Shown here: one piece after another, positions 1 to 64,000 of the stretch | Layout: the number at the start of each line of letters is the position of its first letter | Numbering within the stretch: position 1 is the stretch's first letter | Notes under the pieces: model-generated | Databases searched by the model: none | What the model was told of the DNA's origin: nothing | Seen by the model: the letters and a program-made list of their open reading frames with translations, nothing else | Program-made: the position numbers and the translations under genes | Assembly (NCBI RefSeq): GCF_037042905.1 | Contig: NC_087251.1 | Coordinates: forward strand, 22,878,001 to 22,942,000 | DNA: 64,000 nt | Source of the DNA: Lytechinus pictus | Taxonomy: Eukaryota | Direction of reading: 5' to 3'

Positions 1-1612
1 TTGCAAGATACATTTTCTTGCCTCGTGAATGTACAAAAAGTTTATTTTAATATGGAAAAATATGGTTTCTCATCAAGTTGACTTATGAAAAGTTGTAAGT
101 TAACATGGCAAGATATGCTATCTCACCAAGTCGACATAAAAACAATTGTATGTCAACACGGCGGGATAAATTATCCCTCCATCTCTACAAGGCGATGGCA
201 CTTTAAAGCTTCTTCCTTCAATCCACCCACCTCACCCATCCATCCATGTATCTATCTATACATATATGTATTATTTACTGATTAAATTCCTTCCATGGGT
301 GCTCCTTTTTACCAATATTAATAATAATAATAAGAGGGGCACCAATTGAAAATACGGAAATGGAGAAAGAGCAAAATAGTAATATGAAACTTAAGACAAA
401 CAATTAAGGACAAAGCCAGTAACAACATTTACATTAAAAAATGATAAGTGTTTCAGTGGTAAGTGAATTTATTGAAAAGATAAAATTGAATCAACTGCAT
501 ATTAAATTAGCACAAAACATCTATAACTACATGTATAGAAATAAAGTTGATTATATAAAGCAAGATTATTAGAGATTATAAATCTATATGAAACATAAGT
601 AATGCATTCAATATCAAATCACAACTGCAATTTGCATCATTGATTGTTCTATAAGTTCAGAGTAAGAATAAACTCAAACTACACATACTTTTAAAATTAA
701 TCATAGGCAAGATCAATAAAAAAAAAATGATTTGGCATAAATTGGCAGAATAGAAATCAACTTAAATATCATTTGTGCTTATCAATCCTGTAATGAAGAT
801 TTTGGAAAGCAGGAAAGGCTAATTTGATAGAAAAAAATAGGCTAAACTATTTGATATTTTGTTTTGATTTTATCACCAACGTCATTGTTATCTCAAATCT
901 CATCAAAGTAAAAGCTGATGAAATGAAATACAACCATGCACTATATGTGGAGAGGGTTAAAGAGTACAAAGTATTACCCAATTATTGGCTGCTATGATGG
1001 GCAATTGTATGTACCCAGAGGTGATTTATTTAATCAGTGCTAGTAGACCCCAAGATTAATTCATGATGCGTAGTACTGATGAGAATCACAGAGAACAAAT
1101 AGCACTACTATGAACTACTACTACTACAATCCCTTAATGCTTTGAATATCTCAACTGATTCTGAATATCTGTATATTTTTTGATAATATAAGTTCAACAA
1201 TATAAAATAGTCACTTTCTAAGCATAGATTCTTAAACAGAAAACTATGAAATAAAAATCAGCAACATGATAAGTATACAATTTAAGTAATTATGGTCAAT
1301 GAGAGATAGTACTTGATACAAAAGACATTACATTAAAAGGCACCAATGTTAGATGCAAGAATTTTTTTTGAAACACATGATTAATGACTACAAAGTTTTG
1401 CTGAAATGAGTCTTATCCCAGTTTAGTACTGCTTTATTTTCTATGATCAACTACATACTACATAAAATTTCTTCATATAAACATCTACAGAGTACAAAAC
1501 CCTCTCTAAAATCATGTCAAATTATGCATTCATTGCATATTAAGAGACATTTCCTTGACCAATATTCACAGAGACTATCTCTCTCAAAGGGAATCATCTC
1601 ACTTTTGTTGAA

Positions 1613-1759
1613 CTACTGGAACCTGATCTGGTGGACATCAACGGCGCCATCGATGACCAGGGTGTTGACGTTCTGACATGCGATACGATGGGCATAATCC
1701 AAGTAGTGCTGGCCATTGACAGCAACCTTGTAACCATTTGCATCACACATGATGATAAG
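1613..1759 (-). CDS. Galectin last coding exon ([19 protein letters not shown]...QIRFQ*)
   Basis: cttcag acceptor, stop TAG at 1615-1613; AATAAA on the minus strand near 1433-1438. Confidence 0.94.
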   Translation of the reverse strand, partial: LIIMCDANGYKVAVNGQHYLDYAHRIACQNVNTLVIDGAVDVHQIRFQ

Positions 1760-4700
1760 CTGAAGAAGTAGAAGAAAGAAACTGTAGCTCAAAACCAACT
1801 ATTCACCAGCACTGGCTTTGTGCCAATACTGTGGTAACACATCCGCAGTCATCCAAATCGTTGTATCACACATATGACAGTGCAAACCCATTTTAGAGAA
1901 AATTGACTTAAAAGTTGACTATAATTTCTACACTTTGTTCCCCAGCCTTTTCAACATTTTCAATGATAGAAAAATACATGGTTGGAAAGACTTAGACAAT
2001 TGATCAGCATTGGTATCTTTATTCTAACACAAATCCAGGATCAAAGAAAATATCGCAAAAGAGCTACATGCTTGTACTTTTGGTGTGAGCGATTTAGATT
2101 TTCCCTGTACAAAAACGCCATAGGGGAACAACCCTGACCGCGATTTCCATGCGTGCAATCAGTCAAAACGTCGCTTTTTCTCGTGCAAAGTCAAAGCAGT
2201 GCTGATACGATGGTTTGACTGACTGCACATTTGCTTATTAAGTGCATGCAGCTGTTGTTTGCTTCGCTACAGTACACGTTTCCTATTGGAATTGCGCATT
2301 TTATCAACAATTTGTATGGCATCGCCATGAAAATGCCCACATATCTCAGAAACTAAAATAAATTGCTGCCTAGAAATTTAAGTATGTATAGAATAGGACT
2401 TTTACTTTCATTTTTTAAAACCAATATTGACTGATACAATGGTTTGGATGAACGCCGACTATATGAACCATGTTACTTTATAAAGTATGATATAATAAAA
2501 GGAAAAAAATCTACAGGGCAAGGTTCTATTATCACACTGTAATGAACTTAAAGCCAATATATTTTTTAATTCAGTAATATATATACATATTTATTGTCCA
2601 TACATATAATGTATATACTTAGTAGGCATCAATTTCATGCCTGTCTTCATTTTCTGATTATGAATGAAATTGAATTCCCTTTTTAGCTTGACAAGAGCCA
2701 TATCATGATTATTTTTTTCATTATGTTTCCTTACATGAACAATAAGAGCTGACCAGACAATTGCATGTACTGAAATAAAATCTTATTTCTAGAATGAATT
2801 AGAATACTCAGTGTGGAGCGTTGTGGCCCAGTGGATTAGTCTTCTGACTTTGAAAACAGAGGGTCGTGGGTTTGAATCCCAGCCATGGCGTAATTTCCTT
2901 CAGCAAGAAATTTATCTACATTGTGCTGCACTCAACCCAGGTGAGATGAATAGGTACCTGGCAGGAATTTATTCCTTGAAATGCTACCGCGCTGTAAAAA
3001 AGGCTGGGGGGCTAAAGCCAGGGTAATTATGTCCAAGTCCTTCGGAAGCGCATAGGGACGTTATGACATGTGATATATGCTATACAAGAACTGCATTATT
3101 ATTATTATTATTACAGGTCCTGAAAAGGGAATAAAAAGTAGCACAAGAGATAAATCATGCAAAGAATAGAAAGAGTGAGAAAAGAAAGAAAAAAAAATAG
3201 CATAAAAAAAAAATATCAAAAAGGAGAGAGCAAGATGAACAAAATTTCCCAACCGACAATGTACAGGAGTGATACATACCTCAAAGAATCCATTTGGAGC
3301 AAATGGGAAGTATGAGGCATTCCTCTCCTCGCTGCCCCAAGACTGACTCCTCAGTGTGTTGCGTACAACCGTCTGGGCTTGGAATCGAGGATTGAAGTGA
3401 AAGGCAATGTCTGGCCGAGGACTCACGCCTGCACCACACTGGAGGTTCACATGGAACCTGCGGTATTCATGAAATAAAATTGATTTCATACTTTTATACA
3501 ACAAATTTAAGCAATGCATTAACAATGATCTGTTTTAGAATGTCATCAGCCATCAGATTGGTCAAAAGTGAAGTCGTGGATTGTAAAGCAATTGTAAAGC
3601 AATGAACTATGCTCATTACTATGAAACAATGGGCATAATAAAGAGGAAAGACACATGTTGTCCCAAATAAGGGGTAGAGTTAAGTTCTGCTGAGATGTCT
3701 ATTTACTTTAATACATGTATGTACACAATCAGCTTTGTGCAATAAATGTGGAAATTGTTGGCTAAATTTACCATCAGACAACTTGTGTAAAGTTCTTGTG
3801 CAAACAAATTCACACCTGGATAATGGCTTACTGCCACAATGGATATCAAATAGAGCAGTAAATAAATTGAAATTCCAATCATTAGATAATGAATCTTTAT
3901 CAATTGTAGAAGAGAGTGCAATATATTTCAGATCTGAAAATGGTGAAGGCATTTTCCATGTTACTTCAATTTTATCCTTATTCCCTTCTCACCTGTCTGG
4001 ATTGGCTCGTACTTTTCCACTGATAAAGACGAGTCTACCTGGAGTCATTCCACCAACGATTGCTCCGGTATATGGCATCGGCTGTGACGAAAGGAAAAAG
4101 AAAATGTAATATTACTCTATACTTTGCGAAACATTCTTGCAGGCCTGTTGAAGTCTACTCTTGAGTTTTACTTCAAATCGGAATGGGTACACTATGCAAC
4201 ATGATTGCATTAAGATCTAATAGCAACAAGTTTCCAATCCCATCTCAGTGCAATCGCATTGCAGGCCAGTGCACACATTGCAACAGCTCTGTAGCGTGCT
4301 ACATCTCACGGCGTCTCCTCTTTTGTACGTATATTGTTTGCATTGCAGCAGCGCAGCATATTGGCCATGACGTCATCATCTAGGGCAAATCTGATTAGCT
4401 GAAATTAGGTCTACAATCCTACTGCAACAAAGCGGGTCGCAGTTGCAGCGCGTTGTACGCTGCGCACACTCTGTGATTTTCTTGCAATCGCATCACATAG
4501 TGTGCGCTGGGCTTTACACACAAAAGATGCAAAAAACAATAAGTAGGAAATGCTTAAAAACTTTACACCCAAATTAGCAATCATATACTAAATCCATTCC
4601 CAACATTATTCATTTCAACTCACTCAATTAATGAAGTTCAGTTCATGGCGATAGAAAAAATACATGGTAGATACTGCTAAATTAAATATCCTCCACCACA

Positions 4701-7700
4701 AATTTTGTGAAATAAGCACTATTCATACCCTTGCCCCACAAGGGATTAACATTATTCGTTAGTGTTTAGTAACCATTTAATCTCCCCTTTTATACATTTC
4801 CATATGTTACATTTCACACTCTTATAATATCTTCCCTGACTTTCACTGGTTAGTATCAGTATTTGTCATCTTTATACTCTCTTACATGGTCATATACAGG
4901 GGGGTGGATCCCCCCCCCAGCTAGACACTTCAAAAACTCAAAAAGAATATTTAACTTAAAATTTTCACAAAATTAACCCAAATCCTTCAATTTGACTTTA
5001 GGAAATGCAAAAGCAGCCCTAAAATAGGGGTCAAAGAGTGTCAACAGAATGGCTAGAGAAAGTTCAACAGTAGAAAATACTTAAGAGATCAAAAATAAAT
5101 AAATAAAACAAATTAAAAAGCAGGAGCCATATATTGCAACAGAATAGTAGCCAGAAGAAAGGGCTACATGTACATGGAAACGATAATGTTATTGTGGAGG
5201 TGCTGTGGGCGAGTGGTCCGCGTTGCCTGACTGGACATATGAATGTTCAGGATTCAACTTCCAGCCATGGAACCTTAGGCAAGGCATTTCTGTATACTGC
5301 CATTTATCATACATTGAATACATGAAAATGCAACAGGCACTTTAAACATAATGCTTATGTTTTTTTCTTATGTGATGACACATTGAGAATCAATAAAGGA
5401 AATGAAGGAAAGAAGAGTTGAAGGTTCAGAACAGGATTTTGTGTTTGATGTTCACTCATCATGGACTGTAGTAGGACTTCATAGGCATATATGAACAGAA
5501 CCAAAAAAAAAGCATATTAGGAAGACCATCAACCAGCACTGAGCAACAGACTCTCCATTAATCCTCAGTTGCAATCATTTGTCTGCGCTGGGCAAAAAAT
5601 CAGCAAGTACAAAAAGAAACAACAAATTAACCAAGCGTGGCAATTGTGACCGCTTACCTGAAAACCCGCAATGACTGGTGGGTGTTTCATAAAGCTGTTT
5701 GTAAGTTAATCGCGACTTTAAGAATGACTGGTGATCCTTTCTTGTGGTAAATGGTATATTGAATTGATGATTATTTAGTGCGTTAGAAGGGTTAACCAGT
5801 CGTTCTTAAAGTCGCTCTTAACTTGTGAACAGCTTTTATCAAACTGCCCCCTGGGCCATAACAAATTTGGCGAATGTATATAGCTTGAAAAAGACCAAAG
5901 TAAGTTTAAAATGATCTATATTTTTGATATTGATAATAATATTTCAGAAAATTGTAATTGTACAAGAATTTCAGAAATGGATTCAAAGAAGGAGAAAACA
6001 AAATTTGGAATTTGAGGTTCATTTAAGAATGATAATGATAATGTGCATACTGCACAAGACCTGTTGATAATCTGAGAAGTCAGAAAAAAATCTTTACAAA
6101 TCTCTTGTTTATAATTATTTCAGATAAGCTAATTTCTAAATGCTTGGAATATATTATTTGAGCTTATTACAAAGAACCTTGCCTCATGACTTACTGTGGG
6201 TTTTGAGATGAAGGCTCACAGATGACATATAATAGCAATACAATTTGCACATAAACAATCATTAAATTTCCATGGTTTGTAGGCATATAATCTTAGCTTA
6301 TCAAGGGTCCAGTCCACAACAAAAATTTGAATTGAATGAAGAGAAATCAAACAAGTATAACCCTGAAAGTGTATGGCGTAAAACTTTTAAAGAAAGTTTA
6401 CATTTTCAAATTTCACTTACTTTCACAAAACAATGATTCATGTAAGCCTACTGAAAATGAGAAGTCATCAATAGATGTTTCATTGTGAATCAGTGAATAG
6501 TTTCTGTATCAAGAAACCCAGGACAAAACTCTATTGACACCAACTGAATTTGGGTTCCTTTCATGATATGGGTTTGATTTCAATTGGTCCAATTATTATT
6601 TTATTTGTTTAAATTGATGACCAGAACGTGTTAACTTCCCATTGGTCTAATATGATTTCAATGCCAATCTTAAGTACAATCCAATAGTTCAAAAGTTATA
6701 ATTTTGTGATAAACTTTAATAGTAATATATTATCAATTATAAATTTCCAGGAAAAATCAGAATATCGCACCATGCTGTCGTGTGGCATATTTGGTCGCAG
6801 GGACCGTAACCAGCAACCGATGTAATCATGCTGTGAAAGCATTTTATCGGCGACCGATCCTTTTGGTAAAAAACGATCGGTCGCTGTGTACGGTCTGAGA
6901 AGTACTTCAGCGACCGATCGCGACCGATCAAAATGCAATGTCATACCCTATTCATCCTTTGTGACGTCAATGCACATAGCGTAGAATATGCGCAGATCAT
7001 GATGCACACAAACTTACAGTGACCAATTGCTCTGGGCCTGACCAAATTTTTGCAGCGGTGTGAAAACACGTCCGATCAACCGCTGGGTATGGTCGCAGAG
7101 ACCTTACCCAGCGACCGTTCCTTGGTGTGAAAGCAGTATTAAAAATGTCATAACTTTCTTATTTTACCTTTGATTTTTTTTTTTTTTCACTGTTATGCTT
7201 GCTTGATTTTTATCTATTTATTCAAATCAATTTGTCTTTGGGGCAGACTTGACCTTTAATACATTGAATAAACACCAACATAGAGCGCAAAAAAAAAACC
7301 TGCAAAAAATGAGTATCCTCATTAGCAAAGACATCCTATTCATGTTTTGTATATAAACCTGAAGCTTAGATAGGCAACGCCATGCACATTCAGTTATGAT
7401 AACATGATTTGAAAATTCTCATCAAATGTATTTCAGAGTTGAATTAATAAAGAAAGAGTTTTGTTCATCTTTAATGTGTTAAAAAGTTGGCTTGGCATGG
7501 AAGAGTAGACAAAGCATGAATGAATTACTCATGAGGAATCTCATTTGAATAGGTATTTATGATACCACAAAACCATGTGCACAACATCTTCACCTGATTT
7601 GCAGTTGTTGACTTCATGTACTATAATTTTCCAAATCAAACAAAACAAAGAAAAAAAATCCAATATTTACATATATAAAACCCTTATATCAACTTTTCAA

Positions 7701-10700
7701 TGCTGACAGCTTTCATGAAAGAGTACCCTGATCTGAATTAATGGCCAGAAAAGCAAGGTACAATTAAACAAATCAAAGAAAAAAAGAGAGAAAAAAATCA
7801 TATAAATTGATTTAATATCAACTTAACAATTAACAAAATATAAAACAAATGTAAATGTATGCAATGATCAGAAATGACAAGATGTACGCACAAAAAAAGG
7901 ACAGCCTATCAAATATATCCAAACTAAACTACATGGACTTAATTTGAGAACAAAATCACTTAAGTTCACAATCGACAGGCCAAGCTTAAAGTTATATCCT
8001 TTTAGAATTTCCAGTCTGATAACCCAAATCAAATTGAAAATGTCTATTTCTTAAAACAGTTTATGAACCAAAGGCCAACACCCATTATTACATAAACCCT
8101 TATCTGCATGGCTTTCAAAATCATAACTCTATTGACATTATTGATCTACATGTATTTCCTTTTCACCTTTAATATCTATTGAAAACAAACACCATTTTCC
8201 TTCCTATGATAAGGATATACCTTTAATAGACCAGGATATCCTATTGACAACTTTTCTCAGGACTTGAAGCATAAAATGTGAATTTATTACAACAAACAGA
8301 GTAATATAACTCACTGTGTCAGAAGTGTTAAAGCAAATTTTTGCATACCATTCCTGGACATGGCTATATTTGGTAATTGTAATTTAACATGCATTAAATT
8401 GGACTGGATAAAAGTGAGCACGTCACAAAAGATATCATAGAATGATGGTTCTCAAACAGTTTCTAATTCCCAATGATTAATTCCCTGGTAGGACTACAAC
8501 ATCTCTTTACTTACCGGGTTGACAGTGCTACCTGATCCATGGATGTACTGAAATTAAATTCAAGAAATGAAAACAAAATCATTATTGGGTGAAAAACTAT
8601 AACTTTATTTGTAGGTTATCATCAAACATGTCAATACTCTGCATGGATATTAGATATTGATGCACGGATAAAAGTCCATGGATGTACAGAAATTAAAGTC
8701 AAGAAATGAAAAAAAATCAATATTAGGTGGAAAAATACAACTTAAAGGTTACATTAAAACATGTAAATACTCTGTATAAATATTAGACATTAGGGAGTTT
8801 TTGTAACAACTACATGTACGCAGACACTTTCTGGAACATGGAGAATCTATTGTCAATTGCCCTTCGTGACACACAAGTCTTTGTCAAAAATCGGTGAATC
8901 AAAACAGCAGTGTCATCCTGGGGAGTGTTTCATCAACATTTTCATCCAACAAGTTGTCAGATCTGACATCTTTCTCTGATGTTGATTGGATAAGAGGTAC
9001 TGTTACTATGGTAACTGTCGGATAAAATGGGACTTGTCGGATAAAACGTCCGACAAGTCCTTTCATGAAACGCCCCCCTGAACTCTGGACAAACAACATA
9101 TTTGTAATTTTTCATCAGCTCAGAATTTTACGACTGGTCATCAGCTGTCCTGGTTTACCAACTACCGACAAAGTGCTCTAAGCTGTTCATTCTGATTTGA
9201 CATGCTTCTTCAATAGATTTACTATGTTGTAGAATCTGTACCCGTTGCAATTGTGAAAACTCGCTATTGATACTGATGCACAGATAAAAATCATTAATTT
9301 TAGTTTACTGGCAAATCATGGAATTTATAGTACACAGCATATGGGAGAGTAAATTGCCTGCAAATTACACCCCCCAAAAAAAAATCTCGGACAGTATCAA
9401 AAATTTCAATTCATTTCTCTCATTTTTTTTCCTGCTTTCATAAGAACCAACTTGTTGTATCAGGAAGGACTTTCTATTGAAGTGAAATTTTACTGTGAAA
9501 CACCCCCCCCCCTTCATGAATCAAAATACATGTATAATGGACTTACCCCGGCAGCCTGTCCCTGGAACCGTACAGAGTGAATATTCACCTTACCATCAAT
9601 GGCAATGGTATCGATGCGTTTTAGGTTCTTGACACGGTGGTTGTACTCAAGGAAATGCTGGCCATTCACAGCAACCTATAGGGAAAACAGTCCAAAGTGA
9701 AACGGGCCTTCAAAACTAACTTATTTCAGCAGATGTGTAGTAATTACCTTAATTGGATGAGCCTGCACCTACGAATATTTTGCTTTACAGAAATGCGGTG
9801 GATCATCAAATCACGGGGAAATGAAATAATGTGGGCATTGTACATGCATGGCTTGTTTTAATCATCCATCATCATACATTTGTCATGCATGCCACTTGGA
9901 CTAATGCATTGAAGGTTCTAACAGCACAAATTTGAATGAACATGGGCTGTTCAACAGTTTCAGGTTCTCACATTTCTGCAGAATCATATTACATTCTATA
10001 GTTGGACCCTTAGCAGGTCTTATGACAGATAACCAACCAGCAGAAAAATCCTGTACATTGCTCACACATTTCAAAACAAGAAGATAATTTTGGTTGGTGA
10101 GTTTAGCTGATTAATCCATTACTCTCTCCCAGACATGTAGCTGAAATTCCTGAAAATGTAATACCATTCAAGCTCCGTTGGAGAGCTCTCTATTCAAATC
10201 ATTTAGTTTGCTATGACAAGCTGATGGAAATCTCAATGTAATTTTCAGAACATATAGGGCAATTAATCTTGGTACATGATTAATATTAAACCACGGTGTA
10301 ATTCAAGACGAATGAATGAATATTTTAATTGACCCATGCCATGATTTCAGTGAGTGAATTTTAATGAGCATATGCCAAAGACTGAATTTGGAACCCGGAA
10401 TGTTATAATACCTTGAACTGGTTGGCTTCACAGAGGATGATGATCTCAAAGTTCTGGTTGAAAGCAAAAGGGAAGTGAGACTGGCCCCTCTCTTCTGCTC
10501 CCCACTGTTGATTCTTCAGGGTGTTTCGCACACACACGTTAGCCCCAAAGCGTGGGTTGAAGTGCAGGGCGATGTCTGATCGTGGATTCTTGCTGGTACC
10601 ACACTGCAAGTTGATGTGGAATCTATTCAAAAAGAGAAGAAATATAGTTATTTGATAGTGCACTTTACCTTGTTGCCAGGAGACTATGATGCAGTAAATA

Positions 10701-13700
10701 AACTAATTACTAAATTCTAAGGCCCGTATTCTGAAGTCGGGTTTAAAGTTGTGGTTTAAGTATGGCGAGCCAATTGTTACATAAATCACTAACAGTAGAG
10801 ATATCATACTTCAGCTCATTTGGCTCTCAAATCATTCATAATGGTCTAGGAAGAATAAAAAGATTATTGGTTCACCATCCATGAATCAGGAAAGAGCAAA
10901 GTAAACATAAGAAACATACAACTTAATAACAAATTTGATACTTTTGGCTTCCCATACTTAAACCACAACTTTAAACCTGAGTTTAACTTAAACCCGACTT
11001 CAGAATACGGGCCAATGTGATTCTCTTAAATATCTCCTTCATTCCATTTTTTTATGAAGAGAAACCAATTGAAAGTTATACTGTCTTACTTCAAGATAAT
11101 ATGCTTTTGATATTGTGCACATGTATACACTTTCAATTGCCTCTATGAAATGAGAGAATAGTAGGTCTTTAATAGCTGTATTCAAGAAATTCCACAAGAT
11201 GACCAAGGATTTTATAAAAGAGGGACATACAAAGCTCTGAATTTTTTACATTCTATACAATATTTTTATGAAACAGAAACAGAAAAGAGGTGCAATTTAT
11301 ATACATAATGTTTGCAAGTAAAATAACAATGAAAAAAAGTAAATTTAGCACATCAAATATTTAAAAACAGTATATTTAAAAACAATTAAAAGGGACTTTG
11401 TACATGTAAGTTTTGTAACATTTGTTGGACAAGCAAACAAGCAAAAAAAATCCCATCAAGGAGTGGCACTTTGCATGACACACTGTTTAAAGGGGCATAA
11501 TAGGCCTAATGTTGGGCCTAACTTATTAATTTAGATCTAACAGAATATTAGTTGTTCTGTTTAACTTTAGATCTTAACGTAGACTATTTTGGAGACTTAA
11601 GGTGGTTTCAGACCGCCTCGAAGTTCGCCAGTTCCAGGTATTCTCTGATCGGGAAATTTACCCCGATCAGAAAATACCAGGTATTTTGACGGTGTGAAAG
11701 CAAACTACGCGTAATATCCCCGAAAGAAAATACCCGATAAATAGTAGGTACTTGGCGAAATTACGAGAACTTTCGCGGGGATTTTTCCAAGGTCGTGGGT
11801 ATTTTGGCGGTCTGAAAGCAAATTACGGGAACTTTTAGCCCAGCATGTCGTTGGGTGTGGCGCCATGCATGGGTTGCTGCTGGGCTAGTGATTTTGAATT
11901 TCGTGCCTTGCTGCTTATCAGACCATACTGCGCATGCTCGTAACTTCAGGAACTTATCCCGAAGGGTATGTTTCAGGGCGGTGTGAATGCAGGAATAATT
12001 AATGGGTATTTTTCAGCCTAAAAAAGTTCTCGTAATTTAACGGGGATTCTTGTGATCGAGGCGGTTTGAAACCACCTTTAGACATATTATTGATTAATGG
12101 CTGTTTCTTTCAGCAGTGCGCAGGGCACCGGCCAGATCATGACCTAAGGCATCGTCGCACTGCGGTCCCATTGAGCCTCTGGAAACAACCATGCCTCTCA
12201 TAGCAGTCCATTTATACCCAAGTAAGATCTATTAATCCAATTTTATAGAAATGAAATGGCCATTGAATCTTTATACATCCACTGACTCTTTGTGCAATTT
12301 GGATTCTGAATTTATACATCTCGTACCTCTCTTTTGGTAATTACTTATAATACACACTTACATGCACATGTATCAGCTACAAGCACATCCTGAAATTTGC
12401 AACCCATTTCACACTTGAAAGTGGGAAAATATATAGACATTTTATTTTGATTATATACCCACAATGTAACCAACAAGACACATTTTCATTGTGTAACTTC
12501 ACATTATATACACTGTACAGCATACACTTTCATGATCCTGTATTGAATGATAAACTGTGGGATATTTACCAAAAGCCCTGCCAAAACAATATATATACCA
12601 GACTTCCCATGCAATGTTCAATGAACAGGACACAAGAGATGTTATCAACTTTGGAAAGTGGCCCATAAGATAGTTCCTGCTTGGCATACTATGCCATGGG
12701 ATATTCATTCTATAATTAAGGTTGACTGAACAAATTCATTTGGGACTTCCCACCTTCAAGTGCTTAATAAATTCTCAAGAGGATAAAATTATTTTAAGTG
12801 TTTTTTTCCTGAACATACATGTACTGTGATAAAATTCTCCCAGGAAGATTCATACACGTGTACATCTAATACTCCAGGGCTACATTTATTCAAAACCATC
12901 AAACCATGGAGTTATCATACCTCCATAATCAGACTATCAAACTTTGGACTTGAACATAAAGGGAGACAAACATTCCGTGTAGTTAGGATAGTACTTAAAA
13001 GAGAGAACGCAAACATCTTTCTTATGTAAAGACTGATGTATAATAACATATAAACACACCCCTCCTCTCTGTCTATAGACTAAGCAGGAAGAGGTTTATC
13101 AGACCTGTTGAGTCACTTATACTGGTATAAGTATGTGAATGCTCATTATAAGAAACAAGTTAAGAAAATGAAACAGAAAGTGCTTAGAGTCTTGACTGAA
13201 AAACAAGTGGTATCGTTTGATTATTATTTTTTTTCCTTTTCTTTTATTTTCTCTTTACGTCAAAATTGAAATCTTTACACTGGGCAAGCAAAAGCTGCCT
13301 TTAGTGTTCTAGCTACATGTATGTAGACCCATTTTAGTGGTGGTCGTTGTTTCACAGCATTTTACAAAGTTTTTTTCAGGCCAAGTTAGTGGTCTTAAAG
13401 CCAAAAGTGAAGGAATATCAATATAATAACAATCTGACATATAATAGCAAATCTTTGAAAATTAACTGATATTAATCAAATATAAGAATGTTTAATATAA
13501 ATTATGCATATAAATAAAACAAGATTAAAGATGAGAATGAACAAGTGCAATTCCTCTTTGCAAGGACTTAGTTTTGAAACACTTTTCATTTGAAATTAGT
13601 GGTGAACAGAAAAGAGTGTTTTTCATGAGTGGTGGTCAGAAATCTTCTGTGCCAGTTGGGCCCCGACCACTGCCGTCCAATGAAGCTATATCACTGGCCA

Positions 13701-16700
13701 ACTTGGTTTTCAGGTATAGAGGGAATTGGAGGTAAGTAGCAATACATGAACATGACACCCGGGGGGAGGGGGGAGAGAAGGGAGAGGGCATTCAAATTAT
13801 ATTTTGAAGGGGGTGTGTCTCACTAAACCCTGAAATTGGGGTCTAGTGAACGCACTACTAAGGTAAAATACAGGGTCTTGGGAACTAAATATATACTGGG
13901 TGGTGTGAAAAACAAGGTCTACGGAACAGGATCACGGTACAGTAGGTACGGTGCACATAAAAGCGCTGTGCATGTATATGTGGGCGCTGACGGTGCATGG
14001 AGCTGCTAACGGAAGGAGTTGTGAAGCTGTGCGTGCAGCTCTCGCATGCAGTGCCCGTGCTGGACAATTTTGGCAGGGCTAGGGAACTGAGACGTTTTAA
14101 CATGGGTCTTCCGAGCGTGGCGGGTGGCTTCTGAATGGAACTTTTGTCATTTGGACTATCTAGAGAACTGAAAATTACGTCTGAAAAAGGGGGTCATCAA
14201 AGCGGCATGTCCCCGTTCCACCAATATATGTGAGTGCCCCCCCCCCCCCGGGACATGACACAGATTTGCTTTAATTGGTTTATCATACCAACTAAAAGCA
14301 GATGGTTCTACTTGAAACAAACTTGTCTTCATAATTCCAAATGAAAACAGTATTCTCTTGACCAGAAGAAAAGCCATCAGCTATTTTATTCTCTTCAAAT
14401 TGAGCATAGACTCTGGAAATCTCTTGAAATCTGCGAAAACCCACAACCGGGCCATGTCTATGTACAAATGAAAATTGTCACCAACCTATTGTAGAAAGTG
14501 TGTGTTTCAGATCGTATACAAATAAACCTGCATTTCTATACAGTAACAAATTCAACAAATAATTGGGAATGATTTCTAAATATGTTCATGTATAAGAAAC
14601 AGAAAGCTCCATTAAAGTTTCATGTTCTTCTTGACCAGAAAGAGACAAAAAAATTGCAAAAATCATATTGTTTGTAAACAGGAAATTCTATGGTTTAAAA
14701 AATGTTTTAAAGTTACCACATCTAAAATGTGAGTCGTTTATAGACATCTGCTTTGAAAAAGAAAACTATTTGGGCACAGACTGGATTTGTGGAATTTGCC
14801 TGGTGTAACAAATTGACCGCAGATGTCCCTTCTAATATTATTTTTATTCAGTCAGAGGAAAGCTGGAATCACCATCAATGAGGTGCATACTCTGAACAAG
14901 TGGAATGCCTCTGGCAGTCTCGCCTGCATTACGCAATTCAATGTAGCAGAAGTGCTGCCTCTGAAAACAGCTAATGAATAATAATTCATAGAAGAAAACA
15001 CTAATATGATAATTGATATGTCCATTCACCCAAAATGACCTTTGACCATGGTCATGTGATCTAAGACATGTGCAAAACAATCATACTTGATTACCCTTAT
15101 GTCGATGTTTTATGAGCTAGATCCATAAACTTTCTAAGTTATGATGTCAATTCAACACATACTCCAAACACGGCCAGAGGTCATTAACCTTGAAATGACC
15201 TTTGATCTTGGCCATGTTCCTGAAACGCGAAAAGGGTATTCAGGGATAAATTGCTGCTCTTATGTCCAAGTTTCATGAACTAGATCCATAAACTTAATAA
15301 AGTTATGATGACAATTCCACAAATACCCCCAACATTACCAAAGTTTGTTGACCCTAAATGACATTTGACCTTGGTCATATGACCTGAAACTCACACAGGA
15401 TTTTCAAGGATACTCGATTGCTCTTATGTCCAAGTTTCATGAACTAGATCCATAAAATTTCAAAGTTATGATGACAATTCCTCAAATAACCCCAACATGG
15501 CTAAAGTTTGTTGACCCTAAGTGACCTTTGTCATGTGACCTGAAACTCGCACATGATATTCAGGGATACTTGATTGCTCTTATGTCCCAAGTTTCATGAA
15601 CAAAATCAATAAAATTTCTAAGTTATGATGGCAATTCCTCAAATACCCCTAACATGGCTAAAGTTTGTTGACCCTAAGTGACCTTTGACCTTGGTCATGT
15701 GACCTGAAACGCACATATGATATTCAGGGATACATGGTTGCTCTTATGTCCTGGGGTGGTATCCTGAAAATTGTCTTAATTTTTCTTGTAACTTTTCTTG
15801 TAAGTCAGCAAGATAACAGCTCGCTAAAATTCTCTTAAATTGGTATTCTGAAAATTGTCTTACCTCTATAAGGACGTCCCCTATTTTATCTCTGACAAGC
15901 CCAATATTTCATCAACAACCAATCATTAAGCTTGCTATATGCTTAGGTCAACCAATAGAAGCGTCTCTTCTGAAAAATAATAAAGCACATTGTTGATATG
16001 AGGCGTAATTTCTTTGCGCCCCCGACGCTTATGCTTGTGCGCTTCTGTGCTAAAAATACACATGGCTCTTCTCAAAGACATATTTTCTCTGAAAAGATTC
16101 ATCGTCTCGAACACTAATTTTTAATTGCTGAAAAGTCTACCAATCCGTCGTTATAAGGTCTTTGGAATGTCTTCTTTTGTAAAATATGATGTTCTTGCGG
16201 GATGCAGCAAGAAATAATTATTGCAGACGGACAAATATCGCATGCAACAATAAGTTACAATAGCCCCCTACCTCTTGTAAATTTTCTTGTATTTTGCAAG
16301 GAAGTTAACAGAACGCAAAGATAAGATAATTTTTAGAATACCTCGATTATATCTCGATATGTTATCTTGCGCAAAGGGATATTTATGCGCCGTTTTTAAC
16401 TTTACACATAATTCTAGCTCTGACAACATACGCGCCTAGAGAAAGTTACAAGAAAAGATACAGGAATTTTCGGAATACGGAATTTATTGTAACTCTAAAG
16501 ATACTGCAATATTTCTCTTAAGACAATTTTCAGAATACGGCCCCAAGTTTCATGAACTAGATCCAGAAACTTTTAAAGTTATGATGACAATTCCTCAAAA
16601 AAACCCAACATGGCCAAAGTTCATTGACCCTAAGTGAACTTTGACCTTAATCATGTGACCTGAAACTCGGGAAGGATCTTCAGTGATTCATTATTACCCT

Positions 16701-19700
16701 TATGTCTAAGTTTTATGAACTAGGTTCATATACTTTCGAAGTTATGACAACATTTCAAAAACTTAACCTTGGTTAAGATTTTGATATTGATTCCCCCAAC
16801 ATGGTCTAAGTTCATTGACCCTAAATGACCTTTGACCTTGGTCATGTGACCTGAAACTCAGGAAGGATGTTCAGTAATACTTGATTAACCTTATGTCCAA
16901 GTTTCATGAACTAGGCCCAATCGCAGTTTCACAGTTGTGTGTGCGGAAATGGTAGTTTGTTAACAGAAATCTACTCCCAACTCCCTGCGCTATGCAAGTA
17001 GTTTTTACGAACGCCATGCATGAGTCGTGTTTACTTTTTTGCACATGATTGCAACAACAGCGCTAATTGGCTGATTCCATGCCGTTAGTTTGGCTCAGTA
17101 CTGTTGTACGTTTCGGAGGTACAGAGGAATTTCTCAAGATTAGTGGACCCCCTGCTGAGATTTTCCAGACATTCCATTTCCGTCCTGCTTGCGAAAGCCC
17201 GTAATCATCCTCTGAGTAGGTGGCAACAATGTTCTGGGCTGCGTAACACAAAGATTAGCGATCAATCGCTAAATGAACTGACCAATCAATATCAATGTTA
17301 CACGCGCATTTGGTTTAAAATTCTGACCAGGAACCAATCAGTGTGGTGCTTTCATATTTGCAATTCATCGCAAACATTTGTTAGCCCAGATCTTAAGTTT
17401 TATTACTGCAAACTATTAGACTATCCCAATCATTTGGTATTAAACTATGATCAGTCATTATTTATGCATACAAGTGCATATTAAATGAATAGACATGTGT
17501 TTAATATCAATTATACATAAATGGGAGCTTTCTGTACCGACTTTTTCTCTGAATTTCTCTTATCAAATCTGCAGAGTAATGGTACTGTCTGTGATTTATT
17601 TTGAGTAAAGGCTTTGAAATTATGATTATCTATGTAAATCTAGTGTTAAAGCTTTGACAACGAGACATTATCATTAAAATCAGATGCTGTGAAATAATGG
17701 TATACAGACTGAAATCTGAGTATGGTGAAAATCACATGTAGACACAGTTAAGCACACATGGGTGATGGGTACAATGTACAGTGTAATTATACTGAAAAGA
17801 TCAAACAGAATGTCCTGATTATTGTGCTCATTACATGATAATTACCAATTTTCTACTGCTACCATGCGGCACTTATGTTTTATTTATGCACGGCTGCACG
17901 CAAACACATTTAATGTTAAGTCTGTTTTCAAATTATCTTATGCCATATTACCATAAATTTAAACTTTCAGGATAAAATACAGATCTCTTCTGGTGAATTA
18001 TTTCCAGAGAGTAACAAATAACACCACTTTCCCTGCATCCATTCAGGCCAAGTGTTATTGATTGTCATCTTCTTTTTTTGACAAATCAAATTTTAAAATG
18101 ATAAAATGTGTTTCTAGTGCAAGACATGTGATTACTTTCAAAATGATGAATTTATCATACATTTTCCCCATGAGGAATTATTCATAGAAAATTGTATAGA
18201 CCAGTACAGAGGGAAGATTTCAAATGAACTATTCATTGCACACGAGACAACGCAGCTCTGGGGAAAACCCACTATTCTCAGATGAGTGGGGAAAACCCAG
18301 TTGTCTCAGAGTAGTGGAAAAAATATACCCACTGATTACCTGTCTGCTCCTGCTGGTACAAATCCCTGGATGAAAATCATCTTCCCTGGGGCCATGGATC
18401 CTCCAAATATGGAGCTCACATAGGGAACAGCCTGGAGAGAGAAAGAAAGTCAGTAAGAGATANNNNNNNNNNNNNNNNNNNNNNNNNNNNNNNNNNNNNN
18501 NNNNNNNNNNNNNNNNNNNNNNNNNNNNNNNNNNNNNNNNNNNNNNNNNNNNNNNNNNNNNNNNNNNNNNNNNNNNNNNNNNNNNNNNNNNNNNNNNNNN
18601 NNNNNNNNNNNNNNNNNNNNNNNNNNNNNNNNNNNNNNNNNNNNNNNNNNNNNNNNNNNNNNNNNNNNNNNNNNNNNTAACGTTGCTCTCATGTGATGTC
18701 ACTGAATCAAAAAATTGAAAATTCATATCATACTTGTTTGTAATTTTCATAAAAAATTCATGGATTTGTATTTCTGATTGTATCTCAAGCTCTCGACATC
18801 AGGTTGGACTTCCCCTTTAAAAGGGTAGAGCGTCTGACCAATTAAACTGACCTCATGTTTTGCCCATCTTCCTCATTTGGCCATTACATACCATCTACAA
18901 CCTTGCTAGCTATCTTAGAGCTATCTTTGCTTACTGGCTACCAGCTGTCTCTGACCCTCAGATTGTGAATGATGATCTCTAATTATAACATTGTCTGTCA
19001 TCCAGAGGTCATATCTAAAAGGTCATTTTCCTAATGCAACAGTAATCCAACTGAAGCGTGTGCTTTTCTAAGTGCCTGGATCTCAGCCTAAATTATTTCA
19101 TTCATTGATTTACAGGGGAATCCTAACCAAATAGAAAGTTTATTTTGATATGGAAATAAAAAGAAAAATGTCAGGGTTTACCAATGAAAAAAGATCCGAC
19201 AAATAATAAGAAACTTGACATTAACATGGATTTCAAATTTGGTGCAAGTATAGGCCTTTGTATTTGATGGTACTGTGCTGTAGGTTAGGGATCAACTAAA
19301 CTCCATTTTATCTAAAAATAAATCTTTTTCCAAAGTGTTACTCAGAAACTCAGAAATTTTTTGATTCTATGATCAGGTACATGTAACATACTTTGCTCCA
19401 ATACTGTGGAGAGAAAGGGAAGGTGCTTGAAAGGAATTTACGAGAAAACCACAAATTCCTCAAAATCAAGTCGAAGAATTTCTTGCCCATTTTTTTCTCA
19501 AACTTTCACCATTGAAGATAATTTTCTATGTATTCTGCTTTCGCAAAGCAATTTAGCCAAGTTTGGATATATATATATAATATAATTATAATATATAAAA
19601 AGAAAACATGTTTGTTTTTTTGAAGCAATTTTAGTTTTATAATGTTCATTTATGGTTTCATACGTGTATGATTTCAATAGAATTTCCTGCATAAGTGAAT

Positions 19701-22700
19701 TTTTACCCCCCAATAACTTGTTACTTTATATTGAAAGTACTGATTTTTCTGTCACAAATTTCGAGAAATAGTGCACTTTATTTCACACTCAACCCACTCA
19801 AAATTTCTGCCTCATTACACCATAAATGGGAATAGAAACTGCATGGATTGCTATAAATTCTATAGTTTTTATGATATACAAATACAATGATTCAAAACAC
19901 TTTACCATTTACAAATGTAATAGTAGTAATTATCTAAATAAGCAATATTAACTCCTATACAGTATGTACCTTGTATGTAATAATCACTTGTCTCTTTTAT
20001 AAAAACAGAAAACAAAGTGCAGCTACACATACATGTATGTACAGCCACTTGCAACATGCAGCACTCCGGTACCCACTTGTACCCCATGTATCTGATATAC
20101 AATGTACAAAAAGCTGTATATGAAAAATCACCCAAGTTATATGTACATGTACATGTACATATAACTTGGGTGATTTTTCATACAGCTTTTTGTACATTAT
20201 TCATGACTTAACTGCGGACTATTTCTTGTGTTAGTGACATTTCAACATTTTTTATTGTGATAAGCTCCTAACAGTTGAAATATGTGTGTGTGTTTTAAGC
20301 TTAGTAAAAATTTTCTGAGCAAAAGTCCTGAAATGATGTATTGATTTTAAATTTGCTTGTACAACCTGGCAAGAGCCTCAAACAAGTTACATCGCCATCT
20401 GGATAACACATGACTTTTTTTTCTTGTACACTGTACATGATTTTCTTATTTACAGTATACCCACACGATTGTTGCAGGTGCTGGGTTAAGTGTGGCAAAT
20501 GTATGTACAATGAAGATAGGCCTATTTTTTTCTGAGGCATTATTTTATAGTGAGATTTGAAGCACCGACCCCATTGATCAGACTAGGGAGTTATTTGCCA
20601 ATTCACTTTAAATAATTTTTTGGTACTTCCCAAACCAAAGGACAGAAAATCATAGGCCTAACTGTTTATAAAAGTATGAAGTAAAAGTTGAACTGAAAGG
20701 ATTTTACTTCTTCGATATGGTACAACAGGCTTTAAAGATGATTGTGATGCATGCAGATCTGCAAATATCATAGCAGCAAAATAAAACTACTATCCTAAAG
20801 CAATCGACGTTGTCCCCAATTCCAGGACATTTTCCCACAATTCCAATTCCAAGCTCCAGTGAATGCTTTTATCATGCTCATATTCATGTGAAATTAATCA
20901 ATGACTGTAGCCCTGTAATGCACGTAACATTTACTATGGCAGGCCTACTCTGTTGCAATGCATCAATTTAATTGCTCGCATGCACAAGCTTTAAAGGAGA
21001 ATGAAACCCTTGGAGCAAGTTAGTTTAATAAGAAAGCAGAAAAATCAAAGAATAAGATTAACAAAAGTTGAGTAAAAATTCCAACAAGCAAGAAAAAGGT
21101 TTAATGAGCATTTTCTCATTTTAATGATTTTGTCGAACAATTCCTGTAAGGAATTCCAGTTCCTCTCATAAAAAAAGAACATTTCAATAGACTAGATCAA
21201 AGAGTATTTAAGAAAAGGGGAAGTTGCGTGTGTGTGACATCACATGGCTCAAGATTCAAGTACTCAAGTAACTTTCTTCCTATTCATTCAATCTTCAAAC
21301 TTTCATTAACCTGTTTCTTTGATTGTTCTCTTTTATATGAATTCAACTGGTATGAAGGGTTTCATTCTCCTTTAATGCTAGTCTCCTACTGAACATCACA
21401 CATTATGTATCCCGAGTAGGCAGTTCACCATGGATGTATCCAGAACAACAATAATTCCTCAGCTGATGCTTTGTACATTGTACATGTAGCATACAGTATA
21501 CGTGCAATACTGATAGATATGCTAACCATCCATAATACAAAAAATTGTTAATTTAGACGGCAAGCATTTTGTGATGAGAGATGAATGTCATCCCCCACAC
21601 ATACATGTACACTTCTATGACCTTTTAATGCATGCATGGAGTGCTGCTTCATGTTTATGATTGCTGCATCCCTCTGATCGCTGATATGTACATGTTAATA
21701 CTGGTCTGTTGTTAATTCAGTTTCAAGAAGATGCAAACTTTAAATGTGAAAGGGGTGCTCCAGCAATGAGTAAAATCAAGGAAGGAAAATGAAGGAAAAT
21801 ATATTACATGTATGTTCATCATAGTTGCCAACTCTACTGCTTCTTTGTTGAAAATAGTTTAAACCCCTTTGTAAATTTTCAGGAGTCCAAAAAGAAAGAC
21901 ATAGGGAGAAATGAAAAAGAGAGAGAGAAAAAAAACAAGTGGAATGCCTCTGGCCGTCTCACCTGCATCACGCGATTCAATATAGCAGCAGTGCTGATTT
22001 TGAAAACTACTATAACTCGCACAAGATGTTCAGTGATACTTGGTTACTCTTATTTCCACGTTTTATGAACTAGACCAATACACTTAAATAGAGATATGAT
22101 GGCAATTCAACAAATACCCCCAACGTGGCCAAAGTTCTTTGACCTTACATGACCTTTGACCTTGATCATGTGACCTGAAACTCGCACAGGATGTTCAGTG
22201 ATACTTGATTACTATTATGTCCAAGTTTTATGAACTAGACCAACACACTTTCAAATTTATGGCTGTAATTCAACAAATACCCCAATTTGGCCAAAGTTCA
22301 TTGACCCTAAATGACCTTTGACCTTGATCATGTGACCTGAAACTTGCACAGGATGTTCAGTAATACTTGATTACTATTATGTCCAAGTTTCATGAATCAG
22401 ATCCATAAACTTTCAAAGTTATGATGGTAATTCAACAGATACCCCCAATTCGGCCAAAGTTCATTGACCCTAAATGACCTTTGACCTTGGTCATGTGATG
22501 TGAAACTCATGCAGGATGTTCAGTGATACTTGATTAACCCACGTATGTGAATGCAGGTGCAAGCTCCCTAGCATATGTATAGCGTCTTGACCGAGAGAGG
22601 GCTCACTCATCTTTAAAATTTAAATACCCCCGCGAAACTCGAACTTGTTGCTACCGGGTTGCTACTGACGCTTTGCGCGATATTGCTCTCACATCTAGGT

Positions 22701-25139
22701 CATTTGGGGAAACCCCAGAGAGGTGGCCAACCTCATCTTGTAATGAAAATCAAATATATGATACACATACATTCGTAGAAAACAATGGTAACATTCAAAA
22801 CAAGAAATCAAAACACCGGCAATCAATTTTGAATCAGCCGGCGGCAAGCGGGTGTGTCGGTCCCATATACTCGTAGGATATCACAGTAAATATTATCAGT
22901 ATTTATGAGGTTTCTTTAAAAAAAAATATTACCAATCTACAATTTTTCATACCTTTGTTTTGGTTTTATATCAAAATTGACTGGTATTGTTTAAACTGTC
23001 TTTCATTTCTAGCTATCCTACAGTTTTTTGTGCACTCATCTTGTGTTGTTGGTTTTGACCTTGTGTGGTGGTTTTATTTGTTCTTACTGTACTGTACACA
23101 CATTTAAATGCATGGAACAGCATATTAAGTGTTTGTCATTGTTGTGTCGATTTTGTGGGAGGAGGGTTATAACTGAATTGGGAAAGAAGGGGCATTCGTA
23201 TAGTGTATCAACCTACCATCAGATAATTCTAGAGAAATTTAATATTGACATTTCAGAGGACACTTTAGATATACACCCAAACAAATTTTGCAGCACATGC
23301 TATTGCCATCTCACAATCAAGAAACCATTACATTGGACACCAAAAAAATGGGACACACATAGGAGAACATCACACTGTCATACATGTACACATTTTAAAG
23401 AAACACAAACACCAGGCAGACCAAAGAAAAGAAAAGCTGGTGGCCGCCCCCCTGCAACAACAACACCCCAGTCTCACTTTTCTCAATTAGGAGTATCACT
23501 ATCAGGAACAACAGACAATCAAAAATACAACATCAATCAAGACACATTTCACATTGATAATTCACTACAATTCCTTTTGTGTTGTGTTTGTAGGTCTGTT
23601 GTGTCATGTCCTGTCGAGTCACCTTGTAACCACCTGTTTTGTCTTGACTGTATATCGTCTCTCTTTGTCAAAGTGTCTGTTAGCTGTCCTCTTTGTAACA
23701 TTCAATTTCATTATTCTCAAACACACACACCAGCCGCATACATCATCACATTACTACAAAATCTTCATGTTCAGTGTTCACATTGTAAAACATCCCTTCA
23801 CTACACCCAAACATCAGGCCATTCGTGTCATACTCGTGTAAACTGTGACCATACATACGCAAAATGTACGCAAATGGACCTCAACACCCAACAACGCCGG
23901 CAGATAGCCTCTGAATACCTCAAATGTCAGATGGCCAAGTCACATGATGGTATGTCAGCCAGCATAGGTTTAGCAGGTCGTGGAAAGGTAAATGCAAAAG
24001 TCTTATCTCCTAGCTACCGGTAGTTTAAAGTAACAATCATCATCACATATTTCAAACTTGCAGAAGATTTTGTGGAAGACGAACAAGTTAGGGTCTCAAA
24101 ATATATCATTCTCTTTATCATTGTCAGTCAAATTTATTTCAGAAGTTTCAACATTTAAAAAAGTTATTTCAATAGTCCCAGTAGATTTGAATTATGCAAG
24201 GTTGATCAGGTTGAATTCACATATAAAGGCAAATGATTGGGTATATATTACCCAAGTAATATTAGTAAATATGTATTTTATTATATACATATTATATATA
24301 TAATTTCAGTTTCATACATTTAAGTTTTCATACTGTAAAGAAATTAGCCATTAATGTATTTTAGTTCACAGTATTAGAAACAAATAAAATAATCATAATG
24401 GTGCATATATCATGTAAGTATAACAACAAAACTTTGCCCCCCCCCCACCAAACAAAACTAAAAATAACAAAAGAAAACATGGATTTCTAGAAAGTCATAG
24501 ATATCATTTAATTGCTATAATTTAACTATTTTCTAGATACACAACCCTGTATGTTGAATCCTCATTAGATATACATGTATTCTAAAAGATTTTAATAATT
24601 TTACACCATTATCTTGAATAATATAATGTTATTTTGAAAATGAAACTTCAGCGGTAACTTGCCATCTATATATTCTTACAGCCTATGAGAGCTTTCAAAA
24701 TTCCAAGCAGCATCGTACCAAGTACAACCTGTTCATCATCCACCCTCCGTAAAAGAACGTCAATAATACATCATGTAAGGCAAGAGGTTTCTGGTGGGAG
24801 AGAGGCAGCCGATACTCAACAGCAACATGAAGTTTCCCAATCTGCAAGCATCACAGGGATCTTGGGCCCACAACCCCTCCATATTCCATCAAGAGACATT
24901 ATGGAGCTGAAAAGCTTCTTCAGCTTGAGTTGGAGAAAGCTACGACGTTTGAAGAGGTGACTTGAACAATCTTTGTTATGGACATTCATGTAATTACACC
25001 CCGGAAGAGGGTACTCAGATTTGGTTTGGACGGGGATCTGCAGCTGAAGAGTTCATACCCATACCTATTAAGTTAATGGGTCATTTAGTCAGAAAGGAAT
25101 AATAATAATAACAATAATAATAATAATAACAATTATAAT

Positions 25140-25172
<33 letters not shown>

Positions 25173-28100
25173 CTGCTCAACATTTGCATCACATGATACG
25201 TCTCTATGGACTTTTAAAGTACTTTGGATGTTCTTACCCCGGCTTTAGCCCCTGGAGCCTTTATACAGATCTCAGTGCATTCAAGGAATGAATCCTACCA
25301 GGTACCCACTTACAACACCTGGGTCGAGTGTGGCAAATGTAGATTAATATCTTGCTAAAGGACATTGGTACTGTGGTGGGATTTGAACCCCAGATCTCGT
25401 GGTTCACATTCCCTTGACTTATCCACAGCACCTTTACAGGGTACCAATTAAAAGGGATTTCATTTTTTTGTAAAGACCACTTTTGCATCTCGAATGATAT
25501 TCTCAAACGACGAGAATATATACGGGCGAGAATATCATTCTTTAAATAAAGTTACCCATGTTTTGGAGGTTTTCTGGCACAAAACATTACCCCATGCTTT
25601 GGGATTTCTTTAAAAAAAGTGACCCATTAGAGTGGCACATATCCCCATATACCTTATAAGATGAGTATTCCCCCCCCCCCCCACCCCACCAGGAATTACA
25701 CCTCATACTAGATTAAGTCATTAATACAATAAAAATACAATACCTAAATATATTTCTTAACAGCTGGCTAAAAGAACGGAGAATTTCTACAGGAAATGAG
25801 AGGGAAGTGAGGAGACTCCAAGATGATGTGGTAAAAAACAACATTACCGGGGAACTGTTGCCTCTCCAACAAGGCTCAAGTGAGACTGGCATGGAAATTA
25901 AGGAGACCCCGGTAGTAACAGTAAGCAGCCTCAGTGCCCTTGTCAAGGACTTACTAGAGGAATATGATCGGTGAGTTCTACCTGTGATAATGTAAACAAA
26001 ACCATTAAAGCAAATCATTAACATAACAAAAGAAGAAAGATATTTTAAATATCATTAAAAATGATTACTGAATGCACCAATTACAAAAAAAAATGATAGG
26101 GATGAATTCACAAGAGAGTTTTAAACCTCCTTTGTGAATTTGGGCCATAGTGTTTCTGATATTGATATCTATTCCTTATCCTCAGAAGCATTATGATTTT
26201 ATTCTGGTAATATAATTTTATTAATTAAACCCATTTAAATCAAATTAAATAGCCCTTTGAATAATGCAATAATATCCTATTTCTACATATCTACAGACTT
26301 GGAGAGCTCACCTGGCATGACGACCACATCCCCGAAGGAGAAATTTGGTTGAAAGTGGGAGGCGACAAAGGGGGAGGAACTTTCAAGCTAATGGTGCAAT
26401 TGGCCAATGTGAAGCGACCCAATAGCCTCCACAACACCCGGGTGATCATGTTGTTCCCTGGATCTGACTCCACTTACAACCTCGATGTCTCTCTGGAGAC
26501 CATTAGATGCCAAATTGCTGATTTGGAGTCAATGTCATGGCGGTGTGTTTTCTTCTTCTGTTGAATAAAATATTAATATCCATAAAAATCAAAAAGATTA
26601 CCAGAACCTATAAAATTTCAATGAGTAAGATTTCTAATGTGAATGTAGTTATTTGGTATGTGAATTTTATTGTGTCTATCTCATATTTTGTCTTTATACA
26701 GAGGGAAAACCATGAAAGTCTTTGCCTTCGGCGACTATGAATATCTGACCCGCATGTATGGACTCACTGGCCCCAATGGTAAGCCTTACTTTCATAAACA
26801 TTATATATACATATATATTACTTTGATTGAATAGAGGTAATTAAAAAAAAAAAATAATTTCTCTTGACTTGTATCCCCATTTTTTTTTTCTTCACCAGGC
26901 CGTCATTGCTGTCTCTACTGTGAGATGACCAAGAAGGAAATGGCTGACCCACCAATGGCTGTCCCCCGTCAGCGAAGCCTGCAGACCCTCAAGGAATCCC
27001 TGAACCACTTCAAAACCTGTGGCATCCCAAAGGAATCTAATAACGTCATCAGATCCCCATTCTTTGACATTCCAATAAATAGGGTAAGATATTTAAGAAA
27101 AAAATGATTTCAATAGCCAAATGCTTAATCAGTAGCCAGAATATAACTCTCACCAGGGGTGGGGTGGGTGTGTAATCGGATCTGTATCTTACCACAGACC
27201 TTTATGCTTATCGGGTTATAGCTACTTTAAACCCCTCAGGAAGACAAACATTCAGAACATTCAAAAGTGAAATCTTAATTTCATCTGCAATGATGACAAT
27301 GAAAATTGTTATTAATACCTCTGATATTATAAGCCCTTTTCTCTTATTTATCAGGTCTGTCCTCCTGGGCTCCATATCTCCCTCGGGGTCTTCTTGAAGC
27401 ACTTCAACTCGCTCTGCCAAGCATGTCACACTCTGGACCTGGAGATTGGCCAGTCCTTGGCAAAAAGTCCTACAGACCAACTGGAAGCAAAAGAGGCCTT
27501 CAAACAGCAGCTGAAGAAGCTGAGTCTCCAGTCAAGACTGAAGCTTGCTGAGGAAGAACTCCACGACCTCATGGACCAGCACATGATGGTTGGACTTCTT
27601 TACCCTGAAGCTGAACCGCCCACCCTCATCCTGGAAATGGCTGAAGAGAAGAAGAGAGAGAAAGTTACACTGGTTAGTATCTTGGATGTCACACTGGCAG
27701 TATTGTAAATACGAGTTGCATACGTTTTAATCTTAAATCATGTATAGATGTACCAAATGCATCTTTAACTAAAATTAATATAAAATTTAACATATAAAAT
27801 CTTTTTTTATTTGTAGGAGAAGGAAATAGGCAAAATACCAGAAATGACAGTTCACTCTGGACCAACTAATGTTGGTCTAGAAGAAGCACTACAGCAGTTG
27901 AGAGTGAGCAGACAGGCGTACCATGGTCGTTCATTTGTAGGGAACCATGTACATAAATGTTTACAGGTGAGTAGAGTATATCATGAAAAGTAAGAACATT
28001 CCTGAAATATACTACTATATTTACACAAATTATAGTAATTCACATTGTCTTTCTTTTGAATAATACAAGAAAATATAAATTCTAGATGTTTGCTTCTTGC

Positions 28101-31100
28101 CTAATGTCCACTTTATTCTAATAGTAAATGTCACTATCCTTTTACTTTGAACCTATCTTCGTGTACCTTGTTCCAACAGCCTGAGAACACTGATCTGATC
28201 ACTGCTGCTATATCAAAGAAGGTACAGTCACTCTGCCCCAACGACCGGGACCTCATCCAGAAGGCAGAAGATATCGCCAGCAAGTATAATACTTTGCTAA
28301 AGCTGTTCGGGGCATGCCACCGGGGTATAAACACGGGTACTTTCCTGGACGACTCAGTCATCGACAAGCTGGGTAAGAGTCTAAGAGATCATGATCATAA
28401 AGGTCAGCTGCAAAAAAAAAATGAAATGCAAGTAATTTTCATATCAAATAAATAAAGAGTGACAGAGCAAGAAAATATCAATTGACACTGAAGAAGCAAA
28501 AATATTACTAGAAAATAACATTTATAGATCTCTATTTTTGTTTTTTCTATCGTTTATTTACTGACAGACAAAGACATCAAAGAGTATATGTTGTTCTACC
28601 GTCAGAACTTCCCCACAGAGAGCGTGACCCCCAAACAGCATCTATTGCAGTATCATGTCATCCCCTGGTTCAGAGACTGGAGAGCAAGCCTTGGGATGAT
28701 GGGTGAACAAGGGGGAGAGTCGGTCCACTGCCAACTCAACAACATTTCAAGAGATTTGAGGGGCTACAACGATGACCTCAAACTCAATATACAATGTGTA
28801 AAAAATCAGTGGATATTAAGTAGCCCCTCAAATTACAATAAGTTCAGTTAGATCCACTCTAAATACCCTCTCAATCTCGGAGTAGAGAAGTAGAGAAGTG
28901 TACACTGAATTCTATGTATACAGAGCTTGTGGGGTCTTTAATTTTTTTTATTCATCTTATTTTATTCTATTATTTTTTATATTTTTTATTTGCAATCTAA
29001 GAATATATTCTTGCCTTGGGAATTAAACTTAGAATTAAATAAGAGTGTATATAGCATTAAACAAAAAATTGATTCGAATGGCTTTACTGAAGTAGGTCAC
29101 CTTTTTGTTCTCTGTAATAGACATGCAGTAGAGAATTATGTTGAAACTTTAATCTATGACTATATTTCAAAAACATTGTATAGAATAGAATGATTGATTA
29201 GAATGCATTATGTATTTACATATATAGTCTAATAAAGTCTGTTCTGCAATATCTGGAATCTGCAATATCAGCTAGATACCAGTATCCATTAGCGGATGAA
29301 GTACAGAGAATCAGAGATACATGTACTACTGCCAGTGTGTAGGATTTAGGATCAGTGGACAAGTATCCAGACTTATTATTATTATTATCATCATTATTAT
29401 TATCATCATTAATTATTATTACTTTTATTTGTATCAATACATTTAACTTCATCAGGCTGTAGACATTTGTTTATGAACAAAAATCAGAAACATTTACGTC
29501 TGGTCACAAAGAGTGTACCAATATTTATGTCTGGATAACTTGTGCACTAGACTAATGTGCACATTATTGCATTTGACTTTGACAAGTTCGGTTGATATTG
29601 AGAATAGAGAGAGAATAAAAGAATAAATACATCAACTATGACAGAATTTGAGAAAACAGTGGCTGGAATAAGGTCTGTGATGTTAATTGTCTTTGTTAAT
29701 GCAGATTTCTAAACATGATGGGTGATCATAATCATATGGATGTGATAACTGACAAGCTGTTTGGAATCACTTCTGGGTACATTTTTGTAGAAAAAGTCAC
29801 AGAATTTTGACAGACATATATACATGTATACACAGTTGTAAATTTAGGAAACACAAGAGCTAGAGCCAACAGCCCACAGAAACTCCCCAACAGAGTAATA
29901 TTTTCCCAAGGGATTATATTTTCCAAAAAGCCTGCAGTGCTCAGCTGAGGGAAAATATAGTCCGAGGGAAAAAATAAAAAATAAAATAACATACATGTAG
30001 CATTTCCATTGGAGATCCGCGTGCTCAAGTTGCTGCAGCTCTTATCCCCTCTAGGCTTTACTGTAGAAGATGTGATGGCATTTGGACGTTCATGTACCTC
30101 TACTCAGTATCTGTAATAGACCCAGGCGCGTAGCCAGGGGGGAGGGGGGGGGGGCGCTAGCCCCCCCCCCCCAAAAAAAAAAAACGCCAGCCAAAAAGAG
30201 AGAGAGAGAGAGAGAAAAAAAAAAGTAAGAGGACGTAAAATTATATAAAGAAAAAGCAGACAAAGAAACATTTTTTAATATTCAGACAAGGATTATAAGA
30301 GTCGAGAACGGTACAACGAATCATCTTCTTACTCGAATAATTTAATGAAATGTCAACACTCCCCCCCCCTGCACCCACACGCTTCGCGTGCTCACTACCG
30401 CCCCCCCCCCCCTAAAATAAAATCCTAGCTACGTGGGTGAATAGACCTATTAAATTTAATATAATACAACATTAATACTCAAAGACACTAATAAATTAAA
30501 TAATACTAGGTCTAGACCTAATAATAATATATGCCTATTATAATATACCATTACCAATTACAATAACAATTACATTTCTATACTATAGTATAGGCCCTAG
30601 ACAATACGCATTACCATTACATTAGCATTGACTCTCTACGCTTTAAATCAGCTGGAGTGGGCCCTACGGCCCCTACTCCCTTGCTCAAAATTATACCCGA
30701 CCCGGAACATCTAGCATTCTGTAGACTCTACTTCTAGTTCTAACTTCTAGGACTAGGCCTATCATAAAAATAATACAATTGGGTCTATTATTATGTTAAC
30801 AACACAATTGAAGTGCCTTGTTCAAGTTGTTCCACGATTTAGCCAAAAGTGTGATACAGCAACGCTGTTTCGTGTTAGGGCCGACTGTGTATACGCGTAC
30901 CCCCGACCAAGTTGTCTCAGTCATCGAAGTGGGACTGGGAGTCTACGCCTACGCAAACGGCGGTGGAGCGTACACCGCGCCGCTGTAATCGAACATCTGC
31001 GGCTTTTGGCAAACAGCACATTGTATTTTACAGTAAGTTAGACAAGTAAACATACTTTGATCAAGATCACATTCAAATCAGACACTCTCAAACATTCATC

Positions 31101-34100
31101 TCCATTAAAATCACGATCTTAACCGACTACAGTGCTTGAATGGTGACGTCATGTTCAGACAGTGGCAATTTTTCAACCAAAAATCTTTAATATTTACCTA
31201 AAAGTAGCACCAACCCAAGGAGAAGTCTAGTTGATCAAAAAACTGTAGGATGGTCAAAAATGAGAAGAATGAGAAGTATATGTCCTCGTTCCCTATTATG
31301 CAAAAGCTAAAAATAGTAAAAATTATAGTTTTTCCTAAAACGCATATTTTGGGAAGGTTTAAAAATTGAAATTTTATTTAACAATTTTTTGGCAAAATAA
31401 GGTATTTTATCATAAAGGTATAATTCAAAAAATAGATACGATTGGTAATGATTGCTACCCTCGAAATAATAATATGAATACGTATTTCAGGGGTATGTTT
31501 TTGTTTCACATCATGTTTTAGTCATTTTTGATTGGTAGTTTGGCAAACATGTGGCAACTTTTGTTTACATTCTTCCTCGGTTCGCGACGATTCGACCTAC
31601 TTTGTGGATGACGTCATAAGGCAAAATGGATGCGCACGTTACGCGCCCCTACAGTAAATTACGTGAACCTTATGTATAAGTTTCATGAACTAGGTCCATA
31701 TATTTTCTAAGTTATGATGACATTTCAAAAACTTAACCTTAGGTTAAGATTTTGATGTTGATTCCCCCAACATGGTCTAAGTTCATTGACCCTAAATGAC
31801 CTTTGACCTTGGTCATGTGACATGAAACTCAGGCAGGATGTTCAGTAATACTTGATTAACCTTATGATTAAGTTTCATGAACTAGGTCCATATACTTTCT
31901 AAGTTATGCTGTCATTTCAAAAACTTAACCTCAGGTTAAGATTTGGTGTTGACGCCGCCGCCGCCGTCGCCGCCGTCGGAAAAGCGGCGCCTATAGTCTC
32001 ACTCTGCTATGCAGGTGAGACAAAAACCCTTAAAGAAATCAAATCCAAATAGACTAATTTTTTTCTACAATTCTTGGGCCAGATTTTGTGAGGTGAAAAG
32101 TATCCATCTACCAGAATACGGTCCCTCAGACCCAACATGGGGGAGGGGGGTAGTGCAGCATTCCAGTGCACCATGGATTCTGAAAATCTGTCACATTTCC
32201 TCCATTTGGAACTTTTTATGAAAAAAAAGAAGAAAATAGTCAATGAAGGTACACTGTAGTTTATAAAGGAAAATTTGACCAAAAAATGAAATAAAAGAAA
32301 TTATGAGCTATGAATGTTATCAAGTTAATAATATTTATGAAGATAAAGATGCCAATGTCAATGTAACCCAGATGTATGATGTCACACAACTATCCCCCAA
32401 TATGAAAACATTTCTTTAAACTTCTGTATTTACTCATTCTAATGCTAGTGTAAACTCTTCGTTCACAATATATTTGCAAAACCTAAATATTACATGGCCT
32501 CCCATATTGAAGAAGAATACCTGATCAACAGAAAGACTCTATATCTTGGCCCAAATGTACAATGATATCACACATCTTGCTACATGTAGCATTGCCAATA
32601 TGACAATCTACAAAGCATGAGTGATTTATGCTCATGAATAATTTCCTTTATTCCATTTTGCTTAAACCTTTATTGATCTGATTCTTTGACTTTTAATTTA
32701 TTTTTAATAATGGTTTTGTTTTAAATACCGGTACAATTTAACTGGTTTTAAGGTTTTCATTCTCTGAGAAAAGAGCACAACTGAGATTACTAGGAAACCA
32801 TATGAATTTGAACTCAGCAAATTAAATAAGTCACAAAAATATTATGTACATGTAAACAGCAAACGTGTACCAAAAGGGATTCAGGGAGCAAGTGCATAGT
32901 GACAAGCATTCAAACAAATATATCTTAATAATAAATGACTACCTTTACTTCTCAAATTAATGAAAATAAATGCCATTTAATCCCTTTCTGCATTCTGGGC
33001 TCCCACAACCCAGAATCCATTTAGTAGCATTTCCGATGAAAATTGTTCATTCACCTGGAAAGCTATTTGAACGTTGATATTGATCTCACAGACGGAAGTG
33101 ACATGTAACATTGACATGTGACCAGTGGCTATTCAACAAATGTAAATTTATACAAGCAACCTCCATGCATATCTTAATAAAATCTGTGTTTATCATTCTA
33201 ATGCAAATTTGCTGATTACAAATCAAATACCGATATACATACAAGCTTGAAATACTTTTGAGAAGGTATACCTTGGATCACATGCTCTTTAGCTACATGT
33301 ACCCTTTATGTGGTTATGAATCTACAATAAGATTTCAGGAGATATATTTTCCTTTGAAAATTCACCTTATATTCATTGAATGGAAAAAACTTGCATGTAC
33401 TTGAAGGAAGAGACTTCTTGTTACTTTCTTTAAGAACATAATTTTTCTCCTATTCCAAAATAATTTATTTGGTATGTTTGATTGGCAAAAACGAATCATG
33501 CTAATCGTATCACATAACAATCAGCACTGATAACAATGCATAAATTAAACAACAACCTCCTAGGCATTGTTAAACATACATGTACATGTAATACACTATT
33601 CATGTAGTACAATAATCATCTATTCAATTGTTTACAAAAATATGACCGTACAAATGTTATTTAAAGAAATATCACTCTTTTTGTGTAATGACAATTGGGG
33701 TGTTTTTTAGATTTAAAAAAAAAAGAAATATTGCATAAAAATCTATCAACGACAAAATTAATGATTTAGAGTGCAAGGAGCGCCATATCGACCTTACAAA
33801 AAGGAAAATAAATAGGAAAGCTTATTAAGTAATAATCTAATCAAATTTGATATATCCATTTCAATACATTGATTAGGGAGTTTGTACCTCTTTTTTATAA
33901 ATGCAGTATTCAAGTTGTGTATTGGTCGAAACATTCATATATATGGCCATAAAGGTGGGCCTGCATATAGGTGGTAGGCCTATCGTTACATTTGTGCGAC
34001 TAGCACAGAAATGATTAAAGGAATACAATTTTAAATACATGTGCTACATGGGCTAATTTGGTATCATATTAAAGGGAGACTTTACTTTAAAGAAACAGCA

Positions 34101-34286
34101 ATACCTGGGATCACTTCGTTTACCAATAATTAGCAATTAAATAACACCAGTTGGCCATTTTTGCACGGTGGTAAATGTAGGGGAGCATGACGAATTATGT
34201 GAACTTAGGTGATGACAGTGTAAGGTACTTACAGGATTCAGCACAAATGGAAGCTGTCCTCCAGCTTGTGGGTATGGATAAGCCAT
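1613..34286 (-). CDS. Tandem-repeat (two-CRD) galectin, galectin-4/8-like, 310 aa, 8 coding exons
   Basis: Exons (minus): 34233-34286, 18340-18431, 10412-10622, 9547-9675, 8515-8547, 3993-4081, 3280-3457, 1613-1759. All introns GT-AG with compatible phases; total 933 nt. Both CRDs carry HFNPR...VRN...WGxEER. The N-terminus [18 protein letters not shown] resembles galectin-4/8/9 starts. Exact vertebrate orthologue cannot be assigned without a tree. Confidence 0.93.
2813..3113 (+). mobile_element. tRNA-derived SINE with (ATT)n tail
   Basis: A-box TGGCCCAGTGG 2824-2834, B-box GGTTTGAATCCC ~2869-2880, core CTCAACCCAGGTG..AATAGGTACCTGGCAGG, ATT repeats 3096-3113. Confidence 0.85.
3280..3457 (-). 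CDS. Galectin coding exon 7, C-CRD core (FHVNLQCG...HFNPRF...WGSEER...GFFE)
   Basis: 178 nt, ccgcag acceptor, gtatgt donor. Confidence 0.96.
3993..4081 (-). CDS. Galectin coding exon 6 ([30 protein letters not shown])
   Basis: 89 nt, cacag acceptor, gtgaga donor; start of C-CRD. Confidence 0.93.
5678..5852. mobile_element. Short Harbinger-like MITE
   Basis: Inverted arms GTTTCATAAAGCTGTTTGTAAGTTAATCGCGACTTTAAGAA / TTCTTAAAGTCGCTCTTAACTTGTGAACAGCTTTTATCAAAC. Confidence 0.65.
8515..8547 (-). CDS. Galectin linker micro-exon ([11 protein letters not shown])
   Basis: 33 nt, tttcag acceptor, gtaagt donor, phase 0/0; ends in NP like coding exon 1. Confidence 0.8.
8921..9078. mobile_element. Short Harbinger-like MITE
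   Basis: GGGAGTGTTTCAT...ATGAAACGCCCCC termini with CTG-like flanks. Confidence 0.55.
9547..9675 (-). CDS. Galectin coding exon 4 ([15 protein letters not shown]...[10 protein letters not shown])
   Basis: 129 nt, tatag acceptor, gtaagt donor; end of N-CRD. Confidence 0.93.
10412..10622 (-). CDS. Galectin coding exon 3, N-CRD core (FHINLQCG...HFNPRF...WGAEER...NQFK)
   Basis: 211 nt, gaatag acceptor, gtatta donor, galectin signature residues. Confidence 0.96.
10721..11013. mobile_element. Harbinger-like MITE
   Basis: Perfect 26-bp TIR GGCCCGTATTCTGAAGTCGGGTTTAA / TTAAACCCGACTTCAGAATACGGGCC. Confidence 0.85.
11600..12077. mobile_element. PIF/Harbinger-type MITE
   Basis: TIR AGGTGGTTTCAGACCGCCTCGA / TCGAGGCGGTTTGAAACCACCT, 3-bp TTA TSD on both sides. 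Confidence 0.85.
13758..14252. mobile_element. MITE with CCCGGG termini and 8-bp TSD
   Basis: TSD ACATGACA at 13750-13757 and 14253-14260; G-run/C-run termini. Confidence 0.8.
14895..16914. mobile_element. Second copy of the same Helentron-associated tandem-repeat element (3' end not seen)
   Basis: Same start AACAAGTGGAATGCCTCTGG.GTCTCGCCTGCAT and ~160-bp units (ATGACCTTTGACCTTGGTCATGTGACCTGAAAC); interrupted at 15753-16544. Confidence 0.75.
15753..16544. mobile_element. Harbinger-like MITE inserted in the tandem-repeat element
   Basis: 27-bp TIR GGGGTGGTATCCTGAAAATTGTCTTAA / TTAAGACAATTTTCAGAATACGGCCCC; interrupts host unit CTTATGTCC|AAGTTTCATG. Confidence 0.75.
18340..18431 (-). CDS. Galectin coding exon 2 ([31 protein letters not shown])
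   Basis: ctccag acceptor, gtaatc donor, 92 nt, phase 0/2; typical first CRD exon. Confidence 0.92.
18463..18677. other. Assembly gap (215 N)
   Basis: Run of N about 30 nt upstream (minus sense) of galectin coding exon 2. Confidence 1.
20101..20198. repeat. Spacerless ~98-bp palindrome
   Basis: 20119-20182 is a perfect 64-bp palindrome centred at 20150/20151; it extends to 98 bp with one 2-nt indel. Confidence 0.9.
20995..21371. mobile_element. Kolobok-type MITE
   Basis: TTAA TSD; perfect TIR AGGAGAATGAAACCCTT / AAGGGTTTCATTCTCCT. Confidence 0.8.
23112..28851 (+). CDS. Chapaev-type DDE transposase with RAG1-like N-terminal zinc/RING region, 936 aa, 10 exons
   Basis: Exons 23112-23987, 24682-24956, 25764-25970, 26297-26542, 26702-26778, 26899-27083, 27355-27672, 27817-27966, 28180-28372, 28568-28851 (2811 nt, all GT-AG, no internal stop). 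Motifs: HxxxxxxxCRFCG..[16 protein letters not shown]; [21 protein letters not shown]; CSHC..H; [11 protein letters not shown]; [21 protein letters not shown]; PPGLHISLG; [10 protein letters not shown]; [11 protein letters not shown]; [13 protein letters not shown]. Confidence 0.9.
25000..25693. mobile_element. MITE with 8-bp TSD in transposase intron 2
   Basis: TSD AATTACAC at 24992-24999 and 25694-25701; CCCGG..GGGTACTC / GAGTATTCCCC..CCAGG ends, same style as 13758-14252. Confidence 0.7.
25100..25410 (-). mobile_element. tRNA-derived SINE nested in the intron-2 MITE
   Basis: B-box GGGTTCAAATCCC on minus at ~25378-25390; body similar to the 2813-3113 SINE; (TAA)n on plus is the (TTA)n tail. 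Confidence 0.75.
30123..30439. mobile_element. hAT-like MITE inside the Chapaev 3' region
   Basis: TSD AATAGACC at 30115-30122 and 30440-30447; TIR CAGGCGCGTAGCCAGG / CCTAGCTACGTGGGTG (diverged). Confidence 0.75.
34233..34286 (-). CDS. Galectin coding exon 1 ([18 protein letters not shown])
   Basis: ATG at 34286-34284, donor gtaagt, phase 0. An upstream acceptor (ccgcag, exon start 34324) implies a further 5'UTR exon. Confidence 0.85.
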
Positions 34287-36834
34287 CTTGTCCGATCCTT
34301 AATGCTTGACAGTGGGAGAACAGACTGCGGAATATACAAAAGGCAATAATGTGTATCAAATGGTCTGTTTCAAACTTTGGGAAAAGGAAAAAGTTGTCAT
34401 GCAGAAAACGTTCTCATAATTCTAATAAGAATAATTCTTAACTAAAAGTTTTTTTTCACTATCATTGTTTCGTTGCCATAATCTCAATTGATATTGCCCT
34501 AAATTATCTTCTTATCAGCATCATCTTCAGAACTTTTACAAATACTATTTGATTATTGACTAGATCCCTAACCCAAAACTTTTGGTGAAAATGTCACCCA
34601 CTACATCAACAAAACTTTGTTGGAAGGAAAAAAAATATGACACATGGTATATCCATAATCTTCTAAACCTATTTCACAAAGAGCTACCTACAAAGTAGCT
34701 ATATTTCTTGCTATCGATTAGGAATAATATAAATTCCTTGCTTAGCTATATTACTGTCAAAAAAAGGAGAGGAGATGTAGCAAAAAAAAGGGGGGAGAGA
34801 GAGAGATGAGATACTGCCTTAGCCCCATCACCTGAAAACTATGATAAAACAGCAATTATATTGATGGGTTAGGAAATAAATGCAAGCTATCAGTCAAAGG
34901 GTGCATATTACCTACTAACTTAAAGACTAGAGCATTAATAGAGAATTAAGAATAATTTGTCATAAATACAAGATCACACATGGATCATTGAGATGTGCAT
35001 CCCTGTAAAAGACCCTTTTGATTTTTCAAAACAATAAACCTGAAAATAAATTCAATTTCAAAGATGACTCTAAAATCTAAATTAATAATTTAATAATGTA
35101 AGTCAGTCAACCAGTCGTCATTATGCCTATACCACAATTACGCAATCAAATCCACTAAACCAAATGAATGTTTTTCTCTTGTTGAATTTCCTTACAGAAA
35201 ATGTTATCAGGTTTAATTTACTTAGTCTTACTCTTAGATCTAATTCCTTAATTTCAAAGAAAGTAAACAAATATATGTCTTTCGGGAATCTAGCAAAAAC
35301 TATGGGTAATGAAGAGATATAAAATGGTAACTTTTTTACCGGGGGCTACTTTCTATTTTGATGGCCGTAATTTGATTAGAATTACATCTTCTGCATGATA
35401 ATTCATAAATGAGAACTAATTTCACATATTAGTTCTCAGTACTGCCACGCTGGTAAGTCCGACTCTCAAATTGTGCAGCGCATGCAGCGCTGATATGCTG
35501 CACTGGGCACTCACTGCCTCAGACCGTTAATCTATACCGACTGCACCACGCCTGCGCACAGGTGAATACATCACACAGAACTCTGTGCTGGCGCGACCTG
35601 GATTGGATAGGGAAAATGACTATATCATGGCAACACCAATCACTTTTCTCGGGCTCTCAGCTTTTGTAGTGGAAACTATACTTTTAAGATGTGCTGTAAG
35701 ATTTCAATGCAATAAACTCAATGTAAGGGACATAATAAAAGTTAAAATCTAATAATGCTAATAATTTTGAACTGAAATTTTTTATCAATGTTAGCCTCTT
35801 GGCTCTTCGGCATCACTCAGTCTCAGACCTCCAATTTTGAGTGTCCCCCCCAACCTGCCATGATTAAGTTATTTTTCCTATGGCAATTTCTTCTCGGCTT
35901 CAGAATAGGGTTTATTCCCCCTACGCTTCATGAATATTCATAAATGCTAAATTTTGTAAAAGCTACAGATGTACTGTAATTGGCAATGACTCTGGCAACT
36001 CGCCAGCATGGCGCAATGGGATAATTCTTGCGCTTGGTAAAATGAAAAGGTTGCGGGTTAGAATCATGAGGGGGGGAGCATTCGGATTTGGAAAGGGTAC
36101 ATGTAGGAAGGTGTGGACCCCAAAATCTGAAACCATACCCTAAAGAACGAAAGTTGCTTATGAAATGAGAGGCTTAGGAACTAACATGAACAACTTTTGC
36201 CTTCTGCAAATGGGGTGGTTTGGGAAATGGATAGATCTTTTGTGTTTTTTTTTTTTTGGGGGGGTTAATCTGGACTCCAGGAATCTCCAAATTCTGTGGA
36301 AGGATCAGCTCATAGAGTGAGTTGCATGCGACATGCCTTGATTTACCGTGCACGGCGGCAGTAATGCAACCATGGGTGACCCACGTGATGCCACTACGTC
36401 ATTAAGAAAGAAGTTAATGACAGGTTCGGAGGTGTCATAAATATTTAGTCAGGTTGTTGTCCCCAATCTTGGCAAAGAGGGCTTTTTGAAATGGTTAGCG
36501 GACAAGTAGCTCACTATCTTCAATTTAGTCAAGAAGTTAGACTTATGACGGTGTTGAGAAACGGGCCCCTGGCCTGGGAGCCAGCTTCAGCCTTCATCGG
36601 CGACTAAACTCCTACTCCTAGCTCCTACGGGCCGACATGCGAGAACCCGCCGAGACGGATGGCCTGGCTGAACTTCCTGAACCGTCGACACAGACAGTAG
36701 AAGGTGCGGTAGTCTCATTGAATAAAATGGTCATTTTAATTATCAAACAAACACAAGGTGTAGTCTCACTATCACAATACGAAATTGATTGTCAATAATC
36801 TACTAATAAAGTAGATTTATCAAGTTTTACTTAC

Positions 36835-36900
36835 AATTCGACTGCCGAACAGCACCGATCTGATTTTCAACGCAGAGTGACGTGGTGAGCCAGCTGCACT
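36835..36900 (-). promoter_or_regulatory. Candidate non-coding first exon / promoter of the galectin gene
   Basis: Minus-strand donor gtaagt at 36834-36829 next to a GC-enriched stretch; the ATG exon has its own acceptor. 5' boundary is a guess. Confidence 0.4.
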
Positions 36901-38129
36901 GTATGCATATGATAATGAAGTGACAAAAATGGAGCTAGCTAGCATAGCCAGCTAGCGCAGCTCTGCTAGCTGCTGCATGCATGCATATTGGGGGCGTGGT
37001 ACATTATACTGAGAGTCTTTTGGGGGCGGGGCCGGGCTACATCTATCTATTTTCTTTTCGACTTTTATGGGTAAATATCCCGGGTAAATATATAGGCCTA
37101 TCTCTTTGTTATGTTCTTCTTTCTTCTCCCTTCCATCTTCTCTCAGTCTCACTCATTCTTTGCTCTTTTTCCTTTTCAGAGAGCAGCCCCGCCCCGCCAC
37201 ATTAACTTGATGTACCGTATATAACTTGTTGTATATCTTCCCTATATCTTCTTCTTCTCCTCACCTTCTTCTTTTTCGTCTTCTATCTCCTTTTCGATCT
37301 CCTCCTCCTCAAATAGGCGTTAGAGGCGGGGCAGGGATGCACTCTGCCCCCTGGCGGACTTCGCCGGGAAAATTTTTAAAAGATGAAATAAAACGGGAAC
37401 AATTAAGGGGGAAGAGAAAGGGAAAAGGGAAAGAAAAGGAAGGAAAATAGGAAAGAAAGGGGGGAAATGAAAAGAGACTAGAAAATGGGAATTCTAAGAA
37501 CAGAAAGAGAAGAAAGGAAATTAAAACGAATGAAAGAGGGAGCGGAAGGAAAGAAGAACATGTGAGCAAGAATTACACATCATCTCGGAATACTTAGGCC
37601 TATATTTAATGATCGAGAAAATTGAAGAAAAAAAAATAAGGACTGCAAAATGGAACGGTAACTTGATAAAGGGAAAGTATAAAAAAAAATGAGACAAAAA
37701 GAAACAGGAAATGCCAAGGTAGAATTGCATAAGAACGGGCTAGGAGAAGTCTGAATTGGAAAATGAAAAAATTAAGGGAAAAGAAAACAAAATTTAAACA
37801 CACGACAGGGCTGCCTAGGATAAAGAATAGAGGAATGGGGGCAGGGGTGTAACAGGGGTCAGTGACCGGGGAGGGGGGGTGCATGCAAGAGCCCTTTTCC
37901 CGGTCAATGAACACTGATGATTTTTATAATGATGATTTTTGTTTTAATGATGATTCTTTGATTTCACCGTATAACGTGTAGCAATCTAGTATGGGCTACC
38001 ACGAACAATGCCAAAATAAATTATATTTATTTATTGCAACAAAAAGCCCTTTGAATTTGTATCGGTTCACAATATTTAATCTCACACCAGATCATTATTT
38101 TACCAACTAAAATCTCCGACAGTATTTAA

Positions 38130-38523
38130 AGATAAATTCCAGTTTTGGTAACGATCTAAAAATGACTTTTTACAGAATCTAATATAATGACCACCTAAGT
38201 GTCTGTTTGTATGAATAAAAAATATGTGCCAAAGGATTCTGGAAGAAATTGTGTAATTGCTGAGAAATAAGCAAAATAAGCGCGGATTCGGTCACTTCCG
38301 TCGGGTCTTTATTTTAGCAATAATAATACACTGTCCCACGTGTGCCTATCTGTGTTGGTGATCTTCAGTGTGAACATTTTTCAGCGTAGATTTCAAGATT
38401 TCACATAGTTTAGTTTATGTAACTGTACCAGATCTAGATCCTCGATGATATACTGACAATTAAGCCTTGTTTTACAGACTTTCTCATGAAATCAGTGTTT
38501 ACTGCAAATACTGGAATTTCTCT
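38130..38523. mobile_element. Kolobok-type MITE
   Basis: TTAA TSD; AGATAAATTCCAGT / ACTGGAATTTCTCT termini. Confidence 0.75.
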
Positions 38524-38579
38524 TTAAAAACTTTAGGCCTACTCTTCATATTTAAGCATTTAATTGAAATGCTACCACT

Positions 38580-38750
38580 AAATAAAACCATTCATGATTA
38601 CCTCACCCATGATTCTTCTAATTTATCAAAAACTACTTATTGACCAGAGATCCATAAGACACAATGGTCCTGACATTTGGAATCATCTCCCAGACTCAAT
38701 TAAATCCTCTTGCTCCCTATATATTCATTTAAAGCTAGAGTTAAGGTCAT
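38580..38750 (+). mobile_element. Decayed CR1/L2 ORF2 C-terminal fragment
   Basis: Translates RSIRHNGPDIWNHLPDSIKSSCSL, typical of the CR1 ORF2 tail (GPxxWNxLP). Confidence 0.65.
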
Positions 38751-38810
38751 GTGTCGGAATATGCAAAGTAAACTTTTTTAGTTATAATTTTCCCTATTCC
38801 TTTTTCACTA

Positions 38811-38907
38811 TCAACACCACCACCATCATCATCAATCATCATTTCCATCATCACCATTACCATCATCATCATAATCACCATCATCATCATCATCGTCATC
38901 ATCATCA
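38811..38907 (+). repeat. (CAT/CAC)n microsatellite
   Basis: Imperfect trinucleotide run; accounts for the poly-His and poly-Met ORFs. Confidence 0.9.
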
Positions 38908-39025
38908 AAGTAATGCCTCTTCGTAATCGACTTAAACCTACCGTGGTCAGATATATCTGCCGCATAGAGCTTCGTGCTGATGCGCACTAGGTTTGCGCTA
39001 TGCGCACAATCAAATCTTTACTTAA

Positions 39026-39609
39026 AGGTCAAGTCCACCCCAGAAAAATTTTGATTTGAATATTTAAAGAAAAATTAAACAAGCATAAAGCTGAAAATTT
39101 CATCAAAATCGAATCAAAATCGGATGTAAAATAAGAAAGTTATGGCATTTCAAAGTTATGCACAATTCAGTGACATGCAAATGAGTCAGTCGATGATGTC
39201 CATCACTCACTATTTCTTTTGTTTTCTATTGTTTGAATTATACAATATTTCAATTTTTACAGATTTGACAATAAGGACCAACTTGACTGAACCATATAGT
39301 ATTAAACAATGCTAATTCCACATGTTCAGGGAGGAATTAATCGTTGTTTCACTTGACAATGAGGAGAAAATTAGAATATTTCATATTATAATAAAATACA
39401 AAAGAAATAGTGAGTGGATGACGTCATCAGTTTCCTCATTTGCATACCGATCAGGATGTGCATATAACTGTTTTGTGAAATTAAGCAAAACTTTAAAATG
39501 TCATAACTTTCTTATTTTACATCTGATTTTGATGAAATTTTCATTGATATGCTTGTTGGATTTTTCTCTTTTTATTTAAATCAACTTTTTGTTGGGATGG
39601 ACTTGTCCT
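39026..39609. mobile_element. Kolobok-type MITE
   Basis: TTAA TSD; AGGTCAAGTCCACCCCA / TGGGATGGACTTGTCCT. Related degenerate copies at ~6300-7259 and ~56355-56974. Confidence 0.8.
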
Positions 39610-39879
39610 TTAATTACTGGGAAAATTATGGCTCTTGCCCAACCCCCGACCACTGACCCCTGTACCCCCCCCCCTGCCTCGATCATTTATTCTCTATCGT
39701 CGGCAATTTTTTTTTCTTTTCCCTTTTTTTTCTCCAATTTAGCTTTTCTGCTAGCCCATTCTCATGCAATACTGCCTTCATTTCCTGTTTCTTTTTGCCC
39801 CCTTTTTACCTTATCACTTTCCCTCCCTCACAGAAAGCGTACATGCAAAACAAACGGAAAAACAAACAATATCTCCCAG

Positions 39880-40030
39880 CTTCTTCTTCTTATGTTGGTT
39901 TTAGTGGCGATTAGTCATATTTGACTATTGTCGCCATTGACTTTATTCTATAAAATCTCACTTCTCACATAATGATATTATCCATATATATTTGATATAT
40001 TTTTCTTGTGCATCTTTCTAATATGAAAAA
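39880..40030 (-). mobile_element. 5'-truncated antisense 3'-end fragment of the same LINE family
   Basis: Reverse complement closely matches 46665-46820, including the stem-loop and AAG tail (about 3 differences over the terminal ~88 nt). Confidence 0.85.
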
Positions 40031-40393
40031 AAGGGATACATTATAGTATATACACAGAGCGTCGGGCTCTGTGTCATCCAAGTATGGTAGCATGTAGCAT
40101 TCCTAATTTGTTATGAATAGAGAACAAAACTAACCCACCAATTAACTTTTGTCGTACTCGTACATGATTTAAAGGCTTCCAAAAATTACAAATTAAAAAA
40201 ATTCAGCGATGGAGCTCGAGAACGTTGTATAACAGTTTCCATGATGGTAACTTTGTCATCCGATGTTAAACCTGCATGGAATCCTTGATTCTGATTGGCT
40301 GTAGATCATCGTTACCATGGTAGTTACCATTGGATGGCGAAGTTACCATAATATAGAGCAACTTTTATGCAATGGAGCAATGGAGCCATGCAG

Positions 40394-40704
40394 GGGCCGA
40401 TTGCACGAAAGGGTCTTTCCAAGGACCGTCTTTCGTGTCGCCCATCTTTTATGATGCGCTATAAGCGGGGTGATTCTGAAATTTATGATAAACAAATAAA
40501 ATTCGTAAGCTAGCTTTTAAATCAAATTTTATACAATTTCATGAGATATCACATCATTTTATAAAAAAATATTTTTGTTTATTCAACGGACAAATAAAAT
40601 ATATTTGCAGATAATTTACTTGAAATGCGTTTCACATGGCGTATCATAAAAGATGGGCGACACGAAAGACGGTCCTTGCAAAGACCCTTTCGTGCAATCG
40701 GCCC
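40394..40704. mobile_element. MITE with ~65-bp near-perfect TIRs
   Basis: GGGCCGATTGCACGAAAGGGTCTTT..GTCGCCCATCTTTTATGAT mirrored at 40639-40704. Confidence 0.85.
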
Positions 40705-41019
40705 TTTTTTTCATTCTTTATTTGTTCTGTTGACGGTGTAGTAGCTACATGATACATGACACGTATAGGACGTGGCAATAGTAGGACGTGCAACTCACTT
40801 TTCTCTGAAAATATCAGGAAAATTCTATAAATTACCAATACCGCGTTGTTAGACTAAATATTGTGCATTTGGAACATCCTTCCTATATGGTCAAGTGACA
40901 GGGTAAGCGAACATTTGTGGGCTTTTTAAGCACTTCACACTTACTTTATGTCGTAGGTCGCACCTATATACGTACCGTACTAACATTCAAATTTCCCGCC
41001 CTTTTACCAAAGGCCAATC

Positions 41020-42441
41020 ATGGCGACTGGGCCGGCGGCATCCGAGCCGGACCATACAATAACGAGTACGGATGAAGATATTTGGATGATACAAAGACCA
41101 CGTCGAAAAAAAAGCATTTCGTACCAACCAGAAAAAAGAAAAAGAGAAAAGAGTGACGATATTACAATTGAAAATATTAATCAAAACGCATCGTCAGACT
41201 CTGACTCGAATACATCATATCGTACTCCAGGTTTTTCCTCGACCAAAAGATTGTCTGATTTCAAGCTATTTATAGCACCTATAGATAGACAGAAGAAATT
41301 GAACTTAAGGAATATTGATCCCTTAAAAGTAAAAAAAAGCGATCAGAGATGTGAGTTCACAACCAGTAGAGTTTATCAAACCAATTAGCACTGGGTTGCT
41401 GGTAAAATGTATCAACCTAAAGCAGATGAAATCCATCTCACAGATTCAAAACATAGGTAATATACCAGTAAAGGTCACGGAAAGTAGGTCGGGAACTAAA
41501 GGAGTGATATATGGTGTCCCAACTGAAACATCAGAAGAGGATATTCTTGAAGAATTGAGAGACCAGAAAGTGACAGCAGTAAAAAGAATAGTAAAGAAAG
41601 ACCAGAGAAACAAAAATGACAAAGAAAGAGAAGGTGTTGATAACAATCAGCCTACTTTTATTCCCTTGAGGAGTGTGATTCTTACTCGGGCAGACCTCCC
41701 TCAGAATGTCAATCTAGGCTACCAGATGTTTACAGTAAAACCATATATCCCACCTGTATCTAGATGTTTTAAGTGTCAAAGGTATGGTCACACTGCTGAT
41801 ATATGCAGATCTCAGATTAGATGTGTTAGATGTGGAGATCATCATAATTTTGATCAATGCCCGAAGAAATTGACACCAATATGTGCCAATTGTGGAGGTG
41901 AACACTCCGCTGCATTTAAAGGATGCCAGCAGGCAAAAAAAGCAAAAGAAGTACAAGAAATAAAGATAACAAGAAAGCTAACATATGCTGAAGCATCCCA
42001 GGTCTGGAAAACAAAAAGTGAAAAAAATGTCACACAGACAGTCACTGGAGATGCGAAAGAATTTTCCCAATCAGTACCTAAGTTAAGAGTAAAAACCTAT
42101 GTAACAGATAACCAGAGTAAAGTTACAAATCCACAGGTAGCAACGGTTCCAAGCGAACTACCTATGGAGACTAACCTTCCTGACAACACCCAACAAAGGG
42201 ATACACCACTATCTGCTGTTAAAGACCAGGCTACCAGGTCAGCCGATACATCGGCAAAGAACACCACACCTAATTTTATAAGTCTAGCTAGTGATGAGCA
42301 AATTGTTGTTTTTATATGTCAATTAATTATGTCATTAACTGAAGGGAGAGAAGAGAAGAAATAAATGCTTTAATTTTAACTGCTGCAAGAAGATTGCGGC
42401 AACAAAAAAAGGAGATCATAACTCAACAACGCAGGAACTAA
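41020..42441 (+). pseudogene. LINE ORF1 (gag-like, three CCHC knuckles) with two apparent single-base frameshifts
   Basis: CFKCQRYGHTADIC, CVRCGDHHNFDQC, CANCGGEHSAAFKGC. Frame switch in the A8 run 41331-41338 gives DPLKVKK/AIRDVSSQ. A likely second switch near 42358-42361 continues INALILTAARRL...RRN* to 42441. Either could be a sequencing error. Confidence 0.75.
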
Positions 42442-45400
42442 CGCTTTCTTTGCCCTACTTTCCATTCTTCAATGGAATTCTCAGGGCTTATTAGGGCACG
42501 GACAAGAGCTACTTAATCATCTAAAAACAAATAAAGAATATGATTTAATTTGTGTTCAAGAAACGTGGTTTTATGATAATAGTTCACTTTGTATTCCAAA
42601 TTATACATGCCTCCCAAGAAATAGGGAAGGTCAACGAAGAGGGGGTTGTGCAATATATATTCACGATTGGATTAAGTACGAAGATCCAATCAATGATTCA
42701 AGTCTAGAATTACAACAAGTTAACATATATGTCACCAATAAAAAAATATCTATCATCAACTTTTATAATCCATGCAAAAGATTAAACGAATCAATTCTAA
42801 ACACATTGTTGAAGAATGTTAATAAAACAGATAACCTAATAATCTTAGGTGATTTCAACGCTCATAGTACCCTCTGGGGCAGTGACAAAACCGACAGAAA
42901 CGGACAAGCCATTGAGCAATTTATATATGAGAATAACTTAATAGTATTGAATGATAAAACAGGAACTAGACTTGATCCTTGTACTGGAAAGCTTTCGTGC
43001 TTAGATCTATGTATGTCCTCCCCATCACTGGCCGGTAAGGCGATATGGAAGGTTATGGAAGATTCGGGGAGCGATCATTTTCCAATTATTATTCAAATAA
43101 CACTTGGAAAGAAAGGAAAAAATCATGAAAATCTAAGTAATCAGGCCAAAGATAACATGTCTCATGAACATATCTCTTTCAAGAATGTTAACTGGCCCAT
43201 ATTTGCATACAAATGTGAAAATATCATAAAAAATGAAATAATTAAATCTGAAGATGGTATTAAGAACATTTTTTATTCATTTATGGAACGCTTGAAGGAA
43301 TGTATTCATGAAGCAATCCCGAAAAAAAGAAAGACGGGAAAAAATCCTGTCCCATGGTGGAACAAGGAATGTACTGAAAAGATTAAAGAAAGAAATAGAA
43401 TAAGAAACCATCTATCAAGAAAAATCACACTTGATAGAATTAACGAATACAAAAAAAAGAAGGCAGAAGCCCAACGAGTTCTCCGGAAAGCGGAAAGAGA
43501 ATATTGGCAAGCTTTTTGCAGAAGACTAGACAGATTCATGCCAGAGACAAAGATATGGTCATGTATAAAACGTTTAAATGGTGTACCTGTCAAAAAATCA
43601 CAAAATATGCCTATTTTGATGGAGAAAGGTAAAGCCATTACGTCCTTAACAGAGAGAGTAGAGATTTTTGGAACTTATTTCCAATCCTTAGGACAGAAAA
43701 AAAAAGATTCCAATAAAACATTAACCAAGGAAGTACAAAATTCTTTCTACCAAAATGAACATGTTATTAATGAACCTTTCTCGAAGAATGAATTTGAGAA
43801 AGCAGTTATATCTACTAAATTTGCTGCTCCAGGAAAAGATAATATTCCATACATTGTATACGAAAATATGCCAAAAAGCACAAAAGAAATTATGTTGAAC
43901 ATTATTAATAGAATATGGGAATCCGGGGATATCCCGAGTTCTCTAAAACACTCAATTTTAGTGCCAATCTTGAAATCTGGTAAGGACTCAAAAAATGTTA
44001 TCTCCTACAGACCAATATCACTTACATCTTGTTTTGCCAAAGTTATAGAGCGTATGATAAAAGATAGATTGCAATGGTACATAGATAAAAATAACTTATT
44101 GCCTAATTTCATCAGCGGTTTTAGAAAAGGTCGTAGTACTACTGACAATATTGTTTTATTAGAAAATGACATTCAAAAATCTATCAATTGCAGTGAGCAC
44201 ACTCTTGCAGTATTTTTGGATGTCGAAAAGGCTTATGACAGTCTTTGGATTGATGGATTACTGTACAAACTCACTCAATGTGGTATAGGAGGAAATATGT
44301 TACATTTTTTAGAAAATTATCTAACAGAACGTACCTTTCAGGTAAGAGTTACAAATACTGAATCCAGAACATTCCAAGTCCATAACGGACTCCCCCAGGG
44401 GAGTGTTCTGAGTCCCCTTTTATATAATGTCATGATGAGAGATATTCCAATTGATCCTGAAGTGACAATATCCACATATGCTGATGATTGTGCAGTATGG
44501 TTTTCTGGGAAAAATGTAGAGAATATTAGATTAAGGATACAAACTTATCTAGATGTATTATGTACCTGGTTTAAAGACTGGGGCTTCAATTTTTCTATTG
44601 AGAAGACTGTTCCGGTATTTTTCACTAAGCTCACAAACGTTACTCCTCCAACAGTCAAGTTTGAAGGGAGTATACTCACTTATAAAAATAATCACCGTTT
44701 CCTAGGAATGATATTTGATAGTAAATTGTCTTGGCATCCCCATATAGAGAACGTAGTTTCAAGAAGTAAAAGGAAATTAAATATATTGCGAAGTTTAACA
44801 GGAACTAAATGGGGAAGTTCATCTAAGTCCTTACTTATGGTTTACAGGGCAATTATTAGATTAATTTTTGATTATGGTTGTCAAGCTTATGATAGTGCTC
44901 CAGTATCTACAAAAAAATTGTTAGACTCGGTGCAATATCAAGCACTCAGAATATGTGCTGGTGGGCTGCCATTAACATCGCTAGTTTCACTGCAGGTGGA
45001 AATGGGAGAACCCCCTTTAGATTTAAGAAGGCAAATGTTATCAAGCAAGTATAGACAAAATATAGAAAGACATAATAATCACCCATTAATAACACGTATC
45101 AAACCATGCTGGCAGTTCGATTATCTTAAAGGTAAGAATGTTAGTAAACCGTTTGGTTATAGGCTCCAATCCAAGATAGGAAAAGAAATTAGTATCGAAA
45201 ATGTTATTTCTCCATCCTTTCCCCCTTGGTTATTTTGTCCACCAGTTGTATCTACTGAATTGAGTTCACAAATCAAGAAATCGGATCATCCAATACAATT
45301 ACAACAATTGAGTTTGGAATTGATACATACAAAATGGTCACACCAACTCCATATATACACTGATGGATCCAAAGCCCCTGAAAAGGGGATTAGCTCAGCT

Positions 45401-46183
45401 GCTTTTTATGTACCTTATTTTTCCTTCTACCAAGGCAAAAGACTATCGAATTTCACCTCCTCCTATAGGGCGGAATTAATTGCGATTGTTCTTGCACTGG
45501 AATGGATAGAAGATTTAGATATATATACAGGTGTTGTTATTTTCAGTGATGCATTAAGTGCACTTTTATCTTTACAGAATCGGAAAGACGATCCTATTAT
45601 CACAGAAATTCTAACTATTAGTACAAGACTCAAATATAAAGGTATAGAGATATACCTGGAGTGGATCCCTGGTCACTGTGGAATAAAAGGAAATGAAATA
45701 GCAGACTCCTGCGCAAAAAAAGCTTTATCAAATAAAATAGAAATTCATAATCAAATAACATTATCAGAAATTATGCAACTTATTTCAAAAAGTTGTAAGA
45801 TAATTTGGCAAGAAAGATGGAATAAAACTAACTCAGCACTGAAAGAACTGCAACCATCAGTGCTATCCACATATAAATGCAATCTAGGGAGACAGGAAAC
45901 TGTACTCCATCGTCTCCGTTTTGGAGTCGCTGGTCTTAACCAAGATCTACTAAGATTAGGGATCCATCCAACAGGGTTTTGTGATAGATGTCCTGAGGTA
46001 GAAACTGTCAGACATTATCTTTTACATTGTCCAAAATATATAATTGAAAGATCAATGCTCCTTGTAGAATTGAATGAATCACAGCCAGGACAAATAATGG
46101 AGTATTTAAAAAAAGATGACCCAGGGATACAGAAAGCATTTTTACGTTTCGTTTCAAGAACGAAACGTTTTAGTAAGGAGTGA
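42422..46183 (+). CDS. LINE ORF2: AP endonuclease + reverse transcriptase + RNase H + CCHC (1253 open codons, no AUG before 43013)
   Basis: Open from the TAA at 42419-42421: ILQWNSQGL, ICVQETW, GGCAIYI, GDFNAH, GSDHFPI, YRPISLTS, FLDVEKAYD, GLPQGSVLSP, YADD, YTDGSK, WIPGHCGIKGNEIAD, CDRCPEVETVRHYLLHC. Confidence 0.93.
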   Translation, partial: LNNAGTNAFFALLSILQWNSQGLLGHGQELLNHLKTNKEYDLICVQETWFYDNSSLCIPNYTCLPRNREGQRRGGCAIYIHDWIKYEDPINDSSLELQQVNIYVTNKKISIINFYNPCKRLNESILNTLLKNVNKTDNLIILGDFNAHSTLWGSDKTDRNGQAIEQFIYENNLIVLNDKTGTRLDPCTGKLSCLDLCMSSPSLAGKAIWKVMEDSGSDHFPIIIQITLGKKGKNHENLSNQAKDNMSHEHISFKNVNWPIFAYKCENIIKNEIIKSEDGIKNIFYSFMERLKECIHEAIPKKRKTGKNPVPWWNKECTEKIKERNRIRNHLSRKITLDRINEYKKKKAEAQRVLRKAEREYWQAFCRRLDRFMPETKIWSCIKRLNGVPVKKSQNMPILMEKGKAITSLTERVEIFGTYFQSLGQKKKDSNKTLTKEVQNSFYQNEHVINEPFSKNEFEKAVISTKFAAPGKDNIPYIVYENMPKSTKEIMLNIINRIWESGDIPSSLKHSILVPILKSGKDSKNVISYRPISLTSCFAKVIERMIKDRLQWYIDKNNLLPNFISGFRKGRSTTDNIVLLENDIQKSINCSEHTLAVFLDVEKAYDSLWIDGLLYKLTQCGIGGNMLHFLENYLTERTFQVRVTNTESRTFQVHNGLPQGSVLSPLLYNVMMRDIPIDPEVTISTYADDCAVWFSGKNVENIRLRIQTYLDVLCTWFKDWGFNFSIEKTVPVFFTKLTNVTPPTVKFEGSILTYKNNHRFLGMIFDSKLSWHPHIENVVSRSKRKLNILRSLTGTKWGSSSKSLLMVYRAIIRLIFDYGCQAYDSAPVSTKKLLDSVQYQALRICAGGLPLTSLVSLQVEMGEPPLDLRRQMLSSKYRQNIERHNNHPLITRIKPCWQFDYLKGKNVSKPFGYRLQSKIGKEISIENVISPSFPPWLFCPPVVSTELSSQIKKSDHPIQLQQLSLELIHTKWSHQLHIYTDGSKAPEKGISSAAFYVPYFSFYQGKRLSNFTSSYRAELIAIVLALEWIEDLDIYTGVVIFSDALSALLSLQNRKDDPIITEILTISTRLKYKGIEIYLEWIPGHCGIKGNEIADSCAKKALSNKIEIHNQITLSEIMQLISKSCKIIWQERWNKTNSALKELQPSVLSTYKCNLGRQETVLHRLRFGVAGLNQDLLRLGIHPTGFCDRCPEVETVRHYLLHCPKYIIERSMLLVELNESQPGQIMEYLKKDDPGIQKAFLRFVSRTKRFSKE

Positions 46184-46256
46184 TATGTGCTATTATTATA
46201 TTGTATTGTTTATAAGAAATATGAAAGGATATGCTTGTACAAGTCTAATGTGAAAA

Positions 46257-46291
<35 letters not shown>

Positions 46292-46894
46292 ATAATGTAT
46301 GATATAATATATACAAAATGATATTTTCTGCACATATAACTAACAAAGCCCACAAGTGTTTTCGCCTTGTTGTTGTTGTTGTTGTTTAAAAAAAAAAGAA
46401 ACAAATTATTTTAATGTTTAACCCATCTGTAAGCACAGGTACACTAGCGCCCCCTCGTCTATGCATGGGTGACCTAGGCATTTTTATGTCCGAAAAATCG
46501 GCACAATGTACCGTGCTGACCGGTATGATTGCATCTTAGAAAGGGCAGGGCAAGCGCAACTAGTTGGAACTGGGCTGAAGATAGCGGTTTGTTTTTGGTG
46601 AAGATTTGTTTATATGCCATTTTGACAAGAGTTAAGACAAACTTTTATACTATATTCATCATTTTTATAATAGAAGGATGCACAAGAAAAATATTTCATA
46701 TATGTATACATCATATTGGTAATAATATGAGAAGTGAGATTTTATAGATAAAGTCAATGGCGACAATAGTCAAATATGACTAATTGCCACTCAAACCAAC
46801 ATAAGAAGAAGAAGAAGAAGGTTCATTCAAATTGACTGGTCAAAACAGTGGAACTCTGGAAGTGAAGCAAGATTCTGAGACATCAAAAACAAAA

Positions 46895-49800
46895 ATGAAT
46901 CGTCATTCGCACATACCTCAACCTAGCTTTCAGACGAAACGGAAAGCACGACCTCCGCTGAATGTGACAGAAAAACAACCAACTCTGAGGTACTAATAAA
47001 AATTAAAAATAAACTATAAATTGCAGACCACACGCACAGCCGCGAGCTCCACTGCGTCTGCGGTAACTTGTCATATCTGGCTGCCGGGGCTTCCCGGCCG
47101 CTTACATGCGCTATGGCTGCCCCTTTTTACCGGCGCTGGCATGGCCTGGAGTTTAGATCATGCAGTCGATGATCAGTCTCGTTCTCGGCGTTCTCATTGA
47201 GAATTAAACAAATTATGTCAAAAGTCAAAACATACCCTTTATTAGACAGGAATAACCGTAGTCTCTGGGGATTTATTCAACAATTTCTGACATTTTACAA
47301 CCTCTAGGCTCTAAGTCTAATGATTCACTAAAGACATGAAAGACACTATGTCTATGTTTTATTTTACTTTCCACTTCTGTCTGAATGATGCGTCGTTTAT
47401 ATTTCTTTTTGGAGAACGGGAGTTCATAACGGAAGGTTTATGAAATTGGTTCTAGCCGTAAGTACCTATAAACAGTTTTGAAATGTCCAAAACGATGATT
47501 TATTGATATGTGACATTGGGGAGTTTTATTTATTTGCTTTTCCGACTTTCTAGGGAAATGTGTCTTCAACAGATACATCTACATTTCTTTTTTCTGAAAA
47601 CAAGAGTTCTTTCCTGTAATATGTAAATCGCTAGCACCTCAAAACACTTTAAAACATGTCTCGACAAAAAAAATCCCCAAATTTTGAGATAAACAACTTA
47701 AAATTCTGATTTTCTTGCCGATTTTTTTTTAGCCAATATGGATTTTAGGTATTGGCGTGCGTCACCGATCATCCAGTCCGGTCACATCTTTGACTTACAG
47801 CATTTATTTTTGAGAAGTTGGTAAATATCGCTTAATTATTAATAAGTCACATTCATAACAAATTTTTGCCGAAACTCGGTCTACCATGCATGTGTAGACC
47901 TGTCCACGTAGAGTTACTCATTTTTTTTTTTTTTGTGAGTTACTCACCGGGACTATTCCCAGTAAGTTATAACTGTAGATATAGTGTAGACCCTAACTTA
48001 AAATCTTTTTTAAGAATACGAGATGAGTTGAATAAAACCAAAATCGCATACCTCGGCCTTGTCAGCCGTATAGCACTATTGCGGAGGGGCCGGTTAACAA
48101 CAGTCACACACTCATATATAATCTATCGGAGAATGGTCTTACCTTATCACTCCTATATTGCCAGGCACAGCTCACTAGTAAAGCGAAGTCCGTACTGTCC
48201 GGGGGTTGTGTGGAGAAATGGCTGCTTCTGATTGCGTGTTGTGTAGTATGTGTGCTGCATTTGTGTACTCCCGCCGGTGGGTCATGTGACTCCGTACCAG
48301 TACGGAGTGATGTCGTCTGCTAGAGGTGTCGTCTGCTTCACTACTTGTAATTCAACCCCCCTAACACTATAGCACGTCTCTTTCGCATGTTCCAGGTTTC
48401 CGATGGTGGTGCTAATAAAATTCACAACCTTGTCCTGTGTTTAGCTCATCAGTTTTTTTATAACTGTCTAAATTCATTCTTTGTGCAATCATTTTGATTA
48501 TTCCATGAAATATGGGCGCCAATTAATGCAAAACCTTTGAAAACATACTTATAGATTATTATTGCTGATGATAGCACTACTTTGGAAATCATTTTTACGT
48601 GACAACAAATTTTTAAAAACTAGAAAAATTCTACGTGCCTCGAATGAAAACAGTAGTTCAAGCCTTTGTTTGTATATCAACAAATGGTACACCAAAGTCT
48701 ATACATTAAAAGATTGGACATTTCACCGACTTTGCGTGTAAAATAGTTTAAGTGCCTACATGTAGTCTTTCCCTTGTAGTGTCTTTGATACAAATATAAA
48801 TTGCATGCCCTCTATTTGTGAAAATGAATGCAACAGCAAGAAAAGTGAACATCAAGGAGCTTTGGAAAATCATACGATTTAACTGCATTTTAAGAACTAA
48901 ATGTGGAAAGAAGGTCATCTTTTGTGTCAACCAAATTCATATGCTATTTTTATGTTTTTATTTTTTCACTTTTATATAGACCTAAATCAAGTTTGACCAC
49001 CATCGATGTGGGTGCGTTGTGTCTGTGATTTTCATGTACAACTGGTTGTACATTGGTTGTTCCCCTGAACTACTTTGGCTCCACTCACCTATAGGTTTCA
49101 TGATTTGTTATAACAAATGTACAATTTCTAATCAGTCCATCAGATTTAGGGATTCCAGTAGCCTTTAATTGCGAATTTGTTATGATTAAGTTTTTTTTTT
49201 AAACGGGGGCCCCTGCTGATGCATCTTTCTACTCCAATTACACAGCGAGCCAACTGGCACTGCCATAGGGTCTACTTGTACATGCAAAGATATTTCATAA
49301 GGCATTTCTTTCTAATTGATTTATCTTATTTCTTCAGTTCTACAACGATACTCGGCAGGATCCATAAGTCAGGATGCAGTGCTAAGGAAATATCTTGGGT
49401 GCTCATCTGCAGTGCATACTTGTTGGTGCTTTTAAAACATTGTGCTGTTTGTGCAAGTAAAAATCTAGTTCCTTCGTTTATATGTTGGTTGGAAGCACCC
49501 CCTGAAGGCCTCCAATGAAGGGGCATCAAGGATGGTTTTGGGAAGTGCATTCCACGCAGTCACTGTCCTGGTAGAAATAGATCAAACATCTATTTCTGTT
49601 TTAAAATATATTTGTACCCCCTGTCAAAACAGAATGTTGAGATTTCTCTTGAAACCCTGCTCTTTTGTACTTTATTTTAGTTGGGACTCAAACTCACCTT
49701 GATTGAACTGCATTAAAGATCTATGTGTACATGTATTTATTTTTCCATTTACAGTTATTCCAAGCTGAAAGTAGAGGTGGCTTCACTCCAAGAAGAGAAT

Positions 49801-52800
49801 AGAGACTTAAAACAGAAAGTGGCCAAACAACAAGCTGCATCTTTTTCAACTAAGGTACAGAGAAAAACAAATTCTATTTTACAAGGAGTTACAAAGTTAA
49901 AGATTTGCTAATTATAATCTATTGAAGTCCATTTTATTTCTCATCAATAGATGATAATACACAGAAACAGACAAGTACATACCAAGTGCTAATGTACATA
50001 AAATGAAATTATAGAAAATGAGGTAGGTACATCATGTAATGATCGAAACCATGAAGGAGGCCAACCAATAAACTAAAAATATACATTTCATGTGTATATA
50101 CCATAAATAACAATTACATTTTAAAAATGAAAGAAAAGGCATTGACACTAATCTGGAAAGAGAGAGAGAGAAACAAATCTGGTGCAGAATCATAATTTTT
50201 TTTTATATGTCCTGGTCTTCAATAAAACTTTAGTTTTACAGAGGGAAATATTGCAACGTGGGATGTCGATATTTTGAGAATTTCTAGCTGTTTAAACACT
50301 TAATTATACATGTGCTAATTATTTTATAGAAAATAGTTCATTAGGAAATGAGAAAAGAGACTTTGTTTGCAAGAAAACATTAAAAAGTGCAATATTCATT
50401 CAGTTTAAATGGGCACTTCCGAGGTAACGGAGTGACATTCAGAAACATTGTTTTTAGCATTCAAACAAAGATATCACCCATATTTAAAAAGTTATTTGCA
50501 AAGAAATGGTACCTGATAGTAGTTGCTGAAACCCACCTTTCAAAACAATAACATTTGTTATTTTGATCCACTGAATTGATGAGGTATGAATATTCATAAA
50601 CATGGTTTATACGGAGTGACGTAAAATTGACATGCTTATTTGAGGAGAAAACATATTGCTCAAACTCTGTGAACTTTAAATGGCTATCACATTGTTGAGT
50701 TATTGATTGGATTCTATGTTCTAGCTTTAATATGCTGCATTACATTAAAAACTTGATGTATTTTTTTATTCATTAAAACTTAAAACATAAACCCATACCC
50801 GGTTACGGAGTGACATCTGAAACATTCACACACAGGCAATGTAAAATGAACTTAAATTTTTCTAATTTTCTTTTGATATGATGTCAAATGATGACCTTAA
50901 GATTATCCAAAAGAAAATTTTACAAAACAAGCAATAATTTTCTGTTAAATTGAAATTAAGTAAAAAACAATATATGTAGAGCCATTTTTGTATGGTTTGG
51001 ATTCTCCTATAAGGAGAAGCCTAAGAGAAAAAATATTTGTGGCTAATTATGATCCCTTTTGTATTTATGAAATCCCATATGAGTTTTGATAGAAAAAATT
51101 GATCCAGATTTGAAATAGAGCCAATATAAATTTTTGGAAAATGTCCACTTTTGCTTGGAATTGCCCAAATCCATGATATTCAAAACTTTCACTGAGGAGA
51201 ATTATGTTCCAGAATGAGAAAGATACAGGAGGATGAGTATATATTATTGCTGGGCAATATGTCGATATATTATCAAAATTATGCGACATTGAAAAAATAT
51301 TAAACATTCCTCTTCGATAATGGTTTTATGATTATGTTGATATATATTGCAGTAAGAGTATGTGACCAAAATATTGTTGATAATGAAAAGTTAATCACAC
51401 TTTACTGACCAAAATGTTGGTACCCAAATGCCCGCATTTCATGGACAAGCATCAACGAAAGCCTTTACTTTCAAGCACACTTTCACTGCTCTCAAGGAGT
51501 TGCAGCTCATAATGAACATACACATACATAATGAGTTTTCAGATTCAGTGATATATTATGTTTTCAGCTATATTTTGCTAGCGATAATCAACTGTTTTGA
51601 AATTGAATATTGATTTCTAATATATTTGGAAAGCATTACCCCCACGTCCTTGATATATTAAATATAATATCATACAGAGAAAATCTTCGGAAGCAACATC
51701 TTAAATTTATTCATAACTCCAATTATACATGTAACTAAAGATGCTACTAGTTGGGATTAGTTCACATGATTACACCATGTTAACCTTGTATCAACATTAA
51801 CTCATAGAAAGGTTTGTATGTAGTTGTTTAACAGGCATGTTGTAATTTATATAAACATCAACTTGGATTAATTGTGCAGCTAAAATCATCATTTGGAGTG
51901 AACATTCTTCCAATCAATGTCCAGTTAGCATGAGACATTCTTGTGCTTCCAGACCTTGTGATACAATGATTCATTTGATCAGGTCAAATCTTCATAGATG
52001 AAGATTACTGCTTTCATATTAGATTCTTCCAAACTGTAAAGGAACCCTAATGTCGAAAGTATTAGTGATTGGACAAGGGAGATTCTTTGATCTGTGTCAC
52101 TCGGACTCCTCTGTTGTTTGGGTCTCTTTTTCTACGAGGGGAACAAACTCTTCAGGAGCCATCCATTTCATCCATCTTTAACTTACCCCTAGCTTATGAG
52201 CAGGATTGATGACCAGTGCATCTGTGCTTCCATTGGGCAACTCCTGTATTCCACCCCATGAACTTGAATACTTTTTCTCCTTGTAAACTATTCCAGAATA
52301 TTTAGCTTCTGATATGTCATTGAAAAATGATCATCAGCAGATGTAACTACATTCTTCTTAAAGAATAATCTAGAGAGTCAAAAGGGGCCTAAGCTTTCGA
52401 TCCTAGCAGAATCTTCGTCTAGTTAGCTTTTTATTCAAGATTCATTTATTTTGCTGTAATCATACTGTACACAGTATATAGTATAGTAAGTACATGTACA
52501 TCAGAGATAATCTGGAAATCGATATAAAATATGGTAAGGACCGAAGGAAAAGCTAAGTGCATGTTGGGTATGGTCCTTAAAAAATATTCATTATAATAAA
52601 CTGCAATTACTTATGTACATGCACACATACGCACACAATGACAATTCAAGCACTCACTCACTCTCACATACATAATCAGAAAGGCACAACGATCTGCATA
52701 CAATCACACAGTGAAAAGTGTACTGAACTTAACATGATTCTCTACATATAGATCATCATTATTATAATCATTAAAGAGATCAAGATCAAAATGACTTTAT

Positions 52801-55800
52801 TTTCCTTTGTTTTAGATTTGCAAGAATTATTATTCAGGTGGAAGTAACTAAATAGATTAATTTTAAAATCATCAACATGTTTAAAATGATTAAATGGAAC
52901 AATTCAAACATATATATGTAGTAACCCTAATAACGATTATATATATGGACAAGAATTCTACTTACTTTGGTCCTTTGGTCAGTCCTTCTTAGGCGGCCGT
53001 AAGCTCGTCAAAGTAGGTGAACTTCCTGTCTTGGTAGCGAATGCATATAGAGTTAAGTTAGCTGTAAACTGCGTTGGTAAGTAAGCTGTAGATCAGCTTG
53101 TATAAGTGCTTGTGATTAACTTTCCAATGTGAACGTGGCGATAGCTGGGAATGAAGTGAGTCGTACATTACATGTGAGGGTTGAGCTATAGATGCTTTCT
53201 TTGTGTCCGTCTAATGCCTTGTTGAGCCTGGATACTTGCTATTCTTTCACATCTAACTTAGATTTGAGGTCAAAGACATTGCTCTGGATAGTTTTGATAT
53301 TTATAATGATTTCACCCAACTTATTTTCAACAGCAGTAATTACAATAAGGTCAAGTTGATTGGTGAATAAATTCAGAGTTCTTATCTTAAGGGCTATTTT
53401 ATAACTTGACAAGTTATTTCTGCTGATTTTTAGAATGGGACAGAGACGTTATCCATAGTCTCTCTTATGCAAAGTAATTGTGAGAGAATAAAAGCTAGAT
53501 TGGAGAAGTTATAAAGTTTCAGATTTCTGTATCATATAGTGATGTAAAAGAATAGTCCAAGATACCAACAAGGCACAAAAATTGTATGTATAGGACTAGC
53601 CACAACGGCTTAGAATCATTCAAGATGATTTAGAAATTACTTCATAAGTCACTTTTCTGTTAGAAATTCACATCTCTCACATGGTCTGGAGAGTCACAGT
53701 TTATAAATACAAATGGTTAAAAGTCATACACTTGCTGCTATCACTCATTTGGCCTGATTTTTCCTCCTTTGGCAGTGTCATTCAGAATTAAATCAACTCC
53801 TTCATGATAACTTGTCAACTTTAGCCACAAGATCCTTTTTTTTTATTCTTCGTAATGTTCAACTGTTTCCTTCATGGAGTCTAATACCATTGTACTATGT
53901 ATTTAACTTGATGTTCCTTTTCACTGTTATTTTTTATAAGTGACTTTTTTATCCTCATTTTTCTACAGTTCTACTGTTCTACAACATATTTTGATATCTC
54001 ATCTGGGGCCTGTTGGATAAAAGAAAAATTCTGGCAACTTGTTTTTGCTGGAGTTTTTCAATGTGTTAAATGTCAATGGCATAATTTTGTTTGTCAGAGT
54101 TGTTTATTTGCCAGAGTTTTCATGGCAAAAGTTATATGCAACATCCCCTTGGTCAGCTTTCTTGGATTCTATCATGGTGAATTGAAATCTACATGTTTAA
54201 AGGGTGCTTTTCAGATTTTCCAGTATTTTCAAATTTCATAACCAATTTTAAACATTATGTAATGGTAAGGAGTCTGTTTATGTCAAAGTAATTTTTTTTA
54301 GCGCCAGATTATATGCAAAACATAACAATTGAACTTTCTCTTACATGTATTCAACAGGTTTTTGTGGTCCTACTTAAGAGAATGAAATTTAGATAGAGAT
54401 AAATGTGTATTCTTACTCTTGTCCCATGGTAAAGTCACTTTTCTCACTGTCTGAGGAAGAAGTGATTGCCAGACACAATATTTAATGAACCTTCCCACAT
54501 AGGGTTTCAGCAGACCAACTGATTTGGTGAAATGTGGGTTTGAAGGACAACATTTGTTCTGTGGCAATTAAAAGAATGCAACTAATTAGATTTTTCGTCC
54601 AAGGAGGAAAGTTCAATATTTAAGGGATCGAGGCATGACAGATTGAAATTTTGTGGGATTATCCTAAACTTAAAAAAAAATCAATTTTGATATTAAAAAC
54701 CAGACATTAAAAAAAAATTAATGTCATCTTTTTGACACTTGAAAATGGTGAGGAGTTGATATGTTGCATGATGGAGGAGAGCAGTTGAAAGAGCTTTCTG
54801 TGTTTGCTTTATGATATCATCAACCTTCCTGTTACAGACAGCCATTTCAGAACTGCAGCAGGGAAACAGAGAATTGAAACAGAGATTGGAGGATGAAGAA
54901 AGGCAGCATAGAGGTGAGTTCAAAAGAAATGTTTACTCCAGCTATTAGTATAAAATCTTACCATATACCATTAAAAACGATCAGCTGGTACTGTGCCTAA
55001 ATGATATTAAGCTGACTATCCTTAATCTTTTTTTATCAGTTAACATCTGTTTCATTTAATTTTTCAGGTTCATGTTCTTGACACAGATACTTTACATTAA
55101 TTGTATAAATATAGCACAGAACTGATGTACAGCAAAGCTTGAAAAAACCCAAGTAAATGCTTATACGCACTAGTTAAATGTTCGCTCTATGCATATATGC
55201 TTTGTCAAGTACATGTAAATGGTCCCTAGCAGTTAGCAATTGCTTGAGCTTACGAGCAAAAGCATTTGCTCTCTCACTTTTATGCATATGGAATCAAGCA
55301 AAAGCCTAGCAAAAGCAAGTACTTTTTATGCCTCTGACCCAATGTCTTTTCATACAGGAAAATAAATACTGCCATCTCTCAACCACTTAGAGGCAACTTG
55401 CAGTTTAGTAGTATTCATTTGAATGAATGATTATTCTCAGTTGTACGGTTAGAGTTAATATAGGAAACTGTATACTGCCCCCTGTCTCTGTCTTTAGAAT
55501 ACTTTTTGAATGATGTTTTATTAGAGTTAACATCATTTCTGATGATAAGAAAAAGCTCAGAAACATGTATTTCCATGGTATTCATAAATGGCATTGAGGC
55601 AAATTGCCTCACTCATTTCTTTGTTACAAGGTGACACATGAATACATCTGTACCTTTTGGACTTTGTACATTATTATTTTATTTCGGCATTGAAAAGTAT
55701 AGAAATTGGTACAGTGAAGTACAACACATAATAAACATAACAGAGTATAGATTGAGCACCCACTGGACTGCCAGGGTCAAATAAAGTTAACTGAATTACT

Positions 55801-57654
55801 GTAGTCAATGAAGACCATTTGACATGAGATATTGTATTAACATGAATCATTGAGAGCTCATTTGTTGCTTAATCTACTCGAGTAAACAGAAATAGATTGT
55901 TTGTGACATCATCTACTCTTTCATTTGCATTTATATATCACCCATGTTGTGCTTTGCTTCACCGGGCATGGTGGCTCAGTGGTTGAGCGTCTGCCTCATG
56001 AACGGAACGGGAGATCGTGGGTTCGATCCCCGGCCAAGTCATTCCAAAGATGTATAAAAGCCTTCTTGCTTGGCGCTCAGCATTTAGATTGGAGAAGGGT
56101 AGTAATAACATATTATGTTATGCAGGGCCCGCTCGTAGAGCAGTCTTATGATTGAAGTGGTCACCCTGGGTAAATGAAAAAAAGAAACGTAAAAAAAAAG
56201 AGATTGAGCAAAACCTTAACTTGTGTAATTTTTCTTTTTGGATTGGCTTTTAAAGTTACAGCTTATTCTATGTTACAGCCACAATTTGATTTTAAATTTT
56301 TATGTAAAAATTGAATAGCATCATGCCATCATGATTGTGTGATTTAGGAACTTACAGGGGTATTCCAGGCCTAAAATGATAAAATTTGATCAGATTTTAT
56401 AAAGAAAAATCAAACACACAAAAACACTGATAATTTGATAAAAAAGCAGACAAGGAATAACAAAGTTTATGTCATGTTAAAGTTTTGCATTATTTCAGTG
56501 GCTTGGTAAAACAGTTCTATGCACGTCTTCATGAATATTCAACGAGCAAACTGATAATGTCAAAACCCACTTCTTCTTTTGTATTTAATGACATAAAATA
56601 TTGTTTTCCTTCAAGAACTACAAAATTTGATTGACAACTGATTTAATAATGCATATAAGATATTAATTGCGGCAACTTATAAAGGGAGACATGATATACA
56701 CACATGTATAAGAATACCGTATTTAAAAAAATATGATTTTCATGTCATAATATGAAAAAGGCAAGTGGGGATGTGACATCATATACCCACCCAATAAAAA
56801 TTCATGACGTGCATTTCTGTTTTCATAAAATATTGCTAAATTTTGAAATTCAATAACTTTGTTATTTGTTATCCAGTTTCGATTAAATTTTCAGCATTTC
56901 TTAATATATGTAGGTGGATTTTACTATATTTGAATATATAATTATTTATAGCCTGGATTCTGGAGTGCCCTTTAAGTACTGCAAACTGTTATTAAGTAAT
57001 GGCATCATGCCTATTTTTAGGTGCATGCCACTTTTTTTATCTATGCTGATGACATTGACATTATATACAGGAAAGGGAGCCATCTTGGGTCTGAAAAATT
57101 CCAGTTAACATTTGCTCTGAAAGTTTATCAGACTTATATTGTACAGACAGGGGTATACATTAGCATGTAATTGCATTTTTTTGAACTACAAATCATACAG
57201 TGATTGATTATCATTCATTTTTAAACAAAATCCCTGAAATTGTTTGCAGGTTTTATACAATGCACTTTTTATGACAGGCATTATGTGCATTAACTCTTGA
57301 AATTCTTTCACAATGTAAATGCTGATTGCATAGATCTTTATTTCAATCAATGGATAATTTTGTATATTGGAAAATAATGCTTTTCCTCAAAATGGTGGTA
57401 TTCAGTGCTAAAATCTAATAAGCCTTCACTGACGAAATTAATGATGCCTATACCATGGCATTGTTGTTTCAGCCAGTTTCCACTCTGCTTAAGATATTTT
57501 AGATATTATTTTCCCAATACAAATAGCGGTTGCTTAATAAGTACCTTGATAATTTGTTATTTATACCCTTCTTTTTATTCTTCTGATTCACTCTCTTGTG
57601 CTCAGATACTGTGAGCCAATGTCAACAGGAAAATTTAGGTCTGGAAACTAAACT
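46895..57654 (+). CDS. Partial coiled-coil protein gene (4 exons resolved, 3' end unresolved)
   Basis: Exons 46895-46989, 49755-49854, 54838-54913, 57606-57654 with GT-AG and matching phases (2,0,1,2). They give MNRHSHIPQPSFQTKRKARPPLNVTEKQPTLSYSKLKVEVASLQEENRDLKQKVAKQQAASFSTKTAISELQQGNRELKQRLEDEERQHRDTVSQCQQENLGLETK. Confidence 0.6.
51900..52320 (-). pseudogene. Decayed CR1/L2-type LINE ORF1 fragment
   Basis: Across stops and frameshifts reads GIQELPNGSTDALVINPAHKLGV/LKMDEMDGS*RV...IFIYEDLT*SNESLYHKVWKHKNV, matching the pattern G..E..ESTD..LGV..ID.SHRV..I.I.EDLT. Confidence 0.6.
55962..56175 (+). mobile_element. tRNA-derived SINE
   Basis: A-box TGGCTCAGTGG, B-box GGTTCGATCCC, body CTTGCTTGGCGCTCAGCA, A-rich end. 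Confidence 0.8.
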
Positions 57655-58024
57655 GTAAGTACATGGATTAAATCTTCCTTTAAAGTCTGCATTCTTTTTA
57701 GATAAATATTTTTTTCTCAAAATTTCAGAGTTGCCTGGTATTGAAAGTTTTTGGACACATTCAATAGTTAAATCTATAACATTGCAAAAAGAGTGAACTT
57801 ATTCTAATATAATGTTTTCATGAAGAATCAATCAGAGTTGATTGTTAAAATAACAATTCAAACACTATAAAGAATCATCACCCAAATTAGGCTTCGTATC
57901 CCTCTACAGTGTACATGCAACTCTTCTTTTTGATAACAATGATTGGTTCATGAAAATGTCTATGTTAACCAACTTTAAATGACATTTATTAACCATAAAT
58001 GTTTGTATAAGAGGGTTGTGGATA

Positions 58025-58230
58025 TAGTTGTGCTAAAAAGTTAGTGAACCCCAGTACCCCACCGCAAAACTCACTCTTAAAATGTTAAAAAAGCCCAGAG
58101 AAACAAACTTCATTGAATGTAATATTTTATTGCCTGACTTGACAATTATCTAAAACATGGCAGAACTTGAAAAATTAAGTATGTTCATTTTCTGATGGGG
58201 TTCACAGTCACTAACTTTTGAGCACCACTG
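58025..58230. mobile_element. Tc1/mariner-type MITE
   Basis: TA flanks; TAGTTGTGCTAAAAAGTTAGTGA / TCACTAACTTTTGAGCACCACTG. Confidence 0.7.
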
Positions 58231-61200
58231 TACATCAAATTTCCCTTTGGCACAATTTAACTTTGTTGCAAACATATTTAGGAATTATGTTAGATTCATA
58301 ACAATGTATGAATGGGAATCAATGTAGAATGTGAGAAATATTTGAATTTTCAAATATCGGAAAGGCCTACATTTGTTGTTGACCTTATTTCTTTATTGTA
58401 GTTTTTCATTTTTCAAATTATTAAATGTCAAAGGTTATAACTTGAAATGATCGAACCATCAAATATTTAGAAGCGCATATTGTAGGTAAAGGTAGGCAAT
58501 AAAAATAAAAAAGACTAATGAAAATAGATTGTTTGCTTCTGCTTTACAGCAATATTCATTCACTCATTCATTTTCTTCTCTTTTTCACAAAGATGATCCT
58601 TCAGGTCACTCTGACTGTACATGTAGGTTTTCTGGGAGAAGTCCTATCGTTTTTTTTGTAGTCAATATACTTTTAATATCATTTCATTTCAGACTCTCAA
58701 AATTCAACCAATTGACCTACCATCTCTGTTTCTAATTTGATAAATGACTAATTGCTGATTTGACCCAATCTGCATTCTTTCTTAAAGTATTAATTTGATA
58801 ACCTTGTTTTTTGTTTCTCTATACATATAACAATGAATGTTAATTTATATAGAAGTATTGTAATTACAGGTTTGAATTAATTGCTATTTTGTATTATTCT
58901 ATGTAGGCACCAGCCAATGTGGAGAACCTCTTGACAGAATTTCCAATTCTTTTAGGTGATCCCCAGGCATTGGCTGGTGCTCAATTTTATATTTCTTTTG
59001 TAATGTTTCTATTGAGCTGTCATGCTTTCTTGCCTGGAAATGAAATGAAAATAAAATGAAATGAAAATAGAAATATCATGGCTGCAAAATTTAACATAAA
59101 TGCCTGTAAATAATGCAAGATTAGATTTTTTTGCTGTGTTTTAAGGAAACCGTTTGAGAGGGGTCTGATATATATTTTTTTTACTGCTGGATTACAAGAA
59201 TTCCAAATGAAGCATGACTGCTCTGTTTTTGGTGTAGATGCTATACCAGGCGATTGCTTACTATGTTTATGCTAATTGTATTACTGTAATCCATGCCCAA
59301 ACTGGCCAGTAATATTCTCAAATATGAAAATCTATGAATTATTGATACGTATTTGCTGTACAAAGTTATTATTTTTTTGAAGGGAGAGCTAATTTAGTAG
59401 ATTGTGAAGTACGTAAATAATAGATAAAATTGCACAGATAAACTGCTGTGCCGTCCCTTTCTGTATAATTTGGTGCATGTGATTATGCCCTTGTCCCATG
59501 GAATATATTCATCAATTTCATTAGTTTGCAGGTGGTTTCATTCCCAGATATCCGACCAATACAATCAATTCATGCAACGGCTGTTGTCTGGCTGCTTAGC
59601 AACATTATTTGTTTTGAATTGGAGGTTTATGTATGAGATTGTTGCCATAGCAACACCAAGCCGCAGAGGCTGTGACGCATTGATAGGACGATGGGGCTCT
59701 TCATACAGCAGACAGTGATTTATCACTTCCCCCTCTGTGTTCCTTTGTACTGTCTCAATAATTTGATTATTGTGCTTCCAAGGCCATGATAAAGAGAAAA
59801 CAGAATATATTATTGAACGAGTATGGTTTAATGTGTGCTCATATGTTGTTTTTAATAGAAGATAATTTAGGAAAACCAGTTGAAAGTTTAAATATTTCAC
59901 CCCCCCCCCCCCCCCCCCCGTTCTAAAGAAAAAGAGAACAATGATTTTATTCAAACATTTGAACTATACACTTCATTTCACAAATTTATTTCCTGGTATT
60001 TTAAGTTTATCAAAATGAGTTACAAAATGGTGAAATTTGCATTTCAATAAAGCCTATTCTGAGTTTTGGTAAATCCTCCTCTAAGTTATGTCTGTATTCT
60101 GATCATAGCCTCCCACAGTTATGATGGAAAGGATATTGGGTGAAACTGTATTTTGATCCAGTGCCTGATCTAAATAAAGTATCGGCAGTATGAAAATATT
60201 TCTGATATGTTTGTAATCACTATCAAGCATTTCAAGTTGAATATTTCAGGAATTCAGGATATAATCTTTTTCTGTAGTTTTATGATATGGGCAATTTAAC
60301 AGTTTCTCACAAGTTGGAGGCATATTGACTCTTTTGTTGATCCTTTGCAAAATTACTAATAGAAGATAGTTTAAAAGGCATTGTCATCCCAAGTCATACA
60401 AAAATTATATCCATGCTGTTTCTCATTTGAACAAAATAATGTAAAGAAAAACAAACAAACTGATAATAAACTGTATTAAATGAAAATTATTGAAATGTCT
60501 TGAGAACTCACTTTACATATTATGCAAAAAATAATAGATCAATGGAAAAAGGAGCTCTAATTATTAAAAACATTCTACACTTTCATCATCGCTCTGATAG
60601 GAAGTTACAAACTGACTGCTGGTAATAACATAATCTAACCTTCCTTTAGTTCAATATTTGCCGAGGACAAAGCAATTTTTTTAGACCCGATTATTTAAAA
60701 CATTGTTATCCCACTTCTACATCAAAAGTGTTCCTAGTTGAACAGATTTCTATGGGCCTAAAAGATTCAAAGATGCAAAATTACTTTCTTCCTTTTCTTT
60801 AAGTTATTCACATTCCATTTGTTTAGGTTTTTTTTTTACATTATTTTTCCTGTTTCTGTTCAATATTATGATCAACACTTGACACATATTGTGACTAGAC
60901 TCTACTTTCTCATGGGCTTGTCAATTTTAAAGCTTCCCATGTTTGTTGTCTGTTGCCATAGTAAACTAATGTTTAATGGACAGGATCCTGTTTGGTAATG
61001 AACATTTTCTATTAAAACCTCAATGCTGGATCAGGGATAATATGCAAAGGCCAAGAGAGCGAGTATCAAAATCCAATTTCATTTCTGACTTCATTAACTG
61101 TTTTGTGATAGATGTGAAGTCGTTTGTTTTTAATGGTGCATGTAGATTGAAAATTTCATCAGCATTTTGTATTTGTGTAGATTTCAAGTAGAACAAGAGA

Positions 61201-64000
61201 GAGTGGAAGGATACAAATAAAATGAAGTTAATTAGGTTAATATAAAAGTACTTGCTTGCCTGGCAAAAATGCAGTGTATGTGATTGTAGATCTATATGAT
61301 CTGTTGATTATCATAATAAGCTATTTATGTTTTCAATTCTGTCTCAATTTCATTTTCTTAAAATCACTTACTCTGAACTATTTATTGTATTTCATTTCCT
61401 TTGTTGGGCGAGTCTGACAATAAAGCCGTTTTTTTTTAAATATCTGGCCTGATATAAATCATGAAACTCTATATAAATAAAGTGAACATAAAATAGTTTT
61501 TTGTATTATAGTGAATAACAGCTTTGTTATAACCTGTCATTCATTTTTTTATTTGATAAAAAAGGTCATATACTATTCTGCGTTCTTCAGAATAACCCCA
61601 AATTCTATATCCTATCTTGAAATGTCAAAGCACATACTTTTTTCTAAGTATTAAAATCTATGGGGCTTACTTTGAATTTAAAAATCTATCAGTACAAAAT
61701 TTTAACTTTCCTGTGGCCCGGAGAAACATGCCAAGGCGATATTGATCAAGATTTGATCCAGATTTTCATTGATGCAAGTTTTCTCTCATCTTTTAGTGTC
61801 TTAGCTGTATTTTTCTAGATAACCTTAAACATTTTGGTTATATTTTTTTTCTTCAAATTCTTTATTCTGGAATTTTATTTTAAAATGTGTGTTTAGTAGT
61901 AGTGTTTAGGATTGGGACTTTAGGAGACCATATTTATGTATTATGTACTTTTTCCTTATTTGCTCTGTAGAACATACTGTATCTTTTGATATTTGTGATA
62001 TACACTTGGGTTGCAAATTGTATGTTTACAACTTCAACTCTCATCTCTCATAAAAGAAATAAACCATTCAAGTTAAATAGCATCTTGAAAAAATCATTAG
62101 TAGTAGGGAAAAATGCTTAAATTTTTTGTTGAATACAAAAAACACAACTTTCAGAAATTTCAATAAAACATTTTAATCTTTTAAATGATATTAGCTCTAA
62201 AGTTTCATTTACCTATTTTTTTATTCTATAGGTGATTCCTAATCAAAATGATCTGGTTGAATAATGTGAAATTCTCCTTTCCTATTTCAATATTGTTATC
62301 TTTAAAAATCTGAATGAAACTTGCATTCCAATCATCTTCATGTGGTCCATAATGCATCAACACAAAATAATTCTGATTTGTTGATGGTCGACATTCTAAA
62401 CAAAATTCATATGGAATAATGGTCTTGATTGACTATTTCATTGAGCAGTTGATTTGAAACATTTGTGTGAGGAGGTCCAGACCCATTGTTTTGTTAAATC
62501 AAGCTCTACCTTGTAGAACGATTCAAGTAAAAATGTGACAGAAAAAAATGGGCTAAAGTTCTATGAAGATTTACCATGAAGATTTATACTTCGTGCACAT
62601 AACCAGCCACAAATAATAAAAAATATATATATATTTGTGCTTCTCCCAGTGGGAAAAAAGACGGAGCACTTCAAAGCAATAAAAACTCCATCAAACACTT
62701 TGTTTTTTTTTTAATTGAAATCTGCAGAGCATGGACCATGAATGTTGCTGTTGAAAATCTGCTGCAGGTTTTCTTTTTATTAATGACATACAAATTCAAA
62801 AGTTTTTGCAGCACTGCACATTTCTTTCATAAAATTTCAAAGGAAGACCAACGGCAACTATGACAATAGATGTAAACATTTTCAGGCATTAGCTTTTAGA
62901 TTCTTTTACAGTTGATCCCCCTGAGTGGAAATAAAGAGCAATCATGCCCTAGTTATTTCTACGGCAAAATACTGTAAAAATAACTGCACAAAATACTGTG
63001 CACTTTTGAAAATACATTGTGATGCAAACTTCATCTTGATTTTGTAATTGATTGTATGATTATGTTAGAAACTGTTGTATGACTTAAAGCACTTTAAAGA
63101 GGATACAAAAGAAACATAGGTCCCACAAGTAACTATTCCAATACAACATTTTTCATCAGTTTAATGATTTCTAAAAAAAATGAAATAAACTGTATTGAAA
63201 TGAAAATCATACTTTGAAATATGTTGGCTTATTATACTGTACATTATTTACTACAAGAGAAATTCAGAATAAATGGTATTCTGATACACATGGTTTAGTG
63301 AAACCTGGGTTTGCCAGTTGTAAACTTATTGATTGAAAATTATATTCATCCTGCTTAAAAAAGTTGTCAGAAAATTAATTGAATCATTAAATTGGAAGAA
63401 TATGCAAATACAATTTTTTTTAAATAAATAAATGTAGTTTCCATGAATATGGAAGAACTATCATGAAGCCCGCATTCCTTAGAAGTGTGGTTTAAAATTC
63501 TAGTTTCCACTAGGGTTAAACTTAGGTTTAATTATCAGAATATTACCTATTGTCTTGTGTTTGAGAATATTAGTATGCTTAGATATACATGTACATGAAA
63601 AGTTTATCATTCAACTGAATGCCCATGAGTATTTAATTCAATCTTTAATTAGTTACTTTCTTACACATCTATAACATGAGTTTAACATATTTTGAATTGG
63701 TTATTGATATATTAATTACACTTATTGTGTGTATCGGCAGCTTATTCGTGTATTTTGTATTTCTTAACCTAAATTTCAGGGAGGTTTTTTATATTTTCAG
63801 TAGATTTTGATTCTAGCTATCTGCAATTCGAGAGAAAGAAGGTTCCTGATAATTGATATAATTATAAATAACAAGTTTGCAGATTGTATACAAACTTGCT
63901 TATAATATTCAATGAGCAGTGTTGAGATGGTTTTACTTGCTAAACTGGTTTTAATTGCTACACAATCTTTGTAACTTTATCTATCATTGAATTGTCTTTA

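Follow-up and report, generated by a model that had tools for sequence, protein, structure and literature searches.

A probable full-length Chapaev-group DNA transposon with a RAG1-like domain order in the sea urchin Lytechinus pictus

A DNA transposon of 9,126 bp (~9.1 kb) was identified in the sea urchin Lytechinus pictus at positions 22540-31665 of the window, which is the whole stretch of 64,000 nucleotides that was analysed. It was very probably a full-length autonomous element of the Chapaev group, from the subgroup that carries a Chapa zinc domain and a RING domain. Ten predicted GT-AG exons were joined into a stop-free protein of 936 aa. This protein would bind the CAC...GTG ends and would cut and rejoin DNA with a putative RNase-H-like centre (D476/D546/E889-or-E893). 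The predicted zinc site C565/C568 + H867/H872, with the same layout as that of RAG1 and Transib, would brace this centre, and integration would proceed with a 4-bp stagger. Chapaev DNA transposons were reportedly described by Kapitonov and Jurka in Repbase Reports in 2007, and Yuan and Wessler are said to have placed Chapaev in CMC in 2011.

Ends, target site and copies

The element began with CACGTA and ended with TACGTG. The 5' terminal inverted repeat (CACGTATGTGAATGCAGGTGC; 22540..22560, plus strand), where the similarity between copies also began, agreed with the 3' terminal inverted repeat (31645..31665, plus strand) at 15 of 21 positions. The repeat was short and imperfect, and a 15/21 match was reached by only 10 of 200,000 random 21-mer pairs drawn from the window. 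A target-site duplication (TSD) of 4 bp, AACC, was located on both sides (22536..22539 and 31666..31669, plus strand). The insertion interrupted a 162-bp tandem repeat of the host (TRF: period 162, 3.2 copies), the left part of which was at 22014..22536 with no strand assigned, and the array continued from 31666. The neighbouring repeat unit was GATTAACCTTATG with one AACC only, which revealed the empty site, and the repeat unit was restored when the two flanks of the element were joined. A preliminary description of this DNA had claimed these ends, the 15/21 identity, the AACC duplication and an empty site that could be reconstructed from the split repeat. All were found exactly where it had placed them. 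It had also placed the element in a galectin intron, and this was not borne out. All recognisable galectin CRD exons were on the minus strand at 1619-10627 of the window. They came no closer to the element than 11.9 kb and were confined to a single side of it, and none was found on the far side within the window.

Four copies were found in the L. pictus assembly by searches that scored few candidates. They were 99.0-99.9% identical, and no deletion derivatives were seen in these searches. Two of the four, the window copy and a copy on C15, were full length with open frames. The genome-wide search for further copies, which the preliminary description had proposed, gave in the C15 copy (C15:25649433-25658601) the same termini and a different TSD, GGAT on both sides, of 4 bp and not 5 bp. 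Its similarity to the window element ended at identical first and last bases. It was 99.4-99.9% identical to the window element, with one conservative amino-acid difference in the coding sequence. Both copies kept the 2,811-nt frame over the ten exons with intact GT-AG sites. The remaining two copies, both on C6, were damaged; C6a shared the 5' end and C6b shared the 3' end. The flanks were unrelated between copies, and the similarity broke off precisely where the inverted repeats ended. The presence of four copies with at least 99% identity, of which two were complete and had open frames, pointed to a very recent movement of the family. Because of this identity and the two open frames, there was a fair case that the element is young and possibly active, in agreement with the young, possibly active autonomous family proposed in the preliminary description.

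The 3' non-coding part of the element (28852..31644, plus strand; ~2.8 kb) contained low-complexity stretches and short dispersed-repeat fragments. It carried no second gene, no RAG2-like ORF and no other ORF larger than ~100 aa. The element gave no Rfam match, and its left-over ORFs gave no Pfam domain.

Gene model of the transposase

All ten exons were on the plus strand. Exon 1 (23112..23987, aa 1-292) encoded a Chapa/NZD-like zinc domain, a basic stretch, a RING domain (C157-C195) and a zinc finger, and was followed by exon 2 (24682..24956, aa 293-384) and exon 3 (25764..25970, aa 384-453). The Pfam DUF1280 match and GGDKGG, with the predicted first catalytic Asp D476 (26364-26366), were in exon 4 (26297..26542, aa 453-535). 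FGDYEY with the predicted second catalytic Asp D546 (26733-26735) was in exon 5 (26702..26778, aa 535-561). The predicted zinc ligands C565 and C568 of the C(2)C motif were encoded by exon 6 (26899..27083, aa 561-622), and the LH motif (L628, H629) with a long helical insertion by exon 7 (27355..27672, aa 623-728). Exon 8 (27817..27966, aa 729-778) preceded exon 9 (28180..28372, aa 779-843), for which the donor at 28373 was favoured over that at 28403. Exon 10 (28568..28851, aa 843-936 and the stop) carried the H(4)H motif (H867, H872) and GEQGGES with E889 and E893. The donor at 28403 gave a 946-aa model, which was rejected; its extra 10 aa formed an insertion when compared with each of the 19 homologues and were missing in the RefSeq models. 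The ten exons and the 936-aa stop-free transposase of the preliminary description were thereby retained, with the exon 9 end at 28372 backed by homologues and RefSeq models.

Seven of the nine splice junctions, all between exons 2 and 10, had an exact counterpart in an L. pictus or S. purpuratus RefSeq model. The exon 3/4 junction was matched in the S. purpuratus model except for one residue. The exon 1/2 junction was predicted solely from homologues. The 936-aa protein aligned end to end with 951-994-aa proteins from other animals, and full-length fused models were found in Antedon, Diadema, Patiria, Ptychodera and Branchiostoma. In a relative, the fused architecture was encoded by one ORF of 970 aa, located on a Logan contig of 3.8 kb. 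The S. purpuratus gene LOC589347 (XP_794084.3, P0159) showed 88-89% amino-acid identity over exons 2-10, collinear through the junctions, and was sister to the L. pictus protein in the tree (100/100). It was annotated without the N-terminal exon.

RefSeq divided the L. pictus gene in two. Exon 1 was a separate 303-aa gene (P0001) running into intron 1, and the RefSeq model of the window copy (P0231) joined exon 3 straight to exon 5, with the D476-bearing exon 4 dropped. The exon-1 product of a relative (another copy) was labelled 'V(D)J recombination-activating protein 1-like'. In Logan runs that were possibly RNA, 0.41-0.52 of a 5.9-kb stretch was present, which was about the exon fraction. 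Among those of the runs that were also matched to intron 2, 0.34-0.76 of this intron was present as well, and the runs were uninformative for splicing.

Domains, predicted fold and Chapaev assignment

The order in the protein was a RAG1-like zinc domain, a RING domain, a zinc finger and then a DUF1280 core. Eight conserved Cys/His ligands were located within aa 12-92 (C12, C15, H55, C60, C63, H83, C89 and C92). On exon 1, Pfam gave a RING match and a weak RAG1_imp_bd match of 16.4 bits, below the cut-off; RAG1_imp_bd was above the cut-off in homologues P0018 and P0081. In phmmer, residues 146-363 of the RAG1 chain 6oem aligned to aa 59-256. The AF2 model of exon 1 had a pLDDT of 86, and its RING and zinc finger resembled 1rmd/TRAF6. 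The RING fold was confirmed in this predicted structure.

DUF1280 (PF06918) matched exon 4 with E 2.5e-13 and a score of 50.6 bits, where the cut-off is 25. It scored up to 81.7 bits in homologues, and all four element copies were matched in a genome scan. The RAG1 core PF12940 matched no exon at E<=1 and no full-length homologue at E<=0.01. The genome scan placed PF12940 at 22 other places at E<=1 (17 over the cut-off), none of them in any element copy. The candidate catalytic residues and CxxC/HxxxxH zinc ligands of the preliminary description were all present, as GGDKGG (D476), FGDYEY (D546), EQGGES (E889, E893), CLYC (C565/C568) and HLLQYH (H867/H872). In alignments of 20 and 29 sequences, D476, D546, C565xxC568, L628-H629, H867xxxxH872 and E889/E893 were invariant or at least 90% conserved. 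The catalytic Glu would be one of the two, E889 or E893.

The core fold was modelled with AF2 on residues 280-951 of the crinoid homologue P0018, which is 35% identical, and the pLDDT was 87. This model matched the RAG1 core with Z 25.9, with 455 residues aligned to RAG1 460-1007 at 3.9 A. BbRAGL scored Z 24.0 and HzTransib Z 22.7, and the next match was the P element transposase at 14.4. Because a 35%-identical homologue was modelled, a RAG1-like core fold (DDBD-PreR-RNH-ZnC2-ZnH2-CTD) is what we infer for the L. pictus protein, as a likeness in fold and not as membership. The spacing in the window protein was D546-19-C565xxC568 ... H867xxxxH872-17/21-E, and that of mouse RAG1 is D708-19-C727xxC730 ... 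H937xxxxH942-20-E962 (PMC4914335). The arrangement D...D-19-CxxC...HxxxxH-~20-E was common to RAG1, RAG1L, Transib and the L. pictus protein. The proposed equivalence to RAG1 D600/D708/E962 was drawn from motif order and spacing and not from alignment, because the family profile found no RAG1 chain among PDB sequences.

According to PMC4079192, Chapaev elements are recognised by a TSD of 3-4 bp, ends that read CAC/GTG, and three motifs, C(2)C, LH and H(4)H. DUF1280 has been equated with Chapaev (PMC3985635), and Chapaev subgroups with a Chapa domain and RING have been described (PMC4411706). The L. pictus element had in common with these subgroups the CAC...GTG ends, the 4-bp TSD, DUF1280, the DDE residues with C(2)C, LH and H(4)H in order, and Chapa followed by RING, with catalysis being predicted. 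The features of Chapaev3 were not found. Described Chapaev3 elements are ~2 kb with 1-2 exons and have TWA 3-bp duplications, inserted between A and T (PMC3014272, PMC4079192), whereas the L. pictus element was 9.1 kb with ten exons and had TSDs of 4 bp (AACC, GGAT). Because publications already cover Chapaev elements with Chapa and RING, as well as what they mean for the N-terminus of RAG1 (PMC4411706; bioRxiv 10.64898/2026.01.24.700457), the element is a fresh specimen of a known Chapaev+RING group. Likewise, the general idea that Chapaev and RAG1 have their N-terminus and a distant core in common has already been published. A name for the L. pictus family was not found in the literature searched, with Repbase and Dfam outside this search. 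N-RAG-TP of Aplysia californica, from Panchin and Moroz (2008), is reportedly a transposon protein with an N-terminus like the RAG1 non-core region. By description, the N-termini of N-RAG-TP and the L. pictus element are both RAG1-like; the hosts are a mollusc and an echinoderm, respectively.

Alternative readings and implications

It was very improbable that the element belonged to the RAG1L/ProtoRAG/Transib lineage and not to Chapaev. The family core fold, in the homologue model, was nearest to RAG1, BbRAGL and Transib, and the N-terminus was RAG1-like; full-length RAG1 had the same domain order of zinc domain, RING, zinc finger and core. Kapitonov and Koonin put Chapaev within a broad Transib superfamily (PMC4411706). 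However, no sequence match of the L. pictus core to the RAG1 core was detectable with PF12940 or in the profile search of the PDB, and PF12940 was confined to other places in the genome while DUF1280 matched every element copy. TSDs are 5 bp in RAG1, RAG1L (ProtoRAG, BbRAGL) and Transib, but 4 bp in both complete L. pictus copies. The element lacked the RAG2-like partner gene of the ProtoRAG type, and no RSS-like heptamer/nonamer was found past the CAC start. The Chapaev assignment of the preliminary description therefore stood, with a DUF1280 core, no PF12940 match and 4-bp TSDs, and none of the contrary outcomes that it had named, among them a grouping with RAG1L/Transib, was seen. It was extremely improbable that the stretch was a gene of the host or a segmental duplication and not a mobile element. 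In RefSeq, the pieces appear as normal protein-coding genes, and the S. purpuratus relative was close (88% amino-acid identity). However, the similarity of the copies stopped at the inverted-repeat ends between unrelated flanks with different 4-bp duplications, and the insertion broke a tandem repeat whose empty site was visible in the neighbouring unit.

It was rather unlikely that the element is structurally complete but dead or silenced, with exon 1 and exons 2-10 expressed apart or exon 4 skipped, and the burst over. The parting of exon 1 (P0001) from the rest and the absence of exon 4 in P0231 would fit such a state, as would the S. purpuratus annotation lacking the N-terminal exon, the low copy number and the two broken copies among four. 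However, automatic gene models of transposons are often fragmentary, and fused full-length models existed in the five other genera. The two complete copies, one conservative residue apart, kept the frame, the GT-AG sites and all predicted catalytic and zinc-binding residues.

For the Chapaev element, we tentatively consider it possible that the two intact copies represent a currently active autonomous transposon, with a transposase that matches full-length RAG1 from the zinc domain through the whole core fold. If so, the complete RAG1 blueprint would be carried by a cut-and-paste enzyme that still works today and stands outside the RAG/Transib lineage. An ancestral fusion of the RAG1 'non-core' region and core would then be favoured over a later capture of an N-RAG-TP-like module. 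To our knowledge, there has been no biochemical study of any Chapaev transposase, and this would be the first experimentally tractable one, in a sea urchin host that is open to laboratory breeding and manipulation. In a 2026 preprint devoted to the N-terminal zinc domain of RAG1, the function of the Chapa domain is described as lacking experimental validation (bioRxiv 10.64898/2026.01.24.700457). With few copies, two of them intact, clear ends and an empty site that can be reconstructed, this young element is a convenient system to begin with. It opens the question of how a RAG1-shaped enzyme makes 4-bp and not 5-bp staggered insertions, and further questions of whether hairpin intermediates are used and what roles the zinc domain and RING have in the transposase. 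The public annotation is also corrected with respect to the split RefSeq gene, and the RAG1-like label could mislead surveys of echinoderm RAG homologues.

In addition, a 28-nt subterminal inverted repeat was observed at 23003..23030, with no strand assigned and its partner at 31236-31263 (86% complementary). It had a 16-nt exact core (E 1e-4) and could, speculatively, be a candidate transposase-binding site.

Ends and copies of the element

The left end of the element (window 22536-22560) read AACC followed by CACGTATGTGAATGCAGGTGC, and the right end (31645-31669) read CAGTAAATTACGTG followed by AACC. The two ends matched as an inverted repeat at 15 of 21 positions, and 15/21 or better was reached by just 10 of 200,000 random 21-mer pairs drawn from the window. 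The left flank (22014-22536) was a 162-bp tandem repeat, as detected by TRF, and the array continued beyond the element. The following repeat unit, at approximately 31856, read CTTGATTAACCTTATG with a single AACC. This meant that the empty site was directly readable and that the duplication was 4 bp. The ends, the terminal inverted repeat, the AACC target-site duplication and the empty site within a tandem repeat, all claimed in the preliminary description, were thus borne out by the sequence and the neighbouring unit.

The window is C7:22878001-22942000 of the 812-Mb Lytechinus pictus assembly. This assembly was searched with both element ends, exon 1 and the 3' region, and four copies were recovered. 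The window copy (22540-31665, contig C7) was full length at 9,126 bp, with an open frame and the AACC duplication. The copy at C15:25649433-25658601 (minus strand; 9,169 bp) was 99.4-99.9% identical to it. Similarity ended at the same terminal bases, GGAT was present on either side, and the protein showed one amino-acid difference, D to E. The search with both ends, which had been proposed as a check, therefore gave a second full copy with the same ends and another 4-bp duplication. The remaining two copies were on contig C6. One, ending at C6:1656821, held the first 6,681 bp only and was damaged by an in-frame 6-nt insertion in exon 1 and by a change of the exon 3 acceptor from AG to AT. The other (C6:26780956-26798532) was without the first 681 bp and showed a gain of 8 nt in exon 1, a loss of 15 nt in exon 4 and approximately 9.1 kb of foreign DNA close to the 3' end. 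Segmental duplication as the source of the copies was ruled out by the same termini, the unrelated flanks and the differing 4-bp duplications, which indicated transposition. The identity of at least 99% among copies on separate contigs pointed to a very recent burst.

A diverged relative was observed at C3:30892705-30903794 (minus strand). Both end regions of the element were matched there in part, at 71-76% nucleotide identity, some of it due to the 162-bp host repeat, and a match to Pfam DUF1280 (PF06918) was nearby. The locus may represent a sister family of greater age. In addition, two stretches of approximately 90-100 bp in the 3' non-coding part of the element (29883-29973 and 30123-30220) showed approximately 80% identity to dozens of places in the genome. 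These were either captured short dispersed repeats or low-complexity sequence.

Gene model and annotation of the transposase

The open reading frame was assembled from ten GT-AG exons. A 946-aa model with a longer exon 9 was rejected because its ten extra residues were an insertion relative to all 19 aligned homologues and were missing from the RefSeq models. The stop-free 936-aa model described earlier, with exon 9 at 28180-28372, was therefore preferred. End-to-end alignment was obtained with three proteins: P0018 from the crinoid Antedon (951 aa; 35% identity, residues 1-939 against 1-940), P0024, also from Antedon (975 aa), and P0081 (994 aa). For junctions 2/3 and 4/5 through 9/10, the 12-residue spanning peptides were found exactly in RefSeq L. 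pictus models or in S. purpuratus XP_794084.3, and the peptide of junction 3/4 had a counterpart in the latter that differed by a single substitution. The exon 1/2 junction was found in no L. pictus or S. purpuratus model. Fused models in other echinoderms, in hemichordates and in amphioxus supported this junction, as did a relative encoded by a single 970-aa ORF, free of interruptions, on a Logan contig of 3.8 kb.

RefSeq broke the transposase gene (23112-28851) into two genes, with the proteins P0001, P0231, P0230 and P0185. P0001 (303 aa) was exon 1 extended into intron 1, and its cluster mate, the exon-1 product of a C6 copy, carried the name 'V(D)J recombination-activating protein 1-like'. 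P0231 (C7, 561 aa) was a model of exons 2-10 in which exon 3 was spliced to exon 5, which omitted the exon bearing the first candidate catalytic aspartate. Exon 4 (26297-26542) was skipped in the RefSeq models of the C7 and C15 copies alike. The split gene and the 'RAG1-like' label could inflate RAG1 homologue counts in echinoderm surveys.

Class assignment and predicted fold

Exon 4 matched DUF1280 with an E value of 2.5e-13, and DUF1280 corresponds to Chapaev transposases (Majorek et al., PMC3985635). Zhang et al. (PMC4079192) list as Chapaev hallmarks CAC/GTG termini, a duplication of 3-4 bp and three motifs, C(2)C, LH and H(4)H. All of them were found in the element. The candidate catalytic D, D and E of the preliminary description were located at D476, D546 and E889/E893, and the putative ligands at C565xxC568 and H867xxxxH872. 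These residues, together with L628-H629, were invariant or nearly so. The Pfam RAG1 core family (PF12940) matched 22 places elsewhere in the genome (E<=1), including 17 above the cut-off, and gave zero matches within any copy of the element. The DUF1280 scan matched all four copies. Taken together, these scans did not group the protein with RAG1L/Transib at the sequence level, which had been set beforehand as the main objection to Chapaev identity. The overall observation was confirmed, and the Chapaev interpretation was supported.

The product of exon 1 (23112-23987) contained a RING finger and a weak match to the RAG1 importin-binding region in Pfam. Among solved structures, RAG1 chains matched its sequence best, for instance 6oem, whose residues 146-363 aligned to aa 59-256. 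Eight Cys/His ligands in aa 12-92 were kept across 72 relatives. The AlphaFold model (pLDDT 86) showed a RING and a zinc finger resembling the RAG1 dimerisation domain 1rmd and TRAF6.

The core of the Antedon homologue (P0018:280-951) was modelled with AlphaFold from a 29-sequence alignment (pLDDT 87, pTM 0.76). RAG1 was the sole strong class of PDB match (Foldseek E 5e-15; VIA-align Z 25.9 over 455 residues at 3.9 A, onto RAG1 460-1007). Z values were 24.0 for BbRAGL, 22.7 for HzTransib, 14.4 for P element transposase and 9.2 for Hermes. To our knowledge, no CMC-type structure has been solved, so the fold match does not discriminate against a CMC grouping. The modelled whole-core likeness to RAG1 agrees with Kapitonov's placing of Chapaev near Transib.

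Motif order and spacing were alike in mouse RAG1, with 19 residues both from D546 to C565 and from D708 to C727. By the same order and spacing, CxxC would be the counterpart of C727/C730 and HxxxxH that of H937/H942; in RAG1, these four residues make up a single zinc site (PMC4914335). The conserved Glu was 17 or 21 residues past the second His, and E962 of mouse RAG1 is 20 residues past it (PMC4914335). The family profile found no RAG1 by sequence, so this residue equivalence rests on motif order and spacing. The modelled fold of the 35%-identical relative and the shared motif order and spacing suggest a RAG1/Transib-like DDE cut-and-paste reaction, in which zinc would brace the insertion domain and integration would occur with a 4-bp stagger.

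Chapaev, the Chapa domain and the RING-bearing subgroups have been described, as has what they imply for how the RAG1 N-terminus arose (Kapitonov and Jurka, 2007; Kapitonov and Koonin, PMC4411706). The question was taken up again structurally in a 2026 preprint, which reported a lack of experimental studies of Chapaev (10.64898/2026.01.24.700457). Judged against published descriptions, the element is a new, young and well-preserved member of this class. Its value lies mainly in the prospect of an active Chapaev transposase in a sea urchin used in the laboratory, and in the correction of a misleading 'RAG1-like' annotation.

Relatives and genomic setting

The closest protein was S. purpuratus LOC589347, with 88-89% identity over exons 2-10, and the next closest (Diadema, L. 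variegatus) showed approximately 55%. A maximum-likelihood tree built from 38 cores recovered the window protein and that of S. purpuratus as sisters (support 100/100). The pair was nested in an echinoid clade within an echinoderm clade, and amphioxus, hemichordate, Hydra and sponge proteins were in separate clades. Congeneric L. variegatus proteins reached at most 55%, compared with 88% for Strongylocentrotus. The contrast is curious, but transposons are annotated patchily, and no conclusion is drawn from it. Sequencing runs whose labels covered four or more coded organisms contained 25-75% of the 31-mers of the element. This pointed to near-identical copies in at least two of the labelled species or samples, a result of possible relevance to horizontal transfer or to shared ancestry of very recent date.

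The L. pictus genome held several additional Chapaev-like lineages. Distant loci were observed at C17:10328400-10335100 (plus), C18:12621888-12624382 (minus), C10:12937124, C3:2162249 and C20:15997915, based on 34-38% Chapa-domain identity or on DUF1280 matches. The C17 locus was a tandem of three Chapa-domain ORFs with open frames up to 613 aa. True RAG1-core loci were present at C4:15672347-15676589 (plus), C182:16498-18156 and C233:18651-20309. At the C4 locus, the Chapa/NZD portion of exon 1 was matched upstream, in line with a true RAG1L gene, and the other two were apparently one sequence assembled twice.

Galectin carbohydrate-recognition exons were confined to window 1619-10627 on the minus strand. 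The PF00337 matches at 10406-10627, 9565-9717 (with one in-frame TAG), 3268-3471 and 1619-1762 were the only ones reported for the whole assembly, and the tandem-repeat galectin gene in this region encodes two carbohydrate-recognition domains. Because every galectin exon found was on the same side of the element, at a distance of at least 11.9 kb, the galectin-intron setting proposed in the preliminary description was not borne out. A position upstream of the galectin gene is just as plausible. A run of 215 N at approximately 18300-18520 was an assembly gap or a masked run. In addition, a putative non-LTR retrotransposon was observed at 41020-46183 (plus). Its first ORF (337 aa) contained CCHC-type zinc knuckles, and it was followed by an uninterrupted 1,125-aa ORF whose translation showed endonuclease-, reverse-transcriptase- (YADD) and RNase-H-like stretches.

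What the first reader, a model, noticed from the sequence alone, without database searches (positions are those of the whole stretch)
23112..23987. A single exon encodes the whole RAG1-like non-core module (CND/Chapa zinc domain + RING + zinc finger), ending at a phase-0 intron
Seen: exon 1 (292 aa) has H-x7-CRFCG...D-x4-HP-x2-FC-x2-C...W-x2-H...C-x2-C, then [13 protein letters not shown], a C3HC4 RING ([24 protein letters not shown]...CPLC) and [11 protein letters not shown]...H. Known: the same order (CND, RING, zinc finger) forms the RAG1 N-terminal region, and the RAG1 RING is an E3 ligase. Inference: a one-exon module bounded by a phase-0 intron could be swapped between DDE cores. This transposase may also carry ubiquitin-ligase activity.
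Basis: partly seen in the sequence, partly recalled or inferred. Interest (0 to 1): 0.75.

Follow-up and report, generated by a model that had tools for sequence, protein, structure and literature searches.

The report
RAG1-like first exon of Chapaev transposon
This exon is the first of ten in an intact, recently mobile sea-urchin "Chapaev" jumping gene, and it encodes the same zinc-domain, RING and zinc-finger front end as the immune recombinase RAG1; this kind of protein is already described, so the finding is a well-documented new copy, not a new kind.

Summary
Window 23112-23987 (+) is a 292-codon exon that starts at ATG and ends at a phase-0 GT donor. It encodes a Chapa/NZD double zinc domain, a basic GRP motif, a C3HC4 RING and a zinc finger. 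A profile of 84 relatives hits full-length mouse RAG1 at E 2.5e-41, colinear with RAG1 101-391. It hits the RAG1 NZD structure at 3e-19, so the stated refutation condition is not met.

The exon opens a 10-exon, 936-aa transposase gene in a 9,126-bp element (22540-31665). The element has CACGTA...TACGTG ends and a 4-bp target duplication. A second copy on another chromosome differs by 14 substitutions. A S. purpuratus copy keeps the frame and every splice site (dN/dS 0.15).

The phase-0 intron is ancient, with the same position and phase in crinoid, hemichordate and Hydra relatives. It is absent from an intronless sponge copy.

The "module swapped between DDE cores" inference is only weakly supported. 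The core of a close relative also folds like RAG1 (Foldseek E 1e-11, TM 0.6), so the whole protein is colinear with RAG1. Ligase activity is plausible but untested.

The architecture is published (2005, 2015, 2026), and this scan had already noted the family in this genome.

The parts
22540..31665 (+). Whole Chapaev-type DNA transposon, 9,126 bp
   Evidence: Similarity to a second copy in the same assembly (L002) and to a S. purpuratus copy (L001) starts and stops exactly at these positions.
22536..22539 (.). Left target-site duplication, AACC
   Evidence: The same 4 bases follow the right end at 31666-31669. The other two insertions have GGAT/GGAT and ATGC/ATGC.
31666..31669 (.). Right target-site duplication, AACC
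22540..22556 (+). Left terminal inverted repeat, CACGTATGTGAATGCAG (imperfect)
   Evidence: 12 of 17 bases match the reverse complement of the right end, and the first six, CACGTA, match exactly. The ends are conserved in the S. purpuratus copy.
31649..31665 (-). Right terminal inverted repeat, ending ...TACGTG on the + strand
23112..23987 (+). Exon 1, 292 codons: the finding itself. It holds the entire RAG1-like N-terminal module.
23112..23405 (+). Chapa / NZD-like double zinc domain (aa 1-98). Ligands are H4, C12, C15, C60, C63, H83, C89 and C92, the type I pattern.
   Evidence: The family profile hits the RAG1 NZD structure 21wb at E 3e-19 and mouse RAG1 from residue 101. AF2 pLDDT is about 90-97 over most of this stretch. 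The ligand list comes from bioRxiv 10.64898/2026.01.24.700457.
23412..23450 (+). Basic GRP-GRP stretch [13 protein letters not shown] (aa 101-113). It looks like an AT-hook or a nuclear localisation signal.
   Evidence: The family consensus is KGGRPxKxxxxGRP. It lies where RAG1 has its basic importin-binding stretch. The Pfam RAG1_imp_bd hit is weak here, at 17.3 bits, but above the cut-off in relatives. The function is inferred.
23580..23696 (+). C3HC4 RING finger (aa 157-195)
   Evidence: Pfam zf-C3HC4 covers aa 157-195. It aligns to the RAG1 RING. The structural match to 1rmd has Z 10.5.
23769..23831 (+). Zinc finger after the RING (aa 220-240: C222, C225, H237, fourth ligand uncertain)
   Evidence: It aligns with RAG1 zinc finger A (VKCPAQDC...H). 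RING plus finger together match the RAG1, LNX2, TRAF2 and TRAF6 RING-ZnF units.
23886..23939 (+). Predicted helix (aa 259-276) in the tail of exon 1, before the conserved ...GG(Q/K) exon end
   Evidence: AF2 model. A suggested alignment to the start of the RAG1 nonamer-binding domain was not significant when tested alone.
23988..24681 (+). Intron 1, phase 0, 694 nt, gtaaat...ttacag. A stop lies 11 codons into it.
24682..24956 (+). Exon 2 (linker region), ends in phase 2
25764..25970 (+). Exon 3, ends in phase 2
26297..26542 (+). Exon 4, 246 nt. It holds the first catalytic Asp, D476 (26364-26366, GGDKGGG). Pfam DUF1280.
   Evidence: The exon has the same length in Antedon and Ptychodera.
26702..26778 (+). 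Exon 5, 77 nt. It holds the second catalytic Asp, D546 (26733-26735, FGDYEY).
   Evidence: The 77-nt exon is the same in Antedon, Ptychodera and Hydra.
26899..27083 (+). Exon 6. It holds the C(2)C pair C565/C568 (26910-26921).
27355..27672 (+). Exon 7 (PPGLHISLG motif and a long helical insert)
27817..27966 (+). Exon 8 (GNHVHK motif)
28180..28372 (+). Exon 9
28568..28851 (+). Exon 10. It holds the H(4)H pair H867/H872, the catalytic Glu E893 (28717-28719, GEQGGESVH) and the stop codon.

Best explanation
Window 23112-23987 is exon 1 of the transposase gene of an autonomous cut-and-paste DNA transposon of the Chapaev group (the CMC / 'CMCT' clade). The element is intact and moved recently in this sea-urchin genome.

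The exon encodes, in one piece:
- a two-zinc Chapa/NZD domain
- a basic GRP-rich stretch
- a C3HC4 RING
- an adjoining zinc finger

This module is homologous to residues 100-380 or so of RAG1.

A conserved phase-0 intron joins exon 1 to nine further exons. They encode a DDE core with D476, D546 and E893, plus a C(2)C and an H(4)H zinc pair. In a close relative this core is predicted to have the RAG1 fold. The full product is 936 aa.

The following steps are inferred, not shown:
- The basic stretch brings the protein into the nucleus.
- The NZD and the RING-finger unit act in DNA or chromatin contact and in pairing of subunits.
- The RING works with an E2 enzyme to ubiquitinate the transposase itself or nearby proteins, as the RAG1 RING does.
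- The core cuts at the CACGTA ends and inserts with a 4-bp stagger.
For: Exon and motifs.

RAG1 homology of the module:
- Single sequence against PDB: RAG1 is best, at E 1.5e-7.
- The 84-sequence profile hits mouse RAG1 at E 2.5e-41 over RAG1 101-391, the NZD structure at 3e-19 and 1rmd at 1.8e-18. TRAF6 comes next at about 1e-16.
- The AF2 model has pLDDT 86. Its best structural match is 1rmd at Z 10.5, with 107 of 116 residues aligned.

Gene model:
- Ten exons, 2,811 nt, with no internal stop.
- All GT-AG sites and the open frame are kept in L002 and in the S. purpuratus copy, whose only exon indels are in frame.
- dN/dS is 0.15 overall, 0.30 for exon 1 and 0.11 for the rest.
- It is colinear with 951- to 1040-aa proteins of Antedon and Sycon.
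- Intron positions and phases are identical in Antedon P0019, Ptychodera P0205 and Hydra P0184.
- The same module and core form a single uninterrupted reading frame in the Sycon copy.

Transposon nature:
- Similarity breaks exactly at 22540 and 31665.
- Three insertions have three different 4-bp duplications and CACGTA...TACGTG ends.
- The two copies in this assembly lie on different chromosomes and differ by 14 substitutions plus a few indels.

Core:
- Pfam DUF1280.
- Family-invariant D, D, C..C, H....H and E.
- The AF2 model of the relative's core has pLDDT 93. Its top 44 Foldseek hits are all RAG1 or BbRAGL (E 1e-11, TM 0.6). HzTransib follows, then a drop to Hermes at TM 0.23.
- Three weak colinear sequence matches to amphioxus RAG1L cover the C(2)C motif and the H(4)H-E motifs.

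Literature: Chapa followed by RING in Chapaev subgroups (PMC4411706); Chapa type I and II compared with the RAG1 NZD (bioRxiv 10.64898/2026.01.24.700457).
Against:
- Public annotation splits the locus into a 303-aa and a 561-aa gene. NCBI models the S. purpuratus copy as a 308-aa single-exon protein. Splicing of exon 1 to exon 2 in sea urchins therefore rests on comparative evidence alone.
- Pfam RAG1_imp_bd is below its cut-off for this very sequence, at 17.3 against 23.3 bits.
- No Repbase Chapaev consensus was available for a direct comparison.
- Transposition and ligase activities are untested.
Confidence: 0.88

Rival explanations
1. Exon 1 is, at least some of the time, a product in its own right. 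If intron 1 is retained, a stop 11 codons in gives a 303-aa NZD-RING-finger protein without a catalytic core. That protein could regulate the element or act as a free E3 ligase. The phase-0 intron would then work as a switch between the two products.
For: - The frame reads through the donor to a stop at 24021-24023, giving 303 aa.
- NCBI annotates the S. purpuratus copy as a 308-aa single-exon 'V(D)J recombination-activating protein 1-like' protein.
- Many echinoderm annotations hold separate DUF1280-only proteins of 610-700 aa.
- Exon 1 is under its own purifying selection, with dN/dS 0.30.
Against: - Split models are what gene callers produce when RNA support is thin.
- A short read-through tail (median 7.5 aa) is expected in any AT-rich intron.
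- The tail is not conserved between the two species.
- Several relatives encode the module and the core in one uninterrupted frame.
Confidence: 0.15
2. One reading: the module is a portable exon. RAG1-like and Chapaev transposases share it because it was moved between different DDE cores by exon shuffling at this phase-0 boundary.
For: - The boundary is ancient and always phase 0.
- In Amphiura P0010 the module is an internal exon with phase 0 on both sides, joined to CXXC-finger exons with no transposase core.
- The module matches RAG1 at E 2.5e-41, while the core is not found by HMMER with a 6-sequence profile and only at E 0.035 with 45 sequences.
- Canonical Transib transposases lack the module (bioRxiv 10.64898/2026.01.24.700457).
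Against: - The core has the RAG1 fold end to end, including the C(2)C and H(4)H zinc pairs in the same order. No swap between unrelated cores is needed. PMC4411706 argues for one ancestor that carried both halves.
- Cysteine-rich zinc domains are easier to detect at long range than helical cores, so the contrast in E-values need not mean different ages.
- The Amphiura model spans 82 kb with repeated units and may be a chained prediction.
- Intron positions in RAG1L genes could not be compared here. The known teleost and sea-urchin RAG1(L) intron lies at human Gly460 (PMC1131882). That is about 30 residues downstream of where a weak alignment places this boundary.
Confidence: 0.15
3. It is a domesticated host gene, or a RAG1L/Transib-type element, and not a Chapaev transposon.
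For: - NCBI names relatives 'V(D)J recombination-activating protein 1-like'.
- The coding sequence is under purifying selection.
- The core has the RAG1 fold.
Against: - The element has terminal repeats and a different 4-bp duplication at each of three unrelated loci, and a near-identical second copy.
- The duplication is 4 bp, not the 5 bp of Transib/RAGL. The ends read CACGTAT, not an RSS-like CACAGTG.
- Nothing in the other 2.8 kb of the element could be a RAG2-like gene. The longest frame there is 98 aa.
- The core hits Pfam DUF1280 and has no HMMER hit to the RAG1 core.
Confidence: 0.03

Closest known systems
Chapaev transposases with a Chapa domain followed by a RING finger (Kapitonov & Jurka 2007, Repbase Reports, as cited in PMC4411706; type I Chapa domain of bioRxiv 10.64898/2026.01.24.700457)
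   Same: - N-terminal double zinc domain, then a RING, then a DDE core with C(2)C and H(3-4)H motifs.
- Ends that begin with CAC, and a short target duplication.
- The ZFb ligand pattern of one N-terminal His plus His-Cys-Cys, as in type I and in RAG1.
   Different: - No Repbase sequence could be compared directly.
- The 4-bp duplication and CACGTA ends differ from the 3-bp TWA of Chapaev3 in Anolis (PMC3014272).
- In the papers read here I did not find the ten-exon structure, its conservation from Hydra to echinoderms, or the RAG1-like predicted fold of the core.
Sea-urchin 'RAG1 N-terminal domain-like' proteins of about 305 aa (Kapitonov & Jurka 2005, PMC1131882)
   Same: - Same species group and same length.
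- The same three motifs plus the RING: H-x3-L-x3-C-R-x-C-G, D-x3-I-h-P-x2-F-C-x2-C and W-x-p-h-x(3-6)-C-x2-C.
- Recently duplicated copies.
   Different: In 2005 they were described as separate proteins, not linked to any core or transposon. Here the roughly 300-aa frame is shown to be exon 1 plus intron read-through of a 936-aa transposase gene inside a bounded element.
RAG1 / RAG1L N-terminal non-core region (NZD 89-223, basic stretch, RING-ZnF dimerisation domain 261-384; PDB 1rmd, 21wb)
   Same: - Same domain order, and all eight NZD ligands.
- RING and zinc finger A align.
- The best sequence and structure matches in PDB are RAG1.
   Different: - It lacks the first 100 or so residues of RAG1 and the vertebrate helix H2 insert. 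The profile alignment shows a 20-residue gap there.
- There is no RAG2 partner gene.
- The core is only about 12% identical to RAG1 in the structural alignment of a relative.
- It has a 4-bp, not a 5-bp, duplication and no RSS-like heptamer.
N-RAG-TP element of Aplysia (Panchin & Moroz 2008; recalled from memory, not read here)
   Same: A transposon whose transposase starts with a RAG1 N-terminal-like region. An Aplysia californica relative (P0130) is among the hits.
   Different: It was not compared in detail. It comes from a different phylum, and its exon structure is not known to me.

Membership tests
Chapaev group of the CMC/CMCT DNA transposons | Terminal inverted repeats that begin 5'-CA(C) and end (G)TG-3' | tested here: met
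   The ends are CACGTATG... and ...TACGTG in the window, in L002 and in the S. purpuratus copy. The criterion comes from PMC12730594 and PMC3014272.
Chapaev group of the CMC/CMCT DNA transposons | Short target-site duplication (2-5 bp in the clade) | tested here: met
   Three independent insertions have 4-bp duplications: AACC, GGAT and ATGC. The 3-bp TWA of the Chapaev3 subgroup is not met, so this is not Chapaev3.
Chapaev group of the CMC/CMCT DNA transposons | [quoted passage not shown] | tested here: met
   D476, D546, C565-x2-C568, H867-x4-H872 and E893 are invariant or nearly invariant across 45 relatives. The criterion comes from PMC12730594.
Chapaev group of the CMC/CMCT DNA transposons | N-terminal Chapa (NZD-like) zinc domain | tested here: met
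   The profile hits the RAG1 NZD at E 3e-19, and all eight ligands are present.
Chapaev group of the CMC/CMCT DNA transposons | Clusters with named Chapaev consensus sequences (Repbase) in a transposase tree | not testable with these tools
   No Repbase sequences were at hand. The assignment rests on the features above and on Pfam DUF1280.
RAG1 / RAG1L (RAGL, Transib superfamily) | NZD, RING and zinc finger A in this order at the N-terminus | tested here: met
   A single colinear alignment covers mouse RAG1 101-391 at E 2.5e-41.
RAG1 / RAG1L (RAGL, Transib superfamily) | Core recognisably similar in sequence to the RAG1 core (about 25-35% identity) | tested here: not met
   phmmer with P0019 and the 6-sequence core profile give no RAG1 core hit. 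The 45-sequence profile reaches only E 0.035 against BbRAG1L.
RAG1 / RAG1L (RAGL, Transib superfamily) | RAG1-type core fold | tested here: met
   This was tested on the relative P0019:440-951, not on the window product. The model has pLDDT 93. The top 44 Foldseek hits are RAG1 or BbRAGL, with E down to 1e-11 and TM about 0.6.
RAG1 / RAG1L (RAGL, Transib superfamily) | 5-bp target duplication, RSS-like CACAGTG ends and a convergent RAG2-like gene | tested here: not met
   The duplication is 4 bp and the ends are CACGTAT. The longest other frame in the element is 98 aa.
RING-type E3 ubiquitin ligases | Eight zinc ligands, C3HC4, with canonical spacing | tested here: met
   C157, C160, C172, H174, C177, C180, C192 and C195 are present. 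Pfam zf-C3HC4 scores 21.9 bits against a 21-bit cut-off. The ligands are invariant or nearly so in the family.
RING-type E3 ubiquitin ligases | Hydrophobic E2-contact positions (after Cys1, on the central helix, and Pro after Cys7) | tested here: inconclusive
   V159, L184 and P193 occupy those positions by inspection. Which positions matter is recalled from the c-Cbl/UbcH7 work, not tested here.
RING-type E3 ubiquitin ligases | E2-dependent ubiquitin transfer | not testable with these tools
   This needs a biochemical assay.

The most novel reading that the evidence does not exclude
The phase-0 end of exon 1 is an ancient joint, older than the split of cnidarians and bilaterians, at which the NZD-RING-finger module behaves as a free-standing unit. 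On this reading the module is:
- made alone by intron retention, as a 303-aa regulator or ligase;
- captured into host genes, as in the brittle-star CXXC-finger fusion;
- possibly the route by which a RAG1 ancestor and Chapaev elements came to share a front end that is far more alike than their cores.
Probability: 0.12. Interest if true: 0.65.

Novelty: new member of a known kind. Interest (0 to 1): 0.35.

Why it matters
The RAG1 N-terminus is needed for normal immune development, yet its function is poorly understood. Its zinc domain was solved only in 2026.

This locus provides a natural, intact and recently mobile transposase with the same front end in the type I ligand pattern, the same RING-finger unit and a RAG1-fold core, but no RAG2 partner. 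It could serve to ask what the NZD and the RING do for a transposase.

The locus also corrects a common annotation error. The roughly 300-aa "V(D)J recombination-activating protein 1-like" genes of echinoderms and the separate 610-700-aa DUF1280 proteins appear to be the two halves of one transposase gene, split at intron 1.

The conservation of nine introns from Hydra to sea urchins is unusual for a mobile element. The domain architecture itself is already in the literature.

Tried and rejected
- **RNA evidence.** After that I masked those 40 bases in every script and sent them to no search tool. The share of words held by the small "RNA?" contig sets is 0.24-0.52, and exons make up 0.47 of the stretch. 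That is suggestive, but I draw nothing from it.
- **Word searches.** The search with exon 1 found only the locus itself and one S. purpuratus relative, because of the length filter. The search with P0019:1-300 found only P0019, so no RAG1L proteins were obtained. Intron positions in RAG1L genes could therefore not be mapped.
- **The Atlas look-up** was busy.
- **Does the tail of exon 1 plus exon 2 equal the RAG1 nonamer-binding domain?** The profile alignment to zebrafish RAG1 runs into GGRPR...EEGGDVKSV. That profile contains intron read-through residues, and P0019:215-440 alone finds no RAG1. Rejected as unsupported.
- **Core against RAG1 by sequence.** phmmer and the 6-sequence profile gave nothing. 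The 45-sequence profile was marginal. Only the fold search was decisive.
- **NZD fold search.** The whole-exon model's hit lists were filled by the RING-finger part. The NZD part was not searched alone, so NZD homology rests on sequence.
- **More copies or short derivatives in the window.** A search with the left end found no further match.
- **Two further locus look-ups** (Patiria, Asterias) found nothing on record.
Full report
**Observation.**

The + strand of the window has an ATG at 23112 and an open frame to 23987. The sequence there reads GGAAAG|gtaaat. The 876 bases make 292 codons, so the intron is phase 0.
- H4-x7-C12RFC15G
- DIH55P-x2-FC60-x2-C63
- W80-x2-H83-x5-C89-x2-C92
- [13 protein letters not shown] at 101-113
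- a C3HC4 RING at C157-C195
- a further finger, C222-x2-C225...H237

Pfam finds the RING just above its cut-off and RAG1_imp_bd below it. With the single sequence the best PDB match is already RAG1, at E 1.5e-7. Full-length mouse RAG1 aligns from residue 146 to 363.

**What the exon belongs to.**

BLAST against a S. purpuratus relative (L001, found through protein P0002) shows 72-88% DNA identity exactly from 22539/22540 to 31665/31666. Against a second locus in the same assembly (L002), identity is near complete over the same range.

All three insertions begin CACGTATG and end TACGTG. Each is flanked by its own 4-bp duplication: AACC here, GGAT in L002 and ATGC in S. purpuratus. The two copies in this assembly lie on different chromosomes beside different genes. 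They differ by 14 substitutions and a few indels over 9.1 kb. The element is therefore a cut-and-paste transposon that moved recently.

**Gene model.**

Full-length relatives from the crinoid Antedon (951 and 975 aa) and the sponge Sycon (1040 aa) align colinearly to ten open segments of the + strand. I chose the splice sites with the best consensus that keep the frame. This gives the following exons, 2,811 nt or 936 codons in all, with no internal stop:

| Exon | Coordinates |
|---|---|
| 1 | 23112-23987 |
| 2 | 24682-24956 |
| 3 | 25764-25970 |
| 4 | 26297-26542 |
| 5 | 26702-26778 |
| 6 | 26899-27083 |
| 7 | 27355-27672 |
| 8 | 27817-27966 |
| 9 | 28180-28372 |
| 10 | 28568-28851 |

All nine GT-AG pairs and the open frame are kept in L002 and in the S. 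purpuratus copy. That copy has only two in-frame deletions in exons, against about 1,800 gap columns in non-coding parts. dN/dS between the window and S. purpuratus copies is 0.15 overall, 0.30 for exon 1 and 0.11 for the rest.

Exact mapping of annotated proteins onto their loci shows the same structure elsewhere:
- Antedon P0019 has the same ten exons with the same phases (0, 2, 2, 2, 1, 0, 0, 0, 1). Its exon 1 is aa 1-303 and ends ...NGK|, and its 246-nt and 77-nt exons are identical in length to those here.
- The hemichordate Ptychodera P0205 matches for the exons its model has. Its exon 1 ends ...TRSK| in phase 0.
- The cnidarian Hydra P0184 also matches. Its exon 1 ends ...GGPR| in phase 0.

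Among 143 short database relatives, 72 end with a TGGQ-V-type motif and a median tail of 7.5 residues. This is the signature of a GTN donor read through by gene callers.

There are exceptions. Antedon P0025 has an extra phase-1 intron between the Chapa domain and the basic stretch. Sycon P0153 has no introns at all.

I worked beside those 40 bases from then on.

**Homology of the module.**

An exhaustive search with exon 1 found 909 relatives at E <= 0.001, most of them about 270-340 aa. NCBI names several of them "V(D)J recombination-activating protein 1-like".

A profile of 84 of them (A1) searched against PDB sequences gave these results:

| Target | E-value | Note |
|---|---|---|
| Mouse RAG1, full length | 2.5e-41 | One alignment, RAG1 101-391 |
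| RAG1 NZD structure 21wb | 3e-19 | |
| 1rmd | 1.8e-18 | |
| TRAF6 | about 1e-16 | |

The RING-finger unit alone is therefore only slightly nearer to RAG1 than to TRAF6-type units. The zinc domain in front of it is specific to RAG1.

In that alignment the eight zinc ligands of the mouse NZD fall on H4, C12, C15, C60, C63, H83, C89 and C92. The mouse ligands are H102, C110, C113, C175, C178, H206, C210 and C213 (bioRxiv 10.64898/2026.01.24.700457). This is the "type I" pattern of that paper. The alignment also shows a 20-residue gap where vertebrate RAG1 has its extra helix.

The AF2 model of exon 1 has mean pLDDT 86. A search of about 48,000 representative chains put the RAG1 dimerisation domain first. 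It scored Z 10.5, with 107 of 116 residues aligned at rmsd 4.6, ahead of LNX2 (9.2), TRAF2 (8.9) and TRAF6 (8.8). Foldseek ranked the same group, with TRAF5/6 and LNX slightly ahead by E-value.

**The core.**

Exon 4 hits Pfam DUF1280, as do the full-length relatives. A word search with the core of P0019 found 55 relatives in echinoderms, a hemichordate, amphioxus, Hydra, sponges and an abalone. Some carry RING and RAG1_imp_bd domains in front. Many are 610-700-aa models that begin about where exon 2 begins.

Across 45 of them the invariant residues are the D of GGDKGGG, the D of FGDYE, C-x2-C, H-x4-H and the GEQGGE motif. In the window product these are D476, D546, C565/C568, H867/H872 and E889/E893. 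This D-D-C(2)C-H(3-4)H-E pattern is the one said to unite EnSpm, Mirage, Chapaev, Transib and RAG1 (PMC12730594).

By sequence the core is barely RAG1-like. phmmer and a 6-sequence profile find nothing. The 45-sequence profile reaches E 0.035 against amphioxus RAG1L, in three colinear pieces. Two of them cover C(2)C and H(4)H...E, and they place E893 on the second E of SEGNE.

By predicted structure the core is clearly RAG1-like. The model of P0019:440-951 has pLDDT 93 and pTM 0.89. Its top 44 Foldseek hits are all RAG1 or BbRAGL (E down to 1e-11, TM about 0.6, about 560 columns, about 12% identity). HzTransib follows (E 3.6e-5, TM 0.5), then Hermes at TM 0.23.

**What this means for the interpretation.**

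The domain reading is right, and it is already known:
- Sea-urchin proteins of about 305 aa with exactly these motifs were reported in 2005 as RAG1 N-terminal-like proteins of unknown context (PMC1131882).
- The Chapa domain followed by a RING in Chapaev subgroups was described in 2015 (PMC4411706).
- Chapa domains were compared structurally with the RAG1 NZD in 2026.
- This scan also noted a damaged 10-exon copy of the family elsewhere in this genome, and the whole element on this window.

What the present work adds:
- The roughly 300-aa "gene" is exon 1 plus read-through.
- The exon boundary is ancient.
- This copy and its twin are intact and young.
- The core as well as the front end is RAG1-like in predicted fold.

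The swap idea gains some support. The joint is old and phase 0. A brittle-star gene model carries the module as an internal exon with phase 0 on both sides, behind CXXC-finger exons. The module is also far better conserved relative to RAG1 than the core.

The colinearity of both halves with RAG1 is more simply explained by descent from one ancestor that already had both, as PMC4411706 proposes. The Amphiura model spans 82 kb of repeated units and may be a chained prediction.

I could not compare RAG1L intron positions. The literature places the shared teleost and sea-urchin RAG1(L) intron at human Gly460, which is not where a weak alignment puts this boundary.

Ligase activity is plausible. 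All eight ligands are present, hydrophobic residues sit at the usual E2-contact positions, and dN/dS is 0.27 over aa 151-245, the RING-finger stretch. It remains an inference.

**Verdict.**

The finding is a new, well-preserved member of a known kind, and interest is moderate to low.

Noticed in passing
window 22540-31665 compared with L001:9036-17775: Between the window element and the S. purpuratus copy, four-fold degenerate sites differ at 23.5% (77 of 327). All nine introns together differ at only 9.9% (1,751 gap-free columns, each intron 7-13.5%). Silent exon sites are thus about 2.4 times more diverged than introns. Higher CpG in exons (2.0% against 0.7%) may explain part of this.
   Followed up: partly
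L008:2001-84083 (Amphiura filiformis, protein P0010): This is an 82-kb gene model of 1,239 aa with five CXXC zinc fingers. It also has two full copies of the Chapa-RING module, a third RING and no DUF1280 core. One module is a 756-nt internal exon with phase 0 on both sides that starts two codons before the module's own Met. The repeated exon pattern suggests tandem units merged into one model. It could be a host gene that captured the module, or a chained prediction.
   Followed up: partly
L002:9429-18597 (same assembly, other chromosome): This is a second, equally intact copy of the element beside a uricase gene, with target duplication GGAT. The only coding differences from the window copy are three clustered changes in exon 9: D809E and two silent ones.
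   Followed up: yes
window 23112-28851, with public annotations of relatives: Gene callers split this gene at intron 1. Here they call a 303-aa and a 561-aa product. In S. purpuratus the call is a 308-aa 'RAG1-like' protein. In several echinoderms there are separate 610-700-aa DUF1280-only proteins. This looks like a systematic annotation artefact of the family, unless the two halves really are separate transcripts.
   Followed up: partly
L006:3001-6123 (Sycon ciliatum): The sponge relative encodes module plus core (1,040 aa) in one uninterrupted frame. The cnidarian, hemichordate and echinoderm relatives share up to nine introns. Whether the introns were lost in the sponge lineage or gained before the cnidarian-bilaterian split is open.
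   Followed up: partly
window about 13112-18395, - strand: The public gene call next to the element has a galectin (Gal-bind_lectin) domain. Its range ends about 4 kb before the element's left end. I did not check whether the element lies in an intron of that gene, as another note on this window states.
   Followed up: no
window 23000-28950: Near-identical sequence is held by runs labelled with four different coded organisms (A-D), with shares of sampled words between 0.25 and 0.75. The element, or very close relatives, may therefore be present in several related species.
   Followed up: no
window 25093-25171 and 29373-29445: These are AT-rich ATA/TAA microsatellites inside intron 2 and in the 3' part of the element. 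The one in intron 2 is 36 nt longer in the L002 copy.
   Followed up: no
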